Source of the DNA: Amphiscolops sp. MND2022
Lineage: Eukaryota
DNA: 64,000 nucleotides
Reading direction: 5' to 3'
Assembly: GCA_964187785.1 (NCBI GenBank)
Contig: OZ076409.1
Location: 44,952,001-45,016,000, forward strand
The position numbers and the translations under genes are program-made. How positions within the stretch are numbered: the first letter of the stretch is position 1; every line of letters starts with the position of its first letter. The notes under the pieces are model-generated. The model searched no databases. It had not been told where the DNA came from and worked only from the letters and a program-made list of their open reading frames with translations. Shown here one piece after another: positions 1-64,000 of this stretch.

Positions 1-153
1 AGGCTAAAAACTGCACCTGCTCCAAGTTGATCTCCTCCGCGATCAGTGGCGCTTGATGGGCAGGTACATCGTTGAACTTCTTGAATTGGAAGTTCAGATT
101 GACCGGCAGAGGCTCCACTTCGAGTAGTTTGCGGATGATGTTTGCACGCATTC
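1..153 (-). CDS. ERR: Estrogen-related receptor, exon starting the ligand-binding domain (continues beyond left edge)
   Basis: Acceptor ...tcactag|GA at 153, phase-compatible with the donor at 8141; reads GMRANIIRKLLEVEPLPVNLNFQFKKF..., resembling ERR LBD helix 1 (NKIVSHLLVAEP). Confidence 0.8.
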
Positions 154-1802
154 CTAGTGATAAAAGTTCAATGACGTTCAGAGCATTGCAATTTACAGAA
201 AGGAGCGGCGTCCTTCCTCATGGCAAAAGGCAACATATTTGAAGTGCAAAATTTTCGTTTCAAATAGAACACAGTTTGTTTCTGCCATTACTGCCAGCCG
301 AGGCACGCCAAACAAAGGAGCGAGAGAACACTGGAATTGAAGTTCCATTAAAGCTGCTTTTACCAGAGTGCGAAATTCAGTTCAAATTTCAACAGAGACG
401 GAAAAATATGAATACATTAATGCACGTGTGAATATTTGACAGCAGGCAATGTTAGACCAAAAGAAAATGTCCCCTGTTGCAAAGCAAGAATAATGCGCAC
501 GCAAACGCCGCAAATCAATCTTAGTCTTTATGTCTCCTCGTTTTTGAAAGCACCACCACCGAGCCACGTAACATTTGCGTTTCTTCTTGGCAAAGAAATA
601 CTACTTATCTAACTTCATTGCTATTGCATCTTTTCTAATCTGTTCTGCAGCATATTCAGACACTTCACCATGGCAAACAAGCGAATTTTTTTGTCAACTA
701 TTCTTTCAGAAATTTCAAGTCGAATAGGAGAAAGTAGACAAAAAAGTATAATAATTGTATTTTCGTATCCTAATGCACATTTTGTCTCCCAGCAGCTCAT
801 TTTCGATAGCAGGAAATATTCGTCAGGAGATTAGGATTACATTATTTCATGAACTGACTCTTTCACAAAACAGAAAAGCCAAAAAATTGCTTTCTTAATG
901 ATAGAAAAATTAATTTTCAACAGGATAGAGTAAAAAAACTATATTCGAATCGAAAAAAAAGCCGTGACTCTAATTTATCACTCATTGAAAAGTATGGGTT
1001 CGTATCGAGGACTGTCCACACTGGAAAAAAAGAAGACTAATAGCATTTTCTGAAAAAAAGCAAGGTCAGAAATCCAAATTAGAAACTGCTGAGATACCTT
1101 TTCAAAACGATAGTTCCCAATTGATTGGTTAAAAACTGATAACTGGGGAAACAGCTAGCATTTTGAGTTAGAACTATGTGCCATGATCGTTGAGCAAAAC
1201 TTGAAGTTCTTGTTCTTCGAGGACAACTATTTCTCGAACAAATAGAGTAGACGTTTTTAAAAGACTCAGGGCTAGCAAGAATTTCAAAGGGTCCAGTCTC
1301 TTCCGTTTCATTCCAGAAAGAGGAAAAAACATTTTCCCTGGAGTTCTCCCATGATACTAACGCTGAGCAGATCATTGGCAACTAAATCTTTACATCTAAT
1401 TCCAGTAAACAATCCCTCATCAGATGAATCTTCTTCCAGAACCGACCTTCTCTGGACTTGGCCTTACTTCAATTGCAGGATTAGCTTGATCGTTTATAAT
1501 ACGGAGTCGGCAGGGTTTGTTTTCACCCGAATAAAATTTTCAATTATTTTGTGCCCATATTCCATATGGGAAAAGAAAATACTTCAATCAAACGGTTTTC
1601 TTTTAAACAAAATTTGCCAAGCACCAAATTTATATTCAAATTGAAGGGTGTCACCCACAGAATTCAACTCACATAAATTTGGCTTCGTGCGATATGTATT
1701 TGTAAAGACTTTTGGAAATTTTTGACAATGACGAAAATGACCCCACAATGACCCCGAAAATAACAAAGATTCCCGATTTGTTTCAACAGACATTGTGAAA
1801 TA

Positions 1803-3363
1803 CACTATGGTAGCAAAAAGCGACGTACAGCTGAAAATTAAATCTTATTCAGTTTGTGAAGAACTTTTCATTTTCATTCTCAACCGGAAAAGAAATCAAT
1901 CACTCTTGAATTAAACATTGTTGAGAATGGTCAAACCGTTGGATTCATACGTTGTTTGCAAAATCGTTACACTTCGCCAAATGGGTTTATCATACAAACA
2001 TATTAAAGAAAAATTGGGCCTTAAATCTCGATAGACAGCTCAAACAGATTATCAGCGTTTTTTTGAGAACGAACCATTATGTGGCGAAAAAAATCTCCAG
2101 GTCGGCCAGAAAGCTCAGCGAACAAGAGCGAAGACTAATAGTTCTAAGAGTGTAAAAAGACCCAAAAACAACAGAACGAATAAGAGTACTGCGAAAATCT
2201 TTTTCAATGTCAAAAACAGTTTCTAGATGTACTATTCGAAGAATCCTGAAGTACGGAATTGTTTCTAGAAAAGCCGCGAAAAAGTTCAATTTGAACAAAA
2301 AACAAAGACTGATAAAAAACGTTGATGCTCGAGAATGTTGAAAAAGCCCCTTGGTTTTTATCCAGCTTCAATTTTCAACCGAAAATGTGAAGTTTTGGAA
2401 TTTCATGAAATTTAGGAAAAAAAGTGCCGAAGAAACCAAAACAAAAAAATCAAATCAATCACTTTCGTAGTGAAATAATAGCGCTTTTGAGAGTGCTTCC
2501 AATGATACAAGACGGGAACATCTAAAGTCGGCGCTAAACCTAAGGCTCAAAAAGCGCAAAGTTTTGAAAATCTGCTCAGGACATTTATGAAAAGACAAAA
2601 AACCTTGAAACACCAAAATAACACAAAGTTTGAAAGGCGACCTTTTAGTTTCGTTTGGTTTCGTTAAAAAAGGAGAAAATGAGGGAGAGGACCCTCTGCA
2701 CTACGTTAGATGCATTTTCACTGGCCAGATTTTGGTGGTACTGTAAAATTGAAGAATGTTGTTTTTTTTTATTCGAAATTTTGCATTTTTGTTCTGAGTT
2801 TTGGCTGGAGGGAAACGTCGTATCCTCATACGAAACCCGTGTGCGCTTGAATAGTCTATGATGTTTAGGTGGGCCATCATATCAGATGGCAGGAAAAGGA
2901 TAATTAAATGTCCAGCAACAGTTAACAGTTACGGATAATTGGAAATGTTAAAGCAATACGATCGACACTGGAGTATACCGGATGTGGTGTTCCAGCAAAA
3001 CAACGCCCCAGTACACCAAAGTGAAGTTGTTCGCAATTTTCAGGCCCAAAAACAATGGGAGGCGCTGAATTGGCCAGCTTACAGTCCTGACCTGAATCCT
3101 ATTGAAAAGATTCGGGCAATTTTGAAAAAAGCTTGCGAGGTCAGATTATTACCTGGGAGAATTAAAAACAAAAGGTTTTGAAAGCGTGGAATCACATAAA
3201 TACTGAAGTTGTTCGCAACTTGTACTCATCGTATGAGAATGGCCTGGTGAAGGTAATCAAAAACCATGGAAGTTTGAGGGGATATTGATTTATTATTTGT
3301 TTCAGCAGTTGTTTCAGAGTTTTTTTAAAATGTTGGTGTACGTAGCTTTTTGATACCATAGTG
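1803..3363 (+). mobile_element. Decayed Tc1-family (DD34E) DNA transposon
   Basis: TIRs CACTATGGTAGCAAAAAGCGACGTACA / TGTACGTAGCTTTTTGATACCATAGTG flanked by TA; remnants RKLSEQERRLIV and FQQNNAPVH-...-WPAYSPDLNPIE (34-residue spacing); frameshifts and an insertion near 2508. Confidence 0.9.
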
Positions 3364-5360
3364 TAGAATGTACCAAACGTTCAACAAGGCAAGAATTCGT
3401 TGTCCAGTAGTTGTTCATCAAGAGACAAATGCGGTTTTCTGAAAAGAAAAGACCCTAATTGACCCCAGAAGTCACGAAAGTCCGAATCTTCTTGATTTTT
3501 ACCAATTTAATGCAATTTTTGTCAAATTTTCGATAGAGGTCGTGGATTAGGATGTTGAAAACGTTCAACACGGCAAGTTCTCGTTGTCTAGTAGGCTTTT
3601 CCGAAGCGATAACAGCGGTTTTTAACTAAAAAAATACTAATTGAAACCGAGAATGACAAAAAATCCTACATTTTTCAACTTTCAATGTTTTCATGCTATT
3701 TTTGTCGAAGTTTCTACATGATTGGTGGATTGAAACGTTGAAAAGGGTCAACAAGGAAAGAGTCTGTTGTTTGCTTCCCAGTAGGCCTAGTGAAGAGAAA
3801 AATGCTGTTTTTTCAAATGAATAATGTCTCGGATTGGCATAGGAAAAGACACATTTTTCAAACTTTTCCAATTTTCACCATTTTCTGTCAAACTTCCGAT
3901 AACTTCGTGGATTATAATGTTGAAACTGTTGAAGAATGGAACAATTCGCTGTTTCAGAAGGCTTTTGTTGACACAGAAATTATATCAAAAATCCAAAACT
4001 TTTGTTGTTTTTAATGCAATTTTTCTACTATTTCCGAGAAAGTTTGTAGACTAGAAGTTCCAAATTGTTCAAACTCAAGAGAACAAGCTATGTAGTACCC
4101 TATTTCATAAGAACGTGCAGCATTTTGCTTCAAAAACACTTCAATGATTTCAAATGAGTCGAAAAATTTCAACATCTTCACGTTTTTATGCAACTTACGA
4201 ATTGATTTGGGGTCAGAATGTACGAAAATGTTCAACAACGACTGAACTCAAAATCCAGTAAACTTTTTCAGGACATAATTGCAGACTTTGGTTGGAAAAT
4301 GTCCAAAAACTGACAGGAAAAATTCAAAAATGCCAAAATTTATTTGGTCAATGACAATTTCAGTAATTTTTCAGATTAGACAATTTTGGCGGAATAAAAA
4401 CTTGGAAACGCTCCAGATGGTATCAATTTTCAAAGAAAACTTTGCACTTTTCTTGGATGGAAGTTTTCTCAAAATGACCCAAAATATGCGAATTTTCAAG
4501 TTTTTGCGTTTTTATGGACTTTTTTGGATAATTTTCGAGCAACTTCCATGCATAAAATGACTCAAAAACTCAGCAACGACTAATTCTGATATCCAGTAGG
4601 CGTCTTTGAAGATGTAACTAAATTTTGTAGGAATTGGCCGCAGAAACACCTCAAAATTCAAAGAACGAGAAAAAATCACATTTGACACATTAAAACCAAG
4701 TTTTGTTCAAACCACGACACTTGTTGTAGAATGAACATCCATTGATATGAACATTGATACAAAATGGTATACAAAACGCAAATTGTGAAAGAAACCGGGA
4801 TAAAGTTCCTCAAATTTAACAAAGGTACCAAAATTTACGAATTTTCTCAATTTTATACAACATAGCCCCAATTTTGTACCCATTCAGGAAATTTACTTTG
4901 ATCAGAAACCCCATAGGCTCAAGATTTAAATGTGTAGCTACCACTAGAGTTTCAAAAAGAAGTCAGACAAGTTTATTTGCACATCTTTCAAAAACTTTAC
5001 TTGAAAACGTAAAGTTCGAATTCATTTGTCAAATATTTTTTCGAAATTTTCTGTCAAGTAATCAATATTGAGAAAACTTCAAGCAAAATCACTGGTTATG
5101 GAGTACGCCTTCCAAAGGAAATTCTTTCGCAGTTCTCCACGTGGGACAAAAACCTGAGAATGACATGAAAATCAAGATATTTTTGACGTTTTGCAATTTT
5201 TTGTACAATTTTCGAGCTATTTCGTGGGTTAGAATGGTGTAAACATTCAAAACTAAACTCGGTTTCCATTAGGCGTTTTAGAAGAGACATCTGTAGTTTC
5301 TTGTTGGAAAAGTTCAAAGTTGTCGAAAGCATCAAATTTTCCCGATTACTGAAAATTTTT
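3364..5360. repeat. Highly diverged tandem array, ~180 bp period
   Basis: Motif TAGAATGTNNAAACGTTCAACA...CCAGTAGGC recurs near 3364, 3548, 3731, 3913, 4215, 4552 and 5230; related array near 12140-13180. Confidence 0.6.
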
Positions 5361-6936
5361 GGTGACGTTCTGTTAAAATACCAAGCCCGAACCGGCCCAA
5401 GTTGGCGGCCCGCTGAAGTTTGCTAAACGTGCAAAGGACACTATTTTCAAATTTTTACCAATTCTCATTGTAAAAATTTACCCCAGGAAAAACGCCTGAG
5501 ACGCGGTAACCACTTTTTCCCCAACAAGAAACAAAAAATCCATTTTTAGAAATTTTTCGGAAAAGTCCCATAGTGCCGAAAAAAGTTTCAACTCGGTTAA
5601 CTAGTTTTTCTCAAGTTGAAATCAGCTTTGAAAATGAGGGGTACCCTTCGACCAGATGAATGTTTCAGGAAGACGCACAGAGGCGAAAGTAGCTGAAAAG
5701 AGGTTTTTCCACAATCACTCTGACAACTCATCAGTTGCACAGAATCAAAAAACAAAGAGGTCACCCTCAAGACTCGGAAAACATATTTTTTACAGAAAAC
5801 CTCAAAAACGTAAAAGTGCAAAAAAATATGTTTCGAAAATGGCTTTCGGAAAAAATCCAATAAATTTCTGAACTCTGGAGGTCGCACAGTGCCGGAAAAA
5901 AACGAAAAGTGACCAGCTCTGCTTGCAAAACGCTGTGGTTTCTGCTGAAAATCGAAATTATGTTAGCAAAATTGTGAAAAATGTCGAAAAGTCCCGAAAA
6001 AAGTTGAAGAGTGGGACCCTTTGGTCTTCCCCTACTTTTCCAACAAAAAAACTTTTTTGGTTGAGTGCGAGACTCGAACCCACGTACCCTTGCTTCTAAC
6101 ACTGGAGGATATCCGCGTTAACCACTCGGTCAAGTGGCAGTGAGAAGTTACTTGAAAAGTTGAAGAACTTTTGGTAGATCAGGTGTTATCGAGAAAAATG
6201 CTGACGAAAAGCGCCGACTGATAATTTGATATGTTAGGTACTGGTATCCACATAGTTCAACAAAACAATTAGGTACTTAGCGTGTTGATAAATTGTGTTT
6301 GCTCTAAAAATCTGCCAAGATGAATCACAACTTTCTTTGCTTCGAACTTTGGATTTCCATAGTGCATTGGCTATTCTTGAGCCTCAAATTTATGTCGTGG
6401 TAGAACAGTTTGGGGCGGAAAATATCGCGCTGCTCAGCGGGCGTCTAGCTTTGATCCAATTTAGAAGAAAATATTCAAGATAATTCGATTAAAAGTCAAA
6501 ATGTAGAAAACGGAACAATTTCATAATGAATTCAAAAGTTGGATCAAACTTTTTTGGGTTTTTCAACGCTAAATTGGCTGGTTTCTAGTCTTCGACAGAA
6601 TCAAGCGTAAAGTGGTGAAAATGCATCATGATCGCCCAGTGCTCAGAACGAAAGTCAAAAAAGGTTTGACGTAGATCAAACAACTCACCTTACGTCAAAA
6701 AAGGCATATTTTTGGTAACTTTAATCAATCATGATTAAAACCGTTAATATCAAGTTGATTCAAATCAATGCTTATAATCAGCCAACCCTGTGGGTCAGAG
6801 TATTCAACTTTTCGGAGTTTGTTAAACAAGTAGATAGGTCTTCCACCAATGAATCTACCATGTTGAGTCTTCCAGCATGCATGTTTAGTCTGTTAATATT
6901 GTATATTCTGCTTTGTTTAGTTGGGAAATTTAAATT

Positions 6937-6993
6937 TGTTTCACTTGAATTTCCGGTGTTTCACTTGAACTTCTCGAGTGTTTCACTTGAATT
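6937..6993. repeat. 20-21 bp tandem repeat (TGTTTCACTTGAA core) x3
   Basis: Direct reading. Confidence 0.75.
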
Positions 6994-8140
6994 ACAAAAG
7001 GTATATTCATCTCACTTGTTGCTGCAAGTACTAGGCAAGTCAATTCTGAAAAAAAATATCTGGCGGAGGTACCACTGAAAAAGGCCTGATCAATTTCTTC
7101 AAAATTGCAGATTACGCAGAACAAGGAATCTAATGTAACTTCAGTAGAAATGTGATTGATAAACCATTGAAATATATTTTTTTAAAACATCTTATGCCTT
7201 CTAACAAGTAATACAATGGAAGCCACAAAGTTTAGTTTCAACAAACCCTGACGCAGAAGACACTGTTGCGCCAGGTCTTCTCACATCATATCTCGAATCT
7301 TTGACTCACAGGAGAGGTATGGATTGTTTACATACACTGGTTTATGGCTGAACCTCAATTATTAAACCAATTTACTGTTACCAAACAAATTCCAGAAACA
7401 GACTCACAGCCGGAGTTGAATTACTTAACTAAGCAAAGACAATACATTACATTCGACGACAATGTTCTCACAAAATACTTCTAGTGAAAACTTCTAAGCT
7501 ATTAGTCGCTGTCATTGAAAGCAGAGATGAAAATGATATTCAGGAGTCTTTCTTGGTTTCATTAGTAAACGCATTGTACTTTTCATTTCTAGTTTCAACA
7601 ATTACGCATCAAAAATTATCAAAAGACTCAGAATAATTTTAATTGGCGTCGCTTGGAGCTTTTCGGCTTGTCAAAAGAGATTATTAGGCAAAATTTGATC
7701 TCACAGGCTTGTAGGCAGTTCAAAGTAAACATTCCGCATGAAGAGTAATTAGTAGCAAAAACTTGCTGTAGCTCTCGTCGTTTGATACACATTGATTTTT
7801 GTGTTATCTAACAAAAAAAATCGCGGCTTCCTCTACTTTATGGAGGAATGAAAATTAGCTTATAGCTACACTTGTAAGTATTAATAACCAAAGCTCTTGC
7901 TCCGTCGTAATGAGCACAACAAACTTCAAACTCATATCCCTTCCCGAAATGCAGTAGAATAGTAACTATATAGAAGTGAAATAATTTACAAGTAGATGCG
8001 GAAATGAGCTCCCCGTCGATCAATATAGCGTCAATCAATATAACAGTCACGACAGAAGGAAAAAACATTAATTAAATGATCAATTCGTATGACAGTTCTA
8101 AGTTTGAAAATTTCGTTACAAAAGATAATAATGAGCGTAC

Positions 8141-8251
8141 CTTGAATTTCACTGGGTGCAGTGTTTACGTTTAGGTTGGGGTCTAGCAGCGAAGGTACAG
8201 GGTTCGGATGGTACTTCTGTCTGCCTCCCCTCACGCGATCCGGTCTCACAC
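8141..8251 (-). CDS. ERR: Estrogen-related receptor, C-terminal extension/hinge exon
   Basis: tttcag|GT GTG AGA CCG ... CAA G|gtacgc; reads GVRPDRVRGGRQKYHPNP..., the NR3B CTE motif. Confidence 0.93.
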
Positions 8252-8748
8252 CTGAAAACAATGAAGACTATGTTTGAAGCGACAACAGGAAAGTACGAAA
8301 AAAATAATTCAGGCCAAAAGGAGCAAAAAGCTTAGAATTTTAAGCCCAAGAGGTGATTGACTTTAAAGCATTATAAATAGTTTTTTTAAAAATTTACCAT
8401 CTGTGCAGACTTAGCTTTGAACTTGAACACAGTCATTTGAGCCATTGATAAAAATCTTGATGAAACATGATAATTTGACAAGAAAATGATTTCTAAAAGC
8501 TATACGTAAAATTTCAGATGCAATAAATTGCCAAAACTATCCAATTATCTTTGAATTGACACTTATTTTAACCACTAATTCAACTGCACTTCTCTGCAGG
8601 TAAAACCAATACAATATAAATGATATGAAGACGCTTCGAATATACAGGCGAGATCAGAGTAAGCCTAATTGTAACATCACGCAAGAGCTTTCACTACAGT
8701 CCTGTGATGAAGGTATGGAACCCCCTGTTCGGTAATTAGGTTTGGAAC

Positions 8749-9135
8749 GGTTACATGACTTTTCGTCCTATACAATTTCAACCGTTCACAATTTTCAACC
8801 TTCCGCAATTTCGACCTACACTAATTTCGGCTAATTACTCTAAATTCGGTTAACTTATCATTTCAGTACAATAGTTAATAAAATATTGGTAAAATAATTA
8901 TTGGTAACTATCCATGAAGAAGACAAAACGTATCAAAACTGGCGTAAAACTTTGCACATTTGAATTTAGAAAAATATGAAAATGAAAACCACCTAAAAGA
9001 ATTATTTAATTACAATCCATTAGCCAAAATTAATTTAGGTCGAAATGGCGGAAGGTCGAAAATGCAATAGCTTGAAATTGTGAGTGGTTTCAATGGCAAC
9101 GGTTGAAATTGCATAGGATGAAATGTCCTGACACC
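8749..9135. mobile_element. Mutator-like MITE
   Basis: GG...CC termini, long imperfect inverted arms, exact 9-bp TSD GTTTGGAAC (8740-8748 and 9136-9144). Confidence 0.8.
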
Positions 9136-10442
9136 GTTTGGAACACCCAATGATTTCGCGAAATTCTGGTTTCGTGGATTTTTGTCAAATTTACATCTAG
9201 GAAGTCTTACAACCAATGAGACAAAATGGTAAATAATTATATTTACAACTATAATAATGGAAATCCAAATGCAGAGTCTAAATTAAGAGCAGAACATAGT
9301 CAAAATTTACCTTTTGATATTGTTCATGATGCCCATCATCTAATATTTACACTCGAAAAAAATATAACCGCCCCAATGTGTACGTGTAAAAAGATAGTAG
9401 CAAATCCGTGATCTAAAATCTATAATCAATCTTTATACATGTACCGGAAATATTTTCGTGCAGATTGTCGATTTTCTTTGGACGTGTAAACACTGAGGGC
9501 CTCAAAAGTGAGGGCCTAATCAGTAGAAAGCGATGAATTGGAAGACAAGACACCCGCAATACACCGGGATATTTTCCGCATTCAATTGGCTAACAATGGA
9601 CACTTAATTGAAAATTTACCTCCTTCTTGGTAAAATGCAATTTACTTCGGATATCACGTCAAAAGTTCGGATATAGGTAACTAAAGTAACTAAAAATAGT
9701 AACTAAAATAGACAAGTAACTAGAATAGTCAAGTAACTAAGTGATGGAGATCGAAAAGATTTGGCAGAATTTGGAAAAAAAGGCAACAGAGATTATGATT
9801 TTCCTCCCCCATTATACGTGGGCGAAAAATAAAGAGCAAAACCTAATCAAAATTGTTTGTAAATCACACAAAAATCAAAACTTGGATCGCAAACCAAATG
9901 ATACACAGAGATCTTAGAAGCTGATGTCCGCAATATTTATCATAGAAGTTTCAAACAAACGCGAATATGAACTAGATTGAATTTCAAGAAATTTTTATCA
10001 GAAGCATTTCTGATAATCACTAGTTACAGAGATATGAGTAGATAAATGGGGTGTTTCAAATCTTATTATCAATTAGTGGTAATTCTTTTTACCACATGAC
10101 TGTATAAATGAATGCATAAAGTCGCAACTGGAAAACCTCTGGTTTGAATTAGCATTGTTGCGTTTTTGTTGTAAACGTTGTTCTAAAGATGGATTTCGAC
10201 TCCGTTAACACAATAATAGGTGAAAATTAGGCCTGTAGATTCTATTTTTTTGAATCAATATTTTAGAAATTCTAAAGGGATGTCTCTTGGTAAGAGCCCA
10301 ACAGTTAAACTATTTACGAGCTCTAAGGAGATTAGGGAATGGTAGTATGATGCCCTCCTACTACTTCGGGCATACTGAAGCCACTCTATAACCAATACAA
10401 CGAAAAGAATTGCAGTATTTCCAAAAACGTAACCGTACTAAC

Positions 10443-10622
10443 CTTCTTTCATCATGCCAACTAGCAAACATTTCTTGAAGCGGCATGCTTGACAAGCTTT
10501 CCTTCGGTTTTTGCTGATTTCACAGTTGTCATCAGAAGGGCAAGAATACTCTATGTTGCCTTGAACTGTGCGCTTGAAGAACGCCTTGCATGCCTCACAC
10601 GAGAACACCCCGTAGTGATGAC
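10443..10622 (-). CDS. ERR: Estrogen-related receptor, DNA-binding domain exon
   Basis: ttaag|GT ... GAA G|gttagt; reads [61 protein letters not shown]-box CEACKA is typical of ERR. Confidence 0.95.
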
Positions 10623-11576
10623 CTTAAGCAATAATGACTTCTTGCACAGGCTTCGAGTTATGATACAAGATATCAAATGCATATTTGAATAACCCCAGTT
10701 TTTAATATTCAATTCAAACAGCAAAGCCTCAAATATACTTGCTGATGAACATTGAAAAATCCTTCAACGGAGCAAAATCATACGTCAATAACTTTTCCGT
10801 TCAAAAATGGAAAGTCGCATTTGATTTGAGGAATGATTTTGGCCATAATTCTTCCAAAAATTTTAGATTTCCTACTTTTCCATGCAACTTCTGTCATTTT
10901 TTCGATAGACTTAATGGCTTACAATGTTGTAAACGTTCAAAATGGGAAACACTCGTTGCCAGGAGGCTTCTTTGAAAAAACAAAAGTTTCCTCTTTTTGT
11001 CGTTTTTCATACAATTCGTGTACAAATTCCAAGGGTTTCGATTGGTTAGAGGAATCAAAACGTTCAAAGACGAAAGAAATAGCTGGGCAGTATACCTTTT
11101 TGAAGAGAAAGTTGTAGTGTTTTTGCTTCAAAAACACTTCAGAATGACTCCAAATGAGACCAAAATTGGAGAATTTTGTTTTTTTTTCAAACATTTCTCA
11201 AATAAGTTTTCTGATTGTTTTGAATCTTTTCGTCGTAATATTGTTGAAAAATGGATAAACTTACTCTCAAGTAAGCTTTTTGAAGAGATTTCCGCATGCT
11301 TATGTCAGGAAATCTTTCGAATTGGCTTCAAAAAATTCGAAAATATCAAATTTGACACTTTTGATGGTGCAATTCTGGAACAATTTCGCAAAATTAGATC
11401 GCTATTCAAAGCTCCAAGCAAAAAATCTAGCCAGACACTCGCTATGATTTTCATAGGAAAAGTGGTAGTTTTATAGGGAGAACAGTACCGCCGATTGGCC
11501 AAAACAATCAGTCAACGTCTGGCGTTTCTATTTTGTAAGTTTTGAGGTTGTCGAGTTTTCGTGTTTTAGAATAATA

Positions 11577-12067
11577 ACAAGACGAGAACGTCCAAAGTCG
11601 GCGCCATATCTAAGGCTCAAAAAGCGCAAAAAATTTTTTTTGGAAAAAAACATGAATTTTTGAAACAAAAAATTTCTTTCGAAAAAAGTCGCATAGTGCC
11701 GAAAAATGTAAAAGGGGGGACCCTTTGTGATGTATTAACATACATTCAGTTGCAAAATATGAAAAAACTCGAAGGGGGGACCCTTTTGGAACAATAAAAA
11801 TTTTTTCGAAAAAAAAGTCGCACAGTGCCGAAAAAAATCCAAAGGGGGGACCCTTTGGGCACGTCCGGTTGTGTATGTTTCCTTGAAAAAGTAAAAACTG
11901 AAAGGGGGACCCTTTGGAGTAAAGTTTGCCTTCTGCGCAGAATTGCAGAATTGTAAGAAAAGTGGACCACTCAGAGTGAGATTGTCAACTGAAAAAAACA
12001 AAAAAAAAAAACTACTCACTGTAAGAGTCGGGCTTTTTTCCTTAAGGGAAAAGGCGCCGACTAAAAA
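11577..12067 (-). mobile_element. Helentron/DINE-1-like non-autonomous element, family 1
   Basis: Subterminal inverted repeat AGTCGGCGC/GCGCCGACT, terminal hairpin GACG-ttct-CGTC, internal GGGGGACCCTTT repeats. Confidence 0.75.
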
Positions 12068-13184
12068 CACGTCCGAACACCGAATCAAAACGTCCAAACA
12101 CCGTATCAAGTGAGCTCTTCACAAAAAAAATGCAACAAACGTTTCTTGTAACAAAAATGCTTATTCATGACACCAAATCAGTAGGAAATTATTCGACTTT
12201 TGATAATTTTTATGACTTTCTATTCAAAATTAGAATACGTTGATGAGCTAAAAGCTACGAAAAGATCCAGACAATACAACAAGGTTCGCAGCACGCTTTT
12301 AAAAGAAGTTCGCAGTTCCTATGGCAAAATACGTCAGGATGGCTCAAAATATTCAAAGTTGCTGACGCTCTTATGCAACATTTTTGTAAATACTTTGAAC
12401 AATTTTGTGGCATACAGTAGCTCAATCACTCAACAACGACCAAATCCGGGAACGACCAAGCCCGATTAGTGGTTTCTGAAGTTATAAAAACAAGCTCTTA
12501 TTAGAATATGCCTCAGAAACACCCCAAAAACCAAAAATGGCAAAACTCGTTTTTTGGCAACTTATTGCCCAGTTCAGTTCAATTCAAGAGTTTTTCTGTA
12601 GAATAGAACTTCCATTGACCTGAGCGTTGAAACAATTGGGTACTCAAACGCTACTTGGGAGAGAAAATTGTATGAAGTTGGTCGAATTTGAGAACGAAAG
12701 TTATAAATCCCGAAGTTTCACATTCATCGACCACATACATCCAATTTTGGACATTTTCTAAATATATTTCTAAATCAAATACCACATAGGAACAGGATCG
12801 AATTAAGTAGCTACCAGTACGGGTTGCAAAAATTGCACCACTGCGAAAAACTCACGAAATTGAAGAAAATGATTTAAAAAATTTCGACCTTTTTGGTCAA
12901 TAGTTATTCTTAGTACCTATGCAGTACACCGTACGAAGGAAACCTCTGCTGTTTTCTAGGTAGAAAAATACGCAGAAATACCCCTAAACGTCCGAAAGTG
13001 TTTGACGTTTGCATGCACATTTTGTAAAACATTCGAGCTATTTCGTTGGTTACAATGGTGTAAATAATCACCACCGACTAAACTCGGTATTCAGTAGGCA
13101 TTTTGGAAAAGATATGGGCAATTTCTTGTTTTAAAAGCGTGTCATAGTTGACCCAAAAGAATGCAAAAAAATCACATTTTTCCA

Positions 13185-13644
13185 TTTTTAGTCGGCGCTT
13201 CATGAAGTGAAACGCGACTATTATAGTGACTCTTTTTTTCAACCCACACGAACTGACCAAAATAGTTCTTGAAAGTCATACGAAATTTTATGGTCCCAAA
13301 GTCAATCATTTAGCCTAGCGAATTACACCAAAAAGGGGTTTCCACGTTTTCCGCGTAACATACAATACCGGGAGAGACTAAAGGGTCCCCCCTTTCAGTT
13401 TTTTCGGCATTGTGAGATTTTTTTTCGAGAAAAAAATTTCCCAAAAAGTCCCACTTTCAATTTTTTGATGTTTTGAGACAGAATGGATGTTGAAAAATCC
13501 AAAGGGTACCCCTTACATTTTTTTCGGCATTTTGAGACTTTTCATTTTTTTTTCATTAAAGGGTCCCCGGGTCCCCATTTCACCAATACTTTGACTTTTT
13601 AAAGTCTTTTTGCTCTTTCTGAGCCTTAGGTATGGCGCCGACTT
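13185..13644 (+). mobile_element. Helentron/DINE-1-like element, family 1 (3' hairpin lost)
   Basis: TTTTTAGTCGGCGCTTCATG start, GCGCCGACT end. Confidence 0.7.
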
Positions 13645-14270
13645 CCCTATGAAAGATCTTGTTTTGGGATGAAGGCTTGGCTGTAAGTTCCATGAATTTT
13701 AGTTCGCTCAATTCAATTTTAAGGTTTGTCTCAATGAAACTTAAGCGGTAAGTCAAACTCGGAAGCCGGTAGCCGTACTAGTTAATAACAGCTGTACTAG
13801 TGATTTTATCGGCGTTTTCGATTATGGCAAGGGTTTTTTAAAGACCAGTGACCTGACAGATTTCTATAAACTTTTCTTAGGATACCCAATTTCTTTTGTA
13901 CTACTAATAAAGCTTATAGATCGAGGAGAATCAAAGGTGTTCACTGGTACAGTGATAAATTGTGCGCTACCGAATGAGTTATTGAATGTCTGGTTATTTC
14001 AGATGTTTTTTATTATCGAACTTTGTTAAGTTAAGGGGTTAAAGGTTAGAGTCACAAGCAAAAATATTACTGAGCCCATCAGGGACCTATTTTTAAAACC
14101 GCACTTTCTACTAAGAATGAACTTGACTGTTTCGCTCACTTACAGTCCTCAGAGAAAGGTAGTGGATCTGTCTATGCATCCTATGTTTTAATCGACACAA
14201 AGCGAGCAATTATTTGTCAACCTTTACTTTCCACAGAGCTGAAGCTGCTTTTGAAAGTCCTTTTTTCCTA

Positions 14271-14893
14271 TTTTTAGTCGGCGCTTTTCTTGAGAAAAGA
14301 GTCAACCGTAGTCATGGCTTTTCGTCAGTGTTTTTAGTCGGCGCTTCATGAAGTGAAACGCGACTAATATAGTGTTTTTTTCAATCCACGCGAACTGACC
14401 AAAATAGTTCTACAAAGATCTACCGAATTTTATGGTGTTATATTGAACCATTTGGCCTAGCGAACTGAACCAAAAAGGTTTCTCCTTTTTCCGCCTAATA
14501 TACCGGGTGAGACTAAAGGGTCGTGAGACTAAAGGGTCCCCCTTTCAGTTTTTTGGCATTAGACTTTTAAAAAAACAAAAATTTCCCAGATGGTCTCCCT
14601 TCAATTTTTTGACGTTTTGCAACAATCGATGTTAAAAAATCCGAAAGGTTCCCCGTTTTTTTTAGAATTGAGAGACTTTCTTCGAAAAAAAATTCCCCAA
14701 AGCGTCCCCCTTCAATTTTTTATATTTGCGACAGAATGGAGAATGGATGAAAAATCTCAAATCGGCCCCCTGGTGTGGCAATTCGGTTCAACTTTTGGTT
14801 TTTCGGGTACTGTAAAAGAATACTTGTCACTAAGTCCTTTTGCTATTTTTGAGCCTTAGATATAGGCGCCGACTAATGCCGTTCCCGGCTTGT
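14271..14893 (+). mobile_element. Helentron/DINE-1-like element, family 1
   Basis: Double 5' end; ends GCGCCGACTAATGCCGTTCCCGGCTTGT. Confidence 0.72.
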
Positions 14894-15743
14894 ACCTGGA
14901 CTTTGAAATTCTTCGTGACTTTTTGTGCATATGAACATGAAAATGTGGTTATCACTTAGTTCAACAACAAAACAATTCGGTACTTAGCGTATTCTTAAAC
15001 CAGCTGTTTCCTTTAAAAATGGAATAAGATGAATCCAGAAATGTCAAAACTTTCATTCCTTCGAACTTCTATGTTTTCATAATGCATTGGCTACTTTCGA
15101 GCCCCAAAATTATGTCGTAGAAGTTTTGGGCGGAAAATATCCCGCTGTTCAGTGTGCGTCTTGTATTCGATTTTTCAATCTGAAGATACTGATTTTTCGA
15201 ATGACACCAATTTAAAAAAATCAAATCGAATTCATCACTTGAGTGAACTTGAATATCAAAATCTCCTGATATGGCTTCATTTCAGAGGAACTGAGTGAAA
15301 AATTTTGGAAAATTGTCAAAATACTTTATGCTTTTTTTCGATCAAATATTTCTCAAAATAAGACACAATCTAGAATCAAAAAGTTGATCGATTGGGTAGA
15401 TCCACTGCCAGACAATCTAATTGAAAATACTCTGGAAAAATGTTAAAATTCGCCCCTTTTTTGGACCATCATTTCTCAACAATAAAAGCAAAACGCAAAA
15501 GTCGGATCCACTGAATAGGTTTTAAGCATAATAGTTTTCGAAAAATCTACGTCAAAAGCAACAAAATTTTAAAAATGAGAAGAACGGTTATCTAGCAAAA
15601 TTTTGACATTTTGAAGTTGAAAAAAAACTGAACAATATCTAAAACTCCCTGGGAATTTTTTCCGACGGTCGTAATTAAACAATCAACCGTGTTGCCAACA
15701 GAACAAAGATAACTCAAAATAGCTATTCAAAACCTTCAATTCA

Positions 15744-16113
15744 GGGGGAGCATGGTGTAGTGGTTAGAGCATTCGTCCTGTACTGGGGCGGTATCAGGTT
15801 CGAATCTCTCTCAACTCACCATTGTTGGGCCTTAAGCAATTCCTTCATCCCTAGCTTAGTGGTATGGTCAATGGCAAGAAAACGCATTTGGCGGAGAAAA
15901 GCAAAAATAAAGAGCAACGTTGAGCAGTCAAACGTTTGTGACCTTGAGTAAGTCACTTTGAAACCACAGCTTCAAGTCCACCATTACTTCACTTGGCTGC
16001 AAATATGGTACCATAGCTTGCTGTGGGGGGATAGTATCCGAAAGGGCGCCGACTTAGAAAAGCAGAACTGCTTATTCGGCATCTACCCGCGGAATTGGGG
16101 AAATTGACTTTCT
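15744..16113 (+). mobile_element. tRNA-derived SINE
   Basis: A box TGGTGTAGTGG, B box GGTTCGAATCT, body shared with 27314-27672, includes CORE-like TGTGACCTTGAGTAAGTCACTT. Confidence 0.75.
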
Positions 16114-16367
16114 TCGATAGTGAACACCGATTGCGACAGCAAAACCAAATTCCGGTATCTCGCTGAAAAGCGACTTTGCAACTAATAAGCGATGCAATAG
16201 CGATTAACTCGCGAGTGAATGCTTGGCATGGCAAACTTGTCTGGATTACATTTCCGTTGTACAAAATTCAGCGAAGAAGATCATGACTTTCAAAGTTCAA
16301 TATATAATTGTTCCAAAACATCCATTGAACTTGCAAGGTTCGTTGAAAATATGCAAGGTTGACTAAC

Positions 16368-16647
16368 CTGAAGCACAATCTCCACATACAGAGCAAACAC
16401 CCATGGGCAGTTGAGGAACCATGTTAGGGTCAGTTGTTGAATCCCCTCCATGGCTAGTATTACTGCAATGCTTGTTTTTTCTAGCTCTGGGTCCCGGTGA
16501 TGATGAAACAGTTGGAACTGACACACCTTCCTGTTGACTAGATGGGTTCATGCAATAGCGAGGGTAGGAGTGGTAAGATTCAGACGGGTTTCCTGTCATC
16601 AAATTGGAAGGTGGACCGCCTTCGGAGTGCATTGACTGATTGATCAT
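16368..16647 (-). CDS. ERR: Estrogen-related receptor, N-terminal A/B region and start of zinc finger 1
   Basis: ORF ends CSVCGDCASG with donor TCA G|gttagt, in phase with the 10622 exon; an acceptor at 16656/16655 suggests an upstream exon, so the true start is uncertain. Confidence 0.9.
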
Positions 16648-16859
16648 ATCTGACCCTGACAGGAATCAGCAAACATAAAGCGTCATTGATTTCCTTTGAA
16701 GCAATTGATGAGATTGTCGGCGATAATATCCCACTAGAAGAAAGACACGCAAGGGCATCACAGAAACGCTATCAAGTATCTGAAATGCGGAACCCACCAA
16801 AAAAACGGCGCCAGATCTAATAATCTCAATCTTCGTCTCACGGAAAAACAATTGGAACT

Positions 16860-17300
16860 AGGGCCGCATGTGCGGCCAAGTCGGAAACGGATTAAAATAT
16901 TGAAAAACAAATTACCTGTATTATTGTCATTTGGCCAATTCTGGCTATGTTTCCCAAATCGGATATACAATTCTGATGTCATTGCACACATAGGACCCTA
17001 ATATGGTGTAGAATGACTGTAAAAATTTTTGTTCGAATCGTATGGACAGTGTTTGAGAAAATCGAAAAAAGTACAAAAGTGGTCTTCGTTTTGTGATCAT
17101 TTTCGGACTAAATTTGGCTGTTTCTCAGATTCAAGTCATCCAATTTCGATGTCATTGCGCACGCAGAACCTTTGGGTGTCGAATGACTGTGCTAACTTTT
17201 ATAATCGTATGGACAGATTTTTATCGAAAGGTCAGAAGAAAAAAGGTACGATTGCATGAGTAATCGAATATTTTTCCGACTCCTAAACACATCGATGAAG
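16860..17300. repeat. Unclassified interspersed repeat, related copy at ~53680-54020
   Basis: Shared GCCGCATGTGC start, GGCTATGTTT and GGTGTAGAATGACTG motifs with an internal two-unit structure. Confidence 0.6.
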
Positions 17301-19449
17301 AAAGGGCATATTCTGATAACAAAAACCGTACTTCATAAAAACAACTCTTCGACTACATTCACATCATTGTCGACACGTCAAGGGTTTGCAACCAAAGATA
17401 TTTAGTCCGCGGCAGGCATCGAGACAACGACCGTCTGCTTGGGAAGCGCCAATCCCGACTACTGGCTGCGTGAGCAAACTGTTGAAAATTGGACACTTCG
17501 TATACAATCAATGGTCTGACGAAAAACTAGTCACTGTAATAAGCGAGCAGAGTTCTTACAAAATTTGTTATTCACTGCACCAGTTTACACCGCCTTTGGT
17601 TCTTCTCGGATTACGAGCTTTGTTACTTGAGCAAAAGAAAATGCATTTGCTAAGCTCATTTGTATTTGAATGCAGACGAAGCTATCCGTGTGCAGATAAT
17701 CACCGCTCTTCAAAAGCGTTGCCTCGTTGCTACAATTGAATAAACTATCCAAATACTTGGAGTAGCGCTACCTCACTGTTACAAGAAATGATAATAAAAA
17801 CTGGTTGATAGACACTGGAAACAAAACAAGAGCGGCGAAGTTTTGGAAAATTCCTGCTGAAAAATTAAAGTAAAAAGTCTGGAACGGCCCAAGTCGGCGT
17901 CCCGCTCTAACACTACAGTGCTATAATAATGCAAAGGGACACTATTTGAATTTTTCTATCGAGCATAGTTTGAAAAAACGAACGAAAACACAAGACTATG
18001 AAACCTATTTTTCGGTAACTCGAAACCTCAATAAACAAATTTTTAAAAATCGAAATTTCTTTATGGAAAGTCTCGTAGTGCAGAAAAATCCAAAAGGAGA
18101 CCCTTGAAGTTCACAAAGCGCTCTTTCCAAGACGAAAAAAAGTCACAATGCCGAAAAAGCCGTAAGCTTGTCCACAATTATTAGAGCTCTCATCAAATCC
18201 ACAGAACCAAAAAATAAATCAAAGAGATCACCCTCAAGACTCGGAAAACGATTTTCCTTTATAGAAAGCCTCAAAAAAACCAAAACGTGTCGACTACGAA
18301 TTCGGCTTTCTCTCAGGCGAAAGAAACGCTGATGCAGACGGGATATATCTTTTCTGAGACAGAACCTGTGACATTTTCACTTTTCTAACAAATAAAATTA
18401 CTTCAAAGCTTTTGAAACTAATATTTTGAGCATCAAAAGATTCTACCACAGCTTCATTCCTTGAGACAGTTCGTTTCCTTGATTTTTCCAGCAAAAAGCA
18501 ATATAAAATTAAAGAAAACGATCCAATTTATTTTTCTCCAAAATGCATTGGCTCGAACAAATGGAGGCTTGTCATTTACCTTGTTGAGTAGATCCAATCG
18601 GTTTTGAAAAAAGTGCAGTTTTAGACTCAGCGACTACTCAAACTACAAACAAGCTGGAAACAGCCCAAGTCGCGGCCATATCTATGGCTCAAAAACAGCA
18701 AAAGGACTTGAAAGTGTCAAGTATTCTTTTCTACAGTACCCGAAAAACCCAAAAATCGAACCAAATTAGCGCCCCCTTTGGGATTTTCTAACATCCCTTC
18801 TGTTGCAAAAATCAAATTAGTCAACCGAAAACCTTTCAAAATATAGGCCTCTGCGGGACATAGTATTATTTCTGCTTTTAGGCTTTCACGTTCAATAATA
18901 GAACATATCTTAATCATATACAGCGTACCAGTTTACACCGCCTTTAATTCTTCTCGGACTAAATATAACTACTAAGCGTAGACGAAGTTTCGCATTCGCA
19001 TTTGAATGCAGGTGAAGCTCTCGGCGAACGAATAATTAACACTCATTCGCTTCATCTCAATGAATTCGGCGTACCAATGCATAATTACCACTCGCTCGTT
19101 CCGTCGCACGAGAAACGAATTGTTGTCGGCAGCTTGAGAAATTTAAATCTCACGCTTATACTCACTGCCGAACAAAATATCTGAATGTTTCAATATGACG
19201 ACAAAAATTTTACTGAAAAAAAAGGTGAATTCTCGAGATTTTAATAATATTCCTGCTATCGTAGAAATTATGAAAACAAAAAAAAATGAAAAAAAACTTT
19301 CCGAAAAATGTATCCGGTAAGTCGCATAGTGCCGAAAACCCTAAAGAGGGGACCCTTTGGGGTTTTTTAAAATCCATTCTGTTGCGAACTGTCAAAAAAT
19401 TGAAGGGGGACTCTTTGGAGACTTCAAAACAAAATCTCACAGCGCCGAC

Positions 19450-19580
19450 ATTACATCTGAACTTTGAAAACGTTATATCCGAACTTTGAAACCGTTATAT
19501 TCGAACTTTCAAATGTTATATCCGAACTTTGGAAACGTTACATCCGAACTTTAACTTTGGAAACGTTTCATCCGAGCTCA
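19450..19580. repeat. ~21 bp minisatellite (AAACGTTATATCCGAACTTTG)
   Basis: 5-6 imperfect units. Confidence 0.8.
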
Positions 19581-20279
19581 AGTTTCTTCAAACAGCTCAA
19601 CTTATAAAGCTTATAAAATCTGTCACTTCGTCGGTCTTTGTATATAGTCTGCGTTTTCTACGAAAAGCGCTGACTAAAAACGTTGGAATCATTCAAGCAG
19701 GTTCATCCTATCCATCACATCAGTGTCCATCACATCCAGAAAATATTTTCGTGATAAAATCTCACTTGCAGTCTCGGGCAGATTCCTCGAAACAAATTTG
19801 TATTTTGGATTTTTCAAAAAAGAAAACTCTGTTTCACTTGAAAGCATCCAAATCTTGGACTATAGGCTTGTTTTCCAAAAAATGAACCTCTGCTGTTGAA
19901 TAACAGAATACTACTGGTAGGTGATGGTGATAATGACCTTGGGCATTCACTTCTTCGAATGTAGTCAAAGTTTTCAGCGAACGATTAATTCATTGGCTCG
20001 CCTGCCGTCAATAATAAGCTAACCAGCTTTTAATTATGTATATCTGCCATAAAAACTGCACATTTATTTTGATTACTGGAAAAGCGTATTGGCTTTCATT
20101 ATTTTCTCGGTATTGCAACTTCCGGAGCTTTGAGAAAAAGGCAGACTACAGAGGTGATTTCTTCCAAACCACTCGAATTGAGAGATTTCGTTGATTTTTT
20201 AAAAGTTGGTCATCTTCACTACTGCTTCCCTGCCATGTGGCGGGGCAAATATAGAAAGCAACTGGTTTCGCATTTGAAA

Positions 20280-20760
20280 ATAGGCCCTCCGGGCACATTA
20301 CTATTTCTGCTTTAATCTTTCATTAATAATAGAATCATATCTGGAATACCAATACACCCCTGTTTAATCATTATTTAGCGCACAATTAATCACTGTACAA
20401 GTTTACACCGCATTTAATTCTTCTCGGACTAAAGAAAATTTATATAACTACTAAGCGTAGACGAAGTTTCGCATTCGCATTTGAATGCAGGCGAAGCTTC
20501 CAACGAACAAATAATTAACACTCATTCGCTTCATCTCAATGACGTCAGCGTAAGAATGCATAATTACCACTCGCTCGTTCCATCGCACGAGAATTGAAAT
20601 GTCGCCGGCAGCTTGAGGAATTTAATTCTCACGCTTATAGCCACTGCCGAACAAGTATCTGAATTATTCAATTATTCAGTACCGTGCGAAGAATTGTACT
20701 GAAAAAAAAAGTAGATATCTTGAGATTTCAATAATATTCCTGCTATCGCAGAAATAATAA
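20280..20760. repeat. Unclassified ~480 bp interspersed repeat
   Basis: Core GTTTACACCGC...AAGCGTAGACGAAGTTTCGCATTCGCATTTGAATGCAGG; copies at ~18845-19270, ~58400-58935, partial at ~17580-17740 and ~47820-47990. Confidence 0.8.
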
Positions 20761-23700
20761 AAATCATTTGCAAAACTATACGAGACGATATCATTCTATT
20801 GACTCGCTAATATGAATGCGCTAATCTCGGCTTTTGAATAGGCGGTTTAGGTTAATCTTCGCGTTTTCGAAGCAACCGCATGCCGAGAAAACTTTTTCGA
20901 CAATGGCAGTATGAGCAGTCTTAAATTCTTTGAGGTAATTATATTGGCTATAGGTAATGGATATACTTCGAATGGCGCTAAACGGTCGCTAAGTTTGCTT
21001 TGACACCCCTAACGCTATTAACGGGTCCCCCATCGTTCTTTTGGCGCTGTCTGATTTTTTCCATGAGTTTAATAAATCACCAATGGCCTCTTTTTTCAGT
21101 GGGCGCCTTTTGACTATTTTCACAAAAACAAGATTCGAGAAGCTTGAGCATCCCAACGAACGCATTCATGGAACAATAAATCAGTTTGGGTGATGGAATG
21201 AGCCCTTCCACTTAACGGTCAACTTTATGACAGCGATTTCCACACATATCACGTAATAATTGAACGGAATTTTTCGATGTTCAATGATAGAATGAGCTGT
21301 CTTAGAAGACATTAGACATCAACGCGCTTAATTAATGAAGCGCACACTGAAATTGGTTTGAAAATCTCTTTGGAAGAACAGAAAAGCGCTGTTACAACAT
21401 TTATACAAAAAGACCAGTAGCTAGCTAAAAACAAATTTCGAACTCGATCACCTGAAATAGTTCTTCCATCTTGCCTAGATGAACTTTTCCGTTGTCACAA
21501 ATCAAGATCAAATCTGCATTGCAAGACGCGGTGCTAAAATCCTCCGCTTGCGCTAAGGGAAATGCTCTTATGAAATGTTATGTTAAACTCATCTGCACAT
21601 TCCTGTACAACTCGTTCAATTCGACGTGGGCAACGAAAGAACAAATTTTCAAAAGCTTACAATATTTTGAGCAAAATTATGCTTTTTGTGCACTTTCTAT
21701 CTGTCAGTTACACGATCAATCAATGTACTTTCTCCTTTAGGTGGCATTAGTCAATACATTTTAATGGAGCATTAGTCATTAAGTAATCAGGGCAAAATTA
21801 CAGCGTTGGTCCATGTTTGAAAAAGTCCACCACTATACATATTCATTTTGGTCATTAAATTTCAGGAGCACAACGCCGCGAAAAAAAAAACAGAAATATC
21901 AAATCACAGCTATGCCTCATGAAAGGATCACAAATTCATAAGTAGGGGGTGTGGATAAGTCGGCACAGACAAGCACTTGAATCTTTCAATTTCAATGGTC
22001 CGTCTTTGAACTTCTAACGAGCGTGAAATACCGACGTGGGTGGAAAGTAGCTGCTAATTGATGTCAAAATGAGAAAATTGCTAAGACACCGAAGCAAAGT
22101 CATTGTTCACTTTAAACTGGAAAAAATAACAAGAGAGCTAATGAAGTGTGTCAAATAAAATGTCTATAAAATGACCAATTGAACAGTTGCTGCCAATTCA
22201 ACCTATACAGTTACTAGTGCTTACACGGTGAGAAGGGAAAACGTTAATCGGAACCGTAAAATGTAGTCTAGATGCTACAGAATCCTTGAATTGCAACAGA
22301 CGTTGAACAAGCATCAACAGAATGGTCAACGAGACTCAACGACCAATTGAACAAGAATCCTTTAATGCAAAATCTGTAGTGAAGATTTATTCGAACACAG
22401 AAGAAAACGCAAAGAAGCAGACAAAAAAGACCTCTTTCAGAAACTCCAAAACAAAACATAAGCGAACTTGTCTGGAATAAAGTTTGACCGAATAAAAAGG
22501 ATTATCGTGAGCAAGTACAGACAAAAGAGCAAGTTTTATACAGACAAAAGCACATCGCCAATGTTCGTGTTGATAGGGGTGCTTTTGTCTGATAACCATT
22601 ATGAGGCTGAATGGCTTGGAAAAGTACTGACGAAAAAAATTATCGAAACAAAACTCAGAATCGCGAAAACGGGGGCAAGGATGAAAACCTGCTGAGATAG
22701 CAAACAGCTATGATTATTTATTCAATATTTTTGGTAGATTCGAAATACTTTACTAAAAACGGTACGGATTTTTGACGAAACTCGCGAAACTCGATAGAAA
22801 ACATTACTTAACCCAAAAAAAGGAACATGTGAAAAAAATTGCCCTAGCGAAGTTATTAATGTGAAAGTTATTGAAAAACGGTGAAAAAGAGCTTGATTAA
22901 TAACAATCTTCCAAACATCATGGTGCATTACGTGACCATCTTGACCTGGGTTACAAACTAAGCCCACCTGAAACATTTAATCATGTCATTGACATTTTCA
23001 ACAGCAAATCTGTGGAACTTTCTATTATGCAACTAATTTTTGGAACTTTCTCTTATGTAACTAAGTTTGTTTTACACCTTTATTTGATTGAATTGTTGCC
23101 TATGAATTTGTTTCTGAGTTATTCACTTGATCAAGTCCACCCATCAACATCGGGTGCAAAACATCAGATCAGATTATAATTCAGTCTTTGAGATAATTCT
23201 TTGCCTTACGCCGCTCGGGTCATGAGTTATGACACATCTAAAACTAAAAATTTTCATTAAAAGTCAGGAACCAAAATTGAATGATAGTGTTTGAATTGGA
23301 TGTGATTCATCTTATGCGACCAAAAAGGAATTTTAACAAACTATCAACCGCCCAAGCAATCCTGATAAAATTATACGCCAGTGTTGTTCTACGTACGTAG
23401 CAAGAAAAGAAATTGGACAGATTTAGTTTTGGAATAAGTTTTCAGTTTTTGTAATAAATTGATCATTCTGAATATCTACAATAAGCGTCATTCCAAAAAG
23501 ACTTACTTTCTGAGACTAATCAACCAAAAAAGTTATGCTGAAAAACATGAAGACACCGAATTGCAACATCTTCGGTTGCTTCAGGAAAGTCCTCAACCCC
23601 GAACCCTAAAAAACGATTGTAGCTCGAGCTACAATCGTTTTTTAGGGTTGATCAGATCATTGCCTGTACTTAAGCACAAAATTTTTACCGAAGCAGCCAA

Positions 23701-25676
23701 AAACCAGCACGTTCACCAATATCGCTACTTCTAAAAAACAAAGAAGTCCAAACGAAATTAACTGGCAACTTTCAAACCAACTTCGGTATCTTTTGATCAG
23801 TAAATTTCTCGCAATTAATTTGTTGATATAACTTTAAAATGTTAAATGCCGAAACTTCAAAAGTTGATTGAGTTTTCGACGTCTTTTTGGAAAAACGAAA
23901 AGTGAAAAGAAAAAAGAACGCCGATGGTTACATATTAATTTGCGAGTGTTTCGCCTGATCAACCAAACTGAATAACTAAGTTGAGCATATTCCAATTTAG
24001 TGAGAAACTACCGACTCAGGAAGCTTTGAAGGTATGAAATATTGATGTGCGCTACACCGAAACTACTACTTTAATGTGCGGCACGGCACCACAAAAAGTA
24101 TATGCGGGAAAAGCTTGTAATAATTTAATCGTATTTTCAGATTATAATTATTCAGAAGACCCTCTAGCTTGAGCTCTAGACAGATTTGGTGATTTTTTTC
24201 ATTTCAATTCTCTCGCTTAGGAAACATGACAACGCAGCTCACGGAAGAGGCAATAAAAAGCGTGTAAGATGCATATGTTTATATTTAGGGGGGATGTTAC
24301 AGTGTGTTGTCAGCACTTCAAAGTGTGGTCGGCGCCTGTTGCTTCTAGTGTGACAACAGCAACAACTTGTATATATACAGTAAAAGAAAAAAGAAAGCAA
24401 CAACAGTATGGAAGCAACACAACAAGCATAGGCAAATGAAGGAATGGAGCAGGAGCAATTAAGTGGCATATGTTTACCTGGTTCAAAACTCGATAGTACG
24501 GCGGTAATTAGGAAAGCAGTTGAGAGAGCGCGGAGACCGCTAATGACTATATTTGCATGAGACGATCAATGCCGCCATTTTGTGAAGCAAATTCAAAAAG
24601 TCTAATGAATTCACAGCTTGTCACAAAACGATGTTCTCTTCGCAGCAACGACGGGCGCTTCCATTCAATTCAACCAACAACAATAACATGAAACGAAAAA
24701 AGCATTACACAAAAGCTAACAGCGCCACAACCACACTTTATGAATACCTATTCTCAATTTGAAACAGGTTGCATTTGTAGCGTTTGTGCAAGAGAAGAGC
24801 AGCTCAATCTGCCATCGATGCACCAAAAAGTACCATTTTTATTCATTACACTTTTTTCTACAGTGAAATGTGACAGTACTCATCATATTGCTTGAAATGA
24901 TTCCAACTATGCTTTTCTTGCAAAAACGATATCGATGATGGTGGTTTTTCTACTCATGAACAAATTGAGGCGAGGGCGAGATTGATGTTCGCGCTCTTTG
25001 TAGAGACAACAAACAATGTCACTGAGGAAGGTCTAGTCAAAGCTTCTCGATATTTCAAGAGAATAATTCGAGCACACACGTGAAACCTTCCAATGCACGT
25101 GGGATGCATTTTTCGAGACGCTGAAAGGCCGAATTGCCATGCGACAGCCAAGCCAGCGTTTGAAATAATTTGGTTGATGGTGCTTCAAAAATTAGCTAGA
25201 CTGTACGATCATTTGGAATAACATAAAAGCGAAAATCGGACCCGTCGAGACTCCGTTATCTTTCTGTATTTGCAACAAACATCAATTCCACAGATTTTTT
25301 TTAAAAATCAAATCATGAAAAAATCCCAGCTGTGAATCTTTCAATTCCGACTAGAGTTCACAAAACAATTTCAACGTTTGAATTTTGCACAAGAAGCGCA
25401 AACGTGCTACGATTCACTGAAAGTATCCAAATTTTGGACAAACCTTTTTTTACGCGGATAAAAGAAAATATTAATGGTGAATGGTAGTGACCTCTCACAT
25501 TCTTACTGTAAAACATTAGAAGCTCTGAGCGAACTATCAATTCGTAAACGCTCACTCGTGTAGCAGTCGAAACGTTCAGGCAACTGAACACAGTACGCAT
25601 CAACTACTTGGCCTTAGTAGTTTTATTAGTTTCTGTAAAATGTGGACCTTCCAGTGTGAGGTCTGTGGTATGAAAA

Positions 25677-26762
25677 ACAAGCCGGGAACGGCCCAATTCG
25701 GCGCCATATCGAAGGCTCAAAAATAGCAAAAGGACTTCAAAGTGTCAAGTATTCTCTTCTACAGTACTCGCAAGAGGAAAAAATTAAAAAATTCGAATTT
25801 TTTTTCAATTTTTTTTGGTCCCCGGGAAGTCACATAGTGCCGAAAAATGTAAAAGGGGACCTCAAAAAAGCCTAATTAACCTCTATCTCAAGTGCCAGTA
25901 GAAGTAGTGTGCCATTTAGTGTTAGTTCAAGTCAGCTTATAAAGCTTATAATCTGTCCCTTAAAATCTGTCACTTGGTTGGTCTTTAAAAAAACAAGCCG
26001 GGAACGGCCAAGTCGGCGCCATATCCAAGGCTCAAAAATAGCAAAAGGACTTCAAAGTGTCAAGTATTCTCTTCTACAGTACCCGCACGAGGAAAACATT
26101 GAAATTCCGAATTTTTTTTCAAAATTTTTTGGTCTCCGGTAAGCCGCTTAGTCCCGAAAAATGTAGAAGGACCTCGAAAAAGCCTAATTAACCTCTATCT
26201 CAAATGTCAGTAGAAGTAGTGTGGCAGTTAGTGTTAGTGCAAGTCAGCTTATAAAATCTGTCACTTCGTTGATCTTAAAAAAGTCACTGCTATAGTCTGC
26301 GTTTTCTACGAAAAGCGCCGACTAAAAACAGTAGAACCAGATGAAACAAGCCGGGAACGGCGCAAGTCGACGTCTCGCTCAAGGTTCAAAAAGAGCGAAA
26401 TTTTTAAAATATTATTTACAAAGAGACATTATTGTAAATGGACATTTCGGAAAAAAAGTATCAGTGCCGAAAAAACTTTGAGCTCGCAAAACGCTTTTTA
26501 GAGCCTAAATCATTCATGAAAGTATTTGACCAAATAAATTTACGACGAAAAAGTCGCACAGTGCCGAAAAACGGTAGGTCTTTTCCACAATTATCGAGAA
26601 ATCTCTTATCAGTCCCATAGGAACAAAAAATAATCGAAAGAGACCACCATCAAAATGCGGAAGCAAGTTAGTTACAACTCATAGAAATCTGTCAGTTCGC
26701 TGGTCTTGAAAAAAAGCCACTACAATAAATGGCTGTTTCTAACGAAAAGCGCCGACTAAAAA
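25677..26762 (-). mobile_element. Cluster of tandem/nested family 1 Helentron-like elements
   Basis: Three ACAAGCCGGGAACGG termini (25677, ~25993, ~26346) and two GCGCCGACTAAAAA ends. Confidence 0.72.
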
Positions 26763-26987
26763 CGACCAAGTAGATAGATATCGAAAAAAGTTTCATAAAA
26801 GCATTGATAATATAACCATGATATAATTCACGCAAAACAGATCGGTGATAGCATTATTCAGATAGCATTAATTTTTACGAATAACTTCGAAAACTAATGA
26901 TATAAAAATTGAATTGCAAAATCAATAGAAAAAAATCAGGATAATCTGACATTAATAATTGATGAGTCAGATGTGATAATAGCATTC

Positions 26988-27178
26988 TTATCGACTCTTT
27001 TCAGCGATAATAAAGCCGCGATATCGATTTCCATCCGTATCAATCGTGTTCATAGATGCAACCATTTGCTCAACAGGGTACCAGGCACTTTGGAAATAGG
27101 TATCCAAGACTAGCATTTGGTCCGAATCCCTATGATATGCGGCAGCGACACTGAAGTGCCCCAAACCAACGTCAATGT
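26988..27178 (-). CDS. Phytochelatin synthase-like protein, copy 1, exon 3b (catalytic His and Asp, stop)
   Basis: IDVGLGHFSVAAAYHRDSDQMLVLDTYFQSAWYPVEQMVASMNTIDTDGNRYRGFIIAEKSR*; matches PCS GHFS..YH..SD..LILD...W...M.T.D....RGF; putative acceptor ctctag|AC. Confidence 0.87.
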
Positions 27179-27313
27179 CTAGAGTAGCCAGTGATGACAA
27201 GTAAAGTGAATACCAATAACGGAAGTTTAAATAGTCAATTATCTATTCCCTTCAATAAACCGGGACGTTACAATTTTTCAAAGTTACATGTTTTTTCTTT
27301 CATTCGTAGATCA

Positions 27314-27672
27314 GGGGAGCATGATGTCTTGGTTCGAGTATTTGATTTAAACTGAGGCGGTTGGAATCTCTCTGTCAACTCACCGTTGTTGGACATTCAA
27401 CGAAATCTTCATCCCCAGCTAACTGGTATAGCCATGACAAAAAATGACAAAAAATGATGCGTAGGGCGGAGAAAAGCTAAGTTGAAAATGCAGCGGTGAG
27501 TAGTCAGCCTTTGTGACCTTGAAAAAGTCACTTTGAAACCACAGCTTCACAGGCTGCAAATAAGCTACTATAGCTTGCTATGGGGAGATAGCATCCGAAA
27601 GGGTGCCGACTTAGAAAGCAAAAGTGCTTATTCGAGGTCGACCCCGCGGAATTGGGAAAATTACTTTCTTCT
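27314..27672 (+). mobile_element. tRNA-derived SINE, second and more decayed copy
   Basis: Colinear with 15744-16113. Confidence 0.72.
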
Positions 27673-28760
27673 TCAGACAAAAATTTCATTGGCCTATTCC
27701 ATTACGCATTAGACCTCAGGGGTATTAGGGTTAAAGTGTAAAACTATTTGGGTGTCTTCGAGCTCGGCTAATTGATGCTTTTAATTCAACTCCTCAAGGG
27801 GAATTGAAACAATTTTGAAGAAAAAGGATTTCTAACATACCCAAAAAGTGATCATTTGAGCTGCTTCCGATCGATTATTAGTGAAAAAAAAACAATCTCA
27901 CAATTGGGTCTGGTTAAATCAGCCTAAAGTTTATTTTCCGCCTTCACGAATTCATTGCCAAGTGTGTAGCATTTTTTTTCCCAATTCAACTTATTCCTTA
28001 TTCTCAAATATTGTAGTTACCTATTAAAGTTCTTATGTGGATATTTCAGCCACCGTCGCCCAGTTGGCAGTGCGTCCGCCTGGTAGACAGGTCGTGCGTT
28101 CTAACACAGGCTGGAGCCTAAATACCTTCTCAGGAAGTAGGTGGTCGGTATATCTCATGTTCGCCATACCTTTTGCCTTTTTTTTAAAAAAAAAGATGGG
28201 TTTCGAACCTCGCTTTCTCCATTTTTTTTGTGAGGCGGAAAATATCTAGGTGCTTAGCGGGCGTCTTGTTAAATTTCGAAACTAAACTGTAACTCTTTTG
28301 GAATGAATTTTGAAAGATCAAAACATTTCATTAGGCTTTACTTTGTGCTGCTCTCGATAATTAATTCTTGAAACCAAAATATCTCAGAAATCGGCTTCAA
28401 TAATATCAATCTTTCAATTGGGACTAATGCCACAGAAAATTAAGAGGAAATTTATGAAAACTAGAGGCAAAATGCTACTGCATGCTACTGCATAAGAACT
28501 GAGGTGACTGTTTCCTTGCCAATCGGGTGCTTGCGAAAAAATGACTGCTTGCCGAAATGTTTGTCGGTGCTATAGGATGTTTTTCAAAAAAACCTTCAGC
28601 TCAGAACTAATTTTATTCCAATAATTCTCCAAACTATTTTCAAAATAGTCAAGAAATTTATTTCCGATCAAGGATCTCTCAAAAACAAAAAGAAACTCCA
28701 AAAATGAACCCACTTCGATCAATCTGAAGGTCGTGAGTTTTCGAATTACCCCAAATCAAA

Positions 28761-30110
28761 ACAAGCCGGGACCGACCCAAGTCGGCGCCATATCTAAGGC
28801 TCAGAAAGAGCAAAAGGACTTCAAAGTGTCAAGTATTCTCTTCTACAGTACTCGCAAGAGGAAAAAATTAAAAAATTCGAATTTTTTTTCAATTTTTTTT
28901 GGTCCCCGGGAAGTCACATAGTGCCGAAAAATGTAAAAGGGGACCTCAAAAAAGCCTAATTAACCTCTATCTCAAGTGCCAGTAGAAGTAGTGTGCCATT
29001 TAGTGTTAGTTCAAGTCAGCTTATAAAGCTTATAATCTGTCCCTTAAAATCTGTCACTTGGTTGGTCTTTAAAAAAACAAGCCGGGAACGGCCAAGTCGG
29101 CGCCATATCTAAGGCTCAGAAAGAGCAAAAAGACTTCAAAAAGTCAAAGTATTGGTGAACTGAGGACCCTTTCATGAGAAAAATTGTAAAAAGGTCTCAC
29201 AATGCCGAAAAAACTGAAAGGGATGAGGATTCTTTGGGATTTTCCAACATCCATTCTGTCGCAACACTCCCAAACATTGAAGAGGGCACTTTGGTGGGAA
29301 AAAATTCGAAAAAAAGTCGCACAATGCTGAAAAACTGAAAGGGGGATCCTTTAGACTCGCCCGGTAATGTATGTTAAGCTGAAAAAGCCTTTTGGTTCAT
29401 TTTCCAGGGCCAACAGGTGCAATTTAAAATTTTGTAGAACTTTTGGTAGAACTCTTTTGGTCACTTCAGGTGTATCGAAAAACAAGACGAGAACGTCTGA
29501 AGTCGGCGCTATATCTAAGGCTCAAAAAGCGCAAAACATTTTTATTGGAAAAACTTGAAATTTTTTTTCCGGAAAATCTCGCATAGTGCCGAAAAATGTA
29601 AAAAAGGGGGACCCTTTGGGACTTATTAACATACATTCTGTTGCAAAATAACAAAAAACTCGAAGGGTGTACCCTTTGGAGACATAGAAAAATTTTCGAA
29701 AAAAAAGTCGCAGTGCCGAAAAAATCCAAAGGGGGGGGGTGGATCCTTTAGGCTAGTCCGGTTTTGTAGGTTACGTTAAAAAAGTAAAAAAATGAAAGGG
29801 GGACCCTTTGCACTAAGTTTGCTTTGGCCGGACTTGGCTTTAGGTGGTTTCAGAAATATTTCTAAAAAGTGGACCGATCAGTGTGAGGTTACTGGATCAG
29901 TGTGAGGTTACCATAGTATGTGGTCTGAAGAAAAAAGGTCACTGCTATAGTCGGGCATTTTTCCTTAAAAGGAAAACGCGCCGACTAAAAAAGGTCACTG
30001 TTATAGTCGGGCATTTTTCATCAAAAGGAAAACGCGCCGACTAAAAACACTGAACACTAACGAAAAGCCATGACTATAGTCGGCTCTTTTCAAGAAAACC
30101 GCCGACTAGA
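28761..30110 (-). mobile_element. Cluster of nested family 1 Helentron-like elements
   Basis: Termini at ~28761, ~29077, ~29482; stacked GCCGACTAAAAA ends at 29980-30110. Confidence 0.72.
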
Positions 30111-30608
30111 AATAAAGTGCGAAAATGAGTGAAATCACTTTGACGAAAACACTTTTAGTCAAGAATTTCTCTAAAATGAGTTCAATTCTCGAAAATTGGC
30201 TTTACCCAAATGAATCTAAAGGACCATTCCGCTTGAGATTTCTGCCAAAGGAAATAATTGGAAAATTTTTTGAAAATTGTCAAAGTTGGCACTTTCGCAA
30301 TTATTGCCACTTTTGGACCATAGTTTCTAAACAAAAACAAAACGCGAAATCAGCCCCAGATGATTCAAGCCCAAACTTGAAAAACAATTTTTTTACAAAA
30401 TGGAAATTTTCGGCATTTTGATGTGGAGGGAAAACTAGACGATATGTAACCCCAATCCATGGAGATTTTTGCTATTTTCAAAAACTGGAATAAAATTTTT
30501 CAATAGCCAAAATCACAATTAAGCTATCAAAAGAATGAACTATGAAAGGTCTACCATTGTGCTTTGATGAGCCCCAGTGGCCAGGCGCCCCAATCTTCAG
30601 AATTCTAG

Positions 30609-30940
30609 TTTTAGTCGGCGTGAAGTGAAAACGCGACTATTATAGTGACTCTTTTTTTTTATAGTGACCCCTTTCAGTTTTTCGGCGTTGTGAGACTTTT
30701 TTTTTCCTAAAATTTTTTACTCTCCAAAGGGTCCCCCCTTCAACTGCGACAAAAATGTTGACAATTTCGGACGTGTCCCCCCCCCTTTTAGCGCGCCACT
30801 CGGTCCATTTTTTTGAATATGTAATTTTTTCGAAAATTTTTCGATTTTCGAGTACTATAAAGAATACTTGACACTTGGAAGTCTTTTTGCTATTTTTGAG
30901 CCTTGGATATGGCGCCGACTTGGGCCGGTCCCGGCTTGTT
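30609..30940 (+). mobile_element. Helentron/DINE-1-like element, family 1
   Basis: TTTTAGTCGGCG ... GCGCCGACTTGGGCCGGTCCCGGCTTGTT. Confidence 0.72.
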
Positions 30941-31878
30941 TCCTGAACCGCCGAGCTTCGCGGAGATTGTATCAAAAACAGCACATTATGTGGTTTTGCT
31001 GCACGAGGCACTGTTGTGTAATGGTATACAGTTGCCGTTTTAAATGCACCAAGAACTGTTCAGAAAATTGGATTTTATAAAAAAAATTCTTGAAAAATGT
31101 AACTATTTTTTAACAAAAACAGAATTTTCTCAACTCCGGGGAAAATGAACTTTTTCTAACTATTCCGTTGGAACCAAACAAAGTACCGACAAAGGATAAA
31201 TTTAAACTGTGCCAAAAATATGAGCAGCTGGTAAAATGATTCGGATGTTTGTTAACGGCTTTAAAGCATTATTAGGTTAATTGGCGTTAATACACCTACG
31301 GAAAGTTATCAGTCGTGAAAATAAAGTGGCCAGCCCAGCATCACTTTTGGCAGAATTTTTGAAACTGATGCAATGGTTTTATGACAATGAAAATGGCTTC
31401 CAAAAATCAATCAAATATTCCGTTCGAAAAACAGCAAAATATTACCATGAAAACTACAGAACAATTCTGAATGAACCTCAAAAGTGATTATTTCGAAGTA
31501 AAATCTACGGGATGAAACAACTCTATTTATAAAAGTTCCTGAAGTGATGAAATTCCGGACAGACAATCCAAGCTTTGGAACCTTGAAGGAGGCACCTTTG
31601 ACATGGAATCTTTTGAATGCTGTCAAAGCTCTTACAAAATTACTCAGTCAAATGTCTAAACTCGCTCACTTCCGGCAATGATTTTCATCTTACTAGCTGC
31701 CGTGAGTTATGTAAACAAACAGTCAACTCCGGTTAATTCGTATCCGGATAATTCGGATCTTCGTTCGATTCGTATGTATCTGAGACCCCATTTCGCGACG
31801 GGCAAAGTAATATCATCCGGATAATTCGAATTTCTCATAATTCGTACTATTTTATTCGATCCCTAGCGATACGAATTA

Positions 31879-34713
31879 CAGTACGTTCGTTTTGTCTATG
31901 CAAGTGTCACTGAAAAAAGAAATGTAGATTCAGTGTGTATTGAAACATATTGAAACACATTTTGAATGCTTACATTTTTTTTTACAAAGTAGCATGAAAT
32001 TGTTTTCACGTGTTTTAATTAAAATGCAGGAAATGAATTTTTGCAAAATGAAATTTTAAGTGTTCGTTTTGTTTAGGCAACTTTACTTTATGAACATTTA
32101 TTTAAACCATTATTGAAGTTATTCACCCGAAACTTTTACTATGGGCAAGAAACAAGATTTGACATCGTCTGAAAAAGACGAAATTGTTCGTTTATTTGGG
32201 AAAGGAATATCAACATTGCAAATAGCCAAAGATGTGAAGCGAGATCTTCGGACCATCAAATCATTTGCTAACAACTCTACCAAAGTTCGTACAAATGGGA
32301 GAAGGGAATTTGCAAAGTTACAAAAAGAAGCAAGTCACTTTTGGCACGAAAATTGAAGCAAAATCAGTTATCAACCAGTGGAAAATTATTTTGTGAAGCT
32401 GGCATTCAAAACTGTGGTCGGACACTTAGATGTTAAATTCTATCAACAATTGGAAAAATAGTTCAACCAATTCGCCAACCTCCTCTGTCTAAGTGCATGG
32501 ATCAAATCCTGTAGCCTGGGCGAAACAATACATGAAAGTAGATTTGCGACGAGTTATATTTACCGATGAATGTCGGGCCACATTAGATGGACCAGATGGC
32601 TTCTGTAGAGGGTGGGTGCATACCGCAACTGAAATTCCACGTAGGCTACGTCGCCAGCAAGGTGGTGGTGGAGTAGTTTTGGGCCGGTATTCTGTATAAC
32701 AAAGTAGTAGGACCATTTAGGGTCCCTCAAAATGGATTCCAATTCCTACCAACTTTTCTTACGGCAAAATTTTAAACCATGGTACCACGGCCTACCACTG
32801 GACGAGAAAATCGCATGCATGACAATGCACCTTCGCATGCTGCCAAAAATTCAATGTCATATCTGGAGAGTATTGGCATTTTTGGGTCACGATTAATGAA
32901 CTGGCCACCATCATCACCGGATTCAAATCCCATTGATAACTTTTGGGGTATCATCAAAAGAAATGTTTATGCGGAAAACAAGCAGTTTCATTCAAAGGAT
33001 GATCTGTGGAGAGCTATTGTCAATGTTCCTAACGAATTGACCCAAACAATAAAAAAACTGACCTCCTCAGTTGATCTTTATATCGGTACTGATTCGGATT
33101 CTTTATATAGTCACCGATACAATTACTTTATGGTAATTGTATTTCCCGAATTTTGGAAAAAAATCGTTTTTTGTCAAAAGCAAATGAATTTGCATAAACA
33201 AAAAGAACAGTTTGTTTTTTAAACTCTAAAGTTTGGAAGGAAATACAGTTACCTGTTTTCTGTTGCTTTATATATACTTATGATTCGTTCAAATAAAATG
33301 TGTTTATTAAACAGAAGTGTTTTTAGTCGGCGCATTTTAGTAGAAAATGTGCCCGACTCTTACAGTGGGTAGTTTTTTTAGACGAAAGGTCCACTTTTTG
33401 TTCATTTGTTAAAAAACCTCAAACCTCAACAACTTCAAACCTCAACAACTCCAACCTCAGAAGCGCGTCCAAAACGAAAAGAAAAAACAAAACAGACGTC
33501 CAGAACCTCGAAAACACACTAAGGATCCCCCCATAGCCCCACTTTTTTTCGGTACTATGAGACTTTTTGAAACTTTTTGGATTGCACCAAAGGGTCCCCC
33601 CTTCATTTGTTTCGATATTTTGCAACACAATGGAAGTCAAAAAGGCAAAAGCGTCCCCCCTTTTACATTTTTCGGCACTGTGACACTATTCAAAAAATCT
33701 TTTTTGGGAAATTTTTTCATGTCCCCAAAGGGTATCCCCTTCAATTAATTTCATTTTTTGCAACCAGCTGGAGTTTCACAAAGCCCGAAAGGTCCCCCCT
33801 TTTCAATTTTGAGCCTTAGATATGGCGCCGACTTTGGCCCTTCTCGGCTTGTTCTTATTTCATTGAGAAGTTCTGACAAAAAATTTACTGATTCGGATTC
33901 TTTATATAGTCACCGATACAATTACTTTATGGTAATTGTATTTCCCGAATTTTGGAAAAAAATCGTTTTTTGTCAAAAGCAAATGAATTTGCATAAACAA
34001 AAAGAACAGTTTGTTTTTTAAACTCTAAAGTTTGGAAGGAAATACAGTTACCTGTTTTCTGTTGCTTTATATATACTTATGATTCGTTCAAATAAAATGT
34101 GTTTATTAAACAGAAGTGTTTTTAGTCGGCGCATTTTAGTAGAAAATGTGCCCGACTCTTACAGTGGGTAGTTTTTTTAGACGAAAGGTCCACTTTTTGT
34201 TCATTTGTTAAAAAACCTCAAACCTCAACAACTTCAAACCTCAACAACTCCAACCTCAGAAGCGCGTCCAAAACGAAAAGAAAAAACAAAACAGACGTCC
34301 AGAACCTCGAAAACACACTAAGGATCCCCCCATAGCCCCACTTTTTTTCGGTACTATGAGACTTTTTGAAACTTTTTGGATTGCACCAAAGGGTCCCCCC
34401 TTCATTTGTTTCGATATTTTGCAACACAATGGAAGTCAAAAAGGCAAAAGCGTCCCCCCTTTTACATTTTTCGGCACTGTGACACTATTCAAAAAATCTT
34501 TTTTGGGAAATTTTTTCATGTCCCCAAAGGGTATCCCCTTCAATTAATTTCATTTTTTGCAACCAGCTGGAGTTTCACAAAGCCCGAAAGGTCCCCCCTT
34601 TTCAATTTTGAGCCTTAGATATGGCGCCGACTTTGGCCCTTCTCGGCTTGTTCTTATTTCATTGAGAAGTTCTGACAAAAAATTTCACTTGCATAAACAA
34701 AACGAACAGGGTG
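31879..34713 (+). mobile_element. Decayed Tc1/mariner transposon of DD37E (TRT-like) type
   Basis: MGKKQDLT HTH start at 32141; FTDECRATLDGPDG, RRQQGGGGV, MHDNAPSH-...-WPPSSPDSNPID (37-residue spacing); imperfect TIRs GTTCGTTTTGTYTATGCAAGTG with inner repeats near 32062 and 33190. Confidence 0.85.
33087..34684. repeat. Tandem duplication, 2 x 799 bp
   Basis: 33087-33885 and 33886-34684 appear identical; ORF track repeats at a 799 offset; each unit contains a family 1 element. Confidence 0.95.
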
Positions 34714-34821
34714 ATGGTGGATTCCACTGTACTGAAGAATGGGTCAGTCTTTTGGTACTGAAAAAAAGCTTTTTCATAATATTATAGCTTAAGCAGAAGT
34801 AATGCAGAAACTGGTCATCAC

Positions 34822-34923
34822 TGAGAGTTGGAGCCCAGAAATTGACAATCATCACTCGATTCACATTTTGTTCGTTGGAAATACAAGTCATGAGTTGGCC
34901 GCGTAATACTTCCGGACTGCGTT
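34822..34923 (-). CDS. Phytochelatin synthase-like protein, copy 1, exon 3a (5' of the TIR insertion)
   Basis: ttaag|AA CGC...; ERSPEVLRGQLMTCISNEQNVNRVMIVNFWAPTL, colinear with paralog; putative donor A|gtgatg lies inside the TIR. Confidence 0.8.
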
Positions 34924-35253
34924 CTTAAAAAGAATTCATATTTGGACTTCCTCATCTGTTATTATCAGTTATCATTTCACAACCTGCTACAATGTCACGA
35001 GTTAACTAAATTCTTGACAGAAATATAGATTCCACGCTTTTGTGAAACAGGCGCTCCAATACTAAATCAGAGCTTTGAAAATCAGAGCCACATTTTGGAG
35101 ACAATAGAGATACTGGAAAGCATCTTCTGTAACTATTGTGTAACGAAATCCGTTCCACTTCTGATTTATGATATGAGTAAAGACATACATCAATTATACA
35201 AGCCTCAGGTTGAAAGAAGACGCAAAAAATAAATATGGCAACAGTTATCTAAC

Positions 35254-35409
35254 CACTCATGTGATGAGAGCCACCAAGACAGCCAAAGAACTTGATAATA
35301 TTAGAAGCACAGGCTAGATTCATTCCATTAATTTCAACCACTTTCGGGTCGCACACCTCCTTGGCAAGATCGGAGTTACCAACTAAATCTGCCTCTCTGA
35401 TTTCACCCT
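35254..35409 (-). CDS. Phytochelatin synthase-like protein, copy 1, exon 2
   Basis: tttag|AG ... AGT G|gttaga; EGEIREADLVGNSDLAKEVCDPKVVEINGMNLACASNIIKFFGC...; 156 bp, colinear with 42528-42683. Confidence 0.82.
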
Positions 35410-35934
35410 CTAAAATTCAAGAGCTTTAACGTTGGAAGACTGCAAATGACGAAAATTTCGAAAATTGACAAGTTTTGGCTCATTTGAGGCATTTTTAAAA
35501 ACAAGTTCATAATTGCCTTCACAAAACATATGGTACGAACCGTTCTCTCCGTTTTATTCTGTGGAAGAAACTCCACCTTTTGAGTAGAAAATGACACTGT
35601 GGTAAAATTTAGGGAAAACGCGGCTGAGACATTAATTTTTCTTTACCATATGGACTATGGGCGGAAATTTCAAGGATGACATAATTGAAGGAATCATTAC
35701 GCCGTGTTGCGTACATTTCAAAAGCTTATATATGCGGTTCACTGATGAAAGAAAATGAAGCAAAAACATCAAACTTTCCAGCGAAATTACGGTTACATTC
35801 AACACTAAGTGGTTTTATGAAACCAAGAATCCGAATTAAGTATGCAAGTTCGACAGGAATTTCACCAGAAATTATTTTGCAAAAACGAAAGAAAAATTGA
35901 ATCAACAGCTTTCTAGAGGTGACAAAAGACTAAC

Positions 35935-36127
35935 CAAAAACATTTAAAGCAGACAAAGCGCATGCAGAAGAGCAATAACCACAAAAGGAATTGCCATCTT
36001 GTTCATGGAAAAAAGGTGAAATAGTTTTGTAAGCACTCTGATTTTTCTGTTCAGCCTCCTGTAGAAGTTTCTGACCGTCAAGCGAAGCAAGCAGAATGCC
36101 CGTGGTACTAGCCAGTCCACGGCTCAT
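35935..36127 (-). CDS. Phytochelatin synthase-like protein, copy 1, exon 1 (catalytic Cys)
   Basis: MSRGLAST...FHEQDGNSFCGYCSSACALSALNVF; QxxxxxCG motif of PCS; 193 bp, same length as paralog exon; donor G|gttagt. Confidence 0.85.
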
Positions 36128-36451
36128 AGTTGGAAAGGTGAGGAAACTGTTTGAAGCCAATATTTGTTCTTCAAGTGGGGTGACTTACAACACTAGTGCA
36201 TTAAACTGAAATTCACAGGGAAAGTTAAATTTATAGCAAAAACTTCTAGAAACAAATGAAGATTACAAAGAGGAATTTTTTTATTATCAACAGACGTCCG
36301 CGATATTGATACTCATAACCAAAATCGAAAGCAATTTTGCTACGCTGAGGCAGGGTTGTGCATCGTCAAGAAGATTTCGACATTTATTTTGCGATAAAAC
36401 ATTAAAACAGTAGTCACATTATTTTAAAAATAGTATATTAGGATAAGATAA

Positions 36452-37341
36452 ACAAGCCGGGACCGGCCCAAGTCGGCGCCATATCCAAGGCTCAAAAATA
36501 GCAAAAGGACTTCCAAGTGTCAATTTACAGTACTCGAAAATCGAAAAAGCAAAAAATATGAACTGAGTGGCGCGCCGGGGCCCGCTAGCGCAAGCCCCTG
36601 GCGCGCTAAAAGGGGGATACTTCCGAAATTGTCAACATTTTTGTCGCAGTTGAAGGGGGGACCCTTTGGAGAAAAAACAAATTTTCGAAAAAAAGTCTCA
36701 CAATGCCGAAAAACTGAAAGGGGGACCCTTTGGGATATTTAAACACCCAATCTGTTGTAAAATATCAAAGAAATTGAAGGGGGACCCTTTGGAGAGAAAA
36801 AAATTTAGAAAAAAAGTCTCACAATGCCGAAAAATTGAAAAAGGGGACCCTTTGGGGTTTTTCAACATCCATTCTGTCGCAAAACATCAAAAAAATGAAG
36901 TTGGGAAAAATTTTTATTTTCGAAAAAAATCTCACAGTGCCGAAAAAAAACTGAAAGGGGGACCCTTTGGGATTTTCCAACATCCATTCTGTCGCAAAAC
37001 AGCAAAAAAATTGAAGGGGCCCTTTGGGGAAAATTTTTTTTCCGAAAAAAAAGTCGCAGTGCCGAAAAAAATTAAAGGGGGGACCCTTTGGTCTCGCCCG
37101 GTATGGTATGTTACGCGGGAAAACAGGAAAAACCTTTTTGGTTCAGTTCGCTAGACCAAATAGTCAATTTGGTGCAATAATATTTTGTAGAACTTCTAAG
37201 AACTATTTTGGTCAGTTCGTGTGGATTGAAAAAAAAAGAAATGCCACTATAATAGTCGCGTTTCACTTCATGAAGCGCCGACTAAAAAAAGAAAAGCCAC
37301 TATAATAGTCGCGTTTCACTTCATGAAGCGCCGACTAAAAA
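36452..37341 (-). mobile_element. Helentron/DINE-1-like element, family 1, with expanded internal tandem repeats
   Basis: Both termini intact; about four ~115-120 bp units containing CACAATGCCGAAAAA and GGGGGACCCTTTGG; duplicated terminal palindrome. Confidence 0.78.
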
Positions 37342-38432
37342 TGGATGAAGTTTAACTCCATCGTGGTGACTCTATGTTGAAGTCTCGATATGTGCTGCTT
37401 TTCATGATAGAGCTACAATGGTCAATTACCGATACTCCACCAGTCATCGTGAGGGTTTTCTTGCGCATGTTGCTATTCTGGCAGCCAGGAGTATGAAATC
37501 AAGAATCCTGCAGCCGAAACGCAACTTTAGCAGTACCTTAATTCCTACTCAATTTGAACCTGGGCATTTCTAGTAGCGTTCTAAAATATCGCTACCTCTT
37601 TGCTTAAAATGGCAAAATTCAAAATCAAATATCTCGTGAACTGTTACAAATACAATATGAGCTACCTACAAAAGTTTATAATTTTACCTAGTTTACAAAA
37701 AACTGAAAATTCAAAATTTGGGAAGGTTTAATTGAATTGTTTTGATCGAGAATTTGTTTCGAATCAGAAAAAACACTATTTTGTGTCTATGATTACTGCA
37801 ATCCACGTATTGATGAGTCGTATTTAGAAATTTATAAATTTTATTTGAAATCGAAAGAGTTTTCAAATTTTTCAAATTGTAACAGCGTCCTCAAGAGATT
37901 CGGGGATATATTTGGCCAAAAAAATTAGTGCAAAATTTGAAGAACTACAAAAAAAACTATAAAACTTTGGCTGACACTTTCGTATTCATGGCAGTTTTGA
38001 AGATACTTTAAGCGATGGAGCGGGACATTTTTAGCTCACTGCTGTATTTCGTGTCCTGACACCTGACAATTTCAAAACAAAATTCCAGGGAAACGGACTT
38101 TTTAATGTATTAAAAACTTTGTATCAGAATTGTTATAACTCGCGTTATTTCCGAATTGTTTCCCTAATTCCAAAATACTTCAGGTCATTTATTTTAATAA
38201 AAATCAGGCCTAGAGCAGACTTCTGTATAAACCAACCTCGCATGACAGTTTTAAAAAGGAACTCAGTCAGGAAGCATTCAACAGAACCTCAATACACATT
38301 TGGGAAAAGTTGTAAAACATCTTCGACAGAAAAATATGAATTTAATTTAAAAACTAGACATTTGTACCTTTAAAAACTATAAATTTCAACCTATTCCAAT
38401 CTAATAGATATAATTTTTAGACAATTGATATA

Positions 38433-38564
38433 TTAATCTTTCTCAACAACGATGAAACCTCGGTGGCGACGTCCATCATAATCGATGGTATTCATAGCTG
38501 CAGTCATTTGTTCAATGGAGTACCACGCACTTTGAAAAAAAGTATCCAAAACCAGCAATTGATC
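38433..38564 (-). CDS. Phytochelatin synthase-like protein, copy 2, exon 3, 3' part (probably disconnected; copy 2 may be a pseudogene)
   Basis: DQLLVLDTFFQSAWYSIEQMTAAMNTIDYDGRRHRGFIVVEKD* resumes exactly where 41823 stops. Confidence 0.83.
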   Translation of the reverse strand, partial: DQLLVLDTFFQSAWYSIEQMTAAMNTIDYDGRRHRGFIVVEKD

Positions 38565-41500
38565 AAAAAAAACACTGTATTTCCTTCATTAATAAATGAC
38601 AATAAAATAGTAATTTATTTTCAGAAGGTAGTGTATTTACATTTTTTTTAGTTTAAAGTAGGAAAGAGGTATCATTAAGTTTTGCAAGAAACAATACAGA
38701 TAATCTATCGAAAGCGATATTCACTCCAACATTTTTTTCCATATTCGAAATTGTCTTTTTCACTTACATATTTGTTTAGGAAGTATTGTTTGATGTTTTT
38801 TTTGGTTGTTATGTAGGTACATTTCCCAATTTTTAGCTTGTCAGGTAACTCGTTCCATATGGGCACTGTTTTATTGAAAAAGCTTTTCTTAAGAAAGTCA
38901 GTTTTGCATTGGATGTTGAAGTAGACTTTCTTGGTTCGTTCGTGGGATCTTATGTCACCGGTAGGAAATTTCATTTTCCCTGCAAAAGCCGGAAGTTTTT
39001 TGTTTTTCCATTTCCAGTAGAAGTTGGCATTTTTGCTTTGAAAGAGATATCGGACTGGAAGGATATCATGCTGAACTTTGAGATCTGATGAATGATCATA
39101 TTTTAAACGGTTAAAACATGCTTTTATTCCCCAATTTAACTGTTTCTCTAAAGTGGTAAGAAGGTTTTCTGAAATTCCGCTTAGTAAGATAGCTGAGTAG
39201 TGCAAGTGGCTCACCACTAGGGCGTTTAAAAGCAGTTTCCTGGTTTTTTGGGGGAATATGTCTCGTACAGAGTACAGACTTTTTATTCCCAGTGCCATCT
39301 TGCGGAGGATATTTTTGATCTCGATTTGGTAGTTCAGATTTTGATCCAGATAAACACCGAGATATTTCGCATTAGAGATTGCCGGAATTATTTGGTTGTG
39401 AACTTTGAGTTTCAGTTTATTCATCGAATCATTTTTTGCTTTTTTACAAAAAATTATAAATTCAGTCTTGCCAGCATTGATGGTCAACCGGTGACTTTCA
39501 AAAAAGAATACTAATTTCTTCACATTTTGTTCAAGTGAGGCTATTGCTTTGTCGATGTTGCTATCTGATTTGAACACCATGGTATCATCTGCGTATTGCA
39601 AAAGATTGCAGTCATTTTGAACCTCATGCTGCATATCATTAACGTAGATGTTGAATAGTAATGGACCGAGTACGGTTCCTTGAGGAACACCTTGGTATAG
39701 TTTTATCCAATCTGAGTGACAGTTTGGAAGTGTTACTTTTTGGTATCTTTCGGAAAGAAAACTTCGTATCATCGAGATTGACATCGGGTCGAAGTTATAT
39801 TGCTTTAATTTATTTAACAAGATTTCATGCGATATGGAATCGAAGGCTTTTGATAAATCCAAGAAAGCTGCTGCGACATTTTCGCCATCGTCTAAATTTT
39901 TCCTGATAGTTTCAGTAGCATAAAGTAATGCATCGGTTGTTGAAAAACGTGCTCGAAAACCAAACTGTGTTTCGCTTAATAAATGATTTTCCTCCAGATA
40001 CTCATTCATTTGTTTTCTTAGAACTTTTTCGAAAATTTTTGATAGGGCAGGGGTTATTGAGATGGGTCGATAATTGCATGGGTCTTCTCTGTTTCCCTTT
40101 TTATAAATAGGAGTTACCAAAGCGTGTTTCAAATGATTTGGAAATTTTCCTTCCATGATGAAGGCATTGATTAGGTAGCAAAGGGGCTCAGCAATGACGT
40201 TTCTACAGTCTTTCAAAACCCATGCAGGAATACTACACGGTCCTATAGGTTTATTTTTATTAAGACATAATAGCTGTTTTTTGCAGTCATAAAGACTGAT
40301 GGGTTGAAACGAGAATACTTTTTTCGTGATTTTTGTTTCGGGTATTGTTGGCGGATCGTAAGGCCTAGCAGTCCCCATATAGTCCCCTAATTTTGAGAAC
40401 CGAAAATTTAGTAGGTTTGCAATTTTCTTTTGGTCTGTTACATGGTCGCCGAAACAGTTCTTTAGGCTTGTTATTTCAGTTTTCGTTCGCCTTGCATTCC
40501 TGGATTCGTTTATAAATTTCCATTTGTCCTTTTCCGTAGTCAGGTTGTTGAAATTTGCTATTTGATCTTCAAGGCGGTTTGCTTCGAGGTTTTCAAGGAA
40601 AACTCGTTTAAGTGATAAGTAGGTTTGATCAGTAGGATGCATACTTCTATCTAATTTTCGGTAGAGTTTCTTTGTTTCTTGGCTGACCCAGTTTTCGTGG
40701 ATTGTAAGGCTGCTTTTGTCGTTTCTTATGAAAACTCTTTTTTTTTGGAACACACTGTTTTATAGCATCTTCCAGAATTTGTGTGAAAATAGTAAACATT
40801 CCTTCGGGGCAGCTTTGATTGTAAAAATTTCCCCAATTACTACGACTTACTACATCGCGTAGTGTGTCTTTGTTGTAGTTTGATTTGTCGAATATCTCTT
40901 TTATAAATGCTTTGCTTTTTGATTTCATTTGGATATCAGTTATACAAACGGTAGCTAAATGATCAATGTCCGTGTTTTTTCTAGTTCTAAGCGGCGTATC
41001 GCAAATCATAGTTTCAAAGTTTTCATTAGATTGTAAGTCAGTGATAATGTAGTCAATTAAAGATTTTGAGTTATTTTGTATTCTTGTCGGGCTTGATGTG
41101 TTTAGTATTCGAAAACCATATGGGACTGTAATTGTGTCTAAGCTTTGTTTCTCTGTGGGGTTGAGATAGTTGATGTTATAATCACCCATCAACGTGATGG
41201 GTTTATTCTCGACAATTGCATAGTCGATACTAGTAGATAGTTCTTCAAGAAAAGCATCAGTAAGAGACTTTTGTGGATTGTAACTGATATTGATAAGTTG
41301 TTTTCGTTTCATTGATGAGTTGTTGTTCAGGTTACATTCAACCCATAGGCTTTCAAATAACTTCTGATTTAGATGATTGAGGTCTTTTCGTTCTTTCGGA
41401 TGTAGAGATTTTGGTACTAGGAGCATAATTCCTCCACCTTTTTTGTTTTTCTGTTAATTCGAAATGTTTCAAAATGTTCTGATTTCATTTCCCAGAGTTT

Positions 41501-41822
41501 CACATGGTCGTGATCTTTGAGCCATGTTTCAGTGAAACCGTACACAGTATTTCTACCGAGGTCATTTAAGAGTGTTTCAATTTGGGTTCGTTTCTGGGTC
41601 AGACTTTGACAGTTAATATTTACATATTTTAGTTTTGTTTTATTTTTGGAGAATGTTTCGCAAACGAACTTGTATATTCGGCATGGACCGGGATTTTGTT
41701 CTATGTCACCAGCACGGTTCAGTAGCACTCGGTGGTCCCAGTAATGAGGTTTAGTGTTTGGTAACTGGTGGCTCACATGGTGAGACCATTCATGTTTCAA
41801 CCCATCAGTGATGTTTCAACCC
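38565..41822 (-). mobile_element. 5'-truncated CR1/L2-group non-LTR retrotransposon (2A-like peptide, APE endonuclease, RT)
   Basis: Three overlapping ORFs (41417-41800, 40647-41426, 38705-40753) with FTETWL, MGDYNINYL, SLIDYI, NYRPIS, FLDLSKAFDSI, GVPQGTVLGPLLF, QYADDT; frameshifts lie in homopolymers; short (T)GAT duplication at the ends. Confidence 0.93.
38705..40753 (-). CDS. LINE ORF2 reverse transcriptase region
   Basis: 682 aa ORF with canonical non-LTR RT motifs (YADD). Confidence 0.92.
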   Translation of the reverse strand: MFQKKRVFIRNDKSSLTIHENWVSQETKKLYRKLDRSMHPTDQTYLSLKRVFLENLEANRLEDQIANFNNLTTEKDKWKFINESRNARRTKTEITSLKNCFGDHVTDQKKIANLLNFRFSKLGDYMGTARPYDPPTIPETKITKKVFSFQPISLYDCKKQLLCLNKNKPIGPCSIPAWVLKDCRNVIAEPLCYLINAFIMEGKFPNHLKHALVTPIYKKGNREDPCNYRPISITPALSKIFEKVLRKQMNEYLEENHLLSETQFGFRARFSTTDALLYATETIRKNLDDGENVAAAFLDLSKAFDSISHEILLNKLKQYNFDPMSISMIRSFLSERYQKVTLPNCHSDWIKLYQGVPQGTVLGPLLFNIYVNDMQHEVQNDCNLLQYADDTMVFKSDSNIDKAIASLEQNVKKLVFFFESHRLTINAGKTEFIIFCKKAKNDSMNKLKLKVHNQIIPAISNAKYLGVYLDQNLNYQIEIKNILRKMALGIKSLYSVRDIFPQKTRKLLLNALVVSHLHYSAILLSGISENLLTTLEKQLNWGIKACFNRLKYDHSSDLKVQHDILPVRYLFQSKNANFYWKWKNKKLPAFAGKMKFPTGDIRSHERTKKVYFNIQCKTDFLKKSFFNKTVPIWNELPDKLKIGKCTYITTKKNIKQYFLNKYVSEKDNFEYGKKCWSEYRFR

Positions 41823-41983
41823 ATCAGTTCCCTTATTGTATGCCGCAGCCACGCTGAAGTGTCCATAACCAGGCTCTATGCCCAAATCGGGAGCCCAGAA
41901 GTTGACAATCATCACCCGATCCACCGTGTGCCCATTAGAGACACACGTGATGAGCTTGTCACGTAAAACTTCCGGTGTGTGTC
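41823..41983 (-). CDS. Phytochelatin synthase-like protein, copy 2, exon 3, 5' part (interrupted by LINE)
   Basis: ttcaag|GA CAC...; GHTPEVLRDKLITCVSNGHTVDRVMIVNFWAPDLGIEPGYGHFSVAAAYNKGTD, then LINE sequence. Confidence 0.83.
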
Positions 41984-42527
41984 CTTGAAATAATTAAAAT
42001 ATCTGTCAACTGGAGTTCAAGTTTATGAAGTGCGAAAAAGGAAACAAAATTGAGCGACGTCATAAGTGTTTCTGAGGAACCAATTGTTTTTGCTGCTCAT
42101 TTTGAAGGTGAGTGTCGTCACAAAAACTGTCACTAGTTAGAAAACAGACTCAGGCATTTAGAATTTCTACACGATGTAATTCGTGATGGCGGAAGGTTTA
42201 GTGCGTAAGTTCAAAGGAAGGAAATTTCCTTTCGATTCCCAAACAAAAGGTACAATTTTAGTGCTTGAGAATCTCCGACATTGCCTTCGAAAGTTTGCTA
42301 TCTAATGTATATACGAGTAAATATAGCACTTTGAAGTTTTCTACAATGGAAGTCAGATGTACAGAGATTTGTACAACTTTCGAGTTTCAAGTGAAAATTT
42401 GAATTCAGTGGAAATTTGAGAAAACAATCAAGTTGAGATTTGGCTGTATCTTATCAATACCTCTCTCTAACGAACGTACAAGTCAAATCAAACAATCCCG
42501 ACTTAACCAATGAAAACAAATTCTTAC

Positions 42528-42683
42528 CAATCATGTAGTATGAACCATCACGACAACCATAAAATTTGACTATATTTGAAACTATTTCCAGACGCATTCC
42601 GCGCATCCACACATTTTTTGGGTCATACACCTTCTTAGCTAAGCCAGAATCATTCATAAGGTCTGCTTGTCTGACCGTCTTTC
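42528..42683 (-). CDS. Phytochelatin synthase-like protein, copy 2, exon 2
   Basis: tttag|GA AAG ... ATT G|gtaaga; GKTVRQADLMNDSGLAKKVYDPKNVWMRGMRLEIVSNIVKFYGCRDGSYYMI. Confidence 0.82.
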
Positions 42684-42857
42684 CTAAAACTCAAATACTT
42701 TTCGTCTCGAGTATAAAAACTATGTTTTGGAAACTTCATAAGTAAAAGAAATGAATAAATAGCAGCACTTGCTTTTAAACGAGCATAGGTTTCAGAAATT
42801 TTACACTAGATTTTTCACTAACCATTTTTCCCGACTTTTAGAAGTTCGAATTTCTTA

Positions 42858-42984
42858 TACAAATATTAACAGAGCAGATGATATGGGATTGCTGTGCATA
42901 GTCGAATTATGTATTCTTAATTTGATCCTACATAATTCGACTATGCATAGCAATCCCATATCATCTGCTCTGTTAATATTTGTA
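42858..42984. repeat. Near-perfect hairpin (56-bp arms, 15-nt loop), probable TA-flanked MITE
   Basis: 42858-42913 is the reverse complement of 42929-42984 with one mismatch. Confidence 0.9.
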
Positions 42985-43459
42985 GAATCTGTGATTGATT
43001 ATTACTGCAAGTCGCCAAGATCTGGGAGCTTGCGGGGGGATATGTATCGTAATGTGTGCAGGATCGATGAGTTGAAAATTTTATAACTATCACACCACAT
43101 CTTTAGTGCCCTAAATGTAAGAGCGAAGCGACGTGTCTTTACTTGACCAGCGACAAGCTTTGACGAATGCTGACCTGGCAAAGCGCCCCATACAACCAAT
43201 TTCGGTTTTTAAATTTATAATGAAATTAATATTTCCGATCCTGTATAATTCGATTCTAAATAATTCGTTTCTTGAGAGGAACCTCGATGATATCGCGTGC
43301 AACTAGCATCGTACCACAGCATACCAAATGACGTGCTGTGCTATAATGATTGAAAACAAGTAGAATTTCAGAAGTTTTCCCAACGAAGGACCGAGAAAGG
43401 GGATTGCATCCATGATGAAATAATCTCGGGATATAATGCAAGTCTGATAAAAAACTAAC

Positions 43460-43652
43460 CGAAAACGTTTAGAACAGATAAGGCACATGCAGCCGAAGTG
43501 TAACCACAAACAGCCCTGCCTTCCTGTTTATGGAAACAGGGAGATATCGCTTGGTAAGAACTCTGGTTATTTAGTTCTGCCTGCTGCAGGAGTTTCTGAC
43601 CTTCAGGCAAATCTAAAAGAACGCCCGAGGTGGAAGTGTATACTCGTGTCAT
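43460..43652 (-). CDS. Phytochelatin synthase-like protein, copy 2, exon 1
   Basis: MTRVYTST...FHKQEGRAVCGYTSAACALSVLNVF; donor G|gttagt; clear paralog of 35935-36127. Confidence 0.83.
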
Positions 43653-45262
43653 GACCGGGCAGACAACAAAACGCAAAGCGCACTTTCAACACATATAACT
43701 TAGCCACCGCTAACGTACCCCACAGTAGCCATGAAATAACTGAAAACGAAGGTGACTGTAAATCGATCAGAATCTTCCCAAAATACAACGAATGTTTCTG
43801 GAAGCAGCAGAATGTTTCAAGATACTACTCATAGTACAATGTTCCTGCAGAAACATTGACAATTAAACGTTGAAAGCTTCCATTTCGATCTCCATCTTAT
43901 TTAGTTTGCTTTGAAGCGTCATATACATTATATTAATATAGATGTACATTAGTTAGGGTAAAGTTTTACCAACAGAAAGCGAAACCCTTTCAAGAAGATT
44001 GGATAGTAAAAGTCCAATTTATTGTAACTGAGAGCCAAAAATGCTTGGAGAGTTACTAACTTGTCTTTAATGATGGAAAAATTCAAAAACTCTTTATGCA
44101 ATAAAAAGTGAATTAGCAGATTACCAAACTATTCGAAGCAAAACGAAACTTGAGAAAGTGAAAGATGTACGTACCACTTTGGCCCTTGAAAGCAAAACTT
44201 TCCTTACTCGCTGAAACATCGTTCATACATTTTTGCCAACTTGAAACGGTATACTGTATCAAGAAATGTGAAAATACGGTTAATATTCAATGCCATATAA
44301 TGAACTGACAGAATTCGGCAAATTTTTAGATCCTCTCTGGAGCATCCATTGAGTTGAAAGCATAAATACTAAAAAAGCCGATTCGAATTTGCTAATACGA
44401 AATGATCACAGGACAGAAAATTAAAACTTTTTAATCGCAGAGTTTTTTCAACAACTAGGAAATGAACATTCAAAAGTTGAATATAATTGAACATTACTAA
44501 CAGAGTGGGCATAATTTTTGCATAGCAAACAAAGATCGAACACTTTCACAAAAAACAACCTAGAGATCATTCGGGCTGAAAAAAAGCTCTATTAAAAATT
44601 GAGGGCAGAAGATCAGCAGATGCTTTTTCCGCAAAACACTGAAAATTTTAAGAACATTTAAAAGCTTTCGAATTATAACATCTGAAGACACTCGGAACTT
44701 TGAAGGCATTATCAACTTTATTACAACAAGTTACTAGAAACTACTAAGTTACTAACAACTTTCTTTCACAAAATCCCCAAGCTGGAAAAGTTTTTTAGTG
44801 GGATACACTTTCTCCCAGCACGTTAAAATTATGTTAGAAGGAAGATACTTTCTTGAAATTAGCCAAATAAGGCATCCTCGGAAAACATAAGTAACTGCTG
44901 ATGAGAAAACATAGGACCAAAAACATCAAAATGTTTCTGGTCGCTACGACTTCTCGGCATCAGAAACTAAATGTGGGAACTCAACCGCAAAGCAGAAAGC
45001 ATTACTGGTTGTGAAAAAATGAGAGACTAACCTCTTAGAGAGATACATAATAAATTATTTTCACTGTGGTATACTTGGAAAAAAATGACTGAATTTTGAG
45101 AAATAAGATAGAAATTTGTGAGATGTGTTGAGCTCGTTTATTTTCCAATGTTGACTGCTTTAGTCAATTTTCAGCAAGCAAGTAAGCGACAAAAGAAGAA
45201 GAAAAATGACAGACTAATCTCTAACTACCTGTCAACAGCAAATGAAATTTGTTGAACGATAG

Positions 45263-48200
45263 AGAAGATAAAAACGAAATAATTATTATTCAGCTCCGTA
45301 AAAAGCGAATATAAAAATGGCAAACAGGAAAAACAAAAATATCGCAGGAGCAACAGCTAATAGCAGCAGAGCACAGGTACACGTGGCTGCGACTCGTTGG
45401 CAGTGGCGCTAAAAATAAACCGAATTGCTGATGATATGATTAGGTTATGAAGATTGGAGCAGCTTAACTACCAATTTAGGTAAGGCCAAAAACTACAACA
45501 ACCACGAAAATGCCATCAAATTTTAATGTACACCAAGTGCCTTGCAAAAAGTTTTAAACGTTACTGCTTACTTAGAGTGCACAACCCAAGCTACTGTTGA
45601 AATAGTCTTAGCTTATTATAGTCACAATTCATTAGTTAATGAGGCAATTGAAACTGGAAAAATCAACAACTTTCGGCGTCAATGAGACAGTTTTGACATG
45701 TGCCCTCCAATCACGAAGTGAAATGTGAACTTTTAAAACTTTTAGATAAGCCGTTGTAATCCAGGAGATAAAAAAAAACAGGAAATGAAGAAGCAACCAT
45801 TAGGATATATACTTTTTAGTCATACTTTTATCTTGAATAATACTTTTATTTGTTTGACTTGAACTAAAAACAAAAATTGAAGGCTGATGCTTTTGCCTAC
45901 CAAGGATCGACCTTTTACTTGATAATTAATTGCTAGTCAAGACAAAAGATCGGTCACTAAAATATTGATAGCTTGGGATAGCATCTCTTGAAAGTAACAC
46001 CAACGGATGTATCTAGAACTGGCGTGAACGATCGTTTCTCGTAAATCCATATACTGTAGAAATGAGAAAAACTGTCTTTCATATTGAATTCAAAAGTCGC
46101 TAAGTGCCGGGGCACAAGTTTAGGAATTGCCATTTATTGAGACAAAATAAAAGGCGATTACGATGAAAAGACGTTTGCTTCTTCACTAGGCGTATGTCAT
46201 CACCAGTCAGGAGAGTTTTATTTCGCAAGGTTCTATAAACTTTTCCTACTGGTGAATTAGGACACTAGAGTACAAAGAGATTACACCCTGTATGACAAGA
46301 TTGGAGCAAAAATTGAGCCCTCCTTAAGCTGTATTCAAGCGTTTTCCCGCTATTTTCTGACACGATATCGGAAATATTCCACAACTTGAGGAAAATTTGC
46401 CCACTTCGTTGATTCTAAGTACCATAAGCTTTGATTATCGAAATAAGAACAAAATTTCAAAAGAATTGCAACAAAAGAAAAAACTAAAATTTTGACTACA
46501 GAAAAACGAAAATCGAGCTAAAGGGTTGAGAAAAGGTAGTTTTCGTGCTGGAGGTTCTTTTTCTCGGCACTAAGAGACTGATCCAAAAAATCGATTTTGA
46601 AAAATGGATTTTTTGTTTCCAGTTTGGGGAAATTGTTCCCTAGTCTTATGCGTATCCTTTGGGGTATTTTTCGGCACTGAGAAAGTGATAAAAGTTTAAA
46701 AGCAATGTCCTTTGCATATTCAAGAAACTCAAAGAGGTCCCCCTTTTGTAACAATTAAAAATTCTCCAAAAAACGATATATCCGGATTACGTAATATTCG
46801 GCATGGTTTGTGTTATTGTCGAAGGGGACTCCTTTACAGCTCAAATGCAGTATGTAGATGACCAAAAGGGACTTTGCCGAGCTTGAAGTAGAACTTTCGG
46901 TAGAACTATTTTGGACAGTTCAGGCGCATCGAAAAACAAGTCGGGAAGGACATGAGTCGGCGCCATATCTAAGACTCAAAAATATCAAAAGGACTTCAAA
47001 GTGTCAAGTATTCTTTTAGAGTACCAGAAAAACCAAAAAATTGGACCGAATTGGTGCGCCAGGGGGTCGATTTGAGATTTTTCATCCATTCTCCATTCTG
47101 TCTCAAATATCAAAAAATTGAAGGGGAATTTTTTTCGAAGAAAGTCTCTCAATCCCAAAAAACGGGGGAACCTTTCGGATTTTTTAACATCGATTGTTGC
47201 AAAACATCAAAAAATTGAAGGGAGACCATTTTTTTAAAAAAGTCCCATAATGCCAAAAAATCTGAAAGGGGGACCCTTTAGTCTCACGACCGTTTAGTCT
47301 CACCCCGTATTGTATATTAGGCGGAAAAAAGGAGAAACCTTTTTGGTTCAGTTCGCTAGGCCAAATGGTTCAATTTGACACCATAAAACTTCGTAGATCT
47401 TTGTAGAACTATTTTGGTCAGTTCGCGTGGATCAAAGAAAACACTATTAGTCGCGTTTCACTTCATGAAGCGCCGACTAAAAACACTGACGAAAAGCCAT
47501 GACTAAGCGCCGACTAAAGAAAAGCGCCTTAAGAAAAGCGCCGACTAAAAAATAGCAAAAAATGACTTTCAAAAGCAGCTTCAGCTCTGTGGAAAGTCAA
47601 GGTTGACCAAATAAATGCTCTCTTTGTGTCGATTAAAAAAAGGATGCATAGACAGATCCACTACCTTTCTCTGAGGACTGTAAGTGAGCCAAACAGTCAA
47701 GTTCATTCTTAGTAGAAAGTGCGGTTTTGAAATAGGTCCCTGATGGGCTCAGTAATATTTTACCAAAGTTCGATAATAAAAACATCTGAAATAACCAGAC
47801 ACTCAATAACTCATTCGGTAGCGCACAATTTATCACTGTACCAGTAAACACCTTTGATTCTCCTCGGACTATAAGCTTTATTAGTAGTACAAAAGAAAAC
47901 TATCAAACCCATTTGACGTTTGCATCCATATCTGAATTCAGGAGAAGCTCTCAGAGTACGAATAATCAACACTCTTCATCTCAATGAAAGCGCTGCCTAG
48001 CTGCTAAGAGAATTAAATAAACTTGCTAAAGGCTTCCTCACTACTACCAGAATTGGCGGTAAAAGGGATGATAAAAATCTGGAAAAAACAAGGCCCAATT
48101 TGTATGAAAATTCAGCTCACGCAAAAATATTAAATAAAGAAGATAAAAACGAAATAATTATTATTCAGCTCCGTAAAAAGCGAATATAAAAATGGCAAAC

Positions 48201-51015
48201 AGGAAAAACAAAAATATCGCAGGAGCAACAGCTAATAGCAGCAGAGCACAGGTACACGTGGCTGCGACTCGTTGGCAGTGGCGCTAAAAATAAACCGAAT
48301 TGCTGATGATATGATTAGGTTATGAAGATTGGAGCAGCTTAACTACCAATTTAGGTAAGGCCAAAAACTACAACAACCACGAAAATGCCATCAAATTTTA
48401 ATGTACACCAAGTGCCTTGCAAAAAGTTTTAAACGTTACTGCTTACTTAGAGTGCACAACCCAAGCTACTGTTGAAATAGTCTTAGCTTATTATAGTCAC
48501 AATTCATTAGTTAATGAGGCAATTGAAACTGGAAAAATCAACAACTTTCGGCGTCAATGAGACAGTTTTGACATGTGCCCTCCAATCACGAAGTGAAATG
48601 TGAACTTTTAAAACTTTTAGATAAGCCGTTGTAATCCAGGAGATAAAAAAAAAAACAGGAAATGAAGAAGCAACCATTAGGATATATACTTTTTAGTCAT
48701 ACTTTTATCTTGAATAATACTTTTATTTGTTTGTTGACTTGAACTAAAAACAAAAATTGAAGGCTGATGCTTTTGCCTACCAAGGATCGACCTTTTACTT
48801 GATAATTAATTGCTAGTCAAGACAAAAGATCAGTCACTAAAATATTGATAGCTTGGGATAGCATCTGTTGAAAGTAACACCAACGGATGTATCTAGAACT
48901 GGCGTGAACGATCGTTTCTCGTAAATCCATATACTGTAGAAATGAGAAAAACTGTCTTTCATATTGAATTCAAAAGTCGCTAAGTGCCGGGGCACAAGTT
49001 TAGGAATTGCCATTTATTGAGACAAAATAAAAGGCGATTACGATGAAAAGACGTTTGCTTCTTCACTAGGCGTATGTCATCACCAGTCAGGAGAGTTTTA
49101 TTTCGCAAGGTTCTATAAACTTTTCCTACTGGTGAATTAGGACACTAGAGTACAAAGAGATTACACCCTGTATGACAAGATTGGAGCAAAAATTGAGCCC
49201 TCCTTAAGCTGTATTCAAGCGTTTTCCCGCTATTTTCTGACACGATATCGGAAATATTCCACAACTTGAGGAAAATTTGCCCACTTCGTTGATTCTAAGT
49301 ATCACAAGCTTTGACTATCGAAATAAGAACAAAATTTCAAAAGAATTGCAACAAAAGAAAAAACTAAAATTTTGACTACAGAAAAACGAAAATCGAGCTA
49401 AAGGGTTGAGAAAAGGTAGTTTTCGTGCTGGAGGTTCTTTTTCTCGGCACTAAGAGACTGATCCAAAAAATCGATTTTGAAAAATGGATTTTTTGTTTCC
49501 AGTTTGGGGAAATTGTTCCCTAGTCTTATGCGTATCCTTTGGGGTATTTTTCGGCACTGAGAAAGTGATAAAAGTTTAAAAGCAATGTCCTTTGCATATT
49601 CAAGAAACTCAAAGAGGTCCCCCTTTTGTAACAATTAAAAATTCTCCAAAAAACGATATATCCGGATTACGTAATATTCGGCATGGTTTGTGTTATTGTC
49701 GAAGGGGACTCCTTTACAGCTCAAATGCAGTATGTAGATGACCAAAAGGGACTTTGCCGAGCTTGAAGTAGAACTTTCGGTAGAACTATTTTGGACAGTT
49801 CAGGCGCATCGAAAAACAAGTCGGGAAGGACATGAGTCGGTGCCATATCTAAGACTCAAAAATATCAAAAGGACTTCAAAGTGTCAAGTATTCTTTTACA
49901 GTACCAGAAAAACCAAAAAATTGGACCGAATTGGTGCGCCAGGGGGTCGATTTGAGATTTTTCATCCATTCTCCATTCTGTCTCAAATATCAAAAAATTG
50001 AAGGGGAATTTTTTTCGAAGAAAGTCTCTCAATCCCAAAAAACGGGGGAACCTTTCGGATTTTTTAACATCGATTGTTGCAAAACATCAAAAAATTGAAG
50101 GGAGACCATTTTTTTAAAAAAGTCCCATAATGCCAAAAAATCTGAAAGGGGGACCCTTTAGTCTCACGACCGTTTAGTCTCACCCCGTATTGTATATTAG
50201 GCGGAAAAAAGGAGAAACCTTTTTGGTTCAGTTCGCTAGGCCAAATGGTTCAATTTGACACCATAAAACTTCGTAGATCTTTGTAGAACTATTTTGGTCA
50301 GTTCGTGTGGATCAAAGAAAACACTATTAGTCGCGTTTCACTTCATGAAGCGCCGACTAAAAACACTGACGAAAAGCCATGACTAAGCGCCGACTAAAGA
50401 AAAGCGCCTTAATAAAAGCGCCGACTAAAAAATAGCAAAAAAGGACTTTCAAAAGCAGCTTCAGCTCTGTGGAAAGTCAAGGTTGACCAAATAAATGCTC
50501 TCTTTGTGTCGATTAAAAAAAGGATGCATAGACAGATCCACTACCTTTCTCTGAGGACTGTAAGTGAGCCAAACAGTCAAGTTCATTCTTAGTAGAAAGT
50601 GCGGTTTTGAAATAGGTCCCTGATGGGCTCAGTAATATTTTACCAAAGTTCGATAATAGAAACATCTGAAATAACCAGACACTCAATAACTCATTCGGTA
50701 GCGCACAATTTATCACTGTACCAGTAAACACCTTTGATTCTCCTCGGACTATAAGCTTTATTAGTAGTACAAAAGAAAACTATCAAGCCCATTTGACGTT
50801 TGCATCCATATTTGAATTCAGGAGAAGCTCTCAGAGTACGAATAATCAACACTCTTCATCTCAATGAAAGCGCTGCCTAGCTGCTAAGAGAATTAAATAA
50901 ACTTGCTAAAGGCTTCCTCACTACTACCAGAATTGGCGGTAAAAGGGATGATAAAAATCTGGAAAAAACAAGGCCCAATTTGTATGAAAATTCAGCTCAC
51001 GCAAAAATATTAAAT
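45263..51015. repeat. Tandem duplication, 2 x ~2.88 kb
   Basis: 45263-48135 vs 48138-51015; ORFs repeat at a 2880 offset; scattered SNPs and small indels. Confidence 0.95.
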
Positions 51016-51794
51016 TGTGTGAAGAAAACCGCTACGGGCCCTCTATGCTTACAGAACGCTTTCTGCTAAAAATCAAAGGATTGAAAGAACCCAAAGGAAG
51101 GGTCCTTAGGTCTCCCCTCTACTTTGCAAGCCTAAAAAATTTTGGTTTAATGCGCAACTCAAACCCACGCACTCCTGTTTCTCAGACCTCAGAAAATCCG
51201 GACAGAAATCTAGGACAAGTGGCAATTGTTACTAACTTAAGAAATGCTTATAGAAAACAGCCATTGCTATAATCGAAAACGCCGATAAAACAACTAGTAT
51301 AGCTGTGGGCTACCGGCTGTCGAGTTTGACTTACCGCTTAATTTTCATTAAGACAAACCTTAAAATTGAATTGAGCGAACTAAAATTCAAGGAACTTACA
51401 GCCAAGCCTTCATCCCAAAACAAGATCTTTCATAGGGGAGTGAATGCAAATCAAAGGGGCCAAGACCGAAATTACGTTCGTTAAATGTAAAACGCCGAGC
51501 ACATTCCCATTCCACCTCGAAAAAAGTAAAACTACACGGACATTTGTCACCTTATACAAAACAGTATTCATCCCTAGTTTTTGCGCTCCGGCATAGAAAG
51601 TAGCTAATTACACCAATATTAACAAATTCGGGTTCATATTCCGAAACATTACAGACCACTTACAATTCAAACTCCAATGCTGTGGGAGTTCTCGGGGTAC
51701 TGCCAATCGACATATGAAAATATTCATGCCAAAATTATGACTAAAGCATTTTCATCAACCGACATACTGCAGCGATTGATACTGGAGAACCAGG

Positions 51795-52250
51795 GGTCTG
51801 CCCAGTTGCTCCTAGTTATTTGCTTCTAATTTTGAAATGACGAGTTGCATCTAAATCTGGCTGCTTCTAAAACTTGCTCCTAAAAAATTCCATATCAGCG
51901 ATTATTTTCAGGTTATTATTTGAAGAGGTTAGGATATTTGTTGCATGGCTCGGTCGCTTCGCTCCCTTCACCAAGTAGCAACATTGAGGCACGGCCATAT
52001 GGCGCGTCGCTCCGCTGCGCTTCTGCATTAGGGCACTAGGAGGATGTGAACATAGCAGACTAAGTTATCGCAATTTGTTATCGTAACATGTAGATAAATT
52101 AGAAGCTACTAGCTTACATGCAGATAAATTAGAAGCAAATAGCGTACATGTAGATAAATTAGAAGCAACTAGCAACTGAAGAAATTTAATTAGAAGTAAC
52201 TAGAATTTTCGATTAGAAACAAATAAATTAAGAGCAGCTAGAACCAGAAC
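51795..52250. repeat. Degenerate foldback/MITE-like element with ~28-30 bp subterminal tandem repeats
   Basis: Left arm TTGCTTCTAATT motifs mirror right arm repeats ACATGTAGATAAATTAGAAGC (52086-52175). Confidence 0.55.
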
Positions 52251-54177
52251 ACCTCAGATTTGCAATGTATTATAGAAGTTGCCCTGAGCAATTTTTAAAA
52301 GATAGGAATCTCAATCTGGCAAACCTTTTGACTTGCACAGACAACTATTCTAACAATCAGGATACCCACCAAGAAATTTGTCCAACTGTAGAATTTATTA
52401 TTATTAAACATTTCTCCAATCACCAAATTAGTATGAATTGTGGACGATAGTAGCCTAGCCATAGAGTAGCTGGTGTTGGAGGGGGACCAGAGAGGCAAGT
52501 TCATGCCGTCTAAGCTGGATCATGTATTTCAAGTTTCAGAATTTAACCTTTACTTTTAGCATAACAAACTGTTTTACTAAGAAGAGTTTATATGAAATTT
52601 ATGGGAAAATCTAAATTTCCAAAAGGCTAGATTGAATATTGTGATTTCCTGTTTAGCTTTCCTGAAATGGACCCTGTGTTAATTTACGACACTACAACTA
52701 AAGAGCAGTGAACATTGGATTCTAACCTTAACTAGATACCTACCCTCTCAAACAAATTTGCCTACCACAGAAGAGAGCCTTACAACCAGCCCCAACCCTC
52801 TTTGCTCTTGCAGAAAAAATGAAGAGGCCCCGAATTTTTGCTGAAAAAAAAAGAATTCACTGAATTTATCACTGCCAGCCCTATGGAAACAGAATTGTCC
52901 ACGGAAAAAACGACCTATAAAAACTGCTCCAAACTTGTCAATTCTATTAAATCAAGTGGGCGCAACAAAAGATCCGCAATAAAAGAGAACGACTTCACTA
53001 CCAACGTGATATAAACTTCGGAGTCTCCGCCAACTGACTAGCAACAAAAATTTCACAATTTTTCCAAGTGTTCGTGCGCGTTTTGAATGTTTACGTTGGC
53101 TACGCTCGAGACCTAAAAAATATGTCGCTAAAATATAACCTAAAATATAATTCACGTTGGAAAAGAATTTCGGCACTATGCGACATTTTTCGAAAAAAAT
53201 GCAAAAATTTCATGTTTTTTCCAAAAAAAATGTTTAGCGCTTTTTGAGCCTTAGATAAAGCGCCGACTTTAGACGTTCTCGTCTTGTTCACATACAAAAT
53301 GCTCCACTTGCATTCTCTAGTCTTCTGAAAATTGAAACAGTTGAATACACAAATGAAACACCCAAATGATTGGCAATCGACTCTCTCCACATCTCAAAAT
53401 CAGCATAAGGAACTTAAGTCTTTCCACATAAACCATATGATCCAACGCTATACCGTAGTGTCATAAATGACTCATCAAACTACTATTCTGAACTAACTGA
53501 AAAACATTCTTTTAATGTATGATTCACTGGGTTGCATAATACTGATAACAAAAGATTGAATATATCCCGCCTTGGAATATATCTTTTCTAAGAAGTAGTA
53601 AAATTGGAATTCAAAAATTCAGGAACTTTTCAGAAATCAAGTAAAAATCATTTTGACACAGGTTTATAACAAACCAAAGCCGCATGTGCTGTAAAGGAGC
53701 CAGGTTAGGTCTTTTCCTTCTGACTAGCTCGAATCCCAGTCATACGATTTTGATGAAATTGCACATATTAGGCCCTTACATGGTGTAGAAAGAATCCGGT
53801 CGTTTTTGGTTAATTTGAGGTTAATTTTGGCTATGTTTTCAGATCCCAGTCATATCATTTTGATGCCATTGCGAACGCAGGAGCACCTTTGGGTTTAGAA
53901 TGACTGCAAAATTTTATGAAAATAGTAAGTACAGTATTTGAGAAATTTGAAATTTTCTTTGAAAGGTCGTCAGGAGAAGTACGATCGCATAAGTAGTCGA
54001 AAATTTTCTTCAACTCATAAAAAACTGTCCTAACTAGAGAAAAAATGTTTCTGTAAACGACAGAGGGAAATGTTTCCTTGAAACCTGATTACTTGCTGAA
54101 ACAATTTACAGCTAGCCAAAAGAGATCGCTAAAATGAGGATGTTCGATAGTTTTTCTTCTGATTCTCAAAATATCCA

Positions 54178-54829
54178 TTTTTAGTCGGCGCTTCATGAAG
54201 TGAAACGCGACTATTATAGTGACTCTTTTTTTCTATCCACACGAACTGACCAAAATAGTTCTTAACAGTTCTACAAAATATTATGGTGTCAAATTGCACC
54301 ATTTGGCCTAGCGAACTGGACCAAAATGGTTTTACCTGTTTTTCCGCGTAACATACCATACCGGGCGAGACCAAAAAGTCCCCCCTTTCAATTTTTTTCG
54401 GCACTGCGAGACATTTTTTTTCGAAATTTTTTCCCTCAAAGGGTCCCCCTGCATTTTTTTGATGTTTTGCGACAGAATGGATGTTGGAAAATCCCAAAGG
54501 GTTCCTCCTTTCAGTTTTTTTCGGCATTGTGAGATTTTTTCCCGAAAATAATTTTTTTTCAATTGTTTCATGTTTTGCGACAGAATGGATGTTGAAAAAC
54601 CTCAAAGGGTCCCCCTTTCAGTTTTTCGGCATTGTGAGACTTTAGCGCACCAGGGGCTCGCGCTAGCGAGCCCCGGCGCGCCACTCGGTCCATTTTTTTA
54701 GTATGTAATTTTTTCAAAAAATAAATTTTCGATTTTCGACTACTGTAAAAGAATACTTGACACTTGGAAGTCTTTTTGCTATTTTTGAGCCTTGGATATG
54801 GCGCCGACTTAGGCCGGTCCCGGCTTGTT
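54178..54829 (+). mobile_element. Helentron/DINE-1-like element, family 1
   Basis: Inverted close relative of 36452-37341; both termini intact. Confidence 0.78.
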
Positions 54830-55041
54830 AGAAAAAATGCAGAGATAACTTTAATCTACCAGAGTTTAAACTTGTAGGATAAACAGAAATACTAAATCAC
54901 AGTTCAGCAAGAAACAAACTTTATTAGCAAATTAAGTCTAAAAAGCGAAATAGAAAAATAAATAGACAATATAAATTGAAGCATGCTATTGACATTATGA
55001 CCATGTTGAATGAGAAGGATGTGAAAGTAGATTACAAAAAG

Positions 55042-55301
55042 TCAATGATCGGCCGAATCTTGGGTGTAGTATGTGCTGGAGCCGAGCTGTGATTGGATGA
55101 TAACGGGCATGCCGTCGGTCGTGGTTAACTGCTGGGTCTGGGCTACTCCGGTAGCATCACTGTCCATTTCGGAGCTGGAAGTGTACACCAGTTGGCTGAG
55201 GGGGATCTGAAGAACCTGAGACTGCTGCTGGTTCGACCCTTGCTGTAGCTCAGAAGTGGATTGAGAATCGTCAGATGTGTTTATTAGAATTTGTTGTCCA
55301 C
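55042..55301 (-). CDS. NFYC: NF-YC terminal exon, Gln/Ser/Thr-rich activation region
   Basis: ttttag|GT GGA CAA CAA, phase-compatible with 63535 donor; Q-rich as in NF-YC C-termini; stop at 55042; AATAAA on minus strand at 54920-54925. Confidence 0.8.
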
Positions 55302-56384
55302 CTAAAAATAAAATCACGTTAGCAAGCCGGGAACGTTTCAAATCGGTCGCGCCCTCTATTTGAGCATCGCTCGAAGAGTCCAGTCCTCTAAAATGCTCAT
55401 AGGAAAATCCCCAAAAATGAGCAAAAAATACATTATGGTACAAAAGAGCTAAAGACAGCTAATATCACAGGCGAAAACTTTGAAAGCGCTTTTTTCTAAG
55501 GACATGTATTTGACAAAAAGTCCAAGGAGTAAAAATTTCTCAGAATGCATTTTTTTCTTAAACCGAATAAAACAATGGTAGACAATGGTATTTAGAAATT
55601 TAAAAAATTTTTGATATCATTACGATACATATGCCGCAAAAGTGGAATCTATCATCAAGTGTAAAGTGTATTTTCCGTAAAACGAGAACGAACCGTATTC
55701 TAGTCAAACAGTGCAATGTGTTCATCGTGAATTTTGATGCACAGTGTTATCAGAAATTGCGGATTTTGGTCATTGAGCGTAATTAGAGAAAAGTGGAAAT
55801 AATGATTACGTAATCTCACAAATTTTTGCATTCTCGACACCCACGGTGACCACTTTGTTCCAGCGCCGCTGCTTACCTACCATTAAGGACTAAAAAGCTC
55901 AAAAACTGATCGCAAAAAAGCATTCCGAGCAAATGATTTTTCACATCTATTCAAACATGGGCTTACAATTGCTTCAGAAATATTGTCACTACGTGACATC
56001 GCACCAATTTTCCCGTTCCGGCTTTTTCTTTCGTTTTTTATTTAGTAGACAAAAGTTGACAACAAAATGTATTTGTAGTGCAGTAAATATAGATGGAATG
56101 AGGTTAGCAAAATCTGACTAAGCGGTCACCCTTGAACTCTTCAGAAAACGCGTTGAGGTCAAAACTAGGTCTGAATCAAGGGTAGTAATACTTTAAAAAT
56201 AAAATTTCACTCTATGCATTTATTCATCATGCAATCAATTAATATTAATTGTAAAATTTGTCATCAATTAATTTTAGTTGTAAAGTTTGTAAGAAAAGTC
56301 TTTCATTTTTTCCCATTGTTTGTGAAAATCGGTCTCAACCAATCTTGCAAAATAAATTGAAAGTATATTGATCGCCTCATGGGA

Positions 56385-58320
56385 GGACTCATCTTCTTCT
56401 TCCATAGCTTTCACCCTTCTTCGACGGGTACGCTCTCCTCACCTTCCTATGAGCAGGTTCGTCTGTGTCTGGCTAGATTTGTTGCTGATACTTGAATTTG
56501 GCAATTCGGGCATGTGTATTATGCCAGGTGGGCAAGGAGGACTTATCTCCTTCTTCTTCTTTTTAGCTTTCACCACACACTCTGGGGGTACGCTCTCCTT
56601 TCGGTTGGCCTCGGCAAGTGTTCCTATGTCGAGCCAGGTTCGTGGCGGAAATGGGTATGGTGCAATCGGGACATTCCGTGTATTTGGCTTTATATTTCCT
56701 TGCTTGGGGGCAAAGTTGCAGGGATTCTGTTGGTTGGCATCTTTTTCTGTTTCTTGCGAAGTTTTTCCGTGACAGTGACTTGTTGCATGATGTACAAGTT
56801 CTGTGTGTCTCCGATGAATGTTCCCCGTTACATGACTTCTGGTGGTTTTTCCGTATGTTTTCAGTCTTGAAAATTCTGGTGCAGCTTGGGCAGGGAAAGA
56901 GGACAGATTCTTTCTTGTTATGTAGTCTTTTCGTGTGGATACCCAATCCAGCGGCGGTTCGGCACGTTTTCCCGCATTGTGAGCATGTGAGGGACTGCTC
57001 AAATTTGGGGAAATTTTAGGTTTCAATTGTTTCGTAGTCGTGGGGTTCATTTGCTCTTTATTGTTCCCATCTTTCGATATGGGTCATTCTACTGTGTATT
57101 GTTTTCCTCCACGCTTTTCTATCTTTCGTGTATTTCCCCAAGTCTGAAGGGTTTAATCCAGCTTCTTTGACAAGTCTTCTCCAATACTGGGTAGTTGTTC
57201 TCGCTTTGGTTCTCTCTTTAGGGATTGTTTCTAAAGCAGAAGACCATCCGAGGACAGCCGCTTTGACAGGTCTCGAGCTATCCATTCTGAGAACATGACC
57301 TATCCGCTGTAAGCTTCGTTTCTCTATTTTGCATTGAAGCGTCTTGATGTTGAGCTGATTACGGATGTCCTGCATGTTCGTGTGTGTTTTCTCCATAGTG
57401 ATCAGGGGAGGCTCTTTCTTGTTACTCCACGCATACCGGTATCTTCTGTCAATCCACTGTTGCATTTTGTTGATTTCACTTTTGTACCAGGGGCGGACTG
57501 CGGCATCGAACAAAAGACCGGCCTCGACGCAAGTTTGACGATTATGGCTTGTTGTCTCTTGGACAATCGGCTTTTTACCAACTGGGGTCTTACCTTGGAC
57601 CATAGGAAGCCTGCTCTCTTTATCCTGTTGGCTACATCTACCCCAGGGTCTACCCAACTGCCCAACATCCGTATCTCCTTGGATTTCTCATCTCCGAAAA
57701 TGAGTTTTTCCTCCTTTTTTTCTTTGTTCTTCTCAAATTCTTGCATCGTTTCTTTGATCGCTTGACATCCCTGTTCCATTTCCTCGGCCGTACCCAGAAC
57801 AGTTGTGTCATCAGCGAAAAGGGAGATGGAGAAATGTGTTCTTTTGGCCTCTGAGTTGAATTTATCTGTTTGTTGACTGGACGGGATTTTGTCGTTATCG
57901 ATCCAGTTCCAGGCTATTCCCATTGGTTTACCCGAAGACACTGCCCTTTCGTTGGTTTCCTTTCTGCTGCTTGGATTACTGCCTGATGGAACACATTAAA
58001 CAGGACGGGTGAGGTCGGACAACCCTCCCGTAAACCGCGCTGGGGTATCCAATGGTCGCTGTCGCCTTCCTTTCCTTTCACCACGTATGCCGCTGTTTCA
58101 TGAAGGTCCATCAAGCAGTTTAGGAAAGTGCCTCTCATTCCATGTCTTCTAAGAATTTCCCATAATGCTGGTTTTGATGCACGTGGGTATGCTTTCTCAA
58201 GATCCAGGAGACGCCCTACCGTGTCACTGGGGAGGTGTGTTGGCATCTCAAGCGCTGTTCTCCTCCTCTTGATGAAACTCATGTCTTCTTGTACCCAGGA
58301 GGACGTATCATCCAAAACAG
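56385..58320 (-). mobile_element. Decayed, 5'-truncated RTE-like non-LTR retrotransposon in the NF-YC intron
   Basis: Frameshifted RT pieces LDLEKAYPR, GLREGCPTSPVLFN, LFADDT, IGHVLRM..SRPVK; C-terminal zinc fingers; (GAA)n-like tail. Confidence 0.85.
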
Positions 58321-58935
58321 GTTCCCCATCGTCTTCATCACAATTGTCACTTTCTTCCGATAAATATTCGATTTATTGTGGTTGGGGACTTTCTTCAAAA
58401 GAGGCCCCTCCGGGGCACATACCTATTTCTCCTTTAATCTTTCATTAATATTATTACACTACTTTGTTTTAAAACCAAGATGATTTTGTTTTTAATAAAG
58501 GTATAATTCAGTGTTCTTTAAAATAATAGAATAATATCTGGATTATCAATACAATGTTTAATCATATTTTGCGCACAATTAATCACTGTCCAAGTTTACA
58601 CCGCCTTTAAATCTTTTCGGACTAAAGAAAATATAACCACTAAGCGTAGACGAAGTTTCGCATTCGCATTTGAATGAAGGCGAAGCTCTCCGAGAACGAA
58701 TAGTTAACTCATTCGCTTCATTTCAATGACGTCAGCGTACGAATGCATAATTACCACTCGCTCGTTCCATCGCACGAGTATTGAAATGTCGTCGGCAGCT
58801 TGAGAAATTTAATTCTCACGCTTACAGTCACTGCCGAACAAATATCTGAATTATTCAGTACCGTGAGAAGAATTGTACTGAAAAAAGTAGACATCTTGAG
58901 ATTTCAGTAATATTCCTGCTATCGCAGTAATAATA

Positions 58936-59329
58936 ACAAGCCGGGAACGGCCCAAGTCGGCGCCATATCTAAGGCTCAAAAATAACAAAAGGACTTCAAA
59001 GTGTCAAGTATTCTCTTCTACAGTACCCGTTTGAGGAAAAATTGAAAAAAAATCCGATTTTTTTGAAATTTTTTTGAAATCCGATTTTTTTTGAAAAATC
59101 AGATTTTTTGAAAAAATTTTGGTCATGGCGGGACTCGAACCCATGTCATTCTGCTTGTCAGACCTCGAAAAAGCCGTAGTGGCCAAGTGGCAGTGAAGTA
59201 GTGTGACACAGTTTAGTTAGTGCCGGTTTAGTGCCAACTTATAAAATTTATAAAATCTGTCAGTTCGTTGGTCTTAAAAAAAGTCACTACTATAGTCTGC
59301 GTTTTTCTTCGAAAAGCGCCGACTAAAAA
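58936..59329 (-). mobile_element. Helentron/DINE-1-like element, family 1, carrying a tRNA-like fragment
   Basis: Both termini present; GGGTTCGAGTCCCGCCATGACCA on the minus strand near 59120-59145. Confidence 0.72.
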
Positions 59330-59339
59330 GTCGGGGCTG

Positions 59340-60075
59340 ATGTCAGTTCCAAATCATCTTGAAAAGCAGGGGTAGATGTAACTCATCATACTCTGCGTCA
59401 CCAATAACTTCCAATTCAATTATTTCATCTTGCCCCATTAATTGTTTGCACTGATACATTAGAATTCCATGTCTTTTTCACCAAGTGAATCAAATGAAAT
59501 AATTTTTGTACTTCAAGGCCGACGTTAAGCGCTTGTACACTTTCGAAATTTGATACCATACATTGACTTGAATTTCTCCGAGAAACCTTGCGACACTTCA
59601 AAGTCATAATCGAGAGAAACTGCAAGGAGCTTAGCCTGTTCAAGAATCATATCTCCGGTAAGCTCATTTTTATTGGCAGGCATTCGTTTGAACCATTTAT
59701 AGAGTTGGTCATCCAATAAGGGGAATTTATCGTCTCCAACTTCATTACGATCTGTAGGAAAGTTAGAGAAATATTGGAATTTAATTTCTCTCTCAACGGA
59801 CAAAATAGAATTTGAAGACAACGTCGGTAAATTGAACGCTTTCATAATTTGCTTCATAATAACGCTCGATTTTTAATTTTTTCATAAGCACTGATTATTT
59901 CGTATTTTTCTTGTAGGTAAATTCAAAATAGAATTTAAAGACAATGTCGGTAAATTGAACGTTTTCATAATTTGTTTTAACCTCACACTCACTTTTCATT
60001 TTTTCATAAGCACTGATTATTTCGTATTTTCCTTGTAACGTAATTTTTACCTTTGAATTCGTTTGGCAGGCATCT
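59340..60075 (-). pseudogene. pogo/Tigger-like transposase remnant (CENP-B-type HTH)
   Basis: KFPLLDDQLYKWFKRM...LTGDMILEQAKLLA...FEVSQGFSEKFKSMYGIKFRK; stops, plus a ~120 bp internal tandem duplication near 59800-60040. Confidence 0.72.
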
Positions 60076-60442
60076 ACGTCACAGTGTATCGAAATATTTA
60101 TTGAATTAATGAATTAATGAGAATGGAATTGAAAAGATTTTGGTTCCAATCGTGGGTCGAATCTTGAAGCTTCAATTCATTAATACCAAAATTAATCAAA
60201 ACATTCGCTCAGAAAAAGCTTGCAGATGCACTGTAATGTATGAAGTTTCCTTAATGTTCAAGAGCTAAGAAAATTAGCTAACAGAGTTTAAGGATATAAG
60301 TTGCTTTATAATTTTATAAGTGCTAGATTAACGTATTGGATCATACATGTACTTCATTCGGTTTTTACTTACATGTGAACTATACGTTGGAAAAAAAAGA
60401 AATTACATTCGGTTCATCTTGCCTCTATAACAAATAGACTTA

Positions 60443-61286
60443 TTATTTTCCGCCCACATAAATGGGGGAGGAAAATCATGATCTGTGTTGCGTTTTTAGT
60501 CGGCGCATTTTAGTAGAAAATGTGCCCGACTATTACAGTGGGTAGTTTACACGAAAGGTCCACTTTTTGTTCATTTGTTCAACAACCTCCACAACTTCAA
60601 ACCTCAACAACTCCAACCTCAGAAGCGTCCAAAACGAAAAGAAAAAACAAAACAGACGTCCACAACCTCGAAATCACACTAAGGATCCCCACTTTTTTTC
60701 GGAACTATGCGACTTTTTGAAACTTTTTGGATTGAAATTTTTTCACCAAAGGGTCCCCCCTTCAATTTTTTTTGATGTTTTGCAACACAATGGATGTCAA
60801 AAAATCGCAAAGGGTCCCCCCTTTTACATTTTTCGGCACTGTGACACTGTTCAAAAATCTCATTAAAAAAATTTTTCGGAAATTTTTTCATGTCTCCAAA
60901 GGGTCCCCCTTCAATTTTTTAAAAATTTTTTGCAACCAGCTGGAGTTTCACAAAGCCCGAAGGGTCCCCCTTTTAAATTTTGAGCCTTAGATATGGCGCC
61001 GACTTTGGCCGTTCCCGGCTTGTTTTTACTAATTCTGCCAAAATTCCACTTTATTACTCCATTTAGTAACACGCACTTTCTCCATTTAGTGACACACATT
61101 AAGTAAACTCATCTAGTCAACATTGGTAGTTGGCAGACACGAGGTCGTGGGTTCGAACCCGGGCTGGTGCTTGATTTTTTTGTTTCCCAGCCAGTTGGTC
61201 GTGGGTTCGAACCTCTCCTTCGCTATACTTTTTTTTGCAATAAGCGTGTCGCGGAAAATATCCTGATACTTAGCGGGCGTCTTGTT
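60443..61286 (+). mobile_element. Family 2 Helentron-like element with a family 1 copy nested at 60493-61023
   Basis: TTATTTTCCGC ... GCGGAAAATA subterminal repeats and AGCGGGCGTCTTGTT end; related copies at 9545-9832 (inverted) and 27931-28270. Confidence 0.68.
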
Positions 61287-61349
61287 ACATCATACTCTGT
61301 TCGTTTTTCCGTACATGCGAAAAACGCGTTAAAACGAGTCGTTTCACAG

Positions 61350-61823
61350 CAGGGGCGGAAATAAAACACGGAGTGAAATCGCGTGAAATTCCATGTAATT
61401 CAACTAATCAAATCACGCCGTGATATAGCATGAAATTACAGCTCAATGAGTAAAATAGCGTGTAAAATTACACAATTACCGCCATCGTATACCCCTTTTA
61501 TCGTTAATACATACTAATCTAATCACTTGTTAACTGATTTGTTTCTTCCATTGTCTTCTGCGTCGGAAGAGCGAACATTCTCGTATTTCAATGAATTTCT
61601 AAGCAAAGAAAGGGAAAATATGGATGAAACTACCATAAAACACCTTTTGTTTCTTTATGTCATTGCAAAATTTTTTGAATAAATATGTTAATTGGTATTT
61701 TTTGCGTGAAAAAGCGTGTTTTTTATACATTTTCCGTAATTTTTCCGTGTAATTTGTTTGAATCTAACGTGAAATTTTCCGTGATTTTTCAGTTGTCAGG
61801 TCCGTGTAATATTACCGCCCCTG
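61350..61823. mobile_element. hAT-type MITE
   Basis: TIRs CAGGGGCGG...CCGCCCCTG with exact 8-bp TSD TTTCACAG (61342-61349 and 61824-61831). Confidence 0.85.
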
Positions 61824-63534
61824 TTTCACAGTCAGTTTTGAACTTTCTCTTCGTTACATGGAGTTTTACGTTATTACGAGGTTACCTTATTCCGAATAAT
61901 TACTACGTTGATAGAATAATTTTTCATTGGTCAAGACAAATGATTACGTAATTACGAGAGTTATGTTACTCTGACAATGCGCTATTCTGAGGTTCAACTG
62001 TAATTTCTTCAGCTGGAGTTTTACCATTCATTTCACTTACCGTGTATGGCGCTGAAAATCAAATAAATGACATTCAAAGTTCAAGAACTAACAGACATTC
62101 AATTTTTGTAAACCCCCAGCAGGCCCTGCTCGCATACAGCGTGTAATTGAGATCGAAAGTTTGCGCCGCTATGGAAACAGCGTTGTCATTCTTTCTATCT
62201 CTCCAGTAGCATGATAAAAGCGAACTCCAAAGATCGAGTATAACGTGGTGAGACGAATGCCAGCGCTTTTTTCGACCATACGCCTCCTCCTCAGTCAAAC
62301 GCAAATTACTTCGGGTATAACGTCAAAAGTTCGGATATAGCGTACTGTGACAAATGGGAGTCTCGAACATCACCTCCAAAAGTCGGATAGTATTTAAAAA
62401 AATATTGGGATATATATTGAGGAAACCTAATTTCGGACAAAAAATGAGTGCCGAAAATTTTAACCTTTTGAGATTTTTCAACATCCATTCTGTTGCAAAA
62501 TATTAAAACATATGACGGGGGACATTAATAATTTTTCGAAAAGGAGATATGAGAATTTTGAGCAGTCCCATAGTGCCGAAAAATGTAAAAGGGAGAACAA
62601 TTTGGGATTTTTAGCATCCATTATGTTGCAAAATAAATTTAAAAAATTTAAGGGAAGTTTTCGGAACCTTGTGAAGGGACCGTAGTTTTGTGTAGCATTT
62701 AGGTCGCCCCGCAACGAAGGAGTTTCATTTTCAACTAGTAAAATTTGACAGTTCTTCGTTTCGGTTTCAATGCTTCAATTTTATTGGGTCAGCAAAAGGA
62801 TTTTCTTTTGTCAGAAAGGATCAAAATACATTATTGCGAGAGCCTATAATTTGGTTCTTGGCGGCAAGACTTGAACTCGATAAGAAACATGGTCAGATTT
62901 CTTTATTAGAAACATTGAATCCAGTTGTTTCATGCAACTTAATTTTTCCATGCATTTTACTTCCACATTTGACATAGTTTTATTGAGGCACTGGCGCACG
63001 GAAAGTTGTGGTCTTCTCCAAAAATGCTTGAAAATGTGGACCTCAAAAGATGCGTCACATATATTAAGTAAGTAGGGAAGAGCCAAGTCGGCGCTGACCA
63101 ATTATTGGATCACGGTGCCAACAAATCCAATCATGAGCACAAGACCGCCAAATTACGTAATGACAAACGAAATGAACTTCGAGGCCCCGCTAAATTAGTG
63201 GAGGTGGAGAAAAGAGTTTTTTGAATCGATCATCCAATTCAAAATATGCACGCTAATTATTACACGAGATTGATTTTTCAAGCCATTATCATCACTTGCT
63301 CCGTTTTGTGGCATATAATGAGTCAAGCTTCATACGTTCGACTACCCATGCGAAAATCATACACAGCAATAGATCATTACTGAAATAGAAAAATTATATT
63401 TTTAAATTGAAGCATGAAGATTGTTTGAAGCCTCATCAGCTTATACTTCATAGGAGGTCAACCTACAACTGAAGCCATGTATTGAAAATAGACCCAAGTT
63501 TCATTTTGAAAATAAAAATTGGAAGTAAACTTAC

Positions 63535-64000
63535 CCAAATTAAGTGTTATAGGTTGTCCGCCATTGGAGCCGTTTAAAGCAGATGCCGGAAGTTGAACCA
63601 CGTATTGCACGTCACCACCAGAAGTTGAATGTCTTTTTTGGTTATTTTTATTAGCTTCCTCGCGGGGGACAATGTCTATTAAGAAATCAAACATATCGTA
63701 TTTAGAAACAGCAGAGGCAACATCGTTCTTCTGTAAGGTTCTTCGTTTACTCTCTTCTGTATGTATCCACGCCCTGGTTGTTAACTCAGCCACAAACAAC
63801 TCACAGGCCTTGGCGAAAATGATGGGAGCTTCAGCTGATATCATCTTAACATCTTCGTCTAGTTTCATTATTTTCTTTATTCTCGCCAAAGGTAATTCCT
63901 GATCCTTGAAGTCAGTGTTTGGATTCAAATTCATACAATCCTCCATGCAGCGATGCCAGAAAGTGTCCAGGAGATGTTGACCTTCATTTGTTGGCTCTTC
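63535..64000 (-). CDS. NFYC: Nuclear transcription factor Y subunit gamma, histone-fold exon (starts beyond right edge)
   Basis: ...LDTFWHRCMED...QELPLARIKKIMKLDEDVKMISAEAPIIFAKACELF...RRTLQKNDVASAVSKYDMFDFLIDIVPREE; donor TTG G|gtaagt at 63535. Confidence 0.96.

Follow-up and report, generated by a model that had tools for sequence, protein, structure and literature searches.

A tandem pair of short phytochelatin-synthase-family genes in a probable acoel flatworm, interrupted by a predicted transposon-made intron and by a LINE

Why animals keep phytochelatin synthase (PCS) genes, and whether all of these genes make phytochelatins, is an open question; it has been pointed out that not all PCS homologs need to do so (PMC3838358). 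Within the window (the whole stretch of DNA analysed, 64,000 nucleotides), two paralogs of the family PF05023, copies A and B, adjoin each other in the same orientation on the minus strand (Table 1). We propose, with a probability of roughly 0.6, that they are an old tandem duplicate pair for a short papain-fold cysteine hydrolase from a side branch of the PCS family that is found in eukaryotes.

Table 1. Features of the two gene copies and their insertions (positions in the window)
Feature	Positions	Strand	Evidence
Copy A exon 1: start codon, Gln43, Cys49 (codon 35981-35983)	35935..36127	-	193 bp; PF05023 E 5.1e-7
Copy A exon 2	35254..35409	-	156 bp
Copy A last exon, 5' part: NFWAP; final 2 bases are transposon end if spliced as predicted	34822..34923	-	
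Insertion, 7,635 bp: TIRs 34810-34823 and 27189-27202, target duplication 34824-34831 and 27181-27188	27189..34823	.	End features
Predicted transposon-made intron, 7,643 bp	27179..34821	-	Sequence geometry
Copy A last exon, 3' part: His158 (27156-27158), Asp176 (27102-27104), stop	26988..27178	-	PF05023 E 9.3e-12; Alr0975 E 2.7e-5
Copy B exon 1: start codon, oxyanion Gln43, catalytic Cys49 (codon 43506-43508)	43460..43652	-	193 bp; PF05023 E 1.2e-5
Copy B exon 2: GM.L motif	42528..42683	-	156 bp; tblastn vs copy A exon 2 E 4e-13
Copy B last exon, 5' part: NFWAP (no Arg152 equivalent), His158 (codon 41859-41861)	41823..41983	-	
LINE, 3,261 bp, oriented as the gene: endonuclease and reverse transcriptase	38562..41822	-	RVT_1 E 5e-39; Exo_endo_phos_2 E 0.039
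Copy B last exon, 3' part: Asp176 (codon 38544-38546), loop shortened and lacking Arg183/Lys185, stop	38433..38561	-	PF05023 E 2.3e-4

The two copies share their architecture. Exons 1 and 2 have equal lengths in both, as a sequence-only reading of this DNA had claimed, and each is followed by a phase 1 GT-AG intron; 129 of the 213 aligned residues are identical (61%). The motifs named in that reading (FCG/VCG, GHFSV, VLDT(Y/F)FQSAW and NFWAP) were all seen. A C-terminal extension is missing, again as claimed: the stop codon comes immediately past the domain, 8–9 residues after the RGF motif, and the Cys-rich C-terminal domain is absent. Relatives in the acoel group stop 9–13 residues on, counting from the R of RGF, and additional downstream exons were rejected because the proteins of these relatives terminate at the same place. 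What did not hold is the claim that both genes encode intact proteins of ~213 aa. It overlooked two insertions, one per copy, in an ancestrally single last exon, where P0003, P0005, P0016, P0194 and P0195, the relatives compared, have a single ORF through both sites: a LINE splits copy B, and copy A needs a predicted splice. No tRNA genes were found in the whole window and no Rfam matches in 26000–46000.

Membership of the PCS family, proposed from the letters alone, was borne out by the profile search, in which PF05023 matched five of eight exon pieces (four at E 9e-12 to 2e-4, one at 0.0017) and missed two exon-2 pieces and a 33-aa piece. Exon pieces scored 45.0, 29.6 and 25.1 bits at a cut-off of 24.9, and full-length relatives 82–133 bits. 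The exon pieces had no match to the C39-like models PF13529 or PF03412, for which relatives reached 13–16 bits (cut-off 24). The Cys-His-Asp triad is as described: Gln43, Cys49, His158 and Asp176 are present in both exon sets, and the oxyanion Gln sits six residues before the catalytic Cys. When a profile of the branch was searched against the PDB, Alr0975 was the only protein matched (172 bits). An AlphaFold model of a sea-urchin member (P0154, pLDDT 90.5) matched Alr0975 at E 5e-17 and TM 0.80 and the next family, staphopain, at E 3e-5. Judged by this model of a relative, the fold is that of PCS and not that of another papain-like family.

The pair differs from PCS in the second-substrate pocket. 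The loss of basic residues noticed earlier was confirmed, as the equivalents of AtPCS1 Arg152, Arg183 and Lys185 are absent in both copies: the Arg152 position is Ala and the Lys five past the Asp is missing. Furthermore, the Gln157 column holds Ile, the loop following the catalytic Asp is three residues shorter, and the pocket residues Gln157, Phe184 and Tyr186 are not found. We compared a 40-row clade with comparison rows, both being groups that we picked ourselves: Arg152 occurs in 0/40 and Lys185 in 0/40 clade rows versus 36/36 and 32/36. Within the clade, Cys is kept in 36 rows (4 gaps), His in 39, Asp in 40 and Gln in 33 (5 gaps), and an aromatic residue stands two past the catalytic Asp in 39/40. 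In AtPCS1, activity falls to 0.02% with R152A and likewise with K185A (PMC3855540), to 0.01% with R152K and to 0.56% with K185R; such pocket mutants may disturb the first site as well. The changed chemistry that the sequence-only reading had suspected is supported.

We consider it rather likely, from these residues, that the enzymes would be cysteine hydrolases that cleave glutathione-like or other small amides and make no phytochelatins. Cys49, activated by His158 and Asp176, would attack the amide bond of a small substrate, Gln43 would steady the intermediate, and an acyl-enzyme would form as in PCS. Because neutral and aromatic residues replace the Arg152/Arg183/Lys185 pocket that PCS requires, the acyl-enzyme would be released by water or a non-glutathione acceptor and not by a second glutathione, so that no phytochelatin would result. 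Going by kinship, our guess for the likeliest substrates would be gamma-Glu-Cys-X compounds, glutathione conjugates or gamma-glutamyl amides. The main activity of NsPCS is glutathione hydrolysis, which is not simply transferable to the branch, because NsPCS retains Arg173 and Lys206. The enzymes of the pair are probably cytosolic.

Two other activities could be proposed for such a site. The branch might act wholly outside glutathione chemistry, as a peptidase or amidase that uses the PCS scaffold on a protein, a peptide or another small amide. The absence of both basic residues in all 40 rows and the aromatic residue in 39 of them would suit this, as would an ESM Atlas search in which the last exon as query retrieved C39-like clusters first. 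With the full-length query, however, PCS clusters came first; full-length members exceed the cut-off for PF05023 only (C39_2 E 0.016–0.17), and the NsPCS motifs GM.L, N-[YF], GH.S and M-N-T-x-D are retained, so we regard a peptidase or amidase as unlikely. Alternatively, the proteins could still make phytochelatins by means of a remodelled acceptor pocket, as RefSeq implies by labelling sea-urchin and acorn-worm members glutathione gamma-glutamylcysteinyltransferase. The triad and the oxyanion Gln are intact, the catalytic domain of SmPCS suffices alone, and kinship with long PCS is compatible with the AU test given below. Yet AtPCS1 is almost inactive even with R152K or K185R, no compensating basic residue was seen at aligned positions, and the W.G.WR insert is present in 0/34 short eukaryote-type rows versus 8/12 long PCS. 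The RefSeq names, moreover, are automatic family labels. We thus find phytochelatin synthesis by these proteins highly improbable.

The features that had appeared special to the pair turned out to be common to a wider eukaryotic branch. Sea urchins, brittle stars, a crinoid, an acorn worm and foraminifera also have the short type that lacks the Arg and Lys, with some records labelled PCS. This PCS-like branch, which keeps the cutting site and lacks the residues that plants require for making metal-binding phytochelatins, is apparently undescribed. The Saccoglossus mRNA XM_002730326 presumably encodes XP_002730372, which belongs to the branch. Among named relatives, a protein of the acoel Convolutriloba is the nearest (50% identity to copy A; sea urchin 36%); P0195 is 65% identical to copy A, and the acoel-group relatives P0152 and P0196 are interrupted where intron 1 lies. 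The top matches P0001, P0006, P0024, P0074 and P0090 were discarded as repeat artefacts with no branch-profile match.

In four of four trees, which were quick IQ-TREE runs with SH-aLRT support only, the acoel group joins echinoderm, hemichordate and foraminiferan proteins (support 94, 96, 92 and 68); the value of 68 for acoels with the short branch comes from a 45-row tree. The acoels grouped with the long-PCS clade, which was recognised by motif and includes no named animal long PCS among its rows, in none of the four trees. When the acoels were constrained to the long canonical PCS, the AU test did not reject this placement (p 0.546), and the constrained tree was 1.07 log units better. When a profile was made from the short eukaryotic branch with the acoels left out, it scored best for all seven acoel-group rows; for copy A it gave 147 bits versus 123 and 98 bits, the last being the long-PCS profile. 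In single pairwise comparisons, copy B matches best to a canonical protein of bacterial type (76.7 vs 69.7 bits).

For a horizontal acquisition, raised in the sequence-only reading, no bacterial donor was found. Under this scenario, the acoel lineage would have received the gene from bacteria or an algal symbiont, and the introns would have been gained later; its prokaryote-type length and motifs, NsPCS as the nearest structure, the long acoel stem with its unsettled placement, and the existence of bacteria with a similar motif loss could all be so explained, and both introns are common to the acoel-group relatives. However, acoels stand with the echinoderm, hemichordate and foraminiferan proteins in every tree, and 20 of 20 prokaryotic matches with similar motifs fit the ordinary bacterial-type profile better than the eukaryotic short profile. 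A profile of these look-alikes scores the window proteins lowest (60 and 50 bits), and no named alga is among the near matches. Six bacterial look-alikes tested as sisters leave the branch once the motif columns are dropped; among the candidates, Neisseriaceae/Chlamydiae proteins (support 96) were given up as they moved away without these columns. Scanning prokaryote genomes with a single protein yielded 17 pattern matches, none of them a relative, an acoel-specific DNA pattern hit 0 metagenome contigs, the branch pattern hit 0 viral contigs, and a plasmid search returned 10 ordinary PCS-family matches (27–30%). We therefore hold a transfer into the acoel lineage to be improbable. A prokaryote-type ancestry is likely because NsPCS is the nearest solved structure, and any transfer would be older than the acoel lineage.

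The genes have been under purifying selection since the duplication (dN 0.27, dS 1.43, dN/dS ~0.19; downstream of the copy A insertion dN 0.21, dS 1.73), a paralog comparison that gives no date for either insertion. Copy B is likely broken by a young LINE. The element lies between the His and Asp codons with TGAT at each junction and an AATAAA close to its 3' end, and its two frame breaks are both in A runs. Reading through into the LINE stops at residue 175 and does not include the catalytic Asp. No clean splice that removes the LINE was found; the only two in-frame splices add 5 or 8 residues and have a non-consensus donor.

Copy A, on the other hand, probably still works, as its transposon is predicted from the sequence to be spliced out. 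The insertion has 14-bp TIRs (13/14 matching), the only two such matches within the window, a degenerate 8-bp target duplication (6/8 matching) and nested repeats inside. From its CAG start and 8-bp duplication, end features alone, we take it to be hAT-like; scanning seven ORF pieces from the insertion gave only Tc1-type DDE_3 and weak HTH matches and no hAT transposase. The hallmarks of a transposon-derived intron were found, namely TIRs and target duplication at the intron ends and a site that is uninterrupted in relatives. In the predicted splice, TCA/GTGATG ... TAG/AC (slashes mark the cuts), the GT comes from the inverted repeat and the AG is host sequence just past the target duplication. 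The splice would keep copy A at 213 residues with a single Asp-to-Asn change, and only if it occurs is this product made. The exact length results from one of nine in-frame splice options. AG makes up 5% of dinucleotide positions in the A and B coding regions, and a 62-nt AG-free zone lies at the predicted acceptor. The donor GTGATG is weak, lacking the +5 G present in five of five other donors read in the window.

Both copies could instead be recently inactivated pseudogenes or null alleles, the clean splice geometry of copy A being luck. Multi-kilobase insertions sit in the coding sequence of both, neither insertion starts with a GT-N-AG donor, nine AATAAA motifs lie in gene orientation in the copy A insertion, and a word search, a weak one, found the last exon of copy A in 0/8 candidate database proteins of at least 110 residues. 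Simulated dead copies keep the frame and the four catalytic residues in 18% of runs at 5% divergence and 3% at 10%; a young insertion in copy A could nevertheless persist unspliced, because half of the dead copies still look intact at 2% divergence. Against inactivation, the prior for exact-length GT-AG removal is ~5%, and higher if nearby in-frame options are allowed. The two ends of the insertion have diverged at 3 of 22 paired bases, yet the 213 codons contain no stop or frameshift, and copy A shows no excess change (15 unique residues vs 23 in B, p 0.26). Introns with the donor in the element and the acceptor from the target have already been described (PMC9860276). We thus consider the loss of both copies somewhat unlikely.

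With one copy apparently broken, the locus is not as special as it seemed at first. We tentatively suggest, at less than even odds, that acoels, echinoderms, hemichordates, foraminifera and many other marine eukaryotes share a distinct old PCS branch with a rebuilt leaving-group pocket and an undescribed reaction, for instance hydrolysis or transfer of gamma-glutamyl(-cysteinyl) amides with neutral or amine partners. A sequence rule (no Arg152, no Lys185, an aromatic residue two past the Asp) sorts animal 'PCS' records into two classes. If the suggestion is true, some of the distribution published for 'phytochelatin synthase' across animal phyla would rest on enzymes that make no phytochelatin. 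XM_002730326 is counted as hemichordate PCS evidence (PMC3838358), and phytochelatin is not mentioned in two supplements of the hemichordate genome paper. Copy A is a candidate case of intron gain via a transposon in an acoel and, if the splicing is real, would show a 7.6-kb transposon that has become a working intron.

Among known systems, NsPCS (Alr0975) of Nostoc PCC 7120 (PDB 2BTW, 2BU3, 6TH5, 6THO, 6TJL; PF05023, MEROPS C83) resembles the pair in its catalytic-domain-only size and fold, and Cys-His-Asp, the oxyanion Gln, GM.L and N-[YF] occur in both. It differs in keeping Arg173, Lys206 and Tyr207, whereas the pair has Ala for the Arg, a post-Asp loop three residues shorter and without Lys or Arg, Val instead of Pro following GHxS, no signal-peptide-like N-terminal stretch, and intron-bearing animal genes. 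The long PCS (AtPCS1, C. elegans PCS-1, Schistosoma SmPCS) share the family, the triad and the His-Asp spacing of 18 residues, but the pair is without their C-terminal domain, W.G.WR insert, Glu four before the Cys, Arg152, Gln157, Arg183 and Lys185. Introners (Gozashti et al. 2022, PMC9860276) resemble the predicted intron in TIRs, target duplication, unchanged mRNA length, a 5' splice site in the element and a 3' site taken from the target; copy A differs in having a single nested 7.6-kb element, with splicing predicted from sequence. Closest to the pair are uncharacterised short PF05023 proteins (Convolutriloba XP_075247163, Strongylocentrotus XP_790643, Saccoglossus XP_002730372, Antedon XP_071964499, Amphiura XP_072044957, Bolivina EP01084 and Vitrella CEM01730, whose position within the branch is unstable across trees). 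The two insertions are absent from these relatives, and among the aligned rows FWAP together with the three-residue loop deletion is confined to the pair and P0195, but all have 206–282 residues and the same motif losses as the window pair.

The two phytochelatin-synthase (PCS)-like paralogs of the window, copy A and copy B, are real genes that belong to a wider, uncharacterised branch of the family. The sequence-only reading had presented them as an atypical pair; the pair is indeed atypical, but its traits are common to that branch and are not a lineage-specific oddity. Exon 1 and exon 2 have identical lengths in both minus-strand copies (193 and 156 bp), as had been noted before, and each is followed by a phase-1 intron. 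The donors are GTTAGT, GTTAGA, GTTAGT and GTAAGA, and a nuclear-receptor gene (zf-C4) in the same window shares this donor style, so the window represents an animal chromosome. To judge by the nearest named relative, Convolutriloba, the animal is probably an acoel. The proposed kinship with PCS was confirmed by Pfam PF05023, which matched five of the eight exon pieces (three above the curated cut-off). In a PDB search with the last exon of copy A, Nostoc Alr0975 was the sole meaningful match. Both exon sets encode Gln43, Cys49, His158 and Asp176, and 129 of 213 aligned residues are identical between the two models. Since dN is 0.27 and dS 1.43 between the copies (Nei-Gojobori), the substitution pattern indicates an old duplication that has been under purifying selection since; downstream of the insertion in copy A, the values are 0.21 and 1.73.

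Features of the gene pair and its surroundings (window coordinates)
Feature	Position	Strand	Length	Remarks
Copy B	43652-38433	minus		from translation
LINE in copy B	38562-41822	minus (gene's orientation)	3,261 bp	between His and Asp codons
Tandem duplication, LINE 5' junction	41792-41828		19 nt	
DIEQNPGP in LINE	41684-41707	minus		near N terminus
Inverted repeat, copy B intron 1	42855-42987		59 bp	97%, 15-nt spacer, MITE-like
Copy A	36127-26988	minus (as copy B)		from translation
Insertion in copy A	27189-34823		7,635 bp	14-bp inverted repeats at ends
Tandem duplication in insertion	33087-34685		800 bp	exact
Paired repeats similar to the 800-bp duplication	near 47250-47550 and 50130-50430			
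Decayed Tc1/mariner-type transposase, nested in insertion	32100-33220	plus		DDE_3 E 4e-8, weak HTH
tRNA-like stretch in insertion	28045-28150	plus		
Nuclear-receptor exons	10441-10620 and 16366-16665	minus		zf-C4 E 5e-26; downstream of pair
Second decayed retroelement and Tc5-type DNA-binding domain	56439-58372 and 59525-59872	minus		C2H2 zinc fingers, weak RVT_1

When the last exon of copy A was compared to 1.84 billion representatives, 157 matches were found at E <= 0.001, of which the best 150 were listed. Among 30 proteins looked up, eight clusters are taxon-named (Convolutriloba macropyga, Strongylocentrotus purpuratus, Antedon, Amphiura, Saccoglossus, two of the foraminiferan Bolivina, and Vitrella); Lytechinus and Diadema came in addition from a profile search. 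Identity to copy A is 50% for Convolutriloba, 65% for an 89-residue fragment and 36% for the sea urchin protein. These relatives are short and show the same motif change as the window pair. In a 40-row clade of the 82-row tree, Arg152 and Lys185 (AtPCS1 numbering) never occur and Arg183 occurs once, whereas a comparison set has Arg152 in 36/36 and Lys185 in 32/36 rows; as both groups were picked partly by motif, the difference characterises the chosen sets and does not amount to independent evidence from a test. An exact DNA pattern of the motif, which divergent members escape, matched 97 metagenome loci, 60 of them scoring best on the eukaryotic short profile and 37 on bacterial profiles. The same pattern matched 20 times in 185,579 prokaryote genomes, and for all 20 the eukaryotic short profile gives a lower score than an ordinary bacterial-type profile. 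Some short-profile metagenome loci (e.g. L039, L072, L085) are located in very ORF-poor DNA.

The Arg/Lys pocket is also absent in two bacterial groups (loci L001-L020), Dongia-type Alphaproteobacteria and Neisseriaceae with Chlamydiae, where the losses were apparently independent; several of the Neisseriaceae and Chlamydiae proteins have signal-peptide-like starts. A paralog in the acoel group (P0194) has Asn in place of the catalytic His and is possibly inactive, and three proteins (P0002, P0009 and P0034) contain two tandem PCS-like domains, one of which looks degenerate. Our literature search found no description of the short Arg/Lys-less branch; subscription-journal reviews of animal PCS, outside its scope, may note such sequences. 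Two supplements of the hemichordate genome paper (PMC4729200) do not mention phytochelatin. Two further papers describe half-size PCS in algae and cyanobacteria (PMC11314372) and list PCS-bearing animals including Echinodermata and a Saccoglossus record, with types not separated (PMC3838358).

In every tree (all quick IQ-TREE runs with SH-aLRT support), the window pair groups with Convolutriloba and acoel-like fragments (support 99-100). This acoel group joins echinoderm, hemichordate and foraminiferan proteins with a support of 94 in a 99-row tree without fragments below 140 profile columns and 10 near-duplicates. The support is 96 with 82 rows including six bacterial ones, 92 after removal of the motif columns, with the bacterial rows and Vitrella outside, and 68 with 45 rows; these later trees are hand-picked subsets, and no tree, the first included, contains a named animal long PCS. 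Kinship of the acoel group with the long canonical PCS, which carry a C-terminal domain, was not rejected by the AU test (p 0.546), and both groups sit on long stems. With profiles built without acoel rows, the short eukaryotic branch was best for 7/7 acoel rows, and copy A scored 147 bits compared to 123 and 98 (137 compared to 111 and 98 with 12 sequences per profile). The best single match of copy B is a bacterial-type canonical protein. We consider a separate eukaryotic branch, which would be of prokaryote-type ancestry, to be the best reading.

The sequence-only reading had described two proteins of ~213 residues with an intact triad. Both copies do have the catalytic residues, but insertions in both last exons had been overlooked, and at this locus at least one of the two genes is probably broken. 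The last exon was originally one piece, as a single ORF runs through it in five relatives (P0003, P0005, P0016, P0194 and P0195). In copy B, TGAT is found at both LINE junctions and read-through into the LINE reaches a stop after 175 residues. Two in-frame splice options exist, both with the donor GG|GTTGAA, adding 5 or 8 residues (GT/GC-AG pairs near both LINE ends). We regard copy B as quite likely broken. The LINE may be young because both of its frame breaks fall within A runs. At its 5' junction, one copy of the tandem duplication is read in frame with the PCS and the second in frame with the LINE; the duplication shifts the read-through to a stop. The DIEQNPGP motif presumably resembles the 2A ribosome-skipping motif of some non-LTR retrotransposons.

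For copy A, we lean towards the insertion being spliced out. Its ends, inverted repeats that occur nowhere else in the window, match at 13/14 positions, and it is flanked by an 8-bp duplication (6/8 matching). The predicted splice uses a GT starting at the element's third base and a host AG just past the duplication. By excising exactly 7,643 bases, it would leave a protein of 213 residues in which one Asp is changed to Asn, and it is the one length-preserving choice among nine in-frame options. The same geometry is described for some Introners (PMC9860276). Two further points favour splicing: AG stands at 5% of positions in the pair's coding regions, and the acceptor has an AG-free zone of 62 nt, compared to 4-21 nt in four ordinary introns. 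Moreover, in simulations at 5% divergence, 18% of dead copies retain their frame and their catalytic residues, and 3% do so at 10%; at 2%, however, half of the dead copies look intact. Splicing is also disfavoured by the predicted donor, GTGATG, which lacks the +5 G of five other donors read, and by nine AATAAA motifs within the insert. The 800-bp duplication inside the insertion is either very recent or an assembly artefact. The tRNA-like stretch, by eye a possible SINE head, had no match with ARAGORN or Rfam.

Lastly, we analysed the predicted chemistry. The structure check used a sea-urchin relative, whose model (pLDDT 90.5) has the PCS fold, matching Alr0975 (E 5e-17, TM 0.80) far ahead of staphopain (3e-5); the branch profile scores 172 bits on Alr0975. 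Gln50 builds the oxyanion hole of AtPCS1, whose second-substrate pocket has Arg152 and Lys185 in its lining; the mutants have remaining activities of 0.02% for R152A and K185A, 0.01% for R152K and 0.56% for K185R (PMC3855540). Since AtPCS1 needs both residues, and Schistosoma PCS still synthesises after loss of the C-terminal domain alone (PMC3561135), we predict that the window enzymes retain the cutting step and have lost the joining step. The acyl-enzyme would then most likely be hydrolysed. The enzymes are probably cytosolic, as both N termini open straight into the domain without a long hydrophobic stretch. As first guesses, the substrates could be glutathione conjugates, gamma-Glu-Cys amides or gamma-glutamyl amines. 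The main rival is a non-glutathione peptide, because the Nostoc enzyme (NsPCS, Alr0975 of PCC 7120) hydrolyses glutathione and yet keeps both basic residues, whereas the window pair has neither.

Follow-up and report, generated by a model that had tools for sequence, protein, structure and literature searches.

The DNA analysed here is a window of 64,000 nt from the acoel Amphiscolops sp. MND2022 (contig OZ076409.1, positions 44,952,001-45,016,000), to which all positions given below refer. It contains two phytochelatin synthase (PCS) genes, copy 1 and paralog 2, i.e. genes for metal detoxification in a marine acoel worm, and the last exon of copy 1 is split by a 7,635-bp block (Table 1). The sequence CAGTGATGAC occurs once on the plus strand of the whole window, at 27189, and its complement once, at 34814-34823, and the inverted repeats at the block ends reach 14 bp with one mismatch. 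The flanks, AGAGTAGC and AGAGTTGG, are identical at six of eight positions and constitute a target duplication, so that the inverted repeats and the degenerate 8-bp duplication described in the initial annotation are both present. As duplication and terminal inverted repeats (TIRs) are coherent, we rejected mis-assembly as the source of the block.

Table 1. Features of the PCS locus (positions in the 64,000-nt window)
Feature	Position	Strand	Remarks
PCS copy 1 exon 1	35935..36127	-	ATG 36127; catalytic Cys in FCGY; donor G|GTTAGT; PF05023 E 5e-7
PCS copy 1 exon 2	35254..35409	-	156 nt, equal length in paralog 2
PCS copy 1 exon 3	34822..34923	-	predicted end; last 2 nt (CA) TIR-derived
Predicted new GT-AG intron	27179..34821	-	7,643 nt, phase 1 (splicing inferred)
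Predicted acceptor, host AG adjoining duplication	27179..27180	-	
PCS copy 1 exon 4	26988..27178	-	His in GHFS, Asp in VLDT; stop TAA; PF05023 E 9e-12
hAT-ended insertion, non-autonomous	27189..34823	.	7,635 bp; transposase remnant not detectable
hAT TIR, donor side	34810..34823	-	gives predicted GT 34821-34820
hAT TIR, acceptor side	27189..27202	+	1 mismatch
Exonic copy of 8-bp target duplication	34824..34831	.	AGAGTTGG on +
Intronic copy of target duplication	27181..27188	.	AGAGTAGC on +; 6/8
Tc1/mariner-type element, decayed DDE_3 ORF	31876..34713	+	3.3% from family's commonest letters
Exact 800-bp tandem duplication inside Tc1/mariner-type element	33087-33886 / 33886-34685		
Old dispersed repeat, nested	30955..31290	.	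15% from family's commonest letters
Dispersed repeat, nested	30668..30945	.	4.5%
Repeat, likely local duplication or conversion	28758..29153	+	97% identical to 25674-26068
Old dispersed ~240-bp repeat, nested	28034..28275	.	12%
Dispersed repeat, nested	27305..27673	.	18%; may be separate subfamily
PCS paralog 2	38433..43652	-	exons 43652-43460, 42683-42528, 41983-41823 + 38561-38433; unbroken at hAT site
LINE (RVT_1), very young	38562..41822	-	breaks last exon of paralog 2; catalytic His and Asp on either side

The donor-side TIR is identical at 23 of 25 positions to the end of a C4-type hAT family, and the ~70 bp next to the acceptor-side TIR show a weak likeness to the 5'-type end of this family (z 5.2; top of 58 ends). 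In the genome the TIR 14-mer has 48 matches, versus 23 for the reversed control, and inverted pairs are present. Pairing covered part of these matches; extension of 18 unpaired ends and two transposase loci to 10 kb yielded two more paired copies, and a further candidate (L195) was dropped as likely due to chance (duplication 5/8, TIR with four mismatches). The 14-bp TIR of the insert is shared by 16 other paired elements, whose target duplications are perfect in 12 cases and match at 7/8 in four, i.e. 124 of 128 positions agree. Two relatives encode the hAT dimerisation domain PF05699 (L074 and L094), L094 additionally has a zf-BED hit just below the cut-off, and unbroken hAT ORFs of 587-589 aa exist in the genome, one of them (L093) with closely related TIRs. 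Shared TIRs, 8-bp duplications and transposase domains support the assignment to hAT. Within the insert no transposase remnant was detected (tblastn best E 1.4; profile scores not above those of control regions), and it is a non-autonomous or decayed hAT element. Genome DNA searches returned, at their sensitivity, neither a sister copy of either insert end, both of which are single-copy, nor a subfamily of its own.

On the minus strand, the predicted donor reads CTCA|GTGATG, with 34821 as first intron base, and the acceptor CTACTCTAG|ACATT, with 27179 as last intron base. These GT...AG ends are in frame, and the four exons joined give 642 nt, i.e. 213 aa plus stop, reading WAPTLNIDVGLGHFS. As a prediction from sequence, the claim that splice sites at the block ends restore frame and length with a D>N change therefore holds, as does that of four exons free of stops. 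The predicted protein contains a PF05023 domain and the complete Cys-His-Asp triad, which suggests a single-domain phytochelatin synthase. A papain-like catalytic domain with Cys, His and Asp is also found in the solved PF05023 relative Alr0975 from Nostoc (2BTW, 6TH5), whereas acoel PCS proteins have SV/AV after the His instead of the usual SP.

No intron lies at this site in paralog 2 or in two outgroup ORFs. Paralog 2 (dN 0.27 and dS about 1.6 relative to copy 1) is continuous at the hAT position, as stated initially, but a LINE breaks the same exon ~20 codons further on (41822|38562), on which the initial annotation was silent. Among outgroup sequences, P0003/P0153 and P0005 are single ORFs running across the hAT site. 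P0003/P0153 belong to the cluster of Convolutriloba macropyga XP_075247163.1 and stem from ENA contigs of 312 kb and 89 kb; since P0152 of this cluster stops at the exon-1 donor, these look like calls on genomic DNA. We infer the absence of the intron in the outgroups from such ORF calls, not from DNA. As paralog 2 and two outgroup ORFs are unbroken, the insertion represents a gain, and we rejected an old intron invaded later by a hAT element, given that the TIRs lie exactly at the intron ends and the outgroups lack the intron.

Further searches concerned the protein collection and metagenomes. None of eight window ORFs was found in the collection by identity, and exon 4 compared with longer proteins gave eight candidates, none of which scored. 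The latter result is uninformative on expression given a control with an NF-YC exon, which retrieved an ENA-only ORF cluster at 99% and a cluster with a Symsagittifera roscoffensis RefSeq protein at 85%, whereas proteins of the source species, annotated or derived from RNA, did not turn up in that collection. Exon 4 with its 3' flank, searched against sequencing runs, returned no RNA run, which likewise speaks neither for nor against expression. A search with P0151 gave 13 matches that span only ~23% of it and seem to concern its non-PCS insert, and a scan of JGI metagenomes one weak, uninformative locus.

The donor is weak for a 7.6-kb intron, and this is a real difficulty for the predicted junction. 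Parts of PMC11732430 give NN//GURAG and AG//GUNNN as the main metazoan donor classes; TCA|GTGATG falls outside both. It lacks the -1G and the +5G, both present in all eight native donors read by eye, and matches U1 at 4/9 positions, as compared to 5-6.5/9 for four native PCS donors. All copies of the hAT family bring a GT at TIR positions 3-4, so that only an AG is needed for the geometry. Of 32 control orientations, 4 have an AG right behind the duplication, and by chance one is expected at about 5% of coding positions. Thus, the exact splice geometry emphasized in the initial annotation is real, but its weight as evidence is reduced by these chance rates. Six AG sites lie near exon 4; the predicted acceptor is preceded by more pyrimidines (13/19) than any of the others, none of which is in phase with the TIR donor as it is. 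The 17 pyrimidines among the 26 nt before it rank tied second among 44 TIR ends and other ends score alike, which is why we dropped the idea of an adaptive pyrimidine tract. Two sites resembling the branch-point pattern YTNAY precede the AG.

The gene might also survive by splicing mainly at another junction, e.g. from a phase-1 GC donor (TAT|GCAAGT) at 34692, which would add 43 element codons, or from a phase-0 donor to an AG at 27243. Exon 3 can be read on in frame for 45 codons into the insert, the frame of exon 4 extends upstream to 27242 without a stop, and the GC site matches U1 at 6.5/9 and shares its phase with the acceptor at 27179. However, 43 additional residues, or else a large deletion, would hit the short loop that precedes the catalytic His and hardly varies in length among the aligned homologs, and a 43-codon open run has a probability of ~5% by chance (a rough estimate). 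Moreover, GC donors usually require a preceding AG, and the site at 34692 lies inside the younger Tc1 element and cannot have rescued the gene at first, which renders a different main junction improbable.

The insertion in copy 1 is old. Its duplication is mismatched at 2/8 positions, versus 4/128 in the other copies, and the insert contains nested repeats and a local duplicate. The repeat at 28758..29153 has its twin 3 kb away, outside the insert, while the next best full-length genome matches reach 87-88%; the pairwise difference of 3.3% sets an in-place lower bound of 1.7% per lineage. The nested repeats are 3.3, 4.5, 12, 15 and 18% from their families, but the older ones are informative on the age of the insertion only on condition that they inserted in place and were not brought along as cargo. 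Thus, the insertion has an age of at least 1.7% divergence in place, and probably of 3-15%. The nested Tc1 element noted initially is indeed present, carries DDE_3 and itself contains a repeat, whereas the supposed SINE is a dispersed ~240-bp repeat in which ARAGORN found no tRNA.

In a dead gene of such age an intact reading frame would be unusual. We simulated the probability that ORF, start and six GT/AG sites stay intact under neutrality at divergence d. It falls from 0.22-0.34 (d=0.017) to 0.05-0.12 (d=0.033) and to <0.007 (d=0.08), and is 0.005-0.04 if d is weighted by the duplication and TIR mismatches alone; the firm in-place bound of 1.7% per lineage taken by itself would still allow 0.16-0.34. 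As a gene dead for so long would seldom be intact (about 0.005-0.04), copy 1 has likely survived. Copy 1 shows no excess of amino-acid change: it keeps 26 of 27 testable conserved columns, and relative to C. macropyga it has 14 lineage-specific residues and paralog 2 has 24, a difference that falls short of significance (chi2 2.6) and stems largely from the period that preceded the insertion. The simulation at d=0.08 predicts about 37 changed residues.

Alternatively, copy 1 may be a pseudogene inactivated by the hAT element, i.e. the insertion would be younger and carry old repeats, the ORF would be intact by luck and the AG would be there by chance. The very weak donor and the AG frequency in the controls are compatible with this, as are the intactness probability at d=0.017 and the fact that a second intact PCS paralog existed until very recently. 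However, a duplication with two of eight mismatches is unlikely in a young insertion, the weighted probability of intactness is low, a sister composite of the insert was not found in the genome, and the amino-acid changes are not in excess. Furthermore, as paralog 2 is broken by the LINE and exon 4 has only two matches in the genome, the death of copy 1 would leave this haplotype with zero working PCS genes. We therefore regard a pseudogene as unlikely, although less so than splicing at a different main junction.

Taken together, we consider it probable that the hAT insertion was intronised and the gene kept. A hAT DNA transposon landed in the last exon of PCS copy 1, and the spliceosome would remove it as a new intron, allowing the gene to survive. 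As the TIR starts with CA-GT, splicing at the GT would leave CA in the exon, and the host AG just past the second duplication copy would serve as acceptor, i.e. the intron would comprise the element, one duplication copy and the AG. The net effect would be an exchange of AG for CA, turning CTA GAC into CTC AAC and Leu-Asp into Leu-Asn at unchanged length, at a loop position that is variable among homologs. Paralog 2 may have buffered the early stage. Owing to the weak donor splicing is probably inefficient, and nonsense-mediated decay (NMD) may clear unspliced RNA; weaker splice sites with NMD as backup are described for new Drosophila introns in parts of PMC2809761. Once spliced, the intron would be a neutral landing site that could grow to 7.6 kb via nested insertions. 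That the exact junction is GT 34821 to AG 27179 we favour with less assurance than intronisation as such. Accordingly, of the initial claim that the gene survived by intronising the element, survival after an old insertion is supported, whereas splicing at this junction is predicted.

Function could also be kept at the DNA level, either by somatic excision of the hAT element or by a common empty allele, the present haplotype being a rare old null. The unbroken hAT ORFs, including L093, would fit such a scenario, but when hAT elements excise, footprints and part of the duplication usually stay behind. Moreover, decay would be expected in an old null haplotype too, except where recombination refreshes it, and the assembly contains no empty-site copy of copy 1, making this very improbable.

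Intron birth in animals is poorly documented, and introner surveys rely on young, similar copies. The locus combines TIRs, a target duplication, an intron-less paralog and an extant transposon family. Splicing of copy 1, if shown, would tell how weak a donor the acoel spliceosome accepts on a long intron, and, as the other copy has just been hit by a LINE, it may decide whether the animal has a working phytochelatin synthase. One may go further and speculate, although we find this doubtful, that copy 1 harbours the fossil of a one-off animal introner, in which a CAGTG-ended hAT element became a permanent, length-preserving intron with a donor lacking -1G and +5G, its far end was remodelled into branch point and pyrimidine tract, and the whole swelled to 7.6 kb. 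If true, any CAGTG-ended hAT element would have a latent capacity to form introns wherever an AG follows the coding site, as is the case for roughly 5% of such sites, and old, expanded gains would escape similarity-based introner surveys. Such searches would probably miss the predicted copy 1 intron as it is single and, after nested insertions, 7.6 kb long.

The mechanism as such is already known from Ds and introners, but transposon-born introns are seldom caught in animals. Parts of PMC9860276 describe introners as TIR/TSD elements in exons that use one splice site of their own, co-opt the other from the exon and keep mRNA length, with few animal groups positive in surveys, and families classified as hAT are reported in Salvia splendens (fam1), Panicum virgatum (fam14) and Styela clava (fam1) in parts of Gozashti et al. 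2022 (PMC9860276) and 2025 (PMC12130899). In the searched parts of both supplements Hofstenia, in the 2022 genome list, is the only acoel. Like the introners so described, the copy 1 intron would stem from a TIR/TSD DNA element in an exon, with its own donor, an acceptor from the neighbouring exon and unchanged mRNA length; unlike them, it is a single old event, and its 7.6 kb compare with family medians of 30-654 nt. The initial term "introner-type" thus fits the working mode, whereas a family is not supported. Among the TIR matches that were paired, not one of the 16 other elements lies in an evident exon, and a single one sits in an intron next to a tetraspanin exon; as the insert ends are also single-copy at the sensitivity of the search, we rejected an introner family, i.e. 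several similar introns genome-wide. The predicted copy 1 intron is a one-off. Parts of PMC3443670 tabulate 35 intron-gain events, with single transposon-insertion gains in Oryza, Drosophila, Oikopleura and Zea. As far as these are described there, the copy 1 intron resembles them in being a one-off with transposon footprints. The mostly open-access literature covered contained no paper that deals with the locus or with acoel introns made by transposons. In the textbook model of intron gain by transposons an AGGT is duplicated, whereas in copy 1 the TIR itself would contain the donor and two bases of the exon would be swapped. Giroux and colleagues are said to have described a de novo intron made by the maize hAT element Ds. 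Ds generates an 8-bp duplication and is spliced from RNA at or near the element ends, the alleles being recent mutants with mostly imperfect or low-rate splicing. Copy 1 resembles Ds in having a hAT element with an 8-bp duplication and, as predicted, RNA splicing at or near its ends, but differs in that the insertion looks old, the gene is intact and the host is an animal.

The locus holds a genuine and old hAT insertion, most likely converted into an intron, in an acoel phytochelatin synthase (PCS) gene that appears to be alive. The closest named proteins to the genes of the window (C1:44,952,001-45,016,000, C1 being its contig; genome size 1.07 Gb) are acoel proteins; for an NF-YC exon, identity reaches 85% to the representative of a cluster that includes a Symsagittifera roscoffensis protein. 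In the minus-strand PCS copy 1, exons 1 and 4 match PF05023 above the cut-off in a profile search, and exon 4 shows 59% identity to an ORF that clusters with Convolutriloba macropyga XP_075247163.1; genome-wide, exon 4 has only two matches, copy 1 and paralog 2. The source is probably an acoel other than these two species. The coordinates and translation that the initial annotation gave for the split gene were right, and the joined exons (table) have the catalytic Cys, His and Asp all in place. The RefSeq PCS model XP_075247163.1 (P0151) carries an insert of ~52 aa at the border of exons 2 and 3. About 23% of P0151, apparently this insert, is matched by 13 ENA ORFs at 66-75% identity; it is either a repeat that became exonic or an artefact of annotation.

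Coordinates of features in the window and of hAT transposase ORFs at other genome loci (L093-L095)
Feature	Position	Strand	Remark
PCS copy 1, joined exons	36127-35935, 35409-35254, 34923-34822, 27178-26988	-	213 codons + stop
NF-YC gene	63535-64000 and 55048-55300	-	Pfam
Nuclear-receptor-like gene	7900-16700	-	by eye, zinc-finger motifs
Second non-LTR-like element, fragments	56442-57995	-	zinc-finger ORFs
Two palindromes	23602-23649 and 42855-42987		perfect or near-perfect
hAT transposase ORFs	L093:1304-3793, L094:1015-2775, L095:1429-3189		unbroken, 587-589 aa

Inverted repeats of 14 bp, differing at one position, form the two ends of the block 27189-34823, and outside them lies an 8-bp duplication agreeing at 6/8, i.e. 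degenerate, as originally described. The TIR 14-mer has 48 exact matches in the genome vs 23 for the reversed control. The surroundings of these matches, and those of transposase matches, yielded 16 other paired elements, with 8-bp duplications perfect in 12 and 7/8 in 4; one further candidate pair with a 5/8 duplication was dropped from this set. An element of family C4 encodes a broken transposase with a hAT dimerisation domain; the donor end of the insert is identical to C4 at 23/25 bases and its acceptor end, beyond the TIR, resembles the C4 5' end (z 5.2, best of 58). Shared TIR, duplications and transposases thus bear out the proposed hAT identity. A transposase remnant was not found within the insert, nor a sister copy of either insert end in the genome at the sensitivity of the search. 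Among the unbroken transposase ORFs, L094 has both a dimerisation match and a BED-finger match slightly below the cut-off, the L093 element has a perfect 8-bp duplication, and L094 and L095 are nearly identical to each other; these families have probably been active recently. Locus L079 (G000:C12:3832500-3842499) is a tandem array derived from part of a transposon, with five head-to-tail units of ~1.8 kb, each containing a hAT 5' end and a transposase fragment, and L050:1115-1848 holds an intronic 348-bp hAT MITE with a tetraspanin-like exon ~100 bp downstream.

The insertion is a gain, because the paralog 2 coding sequence and outgroup ORFs run through the site. Comparison with relatives, already suggested in the initial annotation, relies on protein records: P0003 and P0153, from ENA contigs of 312 kb and 89 kb, each span the site as a single ORF of 77 aa, P0005 is a second such ORF unbroken across it, and P0152 ends just beyond the exon-1 donor; P0003, P0153 and P0152 would thereby behave as expected of gene calls on genomic DNA. 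The insertion is also old. Its target duplication has 2/8 mismatches vs 4/128 in the other copies. One repeat of 396 bp within the insert has a copy at 97% identity 3 kb outside, whereas the next full-length matches reach 87-88% and a partial one, over 282 bp, 93% (40 scored of 4,839 candidates); this suggests that the pair arose locally and has diverged in place by at least 1.7% per lineage. The nested repeats deviate from the commonest letters of their families by 3.3% (Tc1), 4.5%, 12%, 15% and 18% (11-16 copies each; ~0.1 indels per substitution). They give an age for the insertion only on condition that it preceded them, an order favoured, without proof, by the lack of a sister composite. 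Within the nested Tc1, 800 bp are repeated exactly in tandem (33087-34685); this and a 2.9-kb tandem duplication at 99.3% identity (45259-51015) are recent events or assembly artefacts.

In spite of this age PCS copy 1 looks alive. It retains 26/27 testable conserved columns (4/31 were set aside, both paralogs lacking or being unlike the consensus), has 14 private residues vs 24 in paralog 2 over 204 sites compared with C. macropyga (difference not significant), and the paralog dN/dS, a check raised at the outset, is ~0.17. In neutral simulations, the probability that ORF, start and splice dinucleotides all stay intact was 0.22-0.34 at d=0.017, a value that leaves room for a pseudogene, 0.05-0.12 at d=0.033 and <0.007 at d=0.08; weighting d by duplication and TIR mismatches alone gives 0.005-0.04 (one grid point extrapolated) and argues against a pseudogene, which we regard as unlikely, though a serious contender. 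Paralog 2 is an internal control: of 39 listed copies of the LINE breaking its last exon, 32 are 99-100% identical to it, and it departs from the commonest letters of the copies at 1/736 columns; since this insertion is very young, the intact exons need no rescue. Copies of this LINE family (window 38562-41822) terminate in CAGTG and then a run of T in place of poly-A, and the truncated 5' end of the paralog-2 LINE carries an 18-bp duplication. It also offers an in-frame GT...AG (41820 / 38575; TGG/GTTGAA to ATACAG/T), plausibly by chance, whose use would add four residues beside the catalytic Asp.

The TIR starts CA-GT, and a host AG directly follows the target octamer. Splicing from GT 34821 to AG 27179, steps that we infer from sequence, would remove the hAT block from the PCS copy 1 mRNA and exchange AG for CA, converting Leu-Asp to Leu-Asn; this is the D>N change noted before, and homologs carry Gly, Gln or Lys there. 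Of six nearby AGs, 27179 is the most pyrimidine-rich and the sole one in phase with the 34821 donor. The coordinates of this exact geometry hold, but it carries less weight as evidence than first supposed, because only an AG is required, and an AG directly follows the duplication in 4/32 control orientations and at ~5% of coding positions; the geometry is worth a factor of roughly 5-15, short of proof. The pyrimidine-rich acceptor end, tied second of 44 TIR ends, is no outlier. Moreover, the predicted donor lacks both -1G and +5G and falls outside both main metazoan donor classes as outlined in PMC11732430, whereas 8/8 native donors read by eye (four PCS, one NF-YC, two nuclear-receptor gene, one tetraspanin) have both. 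New Drosophila introns, according to PMC2809761, have weak splice sites with NMD as backup, a precedent that softens the weak-donor problem without removing it. Past the end of exon 3 its reading frame runs on without a stop through 45 codons of the insert and reaches a phase-1 GC donor at 34692, so that splicing at another junction of this kind is conceivable, albeit rather improbable.

Our own rough estimate starts from a prior of 0.5-3% that a duplicated gene intronises an old hAT lying in one of its exons; factors of ~50 for the intact gene and ~8 for the geometry raise this to a high probability. Intronisation by any junction is accordingly the likely fate of the insertion, use of the exact junction GT 34821 / AG 27179 is somewhat favoured, and an escape at the DNA level is highly improbable.

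The insert in PCS copy 1 would work like a spliced maize Ds, from which Giroux reportedly described a de novo intron in 1994. It would likewise work like an introner: introners can bring one splice site with them and take the second from the duplication or the adjoining exon, leaving length unchanged, as described in Gozashti 2022 (PMC9860276), and hAT introners are listed for plants, fungi and a tunicate in Gozashti 2025 (PMC12130899). Introner families, however, consist of several similar introns, whereas among the CAGTG-ended hAT relatives 0/16 other paired copies fall within an evident exon and no similar introns were found; the insert thus fails as a member of an introner family, and the initial label introner-type suits its mode of action only. 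Single transposon-made introns are noted in many eukaryotes by Mikina 2024 and PMC3443670. Taken together, the mechanism is already known from introners and maize Ds, and PCS copy 1 would represent a further case.
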